DNA of 60,777 nt, filler included, from Sphacelaria rigidula (Eukaryota), in assembly GCA_964200075.2 (NCBI GenBank). It is 4 parts of 4 records of this genome, joined end to end, with 100 filler letters (N's around TTAATTAATTAA, not from the genome) between each part and the next. Parts side by side here need not be neighbours in the genome. Positions count along the whole stretch, not along the records: positions 1 to 15,123 come from CAXNAA020001896.1; 3 more parts are not named here. One strand, 5' to 3'. Each line of letters opens with the position of its first letter. Positions within the stretch are counted from its first letter, which is position 1. The notes beneath the pieces were generated by a model. That model was given only the letters and a program-made list of their open reading frames with translations, searched no databases and had not been told where the DNA came from. Shown piece after piece: positions 1 through 60,777 of this stretch. The translations under genes were made by a program, and so were the position numbers.

Positions 1-119
1 TTTTTCGTACCTTTCTTGGGCAAAAAACGAGAAGGTATACCTTTTCTAGTCCATTGCTCTATATGTTTTCCACCCTCGGGTTCATGCGGGACCAACAGTC
101 AGCACATGGTTGGATCCTG

Positions 120-169
120 ACATTTCATGGGGCGTCGACTCGTATGAACTCTGATTCGTCCTAACCGCG
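120..169. mobile_element. Terminus of a second copy of the hAT-like family seen at 3842-5509
   Basis: catttcatggggcgtcgactcgtatgaactctgattcgtcctaaccgcg resembles the right end of the 3842-5509 element (cattcatcaggagtcaacccgtataaactctgatttgtctgaaccgtg). Confidence 0.55.
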
Positions 170-246
170 GTTGATGTATTGAGTGAGTGATTGTTGTACA
201 TTCTCCGGTGCGAACCATGATCTAACCGTGGTCAGTCAAAACATGG
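170..246 (-). mobile_element. RTE/SINE-like 3' tail fragment
   Basis: The reverse strand reads tgaccacggttagatc...acaatcactcactcaat, similar to the LINE 3' end at 11698-11768 (tgaccacggctggatc...caatcaatcactca). Confidence 0.45.
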
Positions 247-1352
247 GTGTGCGTACGAGCTGGGCCAGCCTAAAAACGGATTTAAGCTCTCAAAGCAATA
301 TCTCGTCGACACAGACGAGTTGGGCCGTGATCCGCGTATCGAATTAATCGTCTAACCAAGGGGAAGGTGCCCATCTGCTCAAAAGTTTGGGCTCATATTT
401 TCACGTTGATTAAACCCCATGTCTAGTAATTCTTATACCTAACGGAGATGACGTCTATGCTAAAATGTACATGAAACCCCCGATGGATGCATTCAGTGGA
501 TGACGATGAATTTTGATGGGGACATTCTCTGGAGCAAGGGGAGACGATAAATACCCTCAAGTTCATCTTATTCGTTATCTATCCCGAGATATGGCGCACA
601 CAAGTTTCGATACGAAAATCAGTACACTACGAGCAAGAGGCACTAGATGCCCTAAATCTGGGTATCGCGTCTCAGGTTTTGAGAGTTGTTCCATAACATT
701 TCGTGTGGCGAACCGCTAGTGCGTGAAAAGAATTAAATGAACAACTTGTTACGTTTTTCATTTTTTTTTCTTCATTTTTTCTCGTTTTTATTTGGAGGTT
801 CGAGGAGAAATGAACATTGCTCTTAGGCCTCATCTCAATGTTTTAGCTCAATTTTTAGCACTGTGATTTGAACGTTAGCATAGAGAACCACAAAATTGCA
901 CCGAAAAAAAATGAGCCTCTAATGTTTTTTTTCAGATGTTAGTCCGTTCTCGTGGAAGAAATGGTCTTTACCATACTAGAACGCCCTAAACCAGCGAAGA
1001 AGAAAATAATGGGAAAAGCGTGACCCACTGAGTGTTGTTATTTATGCCTTCGAGAGCGCCCACACAAAATTTCAATACACGGAAACCAAACGTGGGCCGG
1101 TGAGTGGCCTTCGAAATACTGTTCCGAATGTCTATCGATCCAGTTCTTAAAAGGCGTTTGCTCATCCCAATATTTAGAGTTGAAGCGTAAAATTTGGTAT
1201 GAACAATGCATGGGGCATTCAAGATCAAATTATGTCGGTACCAAAAGGTTTTTTTTCACGAGTTAAGGGCATTTTCCTGATACCTGAAAACTGATTATTG
1301 CGCTTAACTCGTGAAAAAAAACTTTTGGTACCGACGCTATTTGTTTTTTAAT

Positions 1353-3184
1353 AGAGAGTTTCGGAAGATTTTGTTTCTGATCATAGAGTCAGAGTGCAGA
1401 GTGGAAGCGTTGAAACTTTAGAGTGGACGCTAAAAAGTTCATGGCGGAAGCTGACGTGACGTGGCTTGATGTGGACTTTTTTTACCCGCAGTGATTGGCC
1501 GCAGGTTGTGCCGCCAAAAATGAATTTGCGATCGCCCAGCGTGCAGTCAGGTGCAGTTTGAAAATGCACCAGTTAACACAGAATTATTTGCTGTACTTTA
1601 CCCTGCGACACCGTACGTGCCGTACACCACGCTTCATTGCACCTGTAGTACTTCAATCCACTACGGTGCACCACAGGGTACTGTAGTATTGTAGGGGTTG
1701 TGCAGTGTAGAGTACAGCCAGTGCAGTGTAGAGCGTGCAATACAGAACCCTACAACAGTACATCGGGGTACTGTACGGTGACCTACAGCGATGCCGTACA
1801 GTTGGTTGTACAGTAATACAGCAGCAAAACAGTACTGTAGTAGGCAGCACTTTCAAACAACAGACAAGACCGCATCGTGATAATTTCCCAACATGCCACC
1901 CATAAGTGTGGTGCAAGAAGTCATGACCTTTAACGAAATGGCAATGTAGCCAGGTGTAGTACTGCTTGTGCGTTGTAGACTACGAATCGTCCACACCGTC
2001 TTCTTACAGCTGGGGCTGGCAAAAATGAGGAACTGCCCCCAAAGCAACGGCGTGTATCCGCCGAGCATTTGAATTTTCACTCAGCACAACCAAGCGGATG
2101 CTGGTACCGTGGCAGCGCCAGGGAGGTCTTCTATTTGCGATGCAAAATGTTTCTACTTCTTGACTGATCCATTGTGATGAGCATGGCAGTTATGACTCTC
2201 CTTCACACTAACCCCAACTAGTCTACTGTACAGCGATACAGTACAGGGAGTCAGTTGTACAAACAACTTTAGTACAGACAGTACCGTACGCAGCGCTTTC
2301 AAACAGCAGACGTCGGCCGCATTGCGATGATTTCTCCATATTCCACCCATCACGGTGGTGCAAGACGTCATGATCTCTCACGGGATGGGAATACAGCCAG
2401 GTGTAGTACTGCTGGCACGCTGTAGACTACAAAAAGTTCCCACCGTCATCTTACAGCTGAGGCTGGCAAGAGTGAGGAACTGCACCCAGGTCAACGTGTG
2501 CCCGTCGAGCATTGGAATATTCGAATATTCACGCAACGCAACCAAGCGAATGCTGATACCATGGCGGCGTCAGGCAGGTCTTCTGATCGTCATGCCCAGC
2601 TTTTCTACTTCGTGAATGTCCCGTTGTGATGAGTATGTCAGTTTCGATGGATGATGAATGTCCCACTTTGCTTGTTAGGGTGCGTTGACTTTGGACTGGA
2701 CGTGACCATGGCGGTGAAGGTCGGCGTGATCCTTCTTCATTCCGCTATTAGCTCTGAAGAAGAACAAAGGTTTTCAGAGTGAAGTGGTACAAACGGCCCT
2801 CTGACTCTGAAAAAAACGCTCTGGAAAAAACTTCATAGCGGAGAATGCACCGTTACCGGCTCTTTTTCCTTCCACTCTGACTCTAAGATACTTCGTGAAT
2901 GGCCCGTCGTGATGAGTATGTCAGTTTCGATAGATGATGAATGTCTCACTTTGCTTGTTAGGGTGTGTTGGCTTTGGACTGGACGTGATCATGGCGGTGA
3001 AGGTCGGCGTGGTCCTTCTTCATTCTGCTATTAGCTCTGAAGAGGAACAACGGTTTTCAGAGTGAAGTGGTACAAACGGCCCTCTGCTCTGGAAAAAACT
3101 TCATAGCGGAGAATGCACCGTTACCGGCTCTTTTTCCTTCCACTCTGACTCTAAGATTTGAAAAAACGTTTTCCGAAACTCTCT
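1353..3184. mobile_element. Non-autonomous TIR element with 3-bp AAT TSD, nested in the 256-3292 element
   Basis: TIRs agagagtttcggaa and ttccgaaactctct, with AAT at 1350-1352 and 3185-3187. Removing it restores an arm matching the left arm (gcattcaagatcaaat). Confidence 0.75.
2606..3156. repeat. Tandem duplication of about 283 bp, two copies
   Basis: The unit beginning tacttcgtgaatg occurs at 2606 and 2889 and is nearly identical apart from a short deletion. An older, more diverged duplication spans about 1750-2180 and 2200-2640. Confidence 0.85.
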
Positions 3185-3633
3185 AATGCCCCATGCATTG
3201 TCCATACCAACTTTTACGCTCCAACTCTAAATATTGTGGTGAGCAAACCCATCATGTAAACTTCAAATCCGCCTCTAGGCTGGCCCAGCTCGTATCCACG
3301 AGCGAATAAATTGACGGGAACATTGCTCAAGGAAAGCTCGAGGAAGTGAATATAAGGCGACAAGAAGGCAGAAAACAAACGATCAGACTGGAAAATACGA
3401 GAAAATGCCCCCGCATCATGGTTCTGCTTCAAAGAGAGTCTACCAACAAAAATAAAAGGATAAAGGGGAGGAAAGGAAAGGAAAGGAGAGGAGGGCATGG
3501 AGACAGTAGAGAAAGAAGAAACGGTAGGAAAGTAGGAAGAAAACAAAAGAGAGGGAAGGGAAGCAATCAAATTGGTACCCAGAAACATGTGTACGTGAAT
3601 GCCCGGCAATCTACAGTGCAGTTACGTAGTTAC

Positions 3634-6262
3634 CTTGCAATTGTCTGCAGACCCCTGCCAAACAACGGGATAGTAATAGTCGAACTCGCCGGGCCAAGAT
3701 TCGAAGCACGGAATCTCTACGCCCGCGTAAACTGCGCGATCATTTTCCAGTCAAACAGAGTAACACAAGGGGCATAAGAGGACGCTCACGCGTGGCGGGG
3801 AGGAGCAGTTTCGGCGTACTGCAGCCCAACTCACAAGGATTCACGGTTTGGACAAATCAAATCGTGATTCAACTCCTGTTCATCATTTGAACGAATAAAT
3901 CATACGATTGACACTTTCTACGATAGCCCCCCCCCGAAAAGTGCAAGTTTGGGGGGGCAAAATCTTCACGTAAATCGAAATGGGAAAAGCCGAGCACAAC
4001 GAGAAGCTGGGAATTCTCACGCTCGGGTTCATTCTAGCCAATGTCGACAATATGAGGCGCTTCATGCAGCCTGGAACCGAACATCAGGCGCTGGTTGGTC
4101 CTTTTTTTCGTGACACTTTCAGCTAGTTTGGGGGGGGGGCTATCGTAGAAAGTGTCGATTCGTACATCATTTGTGATTTGTGCATGTTTTGGGTTCGTGA
4201 TTCGTACGACACAAATTGAAGTGTACACATTCCGAGTTCGTGATTCGTGACGTACACCGTGGAAGGTACATGTTTTCTACCTTCCATTCATACCGGGTAA
4301 ATCATGGGCACACGATTATCTCCTTTAGTCCATGTGGGACGAATCATGTGTACATGTCGCCCAACGCTTACTTCATTCGGCATGAATCGCATGTACATCT
4401 GCCCGCCCTTGAGTACATGCGGGACGAACCATGTGTACATGTCGCCCAATGCTTAGTTCATTCGACATGAATCGCATGTACATCTGCCCGTCCTTGAGTA
4501 GATGCGCGACGAATCATGTGTATATGTCGCCCAACGCTTACTTCATTCGGCATGAATCGCATGTGCATCAGCCCACCCTTGAGTACATGCGGGACGAATC
4601 ATGTGTACATGTCACCCAATGCTTAGTTCATTCGGCATGAATCGCATGTACATCTGCCCTGAGATATCTCGGTGTGGATGACACCCCGAAGTATTTGCGG
4701 GGAAGGGGGGAGGGGGGGGGGACGCAAACTGGTGTGGTTCTTCAAGTTGAGTGGTTTGAGGTGTGTTTTTGGAACATCCAGTATGTGTGTAGTGACTTGT
4801 TTGGTTCACACATGAAACGAATCGTACGGTCCCGCAGAGGGCGGCGATTTCTTCCCGCTTTCCACTCGTGATTAATGAGTCATGAATCGTGGGCATGCCA
4901 TTTCCACCTTGCCTCTATACGACATGAATCACGTGTACATGTTTCTCACCTTTCCGTTATCCAGCATGAACCAAGGGTACGCATTCTCCCCTTTTCATCA
5001 TGAATACATGAGTCATGGATACATGTCTCCCACCTTGCCTTCATATGGCATGAATCATGGGTACACATGTATCCCCGATAGTTCATGCGGGATGAATCAT
5101 GTGTACATATCTCCTACCTTACTTAATACGGCATGAATCATTGATACATGTCTCCTACCCCTTAGTTCATGCGGGATGAATCATGGGTACATAATTTCAC
5201 TCTCGTTTTCATGCGGGATGACTCATGGGTACATGTGGCCCACCCTTTGGTTCATGGGGGATGAATCACGGGTATGTGTTTTCCACCAATGATTCGTACA
5301 TGGACGATGATTCGTACGTGGTTTTCAACACCGATTCGTGTTGCACAACCTGAAGTGTACACATTCCAAGTCCATGATTAGTGCGACATGACCTTGAATA
5401 TACAACTTCACCATTCATCATTCGTACCAGATGACTCAGTGGTACATGATTCGCACTCGAACATTCATCAGGAGTCAACCCGTATAAACTCTGATTTGTC
5501 TGAACCGTGCAAGGAATGCATCGCAAACGGTAACAAAGGGCGGAATAAGTGTTTTTTGCCTTTTGCAACGTCAAGCTTTCCTATTGCAATTATTGCGCCA
5601 CCTGATATTGAAGGTGTTGTGTATATTACACATATTCGTAGTTCATCACCCCCCAAATAACTTCCATGTTTCATTTTCCTCCGCCACACTATCAACTATT
5701 TCCCCTCCTTCGGATAAGTCCGTGGTCTCAAATTATAAATCAAGCCATATCCCCCGCGGTACACACCCTGAATATTGGTCTCGCGGATTGGATCAGAACC
5801 TCCGCACCGTGTCGACTGTCGTCAAGCAAACTCATTGAACAAACGCAGTCAAGACAAACTATCTTCACTACGTCTTCACGCCCTCACACTTCCAATGACG
5901 GATATCAGATACTTTGAACCAAAAAAATCTGAACGTATCTGGCAGGAATCGTACCCGCGTTTTGTCTACCCCAGTAGTGTCATTTTCACCAATGAGGCGC
6001 GGCGAGCATCATATTCGGATAATTCCATGTTTGGTCTCTGTCGTCGGCCGACCTTCCACGACGGCGACAACGACCACAAAAGCACCGCACGACTTACGTG
6101 TGAACGTTGCATCGGCCGGGTCATCATCACTGCCAGTACCCTTGATGGTGAAGTCGACCATGGTGTCGGGTTGCAGACCGCAGATCGCGGTACTCCACGC
6201 GTCGCCCCCGCCGCCGCAGGTGCACGAGAACACCTTGCCCAGCACTTGAGCAGACTCTTCCT
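3634..6262 (-). CDS. Two internal exons of an unknown gene (6262-6098 and 3731-3634)
   Basis: Exon 6262-6098 has a ctacag acceptor, encodes EESAQVLGKVFSCTCGGGGDAWSTAICGLQPDTMVDFTIKGTGSDDDPADATFT, and ends at a GTAAGT donor in phase 1. It joins in phase to exon 3731-3634 (gcgcag acceptor, LYAGVEIPCFESWPGEFDYYYPVVWQGSADNCK, GTAACT donor). Other exons were not identified. Confidence 0.55.
3910..4156. mobile_element. MITE, GACAC family copy 1 (4-bp TSD gatt)
   Basis: TIRs gacactttctacgatagccccccc and gggggggctatcgtagaaagtgtc, with gatt on both sides. Homologous copies lie at 32364 and 59251. Confidence 0.9.
4330..5290. repeat. Minisatellite of ~39-40-bp units (79-bp dimer) with a catgaatcatg/tacatgt core
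   Basis: Four ~79-bp repeats at 4330-4660 and a degenerate array at 4880-5290, interrupted by about 210 bp of unrelated sequence. Confidence 0.85.
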
Positions 6263-9170
6263 CTGTAGGTATGAGAGAGTCAGAGCTGCAGTTCGTCGCT
6301 GGCACAGACTGGTGGAGTCCGACACCCAAGGGAACGGCGCGCGCGGGGGGACGGGGCAATCAGTACTGTGAATCTAGACATCAATCGTGACCCAGGGAGG
6401 CATCGCCCGCTCATATCTGCAGACCTCAGACATATGTACTCCGAAGATCAAGGACCTTCATTCAACATAGGAGGTACACTTATGACACTGCTTAGCAGCA
6501 TCACATGCAACGTTGCGGGCAATAACGGTAGCCATAATATACAACAATCGATAAAGGTATCATTGCGGGGTATTTGAAAACCTTCAAAACTCAGGGCTAC
6601 GGACGACTGACAGCAAATCTCATTATCAAACGAGAGGGGGAGCTTGAGCTTACAGAAGGAAGTAGTCCGATCACAAAATATCGAACAACAACGTTGGGGC
6701 TGAAAATTGCGCTGCGTGTACGTGGTCAGGGACCAAAATCTCACTTTTGGATAATGAGTGGATAAATAACAAAGTCTACGTCGAATTGGGGGGCAGGTTG
6801 GACTTCCGCTTGGTCAAGTAGGTGACTGCTGCTCGTGGAGGTAAGTGTATGCGCCTTCAAGCTGGTTCGTGATGACCATGTCATTTCGCTCGACTCTACG
6901 CGAACGAACTCAAGAGGCGGGGAGGAAGACATCACATGTGTGTTGTGTGAACTGATTTGACATGACTGTTTCACGACTGAGTGACAAATGAACAAACCCG
7001 GCATACAGTTCATCAACGATCAACACACATCGATCGAGATCGAGATGAGTCACAAAGCAGCCAAAACGCCCCGCTCGTTTCGACTTTACATTCTCCCCGA
7101 CCTTCTCCCCGACCGCCACCCGTCTGGGGCTGGTTGTGTCGGGGTAGGCTAACCCCATCGACAACACAACCAGTAAGTAAGGGAGGGTAAGTTGACCTAC
7201 TTTGCCTGCGTTTCGTGTCAGTGGTGATGCAACAGTCTAGGTCGTGGGTCATACCGACGGTGCCAACGTCCAGGCTCGATCCTGCAGCTTCGGAGTTCTA
7301 CCCTAGAATGGGAACCACATTGAACCCCGCAGCTGCAGCGTTTTACCCGGCGTTGAGACACTGTCACGGGAATCACGTTGATGGGGATGAGGCATGTGTG
7401 AGTAAGTATCAGATTCGATGGACTGGAGATAGCGGCCGAAGCAGGATGGGAAGGCTGCACCCTCCCCGTGAGATAAAAAAGCAAGGCAACTACTGTGATA
7501 GACGTGCCACAGAAAAATCTGAACAGAAAAAAAGCTCGCCCGTAAAATTAGGAGGCGGAACAGACCGAGAAAGAGAGCCGAGCAAAGTGAGAGACGCGTG
7601 AATATAGAGAAGGCTAAAGCTAGGACGCGTAGTGGGGAGCTCAAAGTGGCTACCTATAACGTCCGTATACTGTCCCTCACGGGAAGAACGGAGCTGGCTA
7701 TACTGAGGTGATCCTGTAGAAATATAAGGCAGTCCGATGTGACGTCATCGGGCTACAGGAATTGAGGAGACCAGGCTGATCCGAGTTTTGGGCGTCGGGA
7801 TATCGTGTCTTTTGCTGCGGGGTAGAGGGGGGCAAGGGAAGGGCTGGTCAACATAGGGCTGGGCTGGCGGTCAAGGAGTCGATCATCAGCAAGGCCACGT
7901 GGACTCAGGCACTCATCAGCGAACACCTCATGTCGATAACTTTCAACCTAGCGGGTAAATCAAATGCTGCTACCTTTGTATTTGCTTATGCTCCTACAGA
8001 CACTCCACAGTCAAGAGAAGAGAGAGATTTGTCCTGGAATGAGTTAGACGGCATTGTCAACCGTATCCCCTACAAACATCATCTGTTTATTTTAATGGAC
8101 GCTAACGCGAGGACTGGAGTACAAACAGGCGAGGAGTAACGTAAAATTGTAGAAGCATTCGGCTGGGACATTTGATCCAATGACAGTAATGGCAAATCTA
8201 TAATGCAGTTTGCAGGCGACAACAGGCTTTTCCCGGTCAACACGTTCTTTTCCACCCCGAAGGGAAACACCTCGCGTACGTTCAACGATGTTGCGAATCG
8301 CCCCGCGGACAAGAAACCCATTGACTATATCATCACACGGCAAGACCACCGCAGGCTTGTTCGCAATGTCACCGTCCACCCTCAACCCCCCAACTCGCTG
8401 GACTCTGACCACAACACTGTGTGCGCCTCAGTGCGGCTCCTTGGTCGCTTCGCACACCACAGACCTAGACGAATCCCAATTGGGCATACACCGATCGACG
8501 GACGGGCAATTGTATCTGACCCCGACAGACGTGAGCAGCTCACCCAGCTCATCACCAGCGAGCTCAAACAGAGTATACAGGGTGATACAGTTTGCTTCCT
8601 GGGTACGAACTTTGCCGACGTACTCTTGGGTGCCGCTGAAAAGGTAGTACCCCGTCTGACCCGAAAGCCACGTATACCGGGGTGGTTCAAGGATGCTGAA
8701 ATCAGAACGGAATTTGAACAGGCCTAGATGGAGAGGGAAAGGGTGGGATCAAGGGTGAGACTGAGATCATCTCGAGATGAACCCGCATGGCGCACATTGC
8801 GAGCAGCATGCAAAAAGTCAAAGAGGGGATCCAAGTTGGGGTGAACAAATATATGGATGTGTATGCTAAAGGACTAGAGGAGTCTACTCGAGCGGGGGAC
8901 ATGAAAGGATGGTACAGACATCTCAACGGAGGGTGGAGACTATCTGGACGATCCATCGAGAGTGAACAGTACATTCGAGATGAGGACGGCAATTTACTGC
9001 GGGACAAAGGTTTGATCGGTGGGAGATGCGAACGGTACTTCTCTACATTGCTGAACGCCACATCGGCAACTATCTACCCAACCGTCATCGAGAAGATTGC
9101 TCAACGACCAGTAGCGCTATCACTAGGAGACCCACCAAAGCCCGAGTGAAACCGAGGAGGCTCGAGAGCT

Positions 9171-10049
9171 ATGTCGAACGGCAAAGCAACCGGTCCGGAT
9201 GATATTCCTGCTGAAATCCTGAAGCTTGGACTCAACGGGGAGGCGTCGGAGATTCTGTACCACTTCCACAACATCGTCTCTGTAGTTTGGACATCTGGCG
9301 AGATGCCGCAACAATGGAAAGATGTCACCATCAAATCGCTACACAAGAAGAAGGATAGGACCGAGTGTGGTAACTACAGAGGCATTTCACTTGTGGTACA
9401 TACTGCTAATGTTCTCCTTAAAATCGTAGGCAGCAGGCTCGATAACTTTTGTGAGGAAGTTGATGTCTTCCCGGAAGAGCAGTGCGGATTTAGGCGCCAA
9501 AGATCGACCATAGACATGACGTTCGTAGTACGCCGACTCCAGGAGTTGGGACGGACGAACAACATCCCAGTAAACATGTGCTTGATCGATCTGCAGAAAG
9601 CCTACGATTCCGTAGACCGCACGCTCCCGTGGGAAGTGCTTGCTCGGTTTGGAGTCCCGTCGCGAATGATCACGATCAGTCCTATATTTCACGACGGCAT
9701 GCGAGCTCGGGTACAGCAAGATAGTGGCGAACTATCAGCTTGTGTCCACGTCTGCCAGGGACTCAGACAAGATTGCGTTTCGTCTCCGCCGTTGTCCAGC
9801 ATCTTCGGAGCAGGCTTTGTGGAAGTGATCGTTCAGCGGTTTGCGGCGGACCCAGTCATCGTCTTGGACTTGGTCTTTCTAGATGATGCGTCAAAAGGTG
9901 ACGGTGGTGAACCCATGGAAGAGACACCGCTGGAAAAGGAGCGACGCGCGGTGTGGGCAGTGCTTGATGCGGATGACGCCGGCATAGCCTCGAGGACCTC
10001 AGAAGGCCTTTCTCGAATGATGGCCATGATGGTGATGACTTGCCAGTAA
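9171..10049 (+). pseudogene. Reverse transcriptase domain fragment of the RTE LINE
   Basis: 292-aa ORF with non-LTR RT motifs, truncated by a stop codon, with a degenerate catalytic motif. Confidence 0.9.
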
Positions 10050-10321
10050 TTCGGCCTTATGGTCTCCGAGAGCAAGACAGAGTCCATGCGCCTTCGGTCA
10101 GTAGCCAGTCCCACGGAGGCCGCCCTGGATATCAAAGCTACCGGTCAACGGTATAAGCAGACGGGGGGAAGTTCATCTACCTTGGTGGAGCTATCAGCGC
10201 GGACGCGAAAATATCCATCGAAATCAACCTCCGTGTCAGCTCGGCGTGGGCGCGTATCCAAAACTGTAGCTCCCAACTCCACGCCACCCTTGAACGTTCG
10301 ACTGCTTGAGACCGCTCCTTA

Positions 10322-10791
10322 TAGCAGGCAAAAATATAAATATGAAAAAGTGCCTTTTTAGAGCTTTTGAGCCGTTTCACCCCCTGAAAGAGAGCTAGAC
10401 GGATTTTGACACCTTGGGATGATTCGCGGTACTCGTTGAGACGGTTCCAGCACACCTGTGCGTTTTTCCGGTGGCCGCAGTTTCTCTCTTGACCAGACTT
10501 GTATTTTCTCGGAGATCGCCCATTTTTCTCGGAGATCGGTCAAGTCGACACAACAAGGTTTTCTACGCTTGACGGGTCTCCGAGAAAAATGAGCGATCCC
10601 CGAGAAAAATGCAAGTCTAGGCAAGAAAAAAGCTGTGGCACCGGAAGAATACACAGGTGTGTTGGATCTGTCTCAACGAGTACAGCAAGACATTAGAGGG
10701 TGTCGAAATCCGCCTAGCTCTCTTTCAGGGCGTGAAACGACTTGGAAGCTCCAAAAAGGTACTTTTTCCAGGTTTATATTCTTGTCTGCTA
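10322..10791. mobile_element. Palindromic MITE inserted in the LINE ORF
   Basis: Long imperfect inverted arms tagcaggcaaaaatataaa and tttatattcttgtctgcta. Removal restores ctc ctt aaa att agc (LLKIS) ahead of AEVVKALLYGC. Confidence 0.85.
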
Positions 10792-12119
10792 AAATTAGCA
10801 GCCTAAAGCGGAGGTGGTAAAAGCTCTGTTGTATGGATGTTCCACATGGACGCTACGTTCTGAGGACTTCGACAGTCTGCAGACTGCCCATCAGAAGCTC
10901 TTGCTGCGAGTGGTTGGTTTCCGCAGAAAAGGTCGAAATGGCCACAAGACCCTTTCGTACAGAGCGGTTCTCAAGATGACCAACTGCGAATCTATCGAGA
11001 CGACTACCCGCAAACCTCAACTCTGGTTCGCGGGAGCCCTTGTCCGGCAGAAGGAAACCCGCCTTCCTGAGCGCGTCATGAACGGTCGGTTAACCACACG
11101 AGGGCCCAAGAAGGCCCGCCGCCTCCCCAAGCAATGGAAGGATACCCTCCAGGAGAACATACGTGCACTAGGGGCCATCACTCACAAAGGAGCCCGACGG
11201 GAATGGCTCGTCTACGGTCTAGAGGATAACGATGCATACGATTGGGTCACCGCGGCGAAGAACATGGGCAAATGGCATATTGGGGTCGAAAAAGAAGCGG
11301 AAGAGTTTGAGGACACGTGGTGATGCGTGGGCAAACGAAAATCAGACCGCTGTCACAAGCGAGAGGCTGCTGCGTCAAGGGCCGCCAATCGAAGAATCCT
11401 GTCTGCTCACATCGGTTGCGATTATGTCCTTACTCGGTGGCTCTGCGGTGCCCACTGGTGTGTGTCTGTATCTACTTTGCTGCCCTGAATCCCTTGGGCT
11501 TTTCCCTTCTTCTTTTTCTTCTTCTTCTTTATTTTTTTTAATTCAGATCGGACATTTCTTTCTGTGCTTTGCTTTTGTTGACCTTTTATTCCTTTTTTTT
11601 CAAAGTCGTAGTCTACTATGTCGTTCTGCTCGAGCTTTTCTGTTTTTTCGTTTTCTTCAGCGAGTGTTTCAGTTTGGTTTCCTCGGGTACGTCTATCATG
11701 TGACCACGGCTGGATCCCTGGGGGGGGGGCAGTTAAAGTGGAACAATCAATGAAGCAATCAATCACTCAAAGGAGGACAATCGAGCTTGACCTTGTCCCT
11801 TGCCCCTCCCCCCCCCCATCCACGAGCAACCAACCCCCCCACCCAAGCAACAAATGAGTACGCCCCCCCATCCACGAGGGACATTCAACACAGGGGGTAG
11901 CACCCACTTCTGCATTGCTTCATGAGTCAACATTACATCAAACGCAGCTACAACAGTTTATACCTCAACAAACACGACATTTCGAACGAGCTCTCGACTG
12001 CGTACATAATCTCGTCATGGTCGCCGTAGAGGGACCCAAATCGTTTTGCGATTCCTGGGTGACGGACAATAAACAAAACCCACCTGGGAGCGACGGGAGA
12101 GAGGGGGGAAGGGGGTGGG

Positions 12120-12690
12120 GCGGGGTATATTCATTTGTTGCTTGCCGTAGTCGTTTGACAATCGACCACACATCCCTTTTAAGACGAGGCAAGGGGAGGG
12201 CGGGGGGCGTTCTCGTTTTTTGCTTGCCGTAGTCATTTGACAACATCACGCATCCCTTTCGAGACGGACCACCGCTCCTACTCCCAAAAAAAACACCTCC
12301 AACATTTCGGTGCTCATTACATTTCTTCCACACGTTACCCACACACCTTTTTTATATCATATCCCCTTCCTTTCTCGCCGTGTGTGGCCACCATCCATCT
12401 CCAAGTAAAATGATTAGTTCCTCGCTACTGTCTAATCAATCAAACGATTTCACGCCTCCTTCGTTTACTGCCCACATTCCCTCTCTAGCACGTCCCTTTC
12501 CTCCTTGTATAGTTCACATTCTGCCACTACATGACTTCTGCTCTCTATTTCTGTGCCACAGGGGCAATTCTGTGCCCCTACTTCTTCCTCCACCTGGTTA
12601 CTATAGTATACCTCTTTATTTTTTCTGGTAGATCCAGGCCCCCCACCCGAAATCGCCGTTTCAATTTCCTCGCGGGGTCCATTCGGCCGC
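12120..12690 (-). mobile_element. 3' fragment of a second LINE family (C-terminal CCHC zinc region)
   Basis: Frameshifted translation RFRVGGLDLPE...CPCGTEIESRSHVVAECELY...NVWKKCNE...RKGC. The same 3' end recurs on the + strand at 59897-59953 (ggaaggggtgcgtggtcaatggtcaaacgactaaggcgagcaacaaatgagtacgc). Confidence 0.7.
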
Positions 12691-15123
12691 GCAAAGGGAG
12701 TGGGTAGGGGGTGAGGGGGGGCTGGAGGATGACCCAAGGCTCGAAGTGCAAGGTAGACACCAGCAGGGATGGTGACTCAGTCTTGCGCCGATAGAAAACA
12801 AAATGTTGAGAACGCGCCCGCATACAAGAATTGTTGTACACGAAAGGAGCTAGCACCAGCCGCAAAGCACTCGCAGCTCACCCGGGTGGTCAGCCCTACA
12901 CGAAGGAGCACATGTCGAACAGTTGGCACCGATGGTAAGCTTTGTTCAAGGCGGAGTGTCGGTGCCAGTTTTTGGGTGAGAAGGTGGCTAGTTCCCGCGT
13001 CGGCAGATCTGAACGGTGTTGCTCTGTATGGGTTCATCGTGGCTGGAATGTCACGTGATGGTACGCAGACTGGTGACGGCCACGCCAGGAGTTGATAGGC
13101 CGCACGGTCTATGACGCATACTGTCCATCTGAAAATAAAACTGTCTCGATTTGTGTGTAGGGCAGCACACGAGAGGCGATTGACTGCAAGCATGTCTGGT
13201 GTTGGGCGGGGGCTGCAAACTGCATATAAAGTCCAGTGTAAACGTTGATGATCTACCGCACCGCCCTGTCATGATGTGTGCGGTACTCGAATGTTGTTGT
13301 ACCGCAAAATAATACACACATTGAGCACGGTCCAGTACGGTATGTGATGGGATGGCAACACAAAGGTAACTGTTGCGTGCTGGGCTGTGCTGCTGTGGCT
13401 GTACTCGAGTGTCACGTAGTGTACCGTCATGTACAGGAAAGTGAACTAAACGTTCCGGTGCGGTGCACTGTTGGGCGACAGTACACAACACGCTTTCTTG
13501 TGGAGCCGCGTGCCGTCATCTGCTGCACTCGAGTGTATCGTGATGTGCTGTTTTGTACTGACTAGGGTGGTCCGCGATTACGTCCGGGGTCGTGTGCGAT
13601 GGCAACATAGAACACGCTGTCGCGTGCTGCCCGACAGTGTTGAGTACAGTAGTTGACGGTAATCCAGTCCAGTGTTATGTACTGGAAGCGGTCGCAAATC
13701 GTCCAGTACGGTGTGCGGTACTACCCTCTGCTGTTCTGTACTGTAAAGTGGCGTGCACGACCCACTATCATGTACTATTCGGTATCACCATGTGCACTTG
13801 TATCCTGGACTGCACTGTTTTTTGCTGTTCATCACATTACTGTTATGGGTGCGCCTGACCCCCCAAAAGGGGCAAAAAAAGTGTCACCGACCAAAACCAC
13901 GGAGAGACTGCAGATCTTGTTCATCCCCTGATGATACACGCCGTGAATCGCTCGAAGTACTTGTGATTCGAATGGGGTTTCCACTTCACGATTTCCCATT
14001 CTTCTCTCGTCTCGGAATATGAACCACGGCGTGCCTCGGCTACTCACCGACGTGTATTTGTCCAAGCTACGATCTGACATAATTGTGGTACCAAAGTTAT
14101 GGTAATCGAGAAGATCGCAAACCAAAACATGTGTCTTCCACCTAATTCGTTATAAAACTTGGATCCTAGTGAGGTAAACAAATTTTCCGGTCAAGTTGTA
14201 CCTATTGTCTTGGCGCAGATGATGCACAAAATCGTACCCCAATCGATGGCCTTGGCGATGGGTACTTGGGGAAAGGGTTTGGGCTATGAGCGCGGACAAG
14301 CGCCTCCAACCCTAGCCGGTTTCCACGATACGCGAAAACCTCACCCCTGTCCAACGGCCTCAGAATAGTTTACACCCATGATTAACTCTTGATAGTGGTG
14401 CAAACGACAGTGGTAACATAGTGCAGATGGTTGATGCATCGCATGTGTGGAATGTTGGAGAGGTGCAGAAGATGAACCTTCGACCGATTCCCCATGAGCT
14501 GTCTCTGCGAGACATATACCCCTGTCTGTGCATCGCTCGTGTCGGCGGAATGAGTAGCGCTCGTTCTCTTGCACCGAGTGCAATTGCCACGCCATCGATA
14601 GCGCGCGTTAGTATATAACCTTACTTGGGGTCAAGTATGGGCAAACGGAAGGAGAAATGTAAGCCATCTAGTAAGCTGGCGCGTCGGAAAGAGTAGAAGA
14701 AAACAAAACGACCAGTGTGCTGGACGCAATGGCCGCACACTCCAACAGGCGGCACGAATGGATCGCACGGAAGCAAGCAAGAATCACCGCGACCTTGCAG
14801 CAGCGAAGCCGCGACTTTGCAGCAGCGAAGCGAACAAGCTACAACCCTAACCCAAACCCAAACCCCAACGAAGGCATACCGAGAACCCTTGAGCAAGGAG
14901 AGTAGAAAGTGTTTCCTAGGCGAAGTGTGCAGTGCTAGACCTCTAATCAGCGCCCCAGGCGCCGACATAGACAAAAACGCGTTATGCGCACGCTAGGAGC
15001 ACGCTAGGAGCATAACCCCCTCCAAAGATCCCGATCTCGGTGTCCAAACTGTTGGAAATATGCACAGCCTGGCTGCTTGCATTATGTGAGTTCTTACTCT
15101 AGTAGCAAATTAGCGGAATAACT

Positions 15124-15222
15124 NNNNNNNNNNNNNNNNNNNNNNNNNNNNNNNNNNNNNNNNNNNNTTAATTAATTAANNNNNNNNNNNNNNNNNNNNN
15201 NNNNNNNNNNNNNNNNNNNNNN
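15124..15222. other. Assembly gap with artificial TTAATTAATTAA linker
   Basis: N-run/ttaattaattaa/N-run. The same construct occurs at 30346-30444 and 45563-45662; other gaps lie at 22136-22145 and 41107-41796. Confidence 0.95.
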
Positions 15223-16456
15223 NCCTACTGATTATCTTGCATTCGGATGACAGCCTCCAATGAGTTGCTTTATTTTCTGGTATCGCCACTTCCTGAGCAC
15301 TAGTCCGGGCAAATTTGGTGAGGCATCAGATAATATTGCTAATTTGGCCATAGGCTGTCGCTACCGTGCGCTCGTGTATTGTACAAAGATATGTGTGAGC
15401 GTTGCCGGCATCCGAGGTCATCGGGACAGGGCGGGTAAGAAGCAGAAGCAAATATGCGAACCTCGCAAAGCCCGCCAGATTTTTTTCGCGTTTTTTTGTC
15501 AGTGTTTGTTGACCAATTTCTTTCAACAATATCAACAAAAAATCGACAGAATGTCGACAATTTCCGAAAAATTGCCCTCCGGGAACGGGGGGGTAGGGGG
15601 GGGGGCTCCGTGTCCGAATTGTTCCTTACGCGACAGACCCTTGGCTGCACCCAAAAAAAGCGCATGAAAACAAGCGCCGCCGCTTTTCTTCTTGGAGGGG
15701 AAGGGGTATCGCGGCGACGAATGAACGTTCTTCTTGTTCCTTGGTCCCGCTTCCCGACGTTTCTCAGCACATTGTTTTCCGATCGAAAATGTGCAGTGGA
15801 AAAGGAAAATTCCGATTTGATAGGCCATGACCTCAACTATCATCATTAATGTTGACACGACGACCTGTCTGGTAGATCGGAATTTTGTTTTCAACCACAT
15901 TTTTTCGAACGGAAAATAGGTTGCTCAACGTTTGATCATTCTTCGAGTCTATTTGAGTTGAGGGATCTGACGACGTCCGGGAACTCAATTCCCTAGATGA
16001 GTGTCCCCTCTAGCCCTTTTATCGGGCTACTGAAACAAGAATTGGGATTGTGTGATGTTCGATTGTGAAGCTATCATGCTGCCTCCGTGCGCCGAAAGGT
16101 TCCCAAACATTGTAAGGTATACTCTACTGTCGCCTTTTTCTCGCTCCCTTTTTACGAGTCTTCTTGTGGTACCGCAGGGAGAAGCTTTCATCTGGTAAAA
16201 AAAATATCCTTGAGAAGCCCCGAAACATTGCCCTCTCTCACTGCCCCCCAGAACTCAAACGCCAAAAGCCAAAGATTGTCGCAAATATTCACAGGTGCTT
16301 CAGATATAATACGGTGTGCTCTGTCTTGGCGTTCTCTCATGTTTTTTCTTTCTCACGTTCGGCTCCATTCGCGTTTGTCCCATACTTTCACCCGCTTTTC
16401 GTCATCTCCCAAGGGCGGATCAAACTTTGCCGATCATATGTACGCATCTGCACCAG

Positions 16457-19400
16457 GACCGTCTGGCTCCGTTTTCCTCGCGGGGCTTTCAGCCAGCAAC
16501 TGGACCCTCCCTACATCCAGCCCTTCGGCAAACACCAACAACACTGTACCCGACCTCCTCAACAAAGGAATGAACGATTTCGCCGCGGTGAGCTTAGGCA
16601 GCACGGGGGCTCTTCGATGGCAGTGGCAGGTGAGATGTCGAAACCGTCGCTGGCAGTACCGCGGGCCGTCGGCCAAAACTGGTGTTGTAATGTGCCTGTT
16701 TTTTTGTCTTTGTTTGATTTGTTTTCAGCGTTTTTTCTCAATTTTTTTTTACTCTCAGACAGCGACCCCCCCCCCCCCTCCCCCCCATACGTGGACTAAG
16801 ATGGACAATGCCACATTTAGGGTTCAGGATACTATATATTTTTCTCGCGACACGAAACGCCTGTTTCATGAACATGTAGATGTTTGGCATTTTATGGAGA
16901 AAATTGTCCCGGAGAACCCCTGACCAGTTTTGACCCTGCAGTCAACCAACAGCCGATCATCAAAATTGAGGGTAAATGTTTCCGTTGAGGATGAGCAAGC
17001 CCCGGAACGGCGCATGAAAATTGCCAATATATTTGTTCCCCGAAAATACTTTGATAGTTCTTGGATAAAAATGCGAGTTCGGCAAAAAATCCGAAAGGTG
17101 CCCTGAACCCTCTACAGTTTACTTTGGTCCAGCGGACCGCCCGAAACTCAAAAGCCACGCGCGACCCCTATTTATAATAATCCGACTCGCCGCTGATAAT
17201 TACTGTTCTTATTATTTCGTATTAAAACTGGCCGCCGGAAAACAATGTTGCATGTGTACTGGGTCAAACCTGAACTCCCAAGTTCGAAAGGCGCTTTCGT
17301 TTGGTTGAAATTCAAATTCAGGTCTTGAACCACATTTAAAATAAAAACAATCCCGACCACTATAGGTATGGGTGACACAATCATTTGAGCGATCCGGTTG
17401 GACCTTGAGAATTCGAATCTCACTCTACTGCTCCTTTTATGTTGACCTTTGGCAACCGAACTCTCCGGGGGAAAATATATGGGCACTTTCCGCGCGCCGT
17501 TCCGGGACTTCCTTGTCCCCAATGAAAAGCTCCATCCTCAATTTTGATGATCGGCTGTAGGCTGCGTGCAGAATGATCATGTGTGCTGTATGTCTTCGCT
17601 GGATAACGACAACAGACTGAGCGTGTCATCGCTCTCCATTGAACAGTCTATCGTGTATTACTCACAATCCAACGCTTCCCACGGTGTAAATCGGACGTTA
17701 CGAAAAAAAACCCATTGCATCGGGAATCGAACCCTCGTTCTCTCCACCCTAATGGCGACACTCGGAACATCACACCACCGGGGCGCGGCGGCGCGTAATG
17801 GGGTGTGTCGAACGTATGACGCCGAAAAAGATTAGAGGAGAACGAACACGTGCCCCAACATGTCACACTCACGGATGTCGAAGAGGTTGAGGAGGAGCCC
17901 TTCACGCGAGGAGCGCGGATTGTGGGACGAAGAAAGTAACGCCCAAGAAAAATTCCGTGCTCTTACCGTACAGTATGAGTACGTGCTTTTTGTATATCGA
18001 CGCTGACCAGAAGCGTTCGACGCAATTTTCAACAAAACGCTGTGTGTGTGCACCGCTCTTCAACAGAACGAACGAACCCTGTTTTAAGTCTATATATATT
18101 TTTGTGGGGGTGTGACAATGCGTGTCTCGACTCGTTCCGGTAGGACGGTACCGCGCAGAACGACGAAATACATGGGGCAGCCTCTAACGTCAATGGCTCT
18201 GTTTTGCTGGTGGGGGAAACTGGTGGAAACTGGGCCGGACCTAGCGCCGGGGGCGCCGACTTTGCTGCTGTCATGTTGAATTCCGACGGAAGTGTTGAAT
18301 GGAGATGGCAGGTAAGCGACACGAACTTATGTGCTGGGTGGAGGCAGTGTTTTTCCGTCGGCTTTTTGTCTTTTCCTTCTTTTCTCTTTTTGGCCCTCGT
18401 CTCGTGTGTTGTCATCGTGACGAAATGGGCGTGTGCGACCGATGGAAGAATGCCCGGCGCAATCGTGATCCCGGTACTGCGAGATGACTCCTCCCTCCTG
18501 CGTGTGTTGTGGTGGTCCTTGGTGGTCGGTCGTTCGACTATTATATGACTTCGCTGCGCAGGACGGTACGGCCTCGATAGACGAGATGCACGCTGTCGCG
18601 GCAGACGCAGATGGCACGTTCGTCTTGGCAGGGTTTACGTTCGGAAACTTCGATGGCTTGCACCAGGGCGGAAGTCGCGACTTTGTGGCTGTCAAGCTTG
18701 ATGGTGACGGAAGTGAGATATGGCGCTGGCAGGTGAGGGGACCTCCGGAGACGACCAGAACGGGTGCTCTCCACTTTGTGTCGTGTGTGTTCCGTGCTTG
18801 CGGCTTGAACATGATTACGTTGAGCTTTTTTTTTTCCATCGCAAGATCGTTACTGTCATCAGATCAGACGGGATTTCAGGTGACGTCTAGAAACGCGTTC
18901 GCGCCGCGCAATATCAATCAACCGTGTGAGAGGCGATAGCCCGATTCATCTCCAAAATTTGCGGATGAATGCCGTGGCATCGCCGCTGGGGGCCACGATG
19001 TCCACGTTATATGGTTGGCTAGACGATCGGCGAACGTGGGTGAAAAACTGAATATTATACCTTTGGAGTCGGATGAAGTCAAGAGTGCACACCTGGTTGT
19101 GCAACAAAACCAATACTAAGGCTACTTCTTCTGTGTAAAAAAATGAATCTTCTTGAAAAGTGCATATCTGGCTCTTCTCCGTCGTTTTCCCTCCGAAAAA
19201 AGAGGGCTAGGCGGATGTTGACACCTTGGAATGACTTGCTCTACTCGCTGAGGCCGTTCCAGAGCACCTTTGCGTTTTCCGTACGTCACAGTTTTCGTTT
19301 TTGGTCAAAATTACATTTTCAATAACAAACGGTCAAGTTATTAAAGAACAGGGGGGAAAACTGACACTTTTTTGGTAAGTTGACTGTTTGTTATTGAAAT

Positions 19401-22044
19401 TTGTTTCAAGTGTGATGTGACCAAAAACAAAGCTGTGACGTACGGAAAACGCAAAGGTGCTCTGGAACGACCTCAGCGAGTAGAGCAAGTTATTCCAAGG
19501 TGTCAACATCCGCCTAGCCCTCTTTTTTCGGAGGGAAAACGACGGAGAAGAGCCAAAAATGCACTTTTCAACAATATTCATTTTTTGATACATGAGAAGT
19601 AGCCTAATAGGTGCGTGAAAAACGGGGTGGCCTCAAGTCTGATTTGGGTTTTCTCGAGCCACGAACCGTCGCGCTGGGGACGTCTCAAACCACCAACGTC
19701 TTTTCACAGCGGTCTAATCGAGCACTTATCTCCGGTGACACAACGGTGCCTTCATCTCGAGCGTGTGGATCGAAGAATAAATACACCCTTCGCACGACAT
19801 GTGTTTTGTTTTACGCATTCATGCATGTGCTGCAAAGGAAACGAAACATGAATGTACATCGCTGCTCGCACAACTCAGCGAGTTTTTCTTCCGACGTGCA
19901 CGTTCTACTTAGTAGCCGTGGCTGATGCGGAGTTCCCCCCATTTCGTTCCACAGGACGGCACCGCCGGCGATGACATGCTGAGGGCCGTGACCGTAGCGA
20001 GAGACGGCTCCATTGTCCTGGCCGGTTCCACCGAGGGTGCCTGGAATGGAGTGTCCACTGCCTCGTATTATAATGCCGATTTCGCCGCTGTCAAGCTTGA
20101 TGCTGCCGGGACGGAGGTGTGGCGCTATCAGGCGAGTGGCCGTGTGTCGGCTGTTTTTCATGCACCTTATGCGTAGGCGCCCTACTAGAGCTACGCCATC
20201 CTGCGACACGCGTTTTCCTACTACTGTAGCGATCCGACACATCTCTATAATTTTACCGCGTCAACCTCGCAAATTACTCCGATAATAAACACGAAATTTC
20301 AACAGCGTGTGTGCAACCCGCGCGGTGTTGGGTGTACACAACGCTGCCGTACTTGGCCTCATCACTGCCTCCCCGCTGTGCTTTTTCCCCCTCAATACCC
20401 TCTCGTCGGGGCCGTTATTTTTTGCGTTTCGCGTGCAGTTGACGACTCCTTCGGCCCGTGTCTGAAACGCCACGCGGCGATATCCATACATTCCTGTCGC
20501 GGAGATCGCCTGTAGTGTCTTTTCAACTCACCCTCAGTTCGTCGATTGTTCGTGTTTTTATTTTTGTGGCGCAGGAAGGTACCGGAAGCACAGAACGTCT
20601 CCACGCAGCAGCAGTGGGAGGAGATGGCTCCGTCATTCTCGCCGGCGATACTTGGGGAAACTTCGCTGGCGCAAACTACGGAAGGCTTGACTTTGCAGCT
20701 ATAAAGCTAAACGCGGCCGGCGTTGAGCAATGGCGGTGGCAGGTGGGATCCAGATCATGACGGATGGCGCCGCTGGGAAAAGTTGCAACGTTTCATGGTA
20801 GGGTAGGCATGGGCGGGATCGCTGAGGCGTGGCGACACCGCGTGATATCCTACCAATGGTACAGCACTTGCTCCTCGATTGGTTTTCTCGTCCATTTTTT
20901 CCCCTGCTCGGCGGATAAATGGTGCGTAAGTATGATGGCTTCTCGATCGGTGAAGTTGATGGTGCAGGTGTGAGTATCTTGGCCGTGAAACAGCGACGGA
21001 GAGGTGGTCATTACGCCAAGAGAAGGTGAAGAGTATTGGAAGCAGAAGTGCGGCCGTCGTATTTGCGGCTGTTTTGCTGGGTATGTGTGAGAGGTGAGGT
21101 TGCCATGCTACAATAACATCTTCAAGAGAGACAGCTAGAAATTAACGTCGCCGGTGGATTGCTGATAACGTAAGTTGGTCATGCAAGCATGCTTGAGAGA
21201 CAGCCGGATATTCAACGCGGATTTATCGTCATTCCTTCGTTCTGCCGGCAGGGAGGAACAGTTATGCAGGACTACTTGTTCGCAGCTTCTATGCTGGGAG
21301 ACGGCACTGTGATGCTGGCCGGAGATACAGAGGGTAGCTGGGGTGCTGTAAACGCTGGCCACAAGGACTTTGTCGCTGTGATTCTGGACAGCAACGGGAA
21401 TGAGACCCGGCGTTGGCAAGTGAGTGGTTTAGTGACTGCCGCAGTCACGACTCCCCTTCCGTTCTGCGCATCACGCTGCGTTGCTTTTGAAAATCCACAC
21501 ACAGTAGCAGCCGCTCGGTGCACGTTCAATCTCCCCACTAGGACCACAACGTGATGCGTGGAGTAGGAAACCACCCCCCCCATAAGCCCACGGAAAAACG
21601 ATGAACATGTCAATAAGAAATACCTCGCACGTCTATCATATGTGCAACCCCGCCACGTGGATTCGGTACCTCGCTTACCGCAGTCAGGGATGATCCCAGT
21701 TGTGACTGCCCGAAATCGATTTGAGTGTTGGTGCTGCATGCATTCGGCGTCCTTTGTCGAGGTCGAGGTGAAGAAGCTCCGCCAAACCCTGGTATAGGCG
21801 GAAGACTTGCCATTGCATGATGCTTCGCGCGCGTCAAACGTTCTCATCGGTTGCGACCGCCCTGCCGGCCGCTTTTGCGCAGGACGGGACGGCGCAAGAC
21901 GATGAATTCGACACAATCGCGCTCGTGGCGAACGGAAGGGTGGTCCTGACAGGATCTACGTTCGGACCTTGGGACGGCGCTCACGGTGGAAGGGGCGACT
22001 TCGCTGCTGTCAAGCTGAACACGGGGAATATCCCCGCGGCCTGA
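16457..22044 (+). CDS. Beta-propeller-like repeat protein, one repeat per exon (5' part not identified)
   Basis: Exons 16457-16629, 18144-18311, 18562-18732, 19955-20131 (GC donor), 20575-20742, 21252-21419 and 21883-22044 (stop). Consensus DGT...D.h.a.....DGsvvLaG.T.G.w.g...G..DFaAVkL...G...WRWQ. All have AG acceptors and splice in frame. Confidence 0.9.
17705..17792 (-). mobile_element. tRNA-like head (SINE head or tRNA pseudogene)
   Basis: The reverse strand reads gccccggtggtgtgatg...gagggttcgattcccgatgcaatggg followed by a T-run: B-box GGTTCGATTCC, a weak A-box and a Pol III terminator. Its start resembles the SINE head ending at 25280. Confidence 0.5.
19120..19604. mobile_element. PIF/Harbinger-like palindromic MITE (TAA TSD) in an intron
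   Basis: TIRs ggctacttct and agaagtagcc, extended by ~180-bp inverted arms. TAA at 19117-19119 and 19605-19607. Confidence 0.9.
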
Positions 22045-24919
22045 ACGTGAACGAATTTTCCATTCCATCCGCCCACCCGCCGGACGCCCCCGCCTCGCGC
22101 CCCCTTCCCACTGCTGCTGCCGCACGCCCTCTTCCNNNNNNNNNNCAAGCGGAAAAGGGGGGAAACCCCCCCGGCCGGACCGGGAAACAATTTTCCCTTC
22201 CCCCCCCCCCCCCCCCCCCCCCCCCCTTCCCTTCCCCCCTCGTTTGTTATTGCCGCTGCGTCGGTACTTGATTATGATTGCTGTCGCCGGTACGTCATCT
22301 TCTGACACGGCAACCCCACCAACCGTTGATGTACTTCCAGCACTCTCAGTAAAGCAGCACCAGTCATGAGTGCTTGTGGATATCTCGCCTGCATGTTGAC
22401 ATCACATGTACTAGCTGCAAAAACATTTGTTGTCAGGGTGAAAGTCGTTGGCGGTGAAACCAATAGGGGAAAGCCAGATAACTCTTGTTTTTTTTTCATG
22501 TTTTTTTTCAAAGCTTGGGAGAACAAACGGTGGAATACGTATGGACTCTACTGAGATAGGGTGGTGTGGAGCAATTGCTTTTTTTGCGACGTTCGACTCG
22601 CATGGAGTCAAGCCAAAGTCCAGGGACTGCTCTGCAATTGCTTGTCAAGGACTGTGCCAGCCAGCCCCGTAGACCGTCGGGTACGGCACCCCTCGTCGAC
22701 ACCACGTGGCACTAGATTTGTCTCCGTGTGGATTGGTACTAGATGGGAGAAGGAAGCGGGATAGTGTCGATGTCGCTGACAGGGTAGGCGTTGTGACTTG
22801 ATCCCCCCCCGCCCCCCCCCCCTCCCCAAGCCGCGGGCTGTGGCAGGTAGGAGTCGTGATAACGTGGTCAGAGTGAGGTGCTGAGCTCCTGTGTGTGCTG
22901 CAACGCGCGAGCGCTAGTCAGTCACTTGTTTACTTTATTTGTCCCTCATTGCGGTGTCTTGAAAGCAAAGCAGAAAAATACAATGAAATTTATGAGGAAT
23001 AAAAGAAGAAACGGGGTTGCGAACGGAAGTAGACAAGGGCAATAGCTGATGCCGGAAAAATCCCCCCAAAATCCAATATTTACGATTCGACAATTTTTAT
23101 GCTTTTAATGTTATTTTTCTACAGTAGATAAGAATGAGTGAAAAATCTCCCAAGTCCGAATACAGCCATGTACAACGAATGGGACCGCCGAACCCGCGCG
23201 CGAGCGCCTTGTGAACATCGTACGGTAGATTTAACGTATAGATTGAGTCGCTAGTTTTACTCCCCGATTCTTGGATGCCGTGTGTCGTACCAGCGCGTGT
23301 GAGTGTCTGAACTTTGAAAACCCTGGAGTCCGGTATCTTCTAATCGAATTGATGTACGTCTTCGTTGGCGTAGTCCTGCGCAATGTCCTCACATTGACGG
23401 TTTCCCCATGTCATTGGATGACGCCTCAAAATAGTCGTACTCCACACGAGGTTTACACGGGGGTGTCGCATTCGATGTACCGGAGGTTGAGGACGTTTTA
23501 GACATGATCGAGGTACTGCCATTGCGTTTGGGGTCCCTCAAGCCCCCCCCCCCCCCCCTTCCCCCTCCCCCAGGCCAAGCGTGTATTATACGAGGGCAAT
23601 CGCGCAAAGATTCGCCGTACGTTATGTTGTGCATCATTTATAGCGAGTGAATTTGTAGACCCCACAACAGTGCTTGAAGGTACAGCGTGTTTCTTTTGAA
23701 CTCATGCTCGTAATATTGGACTGCTTGTTTTAGGACCATGGTTGTTCAGCGAACGTGTATATGTAAACTATATCGCGTAGAGAGGAAAGCGCCTTTCCGC
23801 CGTTGTTCGTTCTGTAGACTGACTTGACCCTTCGACCGCCAAGCTGGATAATTCGTTGACTCGGCATCATTATTTGCGGTTTGAAAACGAACGTGAGATG
23901 AAGATGCCCCCCCCCCCCCCTGACGGTTCGAACGATGGAGCTCCAAGTGGTCAACGCCAATTCCAAGTACTGCAAGGAGGAACGCACCCGTTTGAATATA
24001 ATGCTCTGGAATTGTGTGTTTTGATTGACTGTGCAAGACGTGGGGAGTATGAAAGTATACTCTGTTGCATACGGGCTTGGTTGACCGTCGTAAGCTGCGG
24101 GTTCATCTTGCCGTCTGGGAGTTGTAGTGGAGTGACTTCTTCTGTTTTTTGCAAAAAATGCTGTCTTATAGTTTATGTACTTTTTGTGTGTTCATCCGAA
24201 TATCATAGATTTTGATGGCGGTTGAGTGGAAATTCTTGAGACCGTAGAGTTTCGAATAAAGTTCCTGGTCCAGTTATCGGAATCGTGTTGTGAAGAGGAC
24301 GCCATGGGGTACTCCCCCCTTGTTGCGGTATCATTGTCTCTTTGACATAAGCCGAGAAGGGTGCTAACTCAGGCTTTCGACAACCAGCCATACCACGGAG
24401 ATATCGTTGACTTGAGCCAGCGCTGCGTGGACCATATATATACATATGTTTAATAAGAGTACGCTCTTGTAGAGGCCTCTGAATTTTCTTATATGGTGAC
24501 GTGCATCGTGGATTGTCGGGCTGGACGCTGCAGGCTTGACCCCCATGTCGCCAGGGAAAACTACAGCACGTAGCGAGCATCATCGATTGTGAGAACAACC
24601 GTGGTGTATTACACACATGTGAGAGGCATGTGTACTCGATATTTGAATGAGAAATGAGGGTGGTGTGGAACGAGACAAGTCGGGGTTTTCCCCTCTTTTG
24701 CTGTTTACCCCCCATCCTCTCTTTCCCTGCACGGACCAGCTCCGTTGTGTTGAAAGAGGCTGCTACTCTCGCAGTACTGTATTGCTTCTGATGACCATTG
24801 AGGCGACATGGTGCGGGAGTGTTGATTCAACCCGCGATATGAACATGTAGGGTGATTGTCGTGGGCGAGATGGGTAGATCCCTGGAGACGAATGACTCGT
24901 TCTGAGGAGGGGGAGACAT

Positions 24920-25280
24920 TTGTGTGTGTGTGTGAGTTGTCGTCCCATCTATTCTGGACGCCGGTCTACACTTTTCGGTATATGCGGGCGCACCAGCCGG
25001 GGTGACACAGGAGAAAGGTCAACACAGAAGCTTTTCCTTTTCTGTTTGTTTTTATTACCCCACCTTCCTTCTGCGGTGCTTGCCTTTCGTTTTTTAGCGC
25101 GAGAGGGGTTTAGCAGTCCCTTTCCCTCGTCGACCGGCAAGTCGAAATTTGTGTACCCACGACATAGCCGGTCGCCACTGTTGATGTGAGAAAAAATCCC
25201 AGATCGCTCCGAGAGTTGAACCCACGACCCAACCGTCAGAAGGTTCCGAGGTTACCAGCTGAGCCACCGGGGCGACCGGC
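24920..25280 (-). mobile_element. tRNA-derived SINE
   Basis: The reverse strand starts gccggtcgccccggtggctcagctggtaa (A-box) ... gggttcaactctc (B-box), followed by a ~270-bp body and a (CA)n tail. Confidence 0.75.
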
Positions 25281-27076
25281 TGACATTCGATGCAAGGAAT
25301 CACATGAACGATATATATATATATATATATATACAAGGTTCCCCTTCGGGAGGGTCGTACGGGCCTCCCGGGGGTGACGCAAGTCGAAAAATTATGGTTG
25401 AGAGAAACTATACTGTTGTATCTAAATGTACAGCGGTGGTCGTGGCTGCACAAAACATCGCACGTGTTATCGGATGTCATTCGGAAATGTGGGAATTCGG
25501 ACGAAGGCCGACGACGGAACCGCCGGCGTATGACGTGTGGTAAACCCGAGGTGCCAGAGTGCAATAAGTAGCTCTCGTGCCACAAAGGACATGACAGCGG
25601 GAGGAATTTCCGGAAAAAATGGAATGCATGGAACATTCTTGGCATGTTCTTTGTACATCATTGTAGCTTTCACACCACCGGGCCGTTTTTTAAAACGGGG
25701 TGATGGTTTTTTACGGCAAAACATTCCTAACAACGTTCTCGTGAAGTTGAGAGTTGAAGGTACGATAGAGAGTGAAAAGCGGTCAATTAGTGAAGTAGCC
25801 GTTTCAGTTCCGAACTGCATCTCCACGAGGCCCAACATTCTCTCTGTAGTAGCTTCCCACTGAGGCACTCGATACCCCTGAGTAGGATATCAGCATATAG
25901 CTGTAAGCACATGGCAGCGATGAGACGACGAAAAGCTCACACGGGATAAAAATTTGGCCAAGTTAAAGCGGATGATCAAAGCCACTCTCAATCCGCACCC
26001 AACTCTCAATCTCACGAAAACCTTGTTTCCTGTGCAGCGTGCTGCTATGCCCTGTTCAACTCGCCAACGGCCCATTGCACGATCTTGTGTTTGCTGCTGA
26101 CGAAGGCCAAGGCAATGTTCAATTGTTTTCAACTGCTTTGCTCTCATGTTCTCGTGACACTGGCGGCATAGCCGGTGTGCTCGTTCTGCTAAATGAACGA
26201 GAACGCGACAAAGAGAAGCACGAGAGAAAAATACCCCGCCAAAAATACTCCTGTTTCAAGTTTTGCATGATCTTCAATAGGCTTTTGTGGTTCGGGTTCC
26301 TGTTTCAAGTTTTCCATGATGATCTTGAAGAGGGTTTTATGGTTCGGGATCGACACCCTACGAAAGAGTCAGCTTGAGCGACTTTCGGTGGCCAGACCAC
26401 GCGCCATAGGTATCAGATGACGCCCAAACCCGAACGGTAATGTATCGCTGAGCCTTCTTAGTGCGCTGCAAAAGAAAGCGTGGGAAAAAATGCCTTGCCA
26501 TCAGAGAAAACTGGGTAAAAGTAGTGGTGAAAAATGTGAAATGATACGTGTACATATATATAATGGATGTCATCAACTGAACGACTATGGTTACGAGTTC
26601 GATAATGATGGAACAATCGCTTCAAGATCGCGCTGGACTCGAGTGCAGTACGAACCATGCGTTGGCAGATGCGTTCTAGATTCCGCTGGGCGGACATCTA
26701 CGTGCAGAAAGCTCCTCCTGCGCTGTGTCGTCTGTTGGACAAAGAAATATACCCCGGTGATGTAAAGGTCTTGAGCAGACGGTTGCACAAGGTATGACGA
26801 GATCCCACCCATGCGTCAAATGAAACGTGGTGACAGACGAATTTGTTGGCATCTTTACGAATGCCGGGACTTGAGGGTAGGTCGCTCAGGTCCACGTCTG
26901 GCAGGCATTCTCCTTGAGAAACTTACGAAGTTGTCCATCCTACGGGTGGTTCAATTCACAAGGTGATTAATGTGCCATTTCTGTAGCGAACAAAGGCAAT
27001 GGGCCGGTCAAAATTCCACGCCCGAAAGGTGTAAAGAAAATGGCGTGAGGGCAGTAAGCCAAGTCCAAGCCCGCCC

Positions 27077-29350
27077 TCAAAAATAGCCATGTGTCGCGGG
27101 GCGGTGAAGCCGCACGGGAAGTAGCGGTTTGACCACCACGACGTGAACAGGCGGCCGGTGGCAGTCGCTGAGGGCGTGAGTGGGGCCCAGCCGGAGCAGG
27201 CGGCTGAGACTCGGCGCAGGCTTCCGATGGGTTAGTAATGGCCGAATGGATTGGCCCTGGTTACGCCGCCAGAGTGTCAGAGACCGACCTGGCATCGGAG
27301 TCAGCCGCGAGCGGCGGAAAGGCAGAATTTCGTAGCTCCGTAGCGGTTGTGGGGTTGACGGGGACAGCGTCAGCGTCAGTGGCAGCAGCGGTGGTGGTCG
27401 GAGCAGGCATGGTGTAATGGCGATGACCTGCATTAAGACCACCACCAACACGGGACGGGGTGTAGCCCGAGGTCGCGGAGCGCACAGTGTCAAGTGGACG
27501 ATGTTCAGAGGACGTGTTCGAAAATAAGTCACGCACGTCTTCTCCACACTCTCACAAGAAGACAGAAGTCCCACCGGCTACCGTACATGGTACTATGCAC
27601 CAAGACCTACTACTGCCTCACCGTGACAAGAGCAAATTACATTCTTTGAGACACACTTGCAGACCAACACGTATATCCACAACTCACTGTTCACCCACTG
27701 CTCCTCCTTACTATCGAGCGGCCTTTCTCCGCTTGTTGGCGGCCCTGGGTAGGACGCTGAGAATGGCTGCGGCCTTCAATGCGTAGTAAACCATCATCCG
27801 CAATCATAACCGCGGCGGACGTTGTGATTGTGACCAGTATGGCGGAGAAAACTCGCGAGGCACGCTACGATAGGGGAGGGTATTTTGGGCCGTTTTCTTC
27901 CACGAAATTCGACTCCAATCGCCATTGAAAGCAGCCAACAGCTGTTCGAACGCGCTTGCTCCCGATGAATAACGCTCATTCATACTGCTTTACACAGCTC
28001 TTACCCAACTTCAAGCGCACCACGAGTGTCTTAGATCATTTGGCGCATCTATGAGCACATGTTTTCGTGGAATCGAACCCCCCCCTCCCTCCAATCGTAG
28101 CATGGCTCTCGCGCCCCCACAGCCGAAGAAACCAAGGCCGTATTTCGTTCAGGAGCGGCCGGGGCCCACATATAGGGCAGCTAGGGCTTATCCTCATCGA
28201 TTTCCGGAGTGACCATGAAGGCTCGCCATCATTGGCCGTCGCTGTCAGCAGCAACAACTTTTAATAATCAGGCCAGGCAAGACACTCCGCGTTTAGAGAA
28301 TGTTACCGGAGACATTCTCGGTCTCTCCGATGGCGATCGTTTTGCCGTACCGATCGTTCTGCCGTACCCTTGTTATCCAACAAGGGCCGTACCCTAGCTG
28401 TGACAACCACTGCTGTAGCCCTACGTATTGTCGTGGTTGACGTTGCCACTGTCCCACAGCGCCATTGTGAGGATGACAGTATCACTGGATCTGAGCCCGC
28501 CAGTGTCGCTGCCGTTAGTAGACGGCACAATGTAATGAACATCAACAAACTGTGGCACATCAACACTGTTCCTCCCGCTACTGGTGAGGAGTCAGGAAAA
28601 TATACATCTATTCTCTTCACATCAGAACGACATACACTGACCAATATATTGCAATGGGCTGATGTCTCTGGAAACCAACAATTTTCTGGCGGCACAAGAA
28701 TTGGCAGATAACAGACCTCGTTTCACAAATTCTTGTATTATGGCATCAACAAACGTGCAACTCCCAATTCGGAGTTGCTCTCACTCACGTCATTGATGGC
28801 TGATTCACCATGTTGGCTGCCGACAAGATCCACGGAAGCCGTAGGCCAATAACTCTCATTTGGAGCGGTGTATGAGATTCTCCTTCGACCGTGATCTCCA
28901 GGCTGATGCCAGCCACCCAATGGCTTAGTTCGTTTTTCGTAGCTGCAGACGTCGTATTCGCCGAAAACCTCCGCGAACTCAAGAGTTTAGTGCCAACTAC
29001 GGCAGGAAACGGGCGGAGGAATGGTCCAATAGACCGAATGTGCCAGCCATACATTCAGGATAGTATCGCCCACTAGTGCCTGTCATTGATGGCTTGTTTC
29101 CCGGCGAGCTTGCTACCCGGGGCGTATCATAAGCATACCACAAGCTTCTGTTGAGGCGATGTGAACTGATTTTGTTAGCCAAGAAAAAAATCTGGCGCCC
29201 GCAAAAGCGGCAAATCTTACGCTTCTGTACTTTTGCAGCCACACCTTGGCCGCTCTGCGAGCACCCATTCTGCACCACGTGGCCGCACACAGACTATTTG
29301 AAGTGCGCCTTGGATTCCTGATTCTGTCCAGTATTAGTGCTGAGGACCAA
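27077..29350 (-). mobile_element. Highly degenerate LTR-retrotransposon integrase/3' pol relic
   Basis: Fragments YAYDTPRVASSPG...GRYYPECM (zinc-binding region-like) and YWPTASVDLVG (start of the catalytic core-like region), with many stops. Boundaries are uncertain. Confidence 0.4.
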
Positions 29351-32300
29351 AATGATTCTTTTCCTGCGAGTTTTGATGGATGACCCCAGTCTGCAAAGAC
29401 TTGGGACCAATTTTGTTTCTCTCTCTTTTCCGTCGTGGACTACAAATGATCCACACTTGTAGCCGTCCCTTCCTTCATCAGCTGATGGACGTGGCGCTTT
29501 CAGTAGTCACTCGAACATCTGTAGTATCAATAGTTCTGGCCAAGGCCGAAGCATGCATAACTGTTCTGAATTTTGCATTAACACGTTCGGTCTCACCAAC
29601 TCTGAAATTCACACCAACAAGCCGGCATGGTACCTACCGATGGCAAAAGCTCAAGCGCAACTTCCGCATTCTAAACCGTAACTGGCCTAGTCACAACGGT
29701 GACAGAAATCATCAGAGATCCAACAACGGTCGCCGTAACTTTGATGATCGTGACGAAAGCATCAAGAACAGCAACGTTTTCTCACCAAAGATATGGTTTA
29801 TCTTCTCGAGGCAACCACCGCAGTGATGACCGTCATCAACGGACTGAGCTGAACCCTGTGACTCAAAACCGAACAATCGGAAATGATTTTTTTCATGACG
29901 CATCGAACGGTTCAATGACTGTCCGACGTCGGCATTTTCAGTCTTCGGCGCGGTCGACAACACCCACGAAGTAGTACCCTAATGGTTTTTTCAGCATTTC
30001 CCACGGAGCCAGCGACTAATCGTTTTTGCTTGACCCCTTCGGTGCATCATAGAAATAAGTGCCTGCCGAAACATACCATACCCGCGCCACCTCTCCCGTC
30101 TCGATCTAAAAGCCATGTTATTTCGCTCATGTTTTGCACGCAGATCTGGAACTGCCCCCCTAAAGATGAGTGCAAGTCTCAGGTGTGCAATTCCAGACCG
30201 CCAATCGTCGGGGCTACGGCTTAACCCCGCAATAGCACGCGACGGTGGTGAGTTCTCTTTCGTTCAGTCCTGCACGACGGATTTGGACGCCGTCACTTCG
30301 GACCATTGTGCATCGGTTCAAGAGTCATCCTACGATAGGGGGGGGNNNNNNNNNNNNNNNNNNNNNNNNNNNNNNNNNNNNNNNNNNNNTTAATTAATTA
30401 ANNNNNNNNNNNNNNNNNNNNNNNNNNNNNNNNNNNNNNNNNNNNGTGGATTCTGGAGAAGTCCCTCACTGAATAGCCCTCTTGTCCAGATCGTCTGGCA
30501 GAGGCTATAAAGCACGATCGAGGTGCATTCATGACTAGGATGCGAACGTCCATATGTCGGCGTAGTCTCTGTCCCTACAGACGGCAACGCTTTAATCGGA
30601 AATGGGTTCTAACGCAGTGCACGAGGGGTGGTCAGGGAGCGATAACGATCTCTTCGAAATTTGGGGAGTACCGGCCTGTTCCACTCTAAAGTTTCCATCT
30701 GTCTGAGCCCACACGCAATCTCTCCCTTGGAGTTCACGTGCGCTTGCTACATCAGGGTTATCTTCATGACCATCTGGAGGAGCCCGCCTAGGGTGACGCG
30801 TATAGCGCACAAAAGGGTCGGCGGCTCCAGGAGCTATTGAAATGAGTTATCGGACACCCGAACCTAGGTCACGCTCATGGCGCACCACCTGAGTCGCTGT
30901 CACTTGAGTGTGTGGCTTTGAATTTGGTGTTCCCCGATAAACAGTCGGAGAGGCAGTGTCTACCGTAACAGAAGATATTTCGGCTCCGGATGCGTTAGAA
31001 ACTGCACTACATGACTTCCTCTCCTTCGAAGGGAAGGGGTTCGATTGAATGCGATTGATACCTGGCGGATTTAAAACCGGGTGATCAAATCCAGGATCAA
31101 AACGTTGGGTTTGGTCAATGCTCCATTGATAGCCATGCGACGGTGCACGGGCCTCGACTGTCTTGGAACCCTTCAAGGCAGTGCCAGCATATCCAGGGAA
31201 CCCACACCACATGGTTGAACCCGCGGTGGCCGTCGTTGATTCACGTGTGTGATGTTTGTGACCTGGCCAAGCGAAAACAAATTGTTGACATAAAATTGTT
31301 GGAAACTTCTGCGGTGAAATACCGGTCATTGTTTATTTCTGATTGTGGGATTGTACCCACTGATGATAAATAAACTACAGAAGTAGAAAATGAACAGGCA
31401 GGTGGCGGCGCTTAGGTTTTGGGCTAAGCAACGCGTCCCGAGTTACTCCACTGGATACTATTTGGAATCTCCGAAACGTATAGAACGTTCCCAAAAGGTT
31501 GTCAAGTTGTGAGGTGGGCATCAGTGTTGTGTGGGTACCGCCCTGGTGGGGTGCGGAGGTCATCGTCAGGAAAGGTTTTCGTAGCATTAGGGCTCCCGTG
31601 GAGAGAGATCCATCTTAGAACGAAGAGTGGGAACACCGTCGGCGGTTTGAGTGGCTGGTTGGTGTACAGGGGAGTGGGCACCAACGGGGTTAGGATGAGC
31701 ATATGGAGGAGGGTTGTCTTCATCCACACTCACGTCCCTGAAAAATCGTCCTGCAACAACGCCATCATCAACATCGAAACGTTCCGGTTCGTTGTTGCCA
31801 ACCGTCTCACTACGCATGATTTGGGCTAACTGTGCGGTTCTTTTACCATTGTTTGTAGGGAGCGCACCGCCCTTCGCGACATCGTGCTCCGATGAAGTCG
31901 AAGGGCGGTTGGTATCAGACGTGGCTTGTACATTCTCGCAATTGCGCCAGACCGGTAACGTAGAGATGCGGGAGTTGAAAAGTGAACGTTTCGTTATGGG
32001 AGACAGCATAGTTGTTGAGGACTGAGGTGAGTGAACAAAAATAAAAGGAATAGAATGGCAGGGTACTGTCGACAGTTTTCGATCGACATGTAGGTCCGCG
32101 CACTCCGCACGTGTAGTAATCTATCACTTTTTCCATCAGGTGCAGACGAAAGGAAAACAAATATGTCGAAGGCACACAACAAACCGTATGTGTGTGCGTT
32201 GGTAGATAAAGTGTAGCAGCAAAGAGACAAGAAGAAAGCGAAAGTTGTCACAATCAACAGACATACAGTGGCTGTCACCAGCGAAACAGCGCATTGGACA

Positions 32301-32363
32301 AACCTGCATGCCATAAAGGGATATACGTGTGGGACGCAGCAAACAGCAACGTCAAACCGCTCA

Positions 32364-32612
32364 GACACTTTCTACGATAGCCCCCTCCCCGAAAGTGCAT
32401 GGTTTTGGAAGGCGAAATCTTCACGTGAATCGAAAAGGGAAAAGCCGAGCACAACGAGAAGCTGGTAATTCCCACGGTTGGGTTCGTTCTCGCCAATGTC
32501 GCCAATATGAGGCGCTTCATGTAGCCTGAACCCAAACATCAGGCGCTCTATGGCCATATTTTTCGTGACACTCTTGAGCTGATTTTGGGGGGGGGCTATC
32601 GTAGAAAGTGTC
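32364..32612. mobile_element. MITE, GACAC family copy 2 (4-bp TSD ctca)
   Basis: Same TIRs and body as 3910-4156, with ctca on both flanks. Confidence 0.9.
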
Positions 32613-35600
32613 CTCAGTTCTGTTTTGAGAACAAATTGAGGTTGAGAAAAATATTGCTGGATGCCGTATTGTATTTCCAGAGGCCATATCAGCGCAGCTG
32701 GCGATACTCATATAATAGCACCGCCTAGTTCACTGAAAATAGCCGAGTCGGGGTCTTGGTGACGTACATCGTACAGGTAGACGGTTGAAAGATGGACACG
32801 CACAACCGCAAAATAGGTATGTAGTGCGGTACAAACAGCAACGCACGAAGCACCGGACAGCAAATGCTGGGTGGCACAGTACAGTACGTATGATATTCGG
32901 GTGGTGGAGCGGAGGGTCGGGTCAATGGTACAGGACGAATATCAATTTGTTCGTATCACGCTGAGGATACCCGGCACAGTGCTATACCCGCGTCGTGTTC
33001 ATATCTACAATACAATATAGATGACTTCGTTCAGATAGTGCAGCAGTAGCAACGTATGCTACAGCACGGCACCTCACCGTCCGCAACATATTGTCCGCCG
33101 AGACCATCTGTAATTCAACGGCACTTTACTGGCGTCAGTACTTCAATTCGGAGCAATGTTTCAACGCGGAAGGCATGCGGCCTTCTGGACGATCAAGTAT
33201 GTAGTGTAGTGCGTGTTGATGTGGCAGCAATCAAACTGTAGTGTACCCTGGTGCCGTGTGAAAGTGACAAAGTACAGAGTCGAGAGCTTGTGTACAAGTA
33301 ACATGAGCCTCGCGGGTCACCGTGTTCCATCATGCTCGTGTAGAGACAAAAATCTTACATATCTGGCCCAATGTGTCGCATCGAAAAAATTCAGTGTGCA
33401 TGGTGGGCTCAACGGTCCATCTTCGGGCAAGAAGAATCGTTCGTCTGCGCAGCGGCGGCGATTGAAATAGCCCGCATACTCCTAATCTGTAAGCATGAAT
33501 CGGCGTGTGTTGGGACAGACGTCGGCTGGTATGGTTGATACAGAGTTGACGAGCGGTGAGGGGGGGTACAGGCGGAGCACTCGGGGGGTGTCTGGTTGGG
33601 GATTTTTCGAATATTCCACGGGCCTGTGAGGGGCGTGTTGAAACGCAGAACGTGGAAGCGGTTCAATTGTTTTTGAGAACCACCCGAGCTGAAATATGAA
33701 AAGGAAAACCGCAGTTCTGATCGAGTGTACGTGTACCTCGAGCGCCTGATGGTCCGGTCACCATTGCCTAAACGCAGCGTGGATACTGTATGACACATCG
33801 AAGACCTGAAGCTAGACCCGAGTCGGAGGATTCGTCAACTCGAAGTGGAAAAGAGGCGGCTGCCTTTAGAAACAAATCAGCTGATCACCCGTTTGAAAAA
33901 AGATCAACTGATCACCCGATGAATGGTGTATACAAAATCAAGTGAAAATCAAAGGCCGAAAATACAGTACTTGAAAAAAAAAAACGTGAGCTTGTGTTTG
34001 GCAGTTGTGTCAGCGGTCGACCGAAAGAGAAAACACGACAGCTTGAATGAAACAAGCTACCTCTTAAGCCCCATCAGTGTCGAAGTACACACTAGCAGAG
34101 CAAGCCACACCCCAAGGTAGATGAGAATGTGACCCAATGGTCCTGTTTTCGACTCGTTAACTCAAGCAATAAGGTTCTCTCGCACACAGCACTCGTTAAC
34201 AGCAGACAGCTGTTATTAAGAGTAAGTACCGAGCTCTGTCGAAAAAGGCAAAACCCAAAAGATACAAAGGGGTTATGATAAACAGTGGTGGGCGGTCTAA
34301 CTATTCAGCGGGTTTTAGGATTTCCCTCGCGTATTACTCTTCGATAGAACTCGAAACTACTAGCTTCCGTAGCTTTTGGTACAATACCCAGATCACCCTC
34401 GTAACACAGTGCCCAAGTCAGTGCGAGTTGGTGTTATCGGGAGAAATGAGTAAATACCCCGTTCATCAGGAGCGTGTTTTTGACCGTAAAACACAGTTTT
34501 TCGGCTCTAGTGCAATGGGTAGGCAGAATTTAAAAAAAATAACACTGTACATTTTTTCAGAAATATGATCTGGACAGGATCAATCGACCGAAAATAGCGA
34601 AGAGTAAGAATCCGGACTGAAACGTCGAAGGACCCCCGATGACCGGTCAGCCCGTACGTCACTCAGTGTTGAGTACAGATGATTTCTTCTCTTGGAATGT
34701 GGAGCGGATACAAATATCTTCTGATCCCCAATGTGATGAACGGTGGCAAGCGAAAAGAGCCCAAGTAATCGCCAATTACGAATAAATCACAAAATATCTC
34801 AAAATGAATAGTTGGACCGCCCACTACTGTACATTACTCACTTCTTGAGAACGGCTTGCCGGCCCGAAGGTGAGGCGCCGCGTAGAGCAGATGAAAAGCT
34901 GGTGGTCCTTCTACGGTAAGTCCTTCTCTGGCAGGTGGTTCGCAAGTGAGGGGAGGTGGGAAGCAGCTATGGTCCGCTGTTTTCCCAACACGTCCTCCTG
35001 CTGCGCTTACAATATGCCATAAAACCACTCATGAAGGCGCGTGCGTTGAGCGGGCGCGTGCCCCATACAGCCAATCTGATACAAGCAATCCAACTACACA
35101 ATCAGTCTGACGCGCTATGCTGTGGCCAATCAAAGCGCCCGTAGGACAACGCGTAGTTGTACGGCCGGAATGCGCAGACCAGTCTGGAGATTCCTCAAAA
35201 CGTATCTAAAAACACACCATACATATCCACTTTACAATCACACATTCGACTAGAATCTTTTCATACCGACCGGTCGTTTCTGGGGACCATCTGCAAATCC
35301 CAAAGAACTAGTTCAATTCAGGCACTCAGTCATTCACCATCACATATGCTCCCCGTTTCTAAAGTAAAATTTCATACAAATCCCGGCTACTACCCGTAGA
35401 TCATTATCTTGTCCCAAGTGCCCCAAGCAGAGGAATGCTACGGTAGGGATGCACTCTTTTAGCGAAATTATGTCTAGTTCAGGGACTCCTAACGATTGTA
35501 GATGCACAAAAATATGGACCAAGGAACCCCCGTTTGCAAATTCATTCGGGATACCCCCAGCACATTGAAGTAGTTATCTTGGCGTACTTTCTCATATTTT

Positions 35601-35965
35601 CATAGGTCGTGTTTGCAGGAGATGAAGGGCTCCCAACAATTCTAACCCTAGAAAGAAAGTGTGTACCCCTACCGTAGCATCACTCAGCAGTACCCCCAAT
35701 CGTAACGGGATAATGATCACGAACACTTTCAAGAATTGTCATGAATAAACGACAATCAATCGAACCTTGATATCTTCCGGCATATCAATCTTTACTCCCC
35801 CGAATCTCTCATTTCCACACACTTTCTGACAGGTATTCAAACATTGAAAACCGAATCAATTCAAAACCAGTCGGCCTTCTTGAAAACATGTTGTATCAAA
35901 TCTCACTTCATCCCAATAACTTCTTCATCCGCGCCGAATATAATATTCTCCAGGGGATAATTTTC

Positions 35966-37595
35966 CACACCCTGGACGATACAATATGTGATATATATTG
36001 CGCGCTCAGTATGTCGACGCGTCGGGTGGTTAATATATATTGGGTAAGCGATATGATGACCCGAGAGAGGGTCAATATATATCGTGCCATCAATATGTCA
36101 AGGCTCGCGACAAGCAATATATATCGACCGCACAATGTACCACGACACGCGCCACCCCAATATATATTGGCCGAGTAATATGATGGTGCGAGAAGGCACC
36201 AATATATATCAATGAAGTAATATACTGGCTGTAACACGAGGTCTATATATACTGATGATTCAATATACTCAACACCCCAAGCGCCAATATATATATATTG
36301 CCGCCCCAATATGTCGTGCGTCAATGCGTCCAGTATATATTGGGCGGACGATACACGAGGAAACCGACGGTCACAGTACATATTGGTGTAGCAATATATT
36401 TTGATTTTCAACTTGTAGATTGGAACGTGTACTGGAATTAGTACGGTGGGCAGTTCTATGTTCGCTGGCGCCATTGAAAGATGTACCACCACATGCGGAA
36501 AACGCTCATGATATTCCTCCGCAAGCGTGTTCAATATATTTTGGCTGCACAATAGCTATGCGATGAGCGTACGCATTATGTATTGGAAAAACATTTCTTT
36601 GGCATGGTTTGCGTTCAATGTATATAATATATATATTATGGTAACAAAATGCTACGCATCGCCTCGACTCAATATTTATTGACATGTCAATACGTACACG
36701 GCCGACATGCGCAATATTTAGATTGAATGTTTTATCCCCGGAGCAAACGCATAATATATGTTGTCGTACATTACTTCATGGTCATGACACGAGCAATATA
36801 TCTTCTCGCTTCAATGTCTCCAAGGACATCTCAACACAATATATATATTGAAATGACAATTTTGAGCTGGCTCCAATACAAAGTATTGTTATCATATGAG
36901 AACATATACATTGTATTTTCCAGGGTATAAGCAACACAGCCCCGGTGACCGCAGGGGTACCAAGAGGCGCATGTCGACCCGCGTTTTCTGTCCTCATGAT
37001 GTTTAGCTAAGATATATTACTTACATGCTGGGAAGGGGATGAGAGGCCCCGCACCGGTGGCCATATAGGTATCAGGAGGCATATATACCGGGTCGCCTCT
37101 TCTTCTGTCACCATATTTTCTGACCGGTATATAATACATATATGTGTGTGTCACACGCATTCGAGATCTCTCAGTAGTAATGCAAGCGAACTTCTGCGGT
37201 TCCCTTCGAAGCTTTTCCCAATCCGCACGGGCGCCGGCATCCATCGCGTCTGGATCTTTCTTAGAGCGTAGTACACCATACCTATGATATCCAATGTATA
37301 CTGACCGACCAATACATTGGCACCCAGGCAGACCCAATATATATTGACCGGTCAATATATTCTCATCAATGCGGCCCTAATATATATTGATGGGACAACA
37401 TGTGTTCAACCCAACAGTACCAATATATATTGGATGGGATATAGATATGCAGTCCCACGGCATGAATATATATTGAGCGCGCAATACGTGTGTAGTCTAA
37501 GGGTGCCAATATATATATATATATATATCACACCAGCAATATATCGCATGATCGACTAATATATATTGGAAACACATTGTATTATCCAGGGTGTG
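35966..37595. mobile_element. Non-autonomous TIR element filled with caatatatattg motifs
   Basis: Ends cacaccctggacgatacaat and attgtattatccagggtgtg, with many palindromic AATATATATT subterminal motifs. An extra right-end-like copy lies at about 36910-36928. No clear TSD. Confidence 0.65.
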
Positions 37596-38009
37596 AAATA
37601 TTCTAAATGTATCACGAAGACGCAAAACAGGACACGGCAAAGTAAAAACGCAGCGTGTGAAGACGCAGAGCAAAATCTCCCCTGTTGCTTACTTCCTATA
37701 CTATCGCTTGAATATCATGACGCTCCCAACTGAATGTCCAACAGTCCCCCAGCCCCCCTGCAACATTATTCCCAAGTGTACAACCAAAAACCACCCCCTC
37801 CCCACGGTTCTGCACACAAGGGGGATCAACGCCAAACTCGTTCGGGTACGACATCAAAATACACCAAACTCGAACGCTGAATATACTGCGAGCAGAATCA
37901 TGCCACTCAAGCCCCCCCCCCCGTGGTTCTTCAATGCAGTATACAGCAGCACCCACAATCAATGCCAGTTCATTGAACACACAAGCATATAGGTATACAC
38001 AAACAAATT

Positions 38010-41000
38010 CAAACTGCTGTGAAGTCTCCAACAATAACTGCGTACATAGGCGCATGACGGCTGAAACGATCGGTTAAGAGTAAGATGTAGGCGTTGCCAC
38101 TTTCAGTGGTGAGTAAAGGACTGACACAGTCGAAACACATGAGGTGACCAGGAGCAGTGGGAAGTATCATTGAAATGGCTGGCCAACGTATCGTCTGCCA
38201 TGAGAATTTGCGAGCTTGACACTTGAAGCATCGCCGAATCCAGAAGGGTGGACACTTCAACATCTATCCACCAGTACAAACACAACGTTCGAGTAATGCT
38301 AATGTGCGCGTGACACCAAAGTGGTAAGCCAGGCCAGTGTGGCAGCCTTTCACTACCCACGGTCGCATCAAAAATGGGGTATTTTTCCGGGTGGGTTCAT
38401 CGTCGAGTAGGCGTGCATGACGACCAGTGATCGCGGGTGAAGTTACACCCAGCTGGGGCGTAGGGCTGCGGAAAAGCAGTTGGATACGGTTATCAGTTGT
38501 GAAGATATTACCTTTACATGCGATATCGCACACATCAGAGGCGTTTGGTGGTGGCATTGCACCAGCCGGGGCCAGAACATTGACCGGGACAAGGGCAGGG
38601 CAACCAGCATGGAGGTACCGCATGGTTGCGCGGCATAATCGTCCTGCTTGTTCGGCACGAGCCCAATCACGATGGGAGTAACTGGCGAGGAGCTCGCGCA
38701 GTTGGCCTCACACCGGAGAGCCGACCAGACATGGTGGCTCAGGGAGCGGTGGAACAGGCGACGGGGCGGAGGTGCCAACGTCGACATGTACATCGGGATC
38801 AGCAGAACGGGTGGGCACTGGCGGCGCCGCGGAGGGTGGCGTTTTCGAAGTAGTGCGCGCCGCAGAGCTTGCTCGGCGCTTGTTGTGAGAATTGCGCGTG
38901 GCAGGTGTTGTCAAGGCTCGTGGTGCTGTGTCGCGGGGAGCCAGCGCTACACTGCTCGCAGGAGCAACAGGTGTTGTCAGTGGCGGCGGGGCGCGGGGAG
39001 GGTTGGCGCGGGCGGCAGACCGAGAACGTATTGTGGGAAATGAGATGGACAACTGGAGGTGGCGAAATTGAAGTGTTTGCGCGAGGACCGATAGTACGGA
39101 AATCGGCGAAATTGGCGGCTATGGGTTTTAGCCCATCCAAGACTGCATCATACGGTAGGTGGCGAGGGCCGCCCATGTGCATACCCGTCTCTGGGCAATG
39201 AAGGTCAAGGGCCCAAATGGGCGTTGAGAAACGCCGGATAGGGTAGACGCCTGGTTCATCGGGTTGAGTTTGTCGGCAAGCTGGGCTGAAATCTACAGCC
39301 GTCGGAGGAAGGGGCGGGCAGGAGAGAAGGTTAGCATTACCATTGGTTCTGCCAGGGCGTTGTTTGACAGTATACTGATAAGCTGTCAGGAATTCCAACC
39401 AGCGTTGCACATGCGGATCATCTTCACCAACCTTGGCGAGTTGTTCAAGTGCCCCGTGATCCGTGTAGGTTTGGAAAGGCACGTAGAACAAATATTGTCG
39501 GAGGCGCTTTATGGCCCAAGTGATGACTCCGCCTGCCAACTCCTGTGGGCTTCAGACGACCTCGTTGGGCAGGGTGGCGCGACTGATATAGAGGATGGGT
39601 CGAACGGAGCCATCGAGTTGAGGCTGATTCAGGACCGCGCCGAACCCGTCCGCACTGGCATCTGTGTGTTGTTGGAAGAGGCGAGAACCGTCTTGTACTG
39701 CATCCCGATCTGGGAAACAAAGGATCGATTGTTCGGTGAGAGTTTTCAACCAATGGCGAACGATAGCTTCCGTCTCTTTGGTGAAGACAAACGCGGCGCC
39801 TTTTTCAAGCAAGTCCGTAATGGGGCGAATCCGTTTGGATAGGTTAGGCAAAAACGTTGCGATAGTAGGAAAGTCTGCCCAACAATGAGCGGAGCTGAGT
39901 GATGTTCGTGGGCATCGGCAATTCAATCATTGCTCTGACGTTTTTGGTTTCCGAGTGTAGACCCGCCGGTAAAATTTAATGTCCCAGGAAATCCAGTTCA
40001 GTCGCGCCAAGGCGAGCTTTGAATGGAGACAGTTTCCAATCGTGCGTGCGAAGCCGAGAAAAAAACTACTCTGAGGTGCGGAGAAGAGGCGAGGCATCAA
40101 AGGCGATAGCGCCGTTCAAGTACATGATGACGTGTTTGAAATCCTCTGTAACGCGCTGCATTGAGCATTGAAAAACAACCTGGTGCAGTGGCGGCGCCTT
40201 GTGGCATATAGAGTCATTCGTAGAGCCCGGAAGATGTACAGAACGCTGTCAGTGGGATTGTGTCGGGATGAATGGCATTCTGGAAAAAATCCAGGAGCGG
40301 GTTCGAAGAGACTGAATATATTTTGCCTTCGCCTAGAGAGTCGAAGACTTCATCTATGCGAGGAATTCGAAGTTCCCCACCACAGTAAAGCGGTTCAGCC
40401 CTTAATAACTCACGGTGATGCGTATGCTTCCATCCTCTTTGGGGACTACCACTAGGGGTGAGGCCCATGGAGAAAATGAGTGTTGGGTTGATCCGGCACC
40501 TAAGGACGCATCTAAAATAGCGTCAACTGTTTTGGTCAGGATGGGGTTCGTCCGATATGGTCGAGAAGAGATTGGCGAACGCCAGGTTGGAGTGAACATT
40601 TCAAAGGGCAGCGTTTCTAAGTGCCCCAGATCCGTTTCGAGTTGAGAAAACTGGTCTTGGTATTCCAATAAAACATCGCTCAATTCTTTGATTACAGTGG
40701 GTTCCCAACCGGGCCCATAAAGGTCAAAGTTGATATCACGTAAATGAGATGGAAGTTGATTCCACATGTGCAAGAGAATTCTCCGAGATTCTGGTGATTG
40801 GCGTTGGAGCTCTTCAGCAGGAGGGTCGGAAGTTGACGGTGCAGGGTCCACGGTGTGATACGTGATGGAGACGAAGAGGTTACGTCGAAGTAAGGCTCAT
40901 CGACGCAATTGACAGGACCGTCTATCGGAGGCGCCGAGTTGGGCGTCGTGGGTTCAGTCTCAATTGGAATGTGCATGAGGGGAGCAGCAGCGATACCCGA

Positions 41001-43280
41001 AAAATCACCGGGTTCCAAGTTAACATGACCCGTGAGGAGTAAACGTTGTTTTCCTGCTGAGACAAAGTGTTCTGTGCCGGCAAGCGCACCAACCCGAGGA
41101 AGCATTNNNNNNNNNNNNNNNNNNNNNNNNNNNNNNNNNNNNNNNNNNNNNNNNNNNNNNNNNNNNNNNNNNNNNNNNNNNNNNNNNNNNNNNNNNNNNN
41201 NNNNNNNNNNNNNNNNNNNNNNNNNNNNNNNNNNNNNNNNNNNNNNNNNNNNNNNNNNNNNNNNNNNNNNNNNNNNNNNNNNNNNNNNNNNNNNNNNNNN
41301 NNNNNNNNNNNNNNNNNNNNNNNNNNNNNNNNNNNNNNNNNNNNNNNNNNNNNNNNNNNNNNNNNNNNNNNNNNNNNNNNNNNNNNNNNNNNNNNNNNNN
41401 NNNNNNNNNNNNNNNNNNNNNNNNNNNNNNNNNNNNNNNNNNNNNNNNNNNNNNNNNNNNNNNNNNNNNNNNNNNNNNNNNNNNNNNNNNNNNNNNNNNN
41501 NNNNNNNNNNNNNNNNNNNNNNNNNNNNNNNNNNNNNNNNNNNNNNNNNNNNNNNNNNNNNNNNNNNNNNNNNNNNNNNNNNNNNNNNNNNNNNNNNNNN
41601 NNNNNNNNNNNNNNNNNNNNNNNNNNNNNNNNNNNNNNNNNNNNNNNNNNNNNNNNNNNNNNNNNNNNNNNNNNNNNNNNNNNNNNNNNNNNNNNNNNNN
41701 NNNNNNNNNNNNNNNNNNNNNNNNNNNNNNNNNNNNNNNNNNNNNNNNNNNNNNNNNNNNNNNNNNNNNNNNNNNNNNNNNNNNNNNNNNNNNNNAGTGG
41801 CGAGCTCAACAGACACTTTGCCTCCGACAAGATCCGGGCCATGTTCAGTCATTGTAAATTGATCGGGATCAGCAGTGCTGACGGCGAAAACCGACGGCGG
41901 GTGATCCGCCAGGAGGTCAACTTCCTCACCAGAAGGTATAGTGGATGATGGTATGTGATCCCCAGGGTGAGCAAAGCTCGGCTGGTTGTTGGCATTTCAT
42001 ACATGACCGTGTTAAGAAGACAGGGTGTTCAAGAAGCGAACAGCTTACCCATTGAACCAGTGAGCGCTCACTGGTTCAATGGGTAAGCTGTTCGCTTCCT
42101 CAACAAAAGATATGCGGTTCGAATCCTGGCATGATCGATTGTGGAAGGAATGAGTTTGACATGTGGACAGTGAGCGCTCACTGGTTCAATGGGTAAACTG
42201 TTCGCTTCTTGAACACAGGGATCAACATATAACGTGAATCCATGCTATTCAGTGTCGTCCGTAAAAGAGGCAGAAACATGCGAAATACCTGGATTGGATT
42301 CTTCTGTGATGCCTCATACATTCATCGAGCTGAAAGTGGTCGCATTTCGGAGAGAGTGAGGTCGATTTTCTCCGCTCGAGGGAGGCGTACGTGTTGATGC
42401 GCGCGCTTCAGTGGGGGCATGTTCACGGGGCTTCCCTTCTCGCCGGAACAAAGGGCGGGAAACTTCCAAAGTGTTTGGGGAAACCTCAACTGCGTCCAGT
42501 TGGGTGGATGGGGTCAGCATCGGGGCATGCTCGGGAGAAGCTTGTGGACTGCCCGCTGGCAAGCTTGGCTGAGGACTCATGACCAAATGTAAAGTAGGGT
42601 GATTTTTGTGAGAACCATTCGGGGTAAGTTCGTTTGGTACATTGAACTCGAAGAACGAACTCGTTCGGGCTGGGTGAGTGTTAACTTGGCCCGAAGTGGT
42701 CAAATTCAGACCAGCGACACTTGAACCAGTCGAGTGAAGTACACTACTGCCTGTGCGTACGGTCGATGAGGGAAGCCTTTGCCTCAAGAGACGGGCGGTT
42801 GCTATTCCCACACCTCAGAAATACGCTCACTCCTGAAGGACCAAGTCCAGAGCCGAGCGTAGAGCTAAGTTGTGAGTCAACGCAACTGTTACGCTGTGTG
42901 CGAAGAGGTGGAGACGGGGGTCGATATGAGCGGTGGTCATTAGTACTCCTGCATAGTGCCGGGGAGGCTGAGTGGCCACACCTCAACAGCCTCACGCAGC
43001 AAGCTATATTCACTTGATGCAAAAGATTCATGTTCACTCGTATTCGTAATCGCTCTGTTCACTGCTCCTTCACGTTGCTGACCAGCTGTAGTAATGTATA
43101 GCAGTTGGCTTCACTTAGCGAGTAAACGGCGGGAGGTGCTGCTAACCCTAGCCTGCTCCCTTTTATCGCATTCACATCCGACCTAGTCAAGCCTGATCAG
43201 ACCCGCAGCTATGCGGTGCCGGATTTCGTCATAAACGCTTCCTAGCCCGATGACACCTGCACATAATGACTCCAGCTACA
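38010..43280 (-). mobile_element. Degenerate Ty3/Gypsy LTR retrotransposon (RT-RNaseH-integrase), 3' truncated
   Basis: RT motifs RPYRTNP, SPWASPLVVVPK, IPRIDEVFDSL, TAFCT and MYLNG (from YLDD). RNase H motif HTDASADGFGAVL. Integrase motifs HFGVTRTL, CFKCQARK and GNAYILLLTDRFSR. The RT-RH-IN order is Gypsy-type. A candidate LTR at about 42820-43280 starts TGTAG on the - strand. Confidence 0.9.
42026..42215. mobile_element. 190-bp TGT...ACA element with 48-bp TIRs, 5-bp TSD and internal Pol III A/B boxes
   Basis: caggg on both flanks (42021-42025 and 42216-42220). TIRs at 42026-42073 and 42168-42215. Perfect 66-bp palindrome at 42033-42098. Confidence 0.85.
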
Positions 43281-44787
43281 CCGCCGCTTGTTTGTCAAGT
43301 GTACACCAGTGCCGGTCCTCGGTGTTTACCCTGCAATTGACAAAGATAACAAGGCCGTAAAAATCATCTACCCCGCCCAGTTATCGGATGTCTTCGCCGG
43401 GACAACAATGTGTCAAGAACATATCCGCATATATCGCGGTTCAGTGTTGCAGTCACCGATGTGGTCGGTACCCATTCAGCGGCAACACATAAAATCAAAG
43501 ACATGGATCGTACCGAACAGCTACTCTGCTGCATGTCCACCACCAGACGCCGCGTGTAGTCACCACTCCTGGCATGGCTACGAAAAGCATGGCAACATCA
43601 TCCGGTCGGAGCGCCAGGACAAGTCACTCGAAAGGTATGCCCTGCACCAGTCTACGAAATGTATTCAGAAATGTGCATGAGCCATCGGTGCCCATTCGTG
43701 AATATACGTATATGTGCGCCATCGACTTCGGTGCCTTCATCGGGCACGTTGTTCAGCTGTCCCGCCAACAGTTTCGCGAGCACGATACGTTTCTCCCATT
43801 CCCGACACAGCGAAACAGCTGCAGAAAATGCTAAACAGAGCGGGAAACAAGCACGATCAAGGAGGGTATTGTAGAGAGATCGAGCGATGGCGACAAGGAA
43901 AGGTCGGGTACGGAAAAAGCTTGTTATCGACGACAGCAAGAAAATCACTTTGAGCCTCGTTGGGGCTGGTTTTATGTGACAAAGGGAATTGGAACATAGG
44001 AGACACCGAATATTACAAATTTACGGCGCTTTCTTTTTCATGAACCTTGGGAATCTTCATAAGCATCGGATTTTCGAAATTGAAATTCGGTATCAAAACC
44101 GTTCGTAATTGTCAAAATCCCCTGTTTCCACCTGATTTTTAATGGAGCTCTTCATGCTTTTTGTTTTGTTTTCATGAGCAAGGAAGGCCACAAATCACGA
44201 CCGCATATTGACTGTACCCGCAATTTTTGGAAACGTCTTGTTTATAAATGTTGCGGCGCGAGGGAGTGATGCTTCAACGCAAGTATACAGTCGCTTTGAG
44301 CCCCGCCTCCGTCCCTCGTCATGCCATGTGTGGATCTTGCCGCAGAAGGGCGCCGCAAACTGTGTGTGCTGTTGCACGTCACCTAAGTCTTCTGAAGCAT
44401 GCGTCCATCTTGCCAACTTCCATATAAACAAGCTGCCCATGTAAACAACAGACTTCCATGGTCAAATCACTCCGGTGTCTGAAATATTCACCACTGAAAC
44501 ATCGCAGGCATCATGGGAACCGAAGCCGCTGTGAAGTTCAATCACCAAACGTTCCATCAATACACGTACAGCAGGAATGGATTTCAACATGAAGTACCAG
44601 TTGACAATTGGCTCACATCGCACCACCAGTGCTCGTGAAGATCGGGCGACCAGCAGCCTGTATTATTGAGCATATTACTATCAGCGCCCGCCGATGAGCC
44701 CAGTATCCGCATAGAAGCTTCTACAGCGAATGGCGAATTGATGGAAAGCCATTCCACTCACATTGCTTAGTACTTCTTTTTGTGCTT

Positions 44788-44872
44788 GTAGTCCTTGGAG
44801 TCACTGGAGTCCTTGTGGTAGTCCTTGGAGTCCTTGTGGTAGTCCTTGGAGTCGCTGGAACTGGAGTCCTTG
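44788..44872. repeat. Minisatellite with ~21-bp ggagtccttgtggtagtcctt units
   Basis: Direct tandem copies visible in the sequence. Confidence 0.8.
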
Positions 44873-44997
44873 TCTGGACCAGAAATCGGGCCATACAACA
44901 ACAAAAAGACATTGTCAACTATCGTGATCGCTAGACCATATATATGTGTGTGTGTGTGGGGGGGGGGGGGGGCACGAAACCCACCCGATGGTCGGCA

Positions 44998-45221
44998 GTG
45001 TAATGCGTGAGGGGACCACGTGCTCAGAGGACCGCATCAGAGTTTGAACATCCCTATCAATAGGGTTAGGGTTAGGGTTAGGGTTAGGGTTAGTGGTCGG
45101 GATAGGGTCAGGGCGTGGTTGGTGCGGGGACTGGGCCGATTGCTTTCGAAAAACATCTGTCCCGAGGTGTTTTGAACTACAATACGGTCCTGTAAGCAGG
45201 CGGTCCTCCCACGCATTACAC
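44998..45221. mobile_element. Small inverted-repeat element enclosing a (TTAGGG)n tract
   Basis: Arms gtgtaatgcgtgaggggacc... and ...ggtcctcccacgcattacac, with about five TTAGGG units at 45061-45093. Confidence 0.7.
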
Positions 45222-48200
45222 ACCAGGTCCGGCCTTGACCATAACTCTGGCCTCCATCCGACTATCCCCGCCATTGATCTAATATTTTAAAGGACAGGAA
45301 TCAGACATTGCTTAGGAATATCATCGTCAAAATACTCTTCTATCTCCTGCAAATGAAAGTCCTTACTCCACCGTAACCCGTTATGGAATGTAGCAGGTTT
45401 ACGACCAGGGCGCGACGACTGGTGCATGCTGCAAATATGTCACAAGTGCCCTACGTTGCAACGTACAAAACGTTATTCCCATCAATACCCCTTCGGTGTC
45501 AGTCCCACCCAGGGGTATGCTGTTGGAACATTGCGGGGCGAGGGTTAACGAGACCTTGTAGCNNNNNNNNNNNNNNNNNNNNNNNNNNNNNNNNNNNNNN
45601 NNNNNNTTAATTAATTAANNNNNNNNNNNNNNNNNNNNNNNNNNNNNNNNNNNNNNNNNNNNTAAATGGTAATGGGCGAATAGAAAAAAACAAATGCGTC
45701 CCACCTCCCCCCCCCCCCCCCCTCACCCTCCGTAACTCAACACTTCAACGACGGTCAAAATTCATTCAAAGGCCCACGTCGGCTGTAATGGACTGACCCA
45801 TGTAGTGCAAGAGAGAATACCTTGATCGCGCCCATGGTTTTGAAAAATATGTTTGTGACGTTTTAATGGGATTTTCGATTTTTTTTACCACGGTCGTCCA
45901 CCTTGATGCCTCCATCATCGGATAGAAATCCAAACCCTCAGTGTCTTGCGGAGTATCATGTCATAGGTGTCTAGGCGTGACTCCTCCAAAACCATGAAGC
46001 AGGGCACTCGTGGTGTGCGCTTCCATAACGCCTGTAAGCATGAGCTGTCAAAGCTTTCGACAGTTCGAATACTGAACAATCGATCGCGGAAGTTAACCCT
46101 TAAAATAGACCGCCAGGGAAGGTCGTTTGGGTCTGTCTCATATTAAAAGAAGGGCTATGCCGAATGATTAGTTTACCTACCCTGGCGACCGACGGCTCGA
46201 ACTGATCCATGGAACTCTGATTTATACAGAGTGGTCGCGAGTAGCGGAATGGAGAATTGCGAAGTCCAATCGAAATCAACGGGACTTCGCTCCAGCTTCT
46301 TCATTTTCGGTCATTTTCGACTTTCTCTGATCCCTATAAAAAAATTGCCCTTGCGGCTGCAGGCAGCCTCAGGTAGGATCCACCTCGACCACTGTACATG
46401 GAATGTCGGAATGGTTGTTGCCACAACGCCTGCTTTTAGCCGTCGGGGAAAATGAAAATTCACATGTGTATGGGACAAGGTATAGCAAAGCTCTCTATTG
46501 TTGGATGCTGTGGCCGTTTCGGTTGTGTGTTTGCTGTCACTATTACAAGGCGGAAACAACATGGCGCACGGTATGCACGTGCACTTTGAACGCTGCTACA
46601 GCCCTTTGACGGGCAACACCCTTGACTCCCAGCGTGCTGCTGACGTGCTTTCGGCACTCGGGTTATTGATCACTATGCCTTCCGCGAAAACTATGGTGTT
46701 GCGGGTGCAGCAATTGCCAGTCACGAGACAATCATCCAATTCGGGCACTACAAGATGCAAGCCAAGTTTTCGACCGCACACAGCTACTCCCGTAGTTGTG
46801 CCCTATTGCACCACCCACTAGCTCATACAATACCCCACCCACTACACTGCAAATTCTTCTGTACTATCTATCTCGGCACTTGGTCGTGCCCTTGCACGCC
46901 CGACCGCGACTGAGCAGATTTGATACTAGACGTACGTGAAAAGCTCGATGCCTGTCTCAGCGACAAGGGTTCCAAGATGGGTTGGGTAGGGTACTTCTTA
47001 GATTTGTGTATTTTGAAAAATCGTACCCTCAAGCACCCAAATTTGGCTAGAGTTACGAGATCGTACCCAGCAATGGGCAGGTATCGGGTTGAGTATTATA
47101 TATTTGGGTAGTGTTTCGAGATCGGACCATCGCAACACAAAATTCGGGAAACAAGACACGCGATTATTTACCCTACCCAGCTTTCTTGAAGGGTTTATTC
47201 AACACCCAACCGTACCCTCTCTGATCGGAAGAAAATAGCACATATGCTGTTCTAGTGATTTCAGTGCGGTTTCCGTACGGCTTAAACATCAATAAAAAAG
47301 ACATTCGGAGGGACCATCACCCGGGAAAGTTGCAACAAAAAGACACTCAGCGGAAAACGCCACGCACAAATATGATCCTAAACGACGGTCACTCGCAGCC
47401 GCATCTGTGTATTTGCCATCATCTATACTCCGTCCGGCCCCTTGCCATGATGACTGGACAGAGAACTGGCATATGAATATCACAATTAGTACATCATAGT
47501 TATACTACGGTCCATAGCAACACAGACTCTCATTCGTGGATGATGACGAACAGATCGGCACGTACCTGGGCAGGTAATCACAGCAGCAGATCATGTTTCG
47601 TAGTCATGGAACAACACTGTTTTTGAGCCCACTGTAATTTCAGGCGGTACAAGTGCCCAGAAACTGCACTGGTCTGTACTGCATGGGGCATTTCACGCAA
47701 CCATAGGCCAAAAGTCTTGCCATACGCGTGAGCATGCGCGTAGCGCATCTACAGAGAAGACTGCCAGGCCAACGACACAGAACATTGAACATTGCGGTGG
47801 CGAAACTCTACCTCGTGCAGCTGGTGCGATGCACAAGCGTTGTGCATATCAGGTATCAGGTCTTGGGCAAACGGAACTGGATTGACCGGGCCCACCTTAC
47901 CGCGAGGGTTGCAAGGAGCTCGACAACTAAGGCACAACGGTATGCGCCAAAATTGAACGAGTTTACAGATTCATGTGCACTGCGGGACACGCCCGAGGTT
48001 TGATCTCAGGGAGCTTACGCCCGTTCAGCCAGTAACACGTGAAAAACACGAAATTATTCCTCGTGGGCGGCCGAAGCTCGCAATCTCAGCACGTATCTGA
48101 AAACTGGAACGGACTCAGCGACGGGTGGAAACAATGCCAGGACTCCCCAGGAATACTGCTTGTGTGTAGGATGCGACAGCACGCACTCTGTGCATACGTA

Positions 48201-49271
48201 AGAGTACAGCTGTAAATAAAAATGAACGGCAAATAGTGCGATGGCGTAACACCGAGTTTATTGGGCTTACCCTCCCCCGCCCGGAAGCTCTCTTTTGAAA
48301 CGGAAGAAACTCAGGGGGTGGGGGGGCGGGGAGATGCGCACAATCACGGCCACACGCAGATGTCAATTTAGTCGCTTGATACTAGATGGTCACTTCATCA
48401 TGGGAGCAGCGTTCGGATACTACAGCATAGGGTGCGGCATGGGGACTGGTGTTTGCGGGGCGGTGTTGCAACAGCACCAGCCAAACAAGTGGTGCAGTAC
48501 AGTACAGAACAGCACAATGCAGCACAGTGCAGTAGTCCAACAGTACTGTACAGAACTGACGGTACAACAGCAGTAAGGTGTCGCAGAAACATGGGTTCAT
48601 CGTGAAGCCCAAAGTCCAGCCAACCTTGCCGATTCAAAAGAACGCACCCATAATAACCTCTCCGGTGACTGTGGTCATCATGATGGCGGCCGGTATCTCA
48701 GGTACGTCAGAGCGTTAGTGATGCCTGCCCACTTGTCTCCTGGCACCGTCCCGTTCAGCTCCTCTCAGCTCTTTCACCGCCGTCGTGTTGGCACCAATAT
48801 ATTGTTTTCTATATCGAGCCATGTTCTACTACGCCATTTTCGACCGCGTAGAACTGCAGCAACCTGATATCATTTTTGCGCTATTTTTCGCTGGGCGGGG
48901 CTACGATCTTGCTGAATGATATCACCACAGCAGGGAACGATCGCACTCTACACTCGGTTCACAGCTGTCATTAGACAATATACCCTCTCATCATCACACC
49001 CCTAAGGATTGAGATACTCTGCGGTATTACAGTCTGAGCGATCTCTTGCTGCTACTTCCAAACGCCGCGGTCAACGGTCGGATTGAAAAGCCAGGCTGTC
49101 TCAAAAGCCCACCACTTCCAGCTGCAGTGGTTCCTGTAACGCGGTCAGACATCGGAAATATGACACATTCTTCACATCAACTAGACCTACGTATGTTCAC
49201 AGCTGCGCTACGCTGCTGGGGCCTTCATCACCACTGAGGCCCAGAAGGCTTAAGATATATGCACAGTGAAT

Positions 49272-51523
49272 ATGTCGAGGTCCACTAGAGAGGAGGGTCG
49301 CACCGAGCCCCGACGATGGCCCTGGATATTCCGCGCCTTGTGGTCCTGCGCGCCAAGGGCAGGACCAGACGAGCCCCCTCGAACACCTCATGGCAGCACC
49401 ACCGCAAATAGCAGCGGCAATAGTTGCGCGAGTGCTCCTCGAAGAGCCCCGTACCACCTCGAGCTGCGTGTGCCTGACACTGTAATCTTCGAGCGCGGGG
49501 AGCCTCGCAAATGGATTGGGTCCTCCCTGGAAGGTGTCGTCGTCAGAAAGCGATTCCCATCACGTGGCGGCGCCGGCGTCGGTCTCCACCAAGAAGTGGT
49601 AAGTTCTTTGGAGTCCGCGGCTGACCAAACTGGCAGTGGTCGAAGGTCATCGCTGTCGGATGTACGCCGCCGACCTGATCTTGTGGCGAGTGCAGCCCGC
49701 GCGAGGACGAGCACGTCGCCGGGTGCGATGGAAGATTTTCAGGCGCTGGAAAGAATGGACGCCATCCGCGAAGCATTTGTGGCTTTCGCCAAAAATACTG
49801 TGAAACCTGCCACCATAAACACCAACTCACCATCTTCCTCAAACGAGGGCACACCTATTTGCATCGCGTGGTACAACGATGGCACCACGGAACAGTTGTC
49901 GGAGGGATCGCTAGCTAAATTAGGAGGGTACTACAACTGGAGAGCGTCCATCATGGGGCTACAGGCTTATGTGCGCCCTGTTCGGAACGGCGTTGGAGTG
50001 TACAACCGGCGAGATGCCAGTCGAGGATCTAGAGCGAGCTCCTCGAGTAGTGGGGCACAAGACGGTCCAAGAAGATGCGTACCCGACCGTGGCACCAATG
50101 GAATTGATCTCAGTACTAGGCTGGGGTTGTCGTCAGGACATGACCGAGGTACCTCTTGGAAGCACCTCGGCAATAGCTCCCGCATGGTAGGGAAGGCATC
50201 CAACTCGACCCTCGACAGCATGGCCACGAATATAGCGTTCGTAGCCGACCTGTCATACACTTGGCCGTACGGAAAGAAATCCCCAAGCAGCGCTGACACG
50301 GGGAGGTCAAAATCTGGGACCATAAGTATGAGTGTAGACGACCAAAGTACTTCAAATGTCCATCGCACGTCAGGCAGCGGTCGGTCACAATGGTCGGAGC
50401 TATTCGGCGGAGACAAGAGGGGTGGTCGCCCACATTGGCCAAACTCTCGTGTTCGCGTCGCTAACTTAGAAGTGGAGTTTATCGTGGACGAAACGGGCCG
50501 CACATGGTTCACTCATGCCACACGGACCTTGGTTCAAGCGGCTGCGCGGACAGAAGTGAGGGGCACACATCTGGCAGCTCAGCGCAAGTTTCCACGGGAG
50601 GATGCTCGCCTCGCCGCCTCTATCGCCGTCAGGGAGCTGCGCGCCCTAGTAGAGATGGCTAGCAGGCGCGGGCTTACTGCTGAGGAAGCCTTTGAGCACT
50701 TTGATCCGACGCACAGGGGAAGTGCGGGCAAGGCAGAAATACAAAAAGGAATGGCTAATCTCGGTGTGAAGCTTTCAGATGAAGCTGCGATGGAAGTACT
50801 CGAAATGGTAATCGCGTGTACTCATGGTCAAAAAGCTCCGAAAAAGACGGCTCGACGCGCGAGAGAACCGCCGGAAACGAGTACATCTAGTGCTATATCG
50901 AGGGGCACGGTAGCGGGAAATCATGAGCACGGGGCGTTGAAAAGGAATAGTGCCCACGAGACGTCTACAACTGCAGTTAAGTCCATAACTGCGGCGGACT
51001 TGTGGCTTTTGTCATCGAGGCCACAGCAGCGGAAGCTTGACGGGGCACCCGATAAATGGGCTGGTGATTCAGCTCCCGGTGCAGATGTGAGTTTAGAGCA
51101 CAGCCACATGCCCACTGGGAGCAGCAAGGACAATTCAGGAAGGCACGAGGACAACCAGAGGATGCTTTCATCATCGAAAAGGAGAAAGATCAGTAGCGCG
51201 GGGTCGACCCCGTCCCATTCTTGTCCAACGTTTAAGGAACGAGCGCCATCACATCGAGATGCAGGGTCACCTCCGCCGTTGCTGGTAAACATGCCGCAGT
51301 TGTCACATGGCCACCGACGATCAAGCTTTAGCCGTTCGAGAACGAGTCAGGACATTCCTGCGAACAATTGTTCAATCTTCCACTCCATTCGCGAGGGTTC
51401 TCAGCGCGTTAGATGGGACACGCGAAATAGCTCATGTGAAGAGCAGGAGCTGACATCCTTCCCGTGCGCTGATCCTGCCATGGAAGCGGCCTCTGGAAAA
51501 GACCGCGTGTTCCATGTCAATCG
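49272..51523 (+). CDS. First large exon (~750 codons) of the EF-hand/hydrolase-like gene
   Basis: 763-aa ORF in the track. ATG at 49272; the donor CG/GTTAGT in phase 2 matches the acceptor at 52044. Confidence 0.85.
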
Positions 51524-54500
51524 GTTAGTGTGCGAGGAGATAGCAGGAGGTCGTTAGACTCGCCTTGCTCGTGGGGATCGTACGGCAGCTGTTTCTCCGT
51601 ATGATCACGTTGCTGTAATAGGCTGAAGGCGCTGTGCTGCTACATGTCTCCTTTTTCTGATATAATCTAAAGGGCATCTGCGCGTTAAGATGTGGGGCCC
51701 CGTTGATGCGTCACTCCGTCAGGACGATGTTTACAACATCCTCTGTCCACGTCACCCCGAGAAAGATCGAGAGAAGATCATGTCGTGTTGGTATCATGGG
51801 GATGCTGTCGCTGTGCTCTTTTTCTGTCAACAGTTTCGGACGAGTCGTGTGGTGTATTATATCTCTTTGCGCCTGAGGCATTAGAAGCAGGCCTGGAGGC
51901 TTGAAGCGACAAGTGTTGACGGGTGGCAGCATTTCACATGACCTGGAGTCGTATGTGGCATATTCCTTCCTGAACAATCAAGTCGTTGACGAACTCACGC
52001 CTCTTGTCTCTCTGCTTCGGTTTCCCTGTTTCTGGTGCAACAGGGGCTTGGTCGTCGCTTTCCGCATACTACGATTCACCGACCTCTTAAAAAGTAGCCA
52101 AGACATTGCTGATGATACTCTTCGAAATGTGTTCGCAAGATATGCAGCGAGCGGCATTCCAGAGTCTGATATTGCAACGCAGACTATCGATCAGACACCC
52201 CATCCAGCGTTGATGGTCGTTGTACCTGGATTGTTTCAGACGTTGGATACGCTGGAGGCAGCACTGTCCCCTTTGCTCAAGGCACACCGAGGTCTCACTT
52301 TACTTCTGGTGGCACCCCCCGGCCTGCCAAACACACACTGGCCTACGAAGACCATTCTAGGTGACAAGGTGCGTGTTTCAGCACCCCCGGAGGGTGTGCC
52401 TCTATGATGCTTAGCCGGTACAACGTCCACCGGAGTATTCCGCAACGAAGAAAGGATGAAGACTTGACAATGTTCAAAACCGATAGTTTGCTAGTTGCGC
52501 AATACAATACAGTTATGTGAAGTTTATCGGGCGGACACAACTCAGAGTAAAAATAAGTGACGATTCGTTGTCTCCAAGCATCCTGATGTCCATCACCACC
52601 CACAGCTAAACATGATACATGCTTGATAAATCCGAACAGTTGACCGCGTTCTGCGTCAGCCGTTTGCTGGAGCATCTACTAGAGGTCGATACACTGACTT
52701 CTTCTGGTGAACATCTGATGAAGAAAGAAACACGTACGGACAACCCTGTGGATGCGCGATGTAGTTCAGCGACACCGAAGGGTGAGAATGTCGCTGGCGC
52801 TGTACCGTTAGCTGGGAAAGAGCGAGGAGAGCACACACAACTTGCGTCAACAGTCAAGAGCGATGAGGTACACGGTGAATGTGCCGATGAACTCCCAGAA
52901 GATGATACGGACAAGCGATCTGCCTCGAACAATTCATCACCTTCGAGATTTCCAATTATTTTTGTCGGATTTGGGATCGGCGCTGCTGCTCTCCTGTCTT
53001 TAGGCAAGGGTGCGGTACTGCCGGCTCTCGCAAGAGACGATGAATACAGCTGCAGCGGCGGAATACATGCTGGGGGTCGGAAGGAAGATCGCCCACGTCA
53101 TTCCAAGGAGGAGTCGTTTGGATTGTCATCGGCCTTACATCGCAGGGGTCTCCACGCTGGAGGCTTCGTGCTCGTCAACGGGTTTGTCTCACTAGAAGAC
53201 CGCTCCCGCCAGGCAAGAAATCTTGCAGTCCAGCATTTCTGATTGCATCGCTTGAAATTTGGCTCCATGCGTACCTATCCACCTCGACAAAAGAGCATGG
53301 GCATAACAAAAACATAGCACTCTCCTTTCAACTGATGACTTGGGCACTGCGCTTTGCACGAGAAACCAGACGAATAGTGCACCAAATGGGGAAAAAAACA
53401 TGTAACACTAAAAGGGTGCTTGTATCGGCCTCAGTCCGATTCATTTGGCGCTCGAGGAAATTATACTCACCAGGCGTGACAGAACGATTTTTTACGTTCA
53501 CAGGCACCCCCCTCCCGGTCCAGTGCTCGAGCCGCCATTTTCGATTCCAAGCCTACAATATGTACCTGGTATAAAGAATCTTCGTCAGAAACAGATCGTC
53601 ATAATCTCAGCGTTAGGTGCGCCTTACTGCAAGGCAGGTGATCAGTACGCTCAGGCAAGCGTTTTGTCTTCAGAGCGATGGACGCACGCGCGCGGAAGCT
53701 GTTACGTCACTATTGCTCTCGGAACACCACCTGCAGGTGAATCCTTCACAGGTCGACCTGGGGACCCGAAAAACGATGACTGCTGACACTGTAGCAATGT
53801 TAAAACCTAACTGCCCTTCAGAAATGTAGCAGTAGGGCAAGATGGTAAATCCGAGACAAGTGTACTTTACACTCCTGGCTTCATTTGAAAGTTGAGCGTC
53901 TCCTCCTTGGAACCTCCGAAGTTCTGCCCGCAAACCATCGGCCTATCCCGGAGACGTCTGGACACCTTAATTGCATGCTAACATTCACAAGACTTGTTCG
54001 TTTACACACTGCAAACTATCCAAATTACCCATAGTCTCTCTGCTCCACTGCACCAGGCATCGGGAGGAGGATTAGCAGCGGCTGCCAAAACATTCCTGGG
54101 GACAAGAGAGGCCTGGTGTCTAGACGCAGACGTCGCCGCAGCTGAGAGCAAGAAAAAAAGCAGGGAACGTCATCGGGCGGGAAAGTGGTCTCGCGTGGTT
54201 GATATATGGGGGCCGTCTTCCCCCCCGCCGTCACCAAAACGTGAAGAGCTACACGACGGGTCAGGAGTCACCGTAGACTACGTGCTCCAGCAAATTAGAC
54301 GTACGAACGACAGACGGCGAGATAGGCGGAGCCGAGTCTTGCGGCGGCGGCAGCGACGTCGTGCCCGCTGGGAAAATAATAAGATGATCGACCTTCCGTG
54401 GTTTGATGATGCCCAGACACCCAGCGACACCGATCCACGACCGTGTTCGGACGACAGCGAAAACGACACTGCTAAAGATCCGAACTTCGATATAGAGACA

Positions 54501-57500
54501 ACGCAAACTTCGTTGCCAGGTTCGAACGTGGGTTTGGATAAAACGCGAAAACAAGGGGCTAGACTAGCGTTGACTGCAAGCGCGTCACTTCTGTATGGCC
54601 TCAGTCTCCGTGCTTCGGGGGAAACACGCGGTGATGATAATCTCTCTACAGCAGCTGTCACTTCTAGAGGTTGCAACGAGGGAAGTAGAGACGTGTCCTG
54701 GACGTCCTCCGATCAGGATAAGGACAATCGAGACGCAAGCGTGTTTTGGGCTGTGCGGCGCATGGGAGTGCCCGTGGTGATGGTGCAGAGTACGGAAGAT
54801 GCGCTTGTCGGAGAACCGCTTCCCATTTTTTTCCAGAAAAAGGTTTGTCTTACATGTTTTTTGTTACCCAGGGCACTGTTAGGGCGTTTCAGTCGTGCGG
54901 CCAAAATGGACCGAACCATCGCGAATTGGCGTGCGGTCTGCGTAGATTTTCGGCTGTCAAAGCGACACGCCGGATGCTCTGCCTTGCGGGCCCAGATGCA
55001 CGCTTGCCCTGCTTCCGAGAAGTAAGAGCGTAGGCTACATCTTGAAAAACCAAAATGTAATTGAGCTTGAGAAAACGAGACAAGTTCGCAAAAGCAGTCA
55101 CTTCTCCATGAACGCTCTTCTGTGTGCACAAAAGGTCCCACGTGAAGATCTCCTGCAAGCCGAAACGGGAAGCGTGCTGGACTGCCTGAGACCCGTGGCA
55201 GATCTAGCCGTAGATGAAGGAGGAGCCCGCCAACGAGAGTTGGGGGGAAGTGATAAGCAGGTTGATGAGCAGGTGGATGAGCAAGATGTGCATCAAGGTG
55301 TCGATGAAGCTGTGCGACAGGGAGAAACATCACCCGAAGAGGGCAGCAAGCGACAAAAACAAGAGCCGAGCGAACGTAAAGGCTTGGACCGATGCGCGAC
55401 AGGAAACGAATATGCGAAAAAAAGATTTCGCTTACACGCGTGCTGGGCAAAAGCTGGGCACGACATGTTAGAGGAGCGGACGCCGTTCGTGCTTTCCGTT
55501 CTTCACAAGGTACGGTACATATCCCGAAATACGTCAGGGTCGCTCGGTCGCTCGATAAGTGCCCTGGGGTGCTGAGGTGACCGTCATTCTGTACTGTCTT
55601 GACGTGGGTTTTATTAGATACTGTTCGTTGTCGCCGTTATCTTCGTTATTGCGTGGCTGAAACTTCAAGATTACGATGGCGCTTCGTACGCTCAGATACG
55701 GAACGGAGCTACCATCCCATTGCCAGTTAAGAGACACATTGTCCGAGAATGTGATTACTCCGTTCTTTTTTCAATACTCAGCGATCTACGCTCGACGAGT
55801 ACTACGAGTAGCGTTACGGAGCAAGGCACGAGGCTGGGCAGCACCTTCACTGTTTCTTAAATGGATGTTCGACACGCTGAAATGTTTGTTGGTATCTGTC
55901 GTGCCGGTCATCCTCAGGCAATATACGCATGCCATGGAAGAGATTCGCCGCCATCATTCCCATTTCCACCATCTTCTGCGTCGCGTACGGACGCGGGAAA
56001 CAGCAACAATGACGACGGCTTTGGCGCTGACGCCGATACCCCAACATTGGACACGTTTCCTCCAACAAGCGACAGCAAGCAAGGAGGAGCCAATAATGGG
56101 CAGTCGCGTGGTACGGTACAGTCACGTGATACTGGACAGTCGCGTGATACTGGACAGTCGCGTGGCACTGGACAGTCGCGTGTGTCATTACGTAACTGTG
56201 CCGAAGATTTGGGGTCTGGTGAGGTCATGCCCGATTCCACACCGCCGTGTAGCTGGGAGTTTCACGAGACGAGTGAACACAACAGTCAAAGCGTTTCACG
56301 AGGAGACATAGGGTCACCCACAGGCGGCGACAGCTCATCGTGGACATCAGCCGGAACGGGGTCGACAGTTTGGACGGCAGGGGCAGAGGTATGTACAGCA
56401 GGCGGCTTCTGAAGAGCACGCGATGCGCAGTGGGTAGACAATACTAACAAGTTAGACGATCATGCTGTGAGTTATCGAATGTGTCAATCGAATGCATCGT
56501 ACGTGAACTGAAGCGTTTTAGACAAAGCTTTGGGTTTGGTGGGGAGCGTCCGGGCACGGTCGGACATCCCGGTTTCAGAATATCGCAACAACCCCGACGA
56601 TCGCGGTTTCGATAAGTCGGGGTCGCGTAAGATCGAATTTTTGATGATGATGCTGGTGACATTGATGACGTTCATAATACTGATGGTCATGATATCGATG
56701 ACGGTGTTGGTGACAACAAAAGAGAAATAAACTAATGATAACATTGATATTGGTATAATAACAGCACTAACAATAACAATAGTATCAACAGCAACAATAA
56801 AACAGGGATAAATAACAATAGTCGCAGAGATAAGGATGATAATGATAATGATGATGATGGTGGTAGTGATATGACTGTAACAAATACCCCATCTTCAAAA
56901 TCGACTATTTGCACATAAGTTGTCAGGAATTCTCTATTATGTTGGTTTGTTTGTTTGTCGCACATTAACTGATCCCCGAGATATTCAGCCTTGGTCATTA
57001 TCCACGCGATAGACGTACGTATCCGAGTTGAACAAAATGGAAACATCGCTAAACAAGAGTCGAGAAAGGGAGAAGACGAAGAAAGAACGACAAAATAGAG
57101 GCAGTTAGCTGAAAAATACGGGAGAAGAACGAATTACAAAATGAACAGAGAGAAGAAGGAAAAGGAAAGAAAATAAAGTAAGAACACGAATATCGGGCCC
57201 CGATGAAAATGAAGCGAAATGCGCCCGAAACGCTACCGTGTAACATATGCACCAATTCAGAAGTAGACCGAAGAAGCATGAAACGCGCCACGACATGAAG
57301 GAGAAACCTAGAACGCATGCACGCGAAAATGAATCCGCATACGTGTACTGAAGTATGACGAAACGAAGGAGAAAAATAACGCATAAATAACAGTAGTCTA
57401 AACACAGAGAATCAGAACAGTAGCTACAATGATTATACTACACATAAGGAGATAACAACCGTTACAACGAGGAAGGATATGGCGAGGGAGAAGGAGATAA

Positions 57501-59809
57501 CGCGTTCAGGGATGACATCACGCCATGCTGTTCCCGCAAAACAGCAAACGACTAATAATCCCACTTACGTTGAACACGTCAGGTACGCGCACCGAAGTTG
57601 CTAGATTTCTACGATCTTCGCGATTCGAGCGCGCGGAAAAAAATGAACGCTACCAGAAACTACTTGGAAGACTTTCGCGGGCTTGATTCGGAGCAAGCTG
57701 CTCTGGAGAGCGAGCCGGTGTATACTAGGGATCGCATCGAGGCCTTAGATTTGCCGGCGGTTGCGCGCTACGCCTTTCAGGTATATGCTGGTCGTTCGAA
57801 CTTTCCGACCAAAGTCAGCGAGCATTGAGGAGAAGTCTGGGGATTAGTCAGCGTTGTATGGAAGGGATGCATGCCCCCCCGCTTTGTGCGGATAAAACCT
57901 TTCCCGCCGTGCTTTCACCTAGTGAGGCGAGATCTGTCTTCGCTACATGGTGAGCAAACCACGCGTTTGAACAACTCTACCCCGAGAGACAGAGACAGAG
58001 ACAGAGACAGAGACAGAGACAGAGAGAAACCTTTGTGTCCGATCCTTCTTGGTTGATCGATACCCTAGTGGCCAGAGGACCGCGTGTGTGCTTCTGTACT
58101 TTTACGATCTGGACTGCTAGTCATCAGTGTGCCTGCCCTCGTGATATTCCTGGAACACTCTCAGAGCATCAAAGAATGTTGGAGGTGGCGAATGATGGCG
58201 GTAGAAGCCACTCGCGTGGACGTGGACATGTGCAAGAGGCAGACCGAAGTACGGGAACAAGTGCTACAAGCTAGCAGGTGGGCCGTATCCCATTCTAGCA
58301 CAGATTCGAATGTGGAAAGGGGTTTCGTTCCGCAACGCTCACTGGTCAAGAACACTTTATACTCACGAGACATGAGTCCGTGTTGTACCATTCAATCACC
58401 ACGTGACGCCGGTGACAGAGTTTCCGGGTAATGTACGTGCAATTGCTTTCTAGCAGGTTTTGCGGCGAAGCGCTTACTCATCTGTTTCTCCGACAATTCG
58501 CACTGTAGCTGCAATACATGATAGGTAGGGGCACAAGTTTATGGTATCACATCAGAAGAATTTCGCAGGTTGGGTGGAACGATGAATGTTTCCGATTAGA
58601 GGGTTACATATTCCTATAGGTCCGCAAAAGTACAGTCGACCCGCAAGCACTTTATTTTTTCCGTTTTACTCAGGGAATACGAGCCATCTCGTGTGTACCG
58701 TGACCACCTATATCCAAGTACTCATCGTCTTCAACGGTGCATCCACAGAGTAGAGGCTACCGTAACATTATCTATGTACATTCATGTGTGTATGCATGCA
58801 TCCTCGCGCTGCTGTCTATTGATGGAGCAACCCGCAGAATGGTCAGCACCCTGAAGCGAACCCTGCGTTCTAGCGACCAGAGCACAGACGACGAGAACGA
58901 CTTGCTCAAGCTCTTGCCTCAGGACCAGGTAGCGTTACGGACTGAAATCAGGGAAGCCGAAGCACTCAGAGCGACGGCCTACGACGCTTGTCGGAAGCTC
59001 CGCCGGCGTGCGGCGGTGTTCCATGCCCGCGGCGACAGGCTATGCCGGGAGTTGTCGCATGCGACTGACGGGGTGCGTAGAAGGCTCGATACTGAGCAGA
59101 ACGCACTAACAATGGCTCACAAGCAGAGATAAAGACATGGGGTCTTCAGATCCGAACAATACGCACTACAAAAGACACTTTCTATGATAGTCCCCCCCCC
59201 CCCCAATAAAGACATGGGGTCTTCAGATCCGAACAATACGCACTACAAAATACACTTTCTATGATAGTCTCACCCCCCCCAAACCAGCCCAAAAGTGTCA
59301 CAAAAAATATTGTCAGGCAGCGCCTGATGTTTGGGTTCAGGCTGCATGAAGTGCCTCATATGGGCGACATTTGGCGAGAACGAACCCAAGCGTGGGAATT
59401 CCCAGCTGCTCATTGTGCTCGGCTTTTCCCATTCCGATTCATGTGGAGATTTTGCCTCCCCAAACCGGGCACATTTCTGGGGGGGGCTATCGTAGGTGTC
59501 AAAAGCCTTACCTGAAGCATCAGAGCTGGGCTTGGCGTACATGGGAAGGAGCACCGGGACCAACCAGGCGGGGGTTAGATATGGATAATTCTGGACTAAG
59601 GACAGTTGCAAGTAGATGGCTTGTGGGGATTTTGCTCGTGAGTTACCCATGATTGACGTTGTAACTCTTGATCGACATGGAGATCCCTCTCTTGCACTTA
59701 TTTTTACTGCGCACAGGTGCGGCAGACGGTTGAAGCGCTGGAGCGCATTATGGGGCAACTGAGAAGGCAATTCGTACTCATGAGAGTCCAGCAGCGCGTG
59801 TATCAACAG
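49272..59809 (+). CDS. Large multi-exon protein: EF-hand-like motif, dispersed alpha/beta-hydrolase-like fold, C-terminal coiled coil (3' end beyond the last identified exon)
   Basis: Phase-compatible exons: 49272-51523, 52044-52368, 52640-53212 (putative GC donor), 54057-54842, 55135-55509, 55918-56388, 57583-57780, 58165-58277, 58838 to ~58928 or ~59126 (donor unclear), and 59717-59809. Motifs: EAFEHFDPTHRGSAGKAEI, VVVPGLF, LLVAPPG, FVGFGIGA, VVMVQSTEDALV, AGHDMLEE. Confidence 0.8.
56101..56181 (+). repeat. Coding 18-bp tandem repeat (QSR[G/D]T[G/V] x4)
   Basis: cagtcgcgtgatactgga-like units within exon 55918-56388. Confidence 0.85.
57984..58026. repeat. (GAGACA)n microsatellite
   Basis: About six tandem copies in an intron. 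Confidence 0.9.
59251..59500. mobile_element. MITE, GACAC family copy 3 (inverted orientation, TSD aaaa)
   Basis: Reverse-orientation homolog of 3910-4156, with aaaa on both flanks. The left end plus flank is duplicated in tandem (about 59129-59205 and 59207-59280). Confidence 0.85.
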
Positions 59810-60699
59810 GTGAGGACCAGCCCTTCCTAGCAAAGACAATCAGTTGCTAGCGAAATCCGGAGGTTTTCCCCCTTCTTATCCCCCTGTTGCTTCGTCTCGG
59901 AAGGGGTGCGTGGTCAATGGTCAAACGACTAAGGCGAGCAACAAATGAGTACGCTCTGTAGCTCTGAGCATACGCTAATTTCAGTGTTTTGGTCAGACGT
60001 GTTCATCTCTCTACACGGAACAGGTAGAGCGAACGCTGAATATTTGACGCGAGGACTCAAGTGATGAGGACGCTACTTCCAAAGTTTCATTACTTTGGCC
60101 CACGACGTGGCTGCTCGACATGACCCTTCGGGACGACCGCGTGCACTATCCGTATTGACAGATAGGGAGCGAAAATCGGGTGCTTGTCATAGAGAGCTCC
60201 ATTAAAGCAGTAGCACAGCATTTGCCCCTTTTCTCTAGTTCCGGCGCACTTCGTCTTCTTTTTTCGTTTTAGACTCATAGATTCATACAATTCACTGTAC
60301 GCAGACACCACAAGCTGAAGGTCAACGCTAGTGTAGTTCTCCCTCTCCATGGGCATGGGGAGCAGGTTATGTACCGGAATCAAAGGCTCTAAAAGAACAG
60401 GATACATAGCGTCTTGAGCGGGACGCGGGTGCATATATCCCTCTGTTTACATGCAAGGGGGGAGCGGGGCGAGGGGGAAGAGCGTGCGACGTTGGAAGCT
60501 TCACGCTTGTTCGTAAGTACGAAGCTGTCCCGATTTATTAGTACGCTACATATCTGACTAACTAATGCCCACGAGGAACGTCTCTGAACCCGGGCAATTT
60601 TTTCTGCGCGTATTTCCTACTTCTCACCGGTTTTCGTGGCGTCTCTCTTCTTATTTTATTATTGGTAATGTGTCTTGCAAGCAATAGCAGGAAACGGTA

Positions 60700-60777
60700 T
60701 TGGAAAGGCGAGCCTACGTCTGTGACCACGGGTTCGCGAGATCGGACTAATGTGCGGAAATAATAATAAATAATAAT
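60700..60777 (+). mobile_element. RTE-like 3' tail with (AAT)n
   Basis: tacgtctgtgaccacggg resembles the LINE 3' UTR motif tacgtctatcatgtgaccacgg at 11688, and is followed by aataataat repeats. Confidence 0.45.

Follow-up and report, generated by a model that had tools for sequence, protein, structure and literature searches.

We describe a LINE retrotransposon lineage from a brown alga whose coding region, judged by sequence comparison, opens, directly past the start codon, with a short linear motif of the PAM2 type, and with a tandem pair of such motifs in the subfamily found in the window (the whole analysed stretch of Sphacelaria rigidula DNA, 60,777 nucleotides with filler). The same motif stands at the protein start of several relatives that have diverged, and its retention suggests that these elements hook directly onto the mRNA-tail machinery of the host.

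The consensus of PAM2 is LNxxAxEFxP, in which L, N, A and F/W matter most (sections of PMC7356810 used here). Judged by sequence and by the background count given below, the two motifs of the window fit this consensus and are not a product of chance. They lie in the stop-to-stop ORF 7191-7601 (+), which includes VVMQQSRSWVIPTVPTSRLDPAASEFYPRMGTTLNPAAAAFYPALRH; its translated part carries the two motifs and, further on, two linker motifs, VSKYQI (7398-7415) and GRLHPP (7449-7466), and past an A-run it continues as a tail in frame 0 (Table 1). The original prediction had placed tandem PAM2-like motifs in an ORF "at 7215"; the motifs were found as described, but the first ATG is located at 7227. 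Motif 2 (LNPAAAAFYP) matches the consensus at L, N, P, A, F and P, while motif 1 (LDPAASEFYP) has D for the consensus N and keeps E-F; its counterparts in relatives read RLTPVAAEFNP, RLNPAASEFHP and RLNPVAAEFNP. The PAM2 profile scan proposed at the outset gave a mixed outcome: Pfam PAM2 (PF07145) detects both stretches of the window, but with 18.5 bits (E=0.0015), just under the 20-bit cut-off, which is passed by the close relatives P0319 (20.4) and P0321 (21.9). Lower scores were obtained for P0148 (17.5), P0035 (16.8), P0036 (14.4) and P0320 (11.6), and P0033, P0044, P0123, P0306 and P0322 were without a listed match.

A loose PAM2 pattern gave 13 matches in 245,077 residues of background, i.e. 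the regions outside the N-termini of all 327 proteins gathered at that point, therefore approximately 0.007 matches are expected in 136 aa; the window has two, 15 residues apart. Codons differ at four of the seven residues common to motifs 1 and 2 (L, P, F, P), and these synonymous differences point to constraint at the protein level. A homologue search with the PAM2 ORF among longer proteins gave nothing at E<=10, which is weak evidence, a protein atlas search with the N-terminal ORF gave no usable match, and a PDB sequence search with P0319 returned one chance antibody match only (E=0.53).

Conservation of the motif, one of the points on which the original prediction would stand or fall, was found among the relatives. 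Nine related clusters extend 100 aa or more upstream of the endonuclease. In seven of them, a start of the form M-G-x-x-L-N-P-x-A-x-x-[F/W]-x-P is kept at N-termini that are otherwise barely alignable; the remaining two (P0053 and P0090) have long N-termini and no recognisable motif. The motif occupies residues 3-14 in the full-length proteins P0033, P0035, P0036 and P0044, as well as in P0123, P0306 and P0322, although the RT regions of the seven motif clusters are only 49-69% identical to P0044. P0123 belongs to the closest family (the P0003 cluster), where it is the only one among the 15 members listed to show the motif; most gene models of that cluster start downstream of its place. The N-terminal alignment of 10 sequences retains every canonical PAM2 determinant: L, N, the turn-P, the small A, and an F or W in position 10 (PMC7356810, same sections). 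Apart from V-S-K and G-x-L-x-P, little else is conserved ahead of the basic segment. The readings in relatives are LNPGAVEFFP, FNPNAKEFIP, LNPNAMVFVP, LNPKARAWTP and LNPEAPVWTP; in three families W takes the place of F, as it does in the PAM2w variant of LARP4/4B (PMC7356810, same sections). Tandem motifs are specific to the window subfamily, other families having one motif. N-myristoylation was considered as a cause of the conserved M-G start and rejected, as P0036 (MPF...) and P0044 (MRL...) have no G2. The original prediction knew of no such motif in the textbook RTE architecture. The motif was present in none of 8 distant RTE-like proteins, and no report linking PAM2 or MLLE to LINE proteins was found in searches of openly accessible full texts.

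In the AF2 model of the relative P0044, residues 1-67 have pLDDT <50 and no secondary structure, a long helix at 61-110 (pLDDT ~67-69) is the equivalent of the basic segment, and the endonuclease starts from residue 112. This model, made for a relative and not for the window sequence, predicts that the PAM2 motif sits in a disordered region. The polyprotein runs from PAM2 through two small conserved linker motifs and an Arg/Lys-rich helix to the endonuclease, as one ORF in related families. PAM2, basic segment, endonuclease and RT do form a single ORF in the motif clusters whose models reach that far.

Table 1. Features of the LINE copy in the window (positions along the whole stretch).
Feature	Position	Strand	Basis or remark
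5' terminus of the element with its 5' UTR	7107..7226	+	depth jump; no ATG inside; first ATG 7227
First ORF, 124 aa from ATG	7227..7601 (stop 7599-7601)	+	relatives P0319-P0327 63-70% identical over alignment
PAM2-like motif 1, SRLDPAASEFYP	7269..7304	+	upstream of the start codon used in other families
Second in-frame ATG, start codon (M-G-..-L-N-P) of related families	7308..7310	+	tblastn: P0123 residues 1-79 on 7308-7532; N-terminal alignment
PAM2 motif 2, TTLNPAAAAFYP	7314..7349	+	Pfam PAM2; N-terminal alignment
A7 run (CAG AAA AAA AGC), where the frame of PAM2 meets that of APE-RT (one base back)	7527..7533	+	
Arg/Lys-rich segment, KKLARKIRRRNRPRKR, -1 frame	7529..7576	+	aligned across families
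Apurinic-type endonuclease domain, starts KVATYNVR; frameshift ~7683 and stops	7643..8400	+	tblastn with P0003, P0123; Pfam Exo_endo_phos in relatives
Reverse transcriptase core (RVT_1)	9345..9887	+	Pfam RVT_1, E=8.9e-14, on ORF 9150-10049
Foldback (palindromic) insertion, interrupts the RT-to-C-terminal region	10304..10809	.	self reverse-complement match, 509 bp, 79%
Polyprotein C-terminal part and stop codon	10805..11323	+	tblastn, P0003 residues 978-1149
3' UTR ending in (CAAT)6.8 at 11744-11770	11324..11770	+	Tandem Repeats Finder; 3' boundary probable

The window carries, at about 7107-11770, one degraded copy of an APE- and RT-encoding LINE of the RTE type, whose family is very abundant in the brown alga; in a self-comparison of the window the element is present once only. 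Summed contig depth in run X1 rises from 68 (6900-7100) to 22,844 (7101-7167), a step that marks the 5' boundary of the element at 7101-7107 and shows that the LINE family is highly repeated. The motifs lie downstream of this step and so within the element, as the original prediction required. Loose contig ends without consensus were seen before 7101, 7105 and 7107, and the flank at the 5' end is C/T-rich. The copy has undergone at least four frame changes and carries stops and a 0.5-kb insertion. The frameshift at ~7683 is private to it, an A put in behind 7683 accounting for 36% of depth. The foldback insertion has inverted arms at 10344-10473 and 10639-10768, and the alignment with P0003 picks up again at 10805. 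Inside the 3' UTR there is a (CTT)8 tract (11506-11529), whereas no A-run of six or more occurs in 11324-12000, i.e. no poly(A) is encoded at the genomic 3' end. An exact-word search for a target-site duplication gave nothing convincing; by eye, a candidate GACCTT[C/G]TCCC can be seen at ~7099 and 11789. Rfam had no match over the whole window, and the sequencing-run search listed no RNA run as containing the element.

In all seven full-length relatives Exo_endo_phos and RVT_1 were the only significant Pfam domains, and no CCHC-type pattern occurred in these proteins within the C-terminal 330 residues. The element is an RTE-type LINE, with an AP-endonuclease and an RT, without RNase H and without a zinc knuckle, a placement made by domain content and fold. 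A 3' end formed by a short tandem repeat instead of poly(A) is a feature of the RTE clade. Such repeats are present both at the probable 3' end of the window copy, (CAAT)6.8, and in the related element L001, (CAA)5 approximately 420 nt past the stop codon, and the annotation of RTE families in Ectocarpus gives "(CAA)n 3'" (supplement file 1 of PMC12477816, taken for its annotations). The annotated brown-algal LINEs RTE-1_Ec32 and RTE-2_Ec32 of Ectocarpus likewise encode a single endonuclease-RT polyprotein, are ~4-4.6 kb long and occur in thousands of copies (annotation of PMC12477816), and the window RT shares 48-52% identity with named Ectocarpus proteins. PAM2 or PABP is mentioned nowhere in the annotation notes of the four supplement files of PMC12477816 in text form. 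The C/T-rich 5' flank recalls the "C-rich TSD" with which Ectocarpus RTE-X is annotated in the same source, and by this analogy the element may belong to RTE-X. Contig searches for the DNA of relatives confirmed no locus, either in viral contigs (queries A1 and P0035) or in genome contigs (A1 and P0036). A metagenome contig search with P0044 gave three loci, of which only L001 was informative, and for the 3' part alone. Global alignment of its 3' region with that of the window was uninformative; an 11-mer, GTGACCACGG, is common to the two regions and may be due to chance.

We consider it fairly probable, from the residues conserved, that the PAM2 motif docks on the MLLE domain of the host cytoplasmic PABP and thereby tethers the nascent endonuclease-RT to its own mRNA. 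Brown algae presumably have an MLLE-bearing PABP; a literature search for this protein in stramenopiles gave nothing usable. As the motif would be the first part of the polyprotein out of the ribosome, the nascent endonuclease-RT could be tied to PABP on the poly(A) tail of the mRNA being translated. In a lineage without an ORF1 RNA-binding protein, such tethering would give cis-preference and RNP assembly beside the 3' UTR recognised by the RT. The mRNA may also be shielded, with PAM2 occupying the PABP site of deadenylation and silencing factors. Docking presupposes a polyadenylated element transcript. Since the genomic 3' end is probably (CAAT)n, the PABP link would run via the transcript's own tail and not via an encoded A-tail, and PABP is not expected in the priming step itself. 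Several observations speak against docking: the genomic copies apparently terminate in (CAAT)n or (CAA)n rather than poly(A), the Pfam score of the window is under the cut-off, the conserved N is replaced by D in motif 1, P0053 and P0090 are without the motif, most gene models of the P0003 cluster begin past the place where it would lie, and in seven of the 10 subfamily sequences, as apparently in most genomic copies, motif and RT stand in different frames.

Host proteins provide precedents for this arrangement. eRF3 contains two overlapping PAM2 motifs and LARP4/LARP4B a PAM2w near the N-terminus, all docking on the PABP MLLE (PMC7356810, same sections). The algal LINE resembles the host PAM2 proteins of that source in the consensus with F or W at position 10, in the disordered N-terminal setting and, in the window subfamily, in having two close motifs. 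However, the latter are translation or mRNA-decay factors, while the algal carrier is a retrotransposon polyprotein whose similarity to them is confined to the motif and whose binding is putative. Human LINE-1 ORF2p was the best match in a fold search with the P0044 model (full-length; 9k6i_A, E=7.6e-33, and 8uw3_A, E=4.1e-32) and has the same endonuclease-RT order as the algal element. L1 has a separate ORF1p and an encoded poly(A) tail, and its mobility is reported to depend on PABPC1 and on that tail; we know of no PAM2 motif in it. The algal element differs from L1 in the lack of ORF1p, in its probable tetranucleotide-repeat end and in the extra disordered PAM2-plus-basic N-terminal extension of ~110 aa.

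Two other explanations of the motif have to be weighed against PABP docking. It could be functional through something other than the PABP MLLE, i.e. another host partner, binding of A-rich RNA together with the basic segment, or a DNA- or RNA-level constraint, e.g. a promoter inside the element or a signal at the 5' end of the RNA. LINE 5' ends do carry internal promoters, and the Pfam scores are marginal. The LARP4A region with PAM2w binds poly(A) RNA itself (sections of PMC6486636 used here). Nevertheless, the conserved set comprises exactly the MLLE-contacting residues (L, N, P, A, F/W, P); at the x positions, families differ freely. Constraint on the nucleic acid also fits poorly with the F/W alternation, which takes two base changes in the codon, with the retention of the residues in both window motifs despite four synonymous codon differences, and with a 5' UTR whose predicted fold is not notable against shuffled sequences (z=-1.37). 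We regard this explanation as quite unlikely. That the motifs are a chance resemblance without function in a dead repeat would agree with the heavy degradation of the window copy and its Pfam score below the cut-off. The passing scores of P0319 and P0321, the rarity of the pattern elsewhere and, above all, its recurrence at the same place past the start codon in seven clusters with such diverged RTs make this reading very improbable, and the conservation brings it close to refuted.

The link between PAM2 and the RT in the window subfamily turns on its A7 run. The -1 frame at 7523-7711 reads TEKKLARKIRRRNRPRKR...ELKVATYNVR, and one added A at the run gives QKKKLARK, the exact reading of the relative P0325; the original prediction, that a single frameshift at the A-run would join the ORF to a basic segment in frame with KVATYNVR, is thereby borne out. 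A single PAM2-basic-APE-RT ORF, for which it proposed a test, is found in intact relatives but is not usual in the window subfamily, in which the offset reading "KKSS" is found in seven of 10 sequences (window, P0319, P0320, P0321, P0323, P0324 and P0327), and apparently in most genomic copies. In-frame copies are rare, P0325 reading KKKLAR and P0322 KKLAR at the run. The offset sequences fall in two sister groups ~70% identical, in both of which the basic segment in the -1 frame is conserved (window KKLARKIRRRNRPRKR, P0325 KKKLARQIRRRNRP). Both frames are thus conserved while the offset is kept among copies (7/10), as expected of a programmed -1 frameshift site.

It is possible, but in our view doubtful, that A7 is the working state of a two-ORF element with programmed -1 ribosomal frameshifting, which would be compatible with PABP docking. 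Most ribosomes would then stop at 7599-7601 and release a free, ORF1-like protein of ~110-125 aa with two PAM2 motifs, and a minority would slip back on G AAA AAA to yield a PAM2-basic-APE-RT fusion. Retroviruses and LTR elements make gag/gag-pol by -1 frameshifting, and C. elegans RTE-1 has a short overlapping first ORF; the likeness to both lies in a short upstream ORF in -1 overlap with the RT ORF and a homopolymer where the two meet. Apart from the conserved offset, this reading is favoured by the A insertion at 7527-7533 being absent from the variants listed in contigs of four sequencing runs, as against 36% of depth at the private 7683 frameshift, although contigs drop rare variants and two further indel rows lay outside the listing. 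No ATG precedes the endonuclease in the -1 frame, and an Ectocarpus RTE-X family is annotated as a "single EN-RT ORF w/ frameshift in consensus" (supplement file 1 of PMC12477816, taken for its annotations). Copies made from A7 RNA would presumably be A7, fitting the A7 majority, whereas transcriptional slippage combined with cis-preference would spread A8 copies instead. On the other hand, in contrast to gag/gag-pol, no downstream stimulatory structure was found in 7534-7650 (MFE -23.3 against a shuffle mean of -25.05 kcal/mol, z=+0.63; equal or better folding in 149 of 200 shuffles) and the sister families are plainly single continuous ORFs. The slippery heptamer rule is X XXY YYZ, and G AAA AAA conforms to it imperfectly: the A-site codon would re-pair perfectly, while the P-site codon would need G:U at the first position. 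Moreover, K-rich segments make easily mutating A-runs, the in-frame P0325 and P0322 could be the true masters, and the window copy is degraded at many other places. On balance, copies with the A7 offset are somewhat more likely to be dead than to use a programmed frameshift. Still more speculative, and unlikely, is the combined scenario in which an ORF1-less LINE lineage copied a host PAM2 to the very start of its polyprotein to seize PABP co-translationally and, in one brown-algal subfamily, the A7 frameshift splits the output into a free "double-PAM2" protein made in abundance, which coats PABP on the element's own mRNA as a minimal substitute for ORF1, and a rare PAM2-endonuclease-RT fusion.

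How ORF1-less LINEs find and keep their own RNA, i.e. their cis-preference, is poorly understood, and to our knowledge the link between L1 and PABP is known only as a dependency. A conserved N-terminal PAM2 tag on the endonuclease-RT polyprotein would constitute a direct protein-protein hook to the mRNA-tail machinery and, if true, a case in which a short linear motif of the host is mimicked by a mobile element. The A7 offset, in turn, bears on gag/gag-pol-style recoding in retrotransposons outside the LTR elements.

The stop-to-stop ORF at 7191-7601 (+) reads ...VVMQQSRSWVIPTVPTSRLDPAASEFYPRMGTTLNPAAAAFYPALRHCHGNHVDGDEACVSKYQIRWTGDSGRSRMGRLHPPREIKKQGNYCDRRATEKSEQKKSSPVKLGG...* and encodes, near the N-terminus of the LINE protein, the two PAM2-like motifs that had been proposed from the sequence. 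Its start had been placed at 7215; the first ATG past the 5' end of the element is, however, at 7227, and the next one, at 7308, lies in the identical frame. The motifs share 20 of 30 bases, and L, P, F and P are common to both despite synonymous differences. The -1 frame (one base back) at 7523-7711 reads TEKKLARKIRRRNRPRKRAEQSERRVNIEKAKARTRSGELKVATYNVR, and the junction of the two frames is a run of seven A (A7) at 7527-7533, in agreement with the A-run that had been expected, at about 7528, to separate the PAM2 ORF from the basic segment and the endonuclease.

Downstream of this ORF, Pfam detected Exo_endo_phos_2 (weak) and RVT_1 (E=8.9e-14) on pieces of the window, and tblastn with P0003, the closest full-length relative, traced the element over 7613-11320 with at least four frame changes. 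This copy is dead. Logan contigs of the sequencing runs X1, X3, X4 and X6 were aligned to window positions 6900-8900 at 80% likeness. The summed depth of X1 was 68 over 6900-7100 and 22,844 over 7101-7167, with a similar rise in X3, X4 and X6, and unaligned contig ends without a consensus were found just before 7101, 7105 and 7107. The 5' end of the element is therefore placed at approximately 7107, the family is highly repeated, and the PAM2 region is located inside the element. Of the 40 base differences with the best support (556 further ones lie beyond those), none fell within 7260-7350.

Features of the window by position
Feature	Position	Strand	Remark
PAM2-like motif 1, SRLDPAASEFYP	7269-7304	+	ORF translation
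PAM2-like motif 2, TTLNPAAAAFYP	7314-7349	+	ORF translation
RHCHGNHVD	7359-7385		Cys/His-rich patch
GRLHPP	7449-7466		between PAM2 and basic segment
Foldback insertion, 0.5 kb	10304-10809		inside LINE, RT-to-C-terminal region
Foldback arms	10344-10473 and 10639-10768		82% complementary
Weaker relatives of foldback arms	19199-19278 and 19446-19568		~9 kb downstream
(CTT)8	11506-11529		downstream of stop codon
(CAAT)6.8	11744-11770		downstream of stop codon; probable 3' end of element
C/T-rich LINE flanks	7080-7125 and 11789-11880
~85-bp tandem repeat unit	12100-12266		just downstream of LINE
65-bp inverted relative of ~85-bp repeat	59887-59951		near window end
RT_RNaseH ORF	38802-39551	-	E=9.8e-09
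Longest open frame, 767 aa	49254-51554	+
N stretches, among others	15124-15223, 22136-22145, 30346-30445, 41107-41795, 45563-45662

No A-run of at least six was found between the stop codon (11321-11323) and position 12000, and the element probably ends in the (CAAT)6.8 repeat. A related family is represented by the metagenome locus L001, which has 80% identity to the C-terminal part of the relative P0044 and in which (ATTTT)n, followed by (CAA)5, lies past the ORF. For Ectocarpus RTE-1 and RTE-2, the annotation in PMC12477816 is 'single EN-RT ORF; (CAA)n 3''. Exo_endo_phos and RVT_1 were the sole domains in all seven full-length relatives, in none of which a C-terminal zinc-knuckle pattern was found, and P0044 as modelled with AF2 (mean pLDDT 74.5) had full-length human LINE-1 ORF2p as its best fold match (E=7.6e-33). 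The domain set, the lack of a zinc knuckle, the probable tandem-repeat 3' end and the ORF2p-like fold thus fit an RTE-type LINE, with RTE and RTE-X taken together. The element's host is a brown alga: among the matches, the named organisms were Ectocarpus in the search with the RT piece and Sphacelaria rigidula in the search at the length of the PAM2 ORF.

The LINE is flanked on either side by C/T-rich sequence, and where other copies stop aligning, before 7107, their ends likewise finish in ...CCTCC-like sequence. This points to a preference for C-rich targets or to a 5' terminus that is C-rich and variable; a comparable trait is noted for Ectocarpus RTE-X families in PMC12477816. The palindromic insertion within the LINE, whose arms contain an inner 41-nt pair with 90% complementarity, resembles a repeat of the MITE or foldback type. 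Neighbouring units of the ~85-bp repeat are 76% identical. Elsewhere in the window, the RT_RNaseH ORF represents a piece of an LTR-type retrotransposon, and the longest open frame gave no Pfam match at E<=0.001. The window contains 963 N in eight runs, including several paired 44-N blocks and one run of 689 N; these correspond to gaps in the assembly or to masked sequence.

When the RT piece was used to look for longer proteins, 453 matched, 120 of which were listed. Among the matches listed, the full-length motif carriers with the longest N-termini were P0033 (1240 aa, M-G-LNPKARAWTP), P0035 (1205 aa, M-G-S-V-LNPNAMVFVP), P0036 (1223 aa, M-P-F-I-FNPNAKEFIP) and P0044 (1199 aa, M-R-LNPEAPVWTP). 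The motif opens each of these proteins and is followed, in one ORF, by about 100 residues, Arg/Lys-rich at their end, and then by the endonuclease and RT. The same start is present in 10 members of the P0044 cluster, 8 of the P0035 cluster (F replaced by I in one) and 2 of the P0036 cluster. The family nearest to the window is the P0003 cluster (64% RT identity, 2648 members); one of its 15 members listed, P0123, starts M-G-F-K-LNPGAVEFFP, while the other 14 models begin farther downstream. P0123 stays in a single frame across ...VSKQQIRYAGGDERCGRRRVGLLNPL...KKRLARKCRRRTRPERRR... as far as the endonuclease, and its M1 aligns exactly with the window ATG at 7308 (tblastn).

With P0044 as phmmer query against 1.84 billion representatives, 150 proteins were listed, most of them at about 30% identity, and a single one, P0306 (a fragment, M-G-LNPNAPAWTP), contained the motif. 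When the count was limited to related clusters in which 100 or more residues precede the endonuclease, the motif was present in seven of nine (P0033, P0035, P0036, P0044, P0123, P0306, P0322) and absent from P0053 and P0090. Distant RTE-like proteins lacked it, both those with at least 100 upstream residues (0/5) and those with 70-87 (0/3). Outside N-terminal regions, a loose PAM2 pattern matched 13 times per 245,077 residues. In an alignment of ten N-termini the well-kept motif columns were M, G, L, N, P, A, F/W and P, and the only other columns kept before the basic segment were a V-[SG]-[KT] patch and G-x-L-[HN]-x-P. As RT-region identity to P0044 is 69% for P0033, 59% for P0035, 56% for P0036 and 49% for P0003, the motif was retained while the remaining N-terminus diverged.

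The G-x-L-[HN]-(x)-P motif, with Arg residues before it, lies between PAM2 and the basic segment in all families (residues ~50-70 of P0033, P0035, P0036, P0044, P0123, P0053 and P0090). It is kept even in P0053 and P0090, both without a recognisable PAM2, and may be another short linear motif.

Proteins of similar length to the PAM2 ORF were P0319, P0320, P0321 and P0322, whose clusters added P0323 to P0327. All these subfamily relatives except P0322 carry tandem motifs after an upstream M, e.g. RLTPVAAEFNP...NLNPAAAEFYP, thus the tandem arrangement is a subfamily trait. Motif 1 ancestrally had L-N-P, the D being a change private to the window. Just past motif 2, the window and P0319-P0327 contain a patch, R-H-C-H-G-x-H-V-D, invariant in five aligned subfamily sequences and not seen in the N-termini of other families; it is possibly metal-binding or a subfamily-specific contact.

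It had been proposed to check whether PAM2, basic segment, APE and RT form a single ORF; this holds for intact relatives but not for most of the window subfamily. Across the A-run, seven of ten subfamily sequences compared (window, P0319, P0323, P0324, P0320, P0327, P0321) read ...EQKKSS... followed by a frame-0 tail and a stop. P0325 reads EQKKKLARQIRRRNRP..., as expected from one extra A, P0322, from Sphacelaria rigidula, has EQKKLARKIRRRNRP...KVATYIVRTL, which is in frame but one K shorter, and P0326 departs from the others before the run. Among 12 of the 14 indel rows of X1, X3, X4 and X6, no insertion was found at the A7 run and only a rare one-base loss was seen, at 7527; the window's private frameshift at 7683 appeared as 'A put in' at 36% of X1 depth. 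Subject to the proviso that rare variants may go unseen in contigs, A7 is the usual state among copies.

This offset may mean that active masters are in frame, with A7 copies arising as dead by-products of a homopolymer that mutates readily within a K-rich segment. Alternatively, A7 could be the working state, with fusion achieved via -1 ribosomal frameshifting. In favour of frameshifting, the offset is common to two sister groups, in both of which the basic segment is conserved in the -1 frame, no ATG precedes the endonuclease, and A7 copies are expected from A7 RNA. However, no downstream RNA structure was detected (z=+0.63), the slippery heptamer is imperfect and all other families have a single ORF, and we regard frameshifting as conceivable but somewhat doubtful.

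The Pfam PAM2 profile (PF07145, cut-off 20 bits) matched both window stretches, although the window itself scored below the cut-off (18.5 bits, E=0.0015), which the close relatives P0319 (20.4 bits) and P0321 (21.9 bits) passed with two stretches each. P0148 (17.5), P0035 (16.8), P0036 (14.4) and P0320 (11.6 bits) remained below it, and no match was reported for P0033, P0044, P0123, P0306 and P0322. The first model positions are lost because the motif sits at the extreme N-terminus. PMC7356810 gives LNxxAxEFxP as the canonical consensus, in which L and F/W take two hydrophobic MLLE pockets, N and the following P stabilise a turn, and A has to be small. The LINE motif retains all these positions, except for window motif 1, with D for N. 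The same paper describes a W variant (PAM2w) near the N-termini of LARP4 and LARP4B, and three of the LINE families also have W; eRF3 has two overlapping PAM2 motifs.

The enzymatic core is that of an ordinary RTE-type LINE, and the new part is the N-terminal PAM2 extension. Full-text searches of the openly accessible literature, judged by the titles and abstract openings of the papers listed, turned up no report linking PAM2 or MLLE to the proteins of LINEs or other retrotransposons. 'PAM2' and 'PABP' are likewise absent from the searched text of the Ectocarpus transposon paper PMC12477816 and four text supplement files.

A conserved PAM2-type motif, a real feature of this LINE, opens its polyprotein, ahead of a basic helix, the endonuclease and RT. 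AF2 models P0044 residues 1-67 at pLDDT <50 without secondary structure, the basic segment as a long helix (61-110) and the endonuclease as starting at 112; the motif region is thus predicted to be disordered, the kind of context in which short linear motifs usually lie. A PABP-docking function is plausible, and we infer that the motif would bind the MLLE domain of cytoplasmic PABP. As the motif leaves the ribosome first, we propose that the nascent polyprotein is tied to PABP on its own mRNA tail. Such a model presupposes a polyadenylated element transcript; priming on poly(A) is not expected of an element whose encoded 3' end consists of tetranucleotide repeats. The PABP tether could provide cis-preference to an element without ORF1 and place the RT beside its own 3' UTR, and the motif might also bar deadenylation or silencing factors from PABP.

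Follow-up and report, generated by a model that had tools for sequence, protein, structure and literature searches.

A spliced Sphacelaria rigidula gene encodes a stand-alone seven-bladed propeller with one blade per exon

A gene of Sphacelaria rigidula (GCA_964200075.2) carries one divergent repeat in each of its exons, which raises the question of whether these exons are interchangeable cassettes of a recognition system or the parts of an ordinary propeller protein. We analyzed the whole available stretch of DNA (60,777 nucleotides with filler, hereafter the window), in which contigs are chained by N44-TTAATTAATTAA-N44 linkers and the contig of the propeller gene spans 15224–30345. Seven plus-strand exons between 16414 and 22044 each encode one repeat of 53–72 residues (Table 1). 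All six introns are phase 0 and lie after W/Y-Q and before D/E/G-G; the junctions are, in order, WQ↓DGT, WQ↓DGT, WQ↓DGT, YQ↓EGT, WQ↓GGT, and WQ↓DGT (arrows mark introns). Five introns are of the GT-AG type and one, intron 4, is GC-AG. The cut of intron 4 is ambiguous by four bases, and GC..AG is the sole splice-like pair within that range. The layout described in the initial annotation, with one repeat in each of seven exons, introns at the same position after the first six, and five middle exons in phase 0-0 with 56–59 codons, was thus borne out by sequence reading and RNA joints. Its start position of 16457 was not: exon 1 opens at 16414, behind an AG acceptor at 16412–16413, and the match to the blade profile starts at ORF residue 117. 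An in-frame ATG at 16438 was rejected as the start of exon 1 for the same reason. In exon 1, an insertion of 16 residues lengthens the loop that joins strands 2 and 3 of blade 1. The stop codon, TGA at 22042–22044, is in exon 7 and is followed by the 3' UTR.

Table 1. Coordinates of the propeller gene and of repeat elements within its introns (positions in the window).
Feature	Position	Strand	Description
Exon 1 in window (second exon of the gene)	16414–16629	+	72 codons, blade 1
Intron 1	16630–18143	+	1514 nt, GT-AG; joint 16627->18142 (cut +2) in X1, X2, X5
Exon 2	18144–18311	+	blade 2, 56 codons, phase 0-0
Intron 2	18312–18561	+	250 nt, GT-AG; RNA joint in X1, X2, X5
Exon 3	18562–18732	+	blade 3, 57 codons, phase 0-0
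Intron 3	18733–19954	+	1222 nt, GT-AG; RNA joint in X1, X2, X5
Exon 4	19955–20131	+	blade 4, 59 codons, phase 0-0
Intron 4	20132–20574	+	443 nt, GC-AG; RNA joint in X1, X2
Exon 5	20575–20742	+	blade 5, 56 codons, phase 0-0
Intron 5	20743–21251	+	509 nt, GT-AG; RNA joint in X1, X2, X5
Exon 6	21252–21419	+	blade 6, 56 codons, phase 0-0; ends CAA↓gt
Intron 6	21420–21882	+	463 nt, GT-AG; joint 21419->21883 in X1, X2, X5
Exon 7, coding part	21883–22044	+	53 codons, first three strands of blade 7
Inverted-repeat element I2	16936–17571		in intron 1
High-copy repeat	about 17435–17844		in intron 1
MITE-like hairpin, inverted repeat I1	19119–19605		in intron 3; 183-nt arms, 93% complementary

The gene is expressed and spliced as predicted. 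Three public runs (X1, X2, and X5) contain spliced contigs, though they are not recorded as RNA, and a fourth (X7) is a DNA run. Joints in the spliced contigs skip exactly the intron lengths given in Table 1. All six occur in contigs of X1 and X2, five occur in X5 (none for intron 4), and none occurs in any X7 contig. Depth in X1 and X2 is ~480–4000 in exon bins versus 0–15 in repeat-free intron bins, and depth in X7 is flat at about 24–26. Exon sequences are identical or one letter apart across runs of three studies. An X5 RNA contig spans 21883–22068 without differences, through the stop codon into untranslated sequence, and an X7 DNA contig spans 19578–22074 with one difference and has the same stop codon. 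Among the 15 joints listed (140 more exist, and contigs drop rare variants), none connects non-adjacent exons.

Contigs from X1, X2, and X5 begin to match the window at 16412–16419, and those from X1 and X2 continue upstream of 16412 for another 184–255 letters that the window lacks. The gene must therefore comprise at least eight exons, the first of which is off the contig. The last 30 upstream RNA letters, the only ones read, translate to M-A-S-A-E-I-W-R-W-Q, and relatives begin with MATE.W.WQ, MADLSEVWLYQ, or MEGPTELWRWQ. The off-contig 5' exon may thus carry the start codon and a closing strand, EIWRWQ; further coding sequence 5' of it, such as a signal peptide, is also possible. A search of the window with up to three mismatches did not find this exon; the two matches obtained were other exon ends, those of exons 3 and 5. 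The visible N-terminus has no signal peptide, and the product has no membrane segment.

Other features of the window were also recorded. Pfam scans of its ORFs identified only reverse-transcriptase and RNase H domains, which are outside the propeller gene. Rfam returned a single sub-threshold match on the gene's contig, to MIR837 on the intron-3 hairpin (57 bits versus a cut-off of 117), which we took to be a hairpin look-alike. ARAGORN found no tRNA in the window.

The repeats belong to a recognizable fold class. When the window was translated in six frames and searched with a profile built from the seven blades, exactly these seven exons were matched (E 6e-29 to 5e-21), and the next-best match had an E value of 1.8. 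The same profile matches 17519 proteins at E<=1e-3. Pfam SBBP is above its cut-off in 10 of the 23 top matches scanned, and SBBP-bearing proteins are found at E 1e-37 to 1e-57; P0020, P0059, P0061, and P0065 are matched proteins of this kind, which hold 4–11 Pfam SBBP stretches. An hhalign comparison of the profile with a P0059 blade gave a probability of 96.6%. The repeats are homologous to Pfam SBBP (PF06739) and DUF5122 (PF17164), but single exons fall below the Pfam cut-offs: SBBP matched none of the seven single-exon translations, no family was above its cut-off, and the best score was 12.9 bits for DUF5122 versus a cut-off of 27. The closest brown-algal relatives are mostly below the SBBP and DUF5122 cut-offs too, and three of them (P0006, P0007, and P0023) match no Pfam family.

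Structural evidence comes from an AlphaFold2 model of the relative P0004, which is 41% identical, and not from the spliced product of the window itself. The model (pLDDT 84.3, pTM 0.80) has seven blades and 28 strands arranged as 1 + 6x4 + 3, with the WQ↓G boundary at the end of every fourth strand. Foldseek ranked CylK first among its structural matches (7fh6; E 1.7e-29, rmsd 2.0 over 400 columns). The blade profile from the window also matches CylK (E 9.4e-21), all seven of whose blades align in register. The C-terminal propeller of CylK (PDB 7fh6, 7ron) has the same fold and the same repeat register. The suggestion of a seven-bladed SBBP-like propeller is upheld by the retrieved SBBP proteins, the matched CylK blades, and the fold of P0004. 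The product is a stand-alone seven-bladed propeller of the SBBP type.

The nearest named relatives are brown-algal proteins with 38–46% identity, led by P0166 (46% over 361 residues), P0002 (42% over 385), and P0004 (41% over 403). No true orthologue was found, the best identity being that of P0166. Six of the named relatives have kinase domains (P0002, P0162, P0164, P0167, P0168, and P0170; 38%–42% identity over about 360–410 residues), and two have PF09815. A membrane-like segment follows the propeller in all six kinase forms. P0004, P0163, and P0006 have no such segment, and some other family members also lack a kinase. Propeller-type receptor kinases of brown algae were reported by Denoeud et al. 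2024 (bioRxiv 10.1101/2024.02.19.579948), whose main text does not mention exon structure. These 'QAD' receptor kinases have the same seven-bladed propeller and N-terminal closing strand as the gene described here, and both share the motif DGT…DG.v.LaG.T.G.w…DFaavKL…G.e.WrWQ. In contrast to them, the S. rigidula gene lacks the Ser/Thr/Pro linker, the membrane helix, and the kinase, and stops after blade 7. Its stop codon is 13 codons past the last DFAAVKL strand, so no membrane helix follows the propeller. When the Ascophyllum receptor kinase P0002 was searched against the window with tblastn, only the seven blades were found and no kinase; the kinase part gave a single match elsewhere in the window, at E 1.4. 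The propeller gene has no ROC-COR or NB-ARC domain. With nothing to show that its blades are skipped or swapped, it appears to be an unremarkable relative of these brown-algal propeller receptors that lacks a kinase.

A gene of this kind could instead be what is left of a decaying propeller receptor kinase, stripped of its membrane and kinase parts and still transcribed without function. Many relatives do continue after blade 7 into a linker, membrane helix, and kinase, the early end of the frame here fits such a loss, and an assembly gap and a poly-C run lie downstream (22136–22230). However, the seven exons are intact and keep the conserved G, W, D, and F positions of the family, the introns are removed cleanly, and the contigs have high depth. 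The agreement of the stop codon between RNA and an independent DNA run, together with the existence of other kinase-less members, including those without a membrane-like segment, also argues against decay, and we consider a remnant unlikely. A role as an enzyme like CylK is harder still to credit. Both fold and sequence profile place CylK closest among solved structures, and its propeller participates in Friedel-Crafts alkylation. Yet this bacterial enzyme has an additional N-terminal domain and an uninterrupted gene, identity to it is about 28%, and the match is limited to its propeller (chain residues 248–649). The N-terminal domain of CylK contributes to its active site, and nothing in the seven exons, or in what is visible of the 5' exon, corresponds to the first ~245 residues of CylK. 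An enzyme like CylK is therefore extremely improbable.

The initial annotation had gone further and proposed that the phase-0 blade exons are cassettes that can be skipped, duplicated, or swapped, making the gene a candidate hypervariable recognition or lectin-like system comparable to the ROCO-LRR and NB-ARC-TPR genes, a reading that we regard as very unlikely. The blade exons are indeed all in symmetric phase 0-0, so skipping or duplicating one keeps the frame, and the ROCO-LRR and NB-ARC-TPR genes described in PMC3341825 and PMC11378527, also from brown algae, likewise place each repeat in a symmetric phase-0 exon of its own. Those genes, as these sources present them, encode open solenoids with variable repeat numbers, orphan exons, and alternative splicing of repeat exons, whereas the propeller gene encodes a closed fold with a blade count fixed at seven, no orphan exons, and no skipping among the 15 joints listed. 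The expected variation in repeat number among paralogues and orthologues did not appear. Full-length relatives have seven blades: of the 22 relatives examined, 17 have this number, two are models with six blades (one of these labelled partial), and three are short models. Two orthologue pairs are collinear, keeping blade order at 7/7 (93% versus 41% and 82% versus 36% identity). Orphan, decayed, or opposite-strand repeat exons are a hallmark reported for LRR/TPR shuffling in PMC3341825, but none was found for blades in the window by six-frame profile search and tblastn. Traces of recent duplication are also lacking: nucleotide identity between exons is only 44%–63%, and the 80-nt intron flanks are 38%–60% identical, which is the random level (48 +/- 6%). 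A closed propeller does not allow free change in repeat number, unlike an open solenoid, and this lower tolerance also weighs against cassettes. Other observations are more favorable to exchange among blades. The middle blades of distant paralogues lack positional orthology; in a tree built from 98 blades, 41 changes of position label are needed for blades 2–6 versus 43.1 +/- 2.2 when shuffled, and in pairs that include the gene in the window only 0–3 of the seven blades have their best match at the same position. Positional orthology is weak overall and absent for blades 2–6, which may reflect saturation or old blade turnover. The blades of P0011 (Discosporangium) are 71%–77% identical to each other, which shows recent blade amplification or homogenization somewhere in the family. 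In a family-wide version of this idea, the blade-per-exon layout would be a trait of the brown-algal propeller receptors that allows individual blade exons to be exchanged, amplified anew, or subject to conversion between blades and paralogues, with the count kept at seven. Such deep turnover retains a small probability because the middle blades have no positional orthology between paralogues. If it is true, propellers would join LRR and TPR as the third class of repeats that diversifies by exon turnover in brown algae.

The probable explanation is an expressed, constitutively spliced gene whose soluble product of ~419 residues consists solely of a seven-bladed SBBP-type propeller, as a kinase-less member of its family. 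Each exon in the window would provide four consecutive strands, or one blade, with introns falling in the turn where the final strand of a blade leads into the opening strand of the following one. The start codon and a single strand (EIWRWQ) would come from the first exon, outside the window. Because exon 7 contributes just three strands, this N-terminal strand would close the ring against them in a 1+3 'velcro' closure. In other members of this brown-algal/stramenopile family, which are the propeller-type receptor kinases of Denoeud et al. 2024, the same propeller precedes a linker rich in Ser/Thr/Pro, a single membrane helix, and a kinase. Judging from family and fold, the product is most likely a non-enzymatic binding module in a soluble location. 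It would contact its partner at the face that bears the length-variable loop between strands 2 and 3, and it could act beside kinase-bearing paralogues.

The blade-per-exon, phase-0 layout would then be a record of history, in which a unit of one blade plus its intron was amplified to build the propeller. The layout is unlikely to serve as a means of diversification today, since a propeller can close only when all of its blades are present. Parallel intron entry at a recurrent CAG↓G site is an alternative, though less simple, origin. A count of proto-splice sites gave 18 internal AG↓G sites without an intron, which is suggestive only. A search with P0005 identified six metagenome loci, and at the locus read (L001) the gene is one uninterrupted ORF; introns at blade boundaries are therefore not universal in the family. 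Among ORFs in other genomes that might betray the same intron sites, there were four candidates and none was significant. A literature search on blade-per-exon propellers returned nothing usable. Human RCC1 is a seven-bladed propeller said to have about one repeat per exon; it would be a precedent, from an unrelated repeat family, for a layout read as a trace of exon duplication.

The propeller gene gives no evidence for a new diversity-generating system. It adds a kinase-less and membrane-less member to a recently reported family of brown-algal propeller receptors, and its blades and exons coincide exactly, with RNA support. It is a clean eukaryotic case for the idea that propellers arise by amplification of a single blade unit, and the intron at WQ↓DGT is a simple marker with which the rise of the family can be traced.

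The exons of the beta-propeller gene were found by reading positions 15800–22700 and translating candidate exons. Each of seven exons encodes one copy of the repeat DGTxxxDxxxAxAxxxDGSVxLAGxTxGNWxGxxxGxxDFAAVKLxxxGxExWRWQ (blade alignment A1), and identity among the gene's blades is 30–52%. All introns are phase 0 and placed between W/Y-Q and D/E/G-G, with GT-AG splice sites in five introns and GC-AG in intron 4. A blade profile searched against the whole 60.8 kb translated in six frames identified exactly the seven exon places (E 6e-29 to 5e-21) and no eighth; the next match has an E value of 1.8. One repeat per exon, seven exons and a constant intron position, as initially annotated, were confirmed by the sequence, the blade profile and the RNA joints.

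Ten public sequencing runs were listed as matching, none of them recorded as RNA (0/10), and contigs from four were compared with positions 16000–22130. Runs X1 and X2 come from one study, and X5 comes from another with a different organism label. X1, X2 and X5 behave as RNA and X7 behaves as DNA. Summed contig depth in X1/X2 is ~480–4000 in exon bins versus 0–15 in repeat-free intron bins, and depth in X7 is flat (~24–26). The lengths skipped at six contig joints are exactly those of the six predicted introns; intron 4 is the only one with no joining contig in X5. None of the six joints occurs in X7 contigs, and the spliced form is therefore not a genomic retrocopy. In each of the four runs, exon pieces show at most one difference from the window.

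The first exon of the initial annotation is present, with a different beginning: E1 starts at 16414, and the profile match extends upstream of the ATG at 16438. RNA contigs begin matching the window at 16412–16419, directly behind an AG acceptor. Contigs from X1 and X2 extend 184–255 letters upstream of E1, into sequence outside the stretch compared, and their last 30 upstream letters read M-A-S-A-E-I-W-R-W-Q in frame. No copy of this upstream exon sequence was found across the window. Linkers (N44-TTAATTAATTAA-N44) join contigs at 15124–15223, 30346–30445 and 45563–45662, so the gene's contig is 15224–30345 and the upstream exon (exon 0) lies beyond its end. Sequences on either side of a linker may not be adjacent in the genome. 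With exon 0 counted, the gene has eight or more exons. Its stop codon (22042–22044) is covered by an X5 RNA contig (21883–22068) with no differences and by an X7 DNA contig.

Coordinates of exons, splice joints and other features in the window and at the P0005 locus (L001)
Feature	Position	Strand	Details
E1	16414–16629	+	72 codons
E2	18144–18311	+	56 codons
E3	18562–18732	+	57 codons
E4	19955–20131	+	59 codons
E5	20575–20742	+	56 codons
E6	21252–21419	+	56 codons
E7	21883–22044	+	53 codons + TGA
Intron 1 joint	16627→18142	+	skips 1514 bases
Intron 2 joint	18307→18558	+	skips 250 bases
Intron 3 joint	18729→19952	+	skips 1222 bases
Intron 4 joint	20128→20572	+	skips 443 bases; without X5 contig
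Intron 5 joint	20737→21247	+	skips 509 bases
Intron 6 joint	21419→21883	+	skips 463 bases
MITE-like hairpin	19119–19605		intron 3; arms 183 nt, 93% complementary
Second inverted-repeat element	16936–17571		intron 1; arms 108 nt, 77% complementary
Very high-copy repeat	17640–17844		intron 1
RVT_1 (reverse-transcriptase domain)	9150–10046	+	retroelement remains, other window contig
RNase H domain of RT type	38802–39551	-	retroelement remains, other window contig
Open frame	49254–51554	+	767 codons; no Pfam match
P0005 gene	L001 4517–6310		one uninterrupted 1794-nt ORF

Gaps of 689 N (41107–41795) and 10 N (22136–22145) occur in the window. The X5 RNA contig departs from the window at 22068 and returns at ~22227; the intervening 22069–22226, with the 10 N and an extended poly-C tract, resembles an assembly artifact in the 3′ UTR, behind the stop codon. 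Summed depth over the intron-3 hairpin is very high in DNA and RNA runs, marking it as a high-copy dispersed element. A match to MIR837 was rejected (Rfam 57 bits, below the cut-off of 117). Many DNA contigs link 16943–16945 to 17563–17580, at the second inverted repeat, with different letters between. ARAGORN identified no tRNA in the high-copy repeat of intron 1.

Single exons do not reach the cut-off of any Pfam family. The blade profile matched 17519 proteins (E ≤ 1e-3) among 1.84 billion representatives; SBBP was above cut-off in 10 and DUF5122 in two of the 23 top matches scanned with Pfam. Aligned by hhalign with a blade of the SBBP-bearing relative P0059, the profile gave a probability of 96.6%. 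Among solved structures it matches only CylK, a bacterial enzyme with a C-terminal propeller (E 9.4e-21), all seven blades of which align in the same register. The fold was modeled for a relative in place of the window's joined product: P0004, which shares 41% identity across 403 residues, with a 30-sequence alignment as input. The model (pLDDT 84.3, pTM 0.80) has 28 strands arranged 1 + 6×4 + 3, and its best Foldseek match is CylK 7fh6 (E 1.7e-29, TM 0.76, rmsd 2.0 over 400 columns). The WQ|G boundary is the end of every fourth strand in the model, and one exon therefore corresponds to four consecutive strands. Judging from the strand counts, the last blade has three strands of its own, and its fourth has to come from the lone N-terminal strand of the predicted fold (TELWSWQN in P0004, EIWRWQ here), a velcro topology. 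The profile, the CylK match and the P0004 model show that the proposal of a seven-bladed, SBBP-like propeller was right. Human RCC1 would be a propeller precedent with approximately one repeat per exon, for which literature searches yielded no confirmation.

Diversification by interchangeable blades, as first proposed for these exons, is not supported by blade number, order, spare exons, recency, the splice joints listed or variation among runs. Seven blades are present in 17 of 22 relatives examined, the eighth match in P0005 being the N-terminal closing strand. Six occur in P0014 (labeled partial) and P0022, and four or five in three short models of 253–268 residues. Of the 186 retrieved proteins with one or more blade matches, 71 have seven blades, 31 have six and 45 have 12–14. 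In two orthologue pairs all seven blades are in place, with same-position identity of 93% versus 41% elsewhere (P0165/P0166) and 82% versus 36% (P0171/P0017). A profile search and tblastn identified no additional blade-like sequence on either strand of the window. Nucleotide identity between exons is 44–63%, and 80-nt intron flanks are 38–60% alike versus 48 ± 6% for random 80-mers. Single contigs span exon 0-E1-E2, E3-E4-E5, E5-E6-E7, E1-E2, E3-E4 and E6-E7, and none of the 15 joints listed connects non-adjacent exons. Minor isoforms may exist beside this adjacent-exon splicing, since another 140 joints lie outside that list and contigs lose rare variants.

Positional orthology between distant paralogues is nearly gone: blade identity is 39.8% at the same position, 37.6% at other positions and 40.8% within one protein. 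In a FastTree of 98 blades, which leaves out P0166 and P0017 as near-duplicates, the position label needs 59 changes versus 66.7 ± 2.4 when shuffled; blades 2–6 alone need 41 versus 43.1 ± 2.2. Blades of P0011 (Discosporangium) are 71–77% identical to one another. Because the positional signal is weak in paralogues and tree and the P0011 blades are alike, old blade turnover or homogenization may have occurred in the family. Saturation at ~40% identity explains the same positional figures. Intra-protein blade identity reaches 71–85% across P0011, P0141, P0136 and P0032, and therefore points to recent re-amplification or homogenization in these proteins.

Every one of the six mRNA junctions has the form (C/T)A(G/A)|G, and none of 18 other AG|G sites inside exons carries an intron. 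The layout is more simply read as identity by descent, a blade-plus-intron unit having been amplified, than as the alternative, parallel intron gain at a recurrent proto-splice site. Introns at blade boundaries are not universal in the family, as the P0005 ORF is uninterrupted; this is the locus of one relative, read on a gene-dense metagenome contig (34–47% GC) with RING-finger, GNAT and PAS hybrid histidine kinase genes as neighbors. Zambounis et al. (PMC3341825) describe LRR/TPR genes that vary in exon number and carry orphan exons both within introns and on the opposite strand; their phase-0 screen of the whole genome retained hardly any loci other than LRR and TPR ones. LRR exons are alternatively spliced, according to Teng et al. 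(PMC11378527). The propeller gene resembles these shuffling genes in its repeat-per-phase-0-exon layout and in nothing further.

The named relatives are all brown-algal (Ascophyllum, Scytosiphon, Ectocarpus species, Undaria, Pylaiella, Hapterophycus, Sphacelaria, Discosporangium and Choristocarpus). In six, the propeller is followed by a single membrane-like segment and then kinase domains; two have PF09815, and the others are short. Nine brown-algal relatives (P0006, P0007, P0011, P0018, P0165, P0166, P0168, P0171 and P0162) begin directly with the closing strand MATE.W.WQ. No signal peptide was seen in these nine, including receptor kinases with a propeller described as extracellular; signal peptides are present in P0005, P0023 and P0031, from other sources. 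The window protein is only 38–46% identical to the named relatives, and thus no orthologue was found among them. No kinase was identified in the window, and the transcript ends after blade 7. The main text of Denoeud et al. (10.1101/2024.02.19.579948), which reports the propeller-type receptor kinases, is silent on exon structure. As far as our searches show, the one-blade-per-exon gene structure has no earlier description in the literature, and the gene is a kinase-less new member of a known propeller family.
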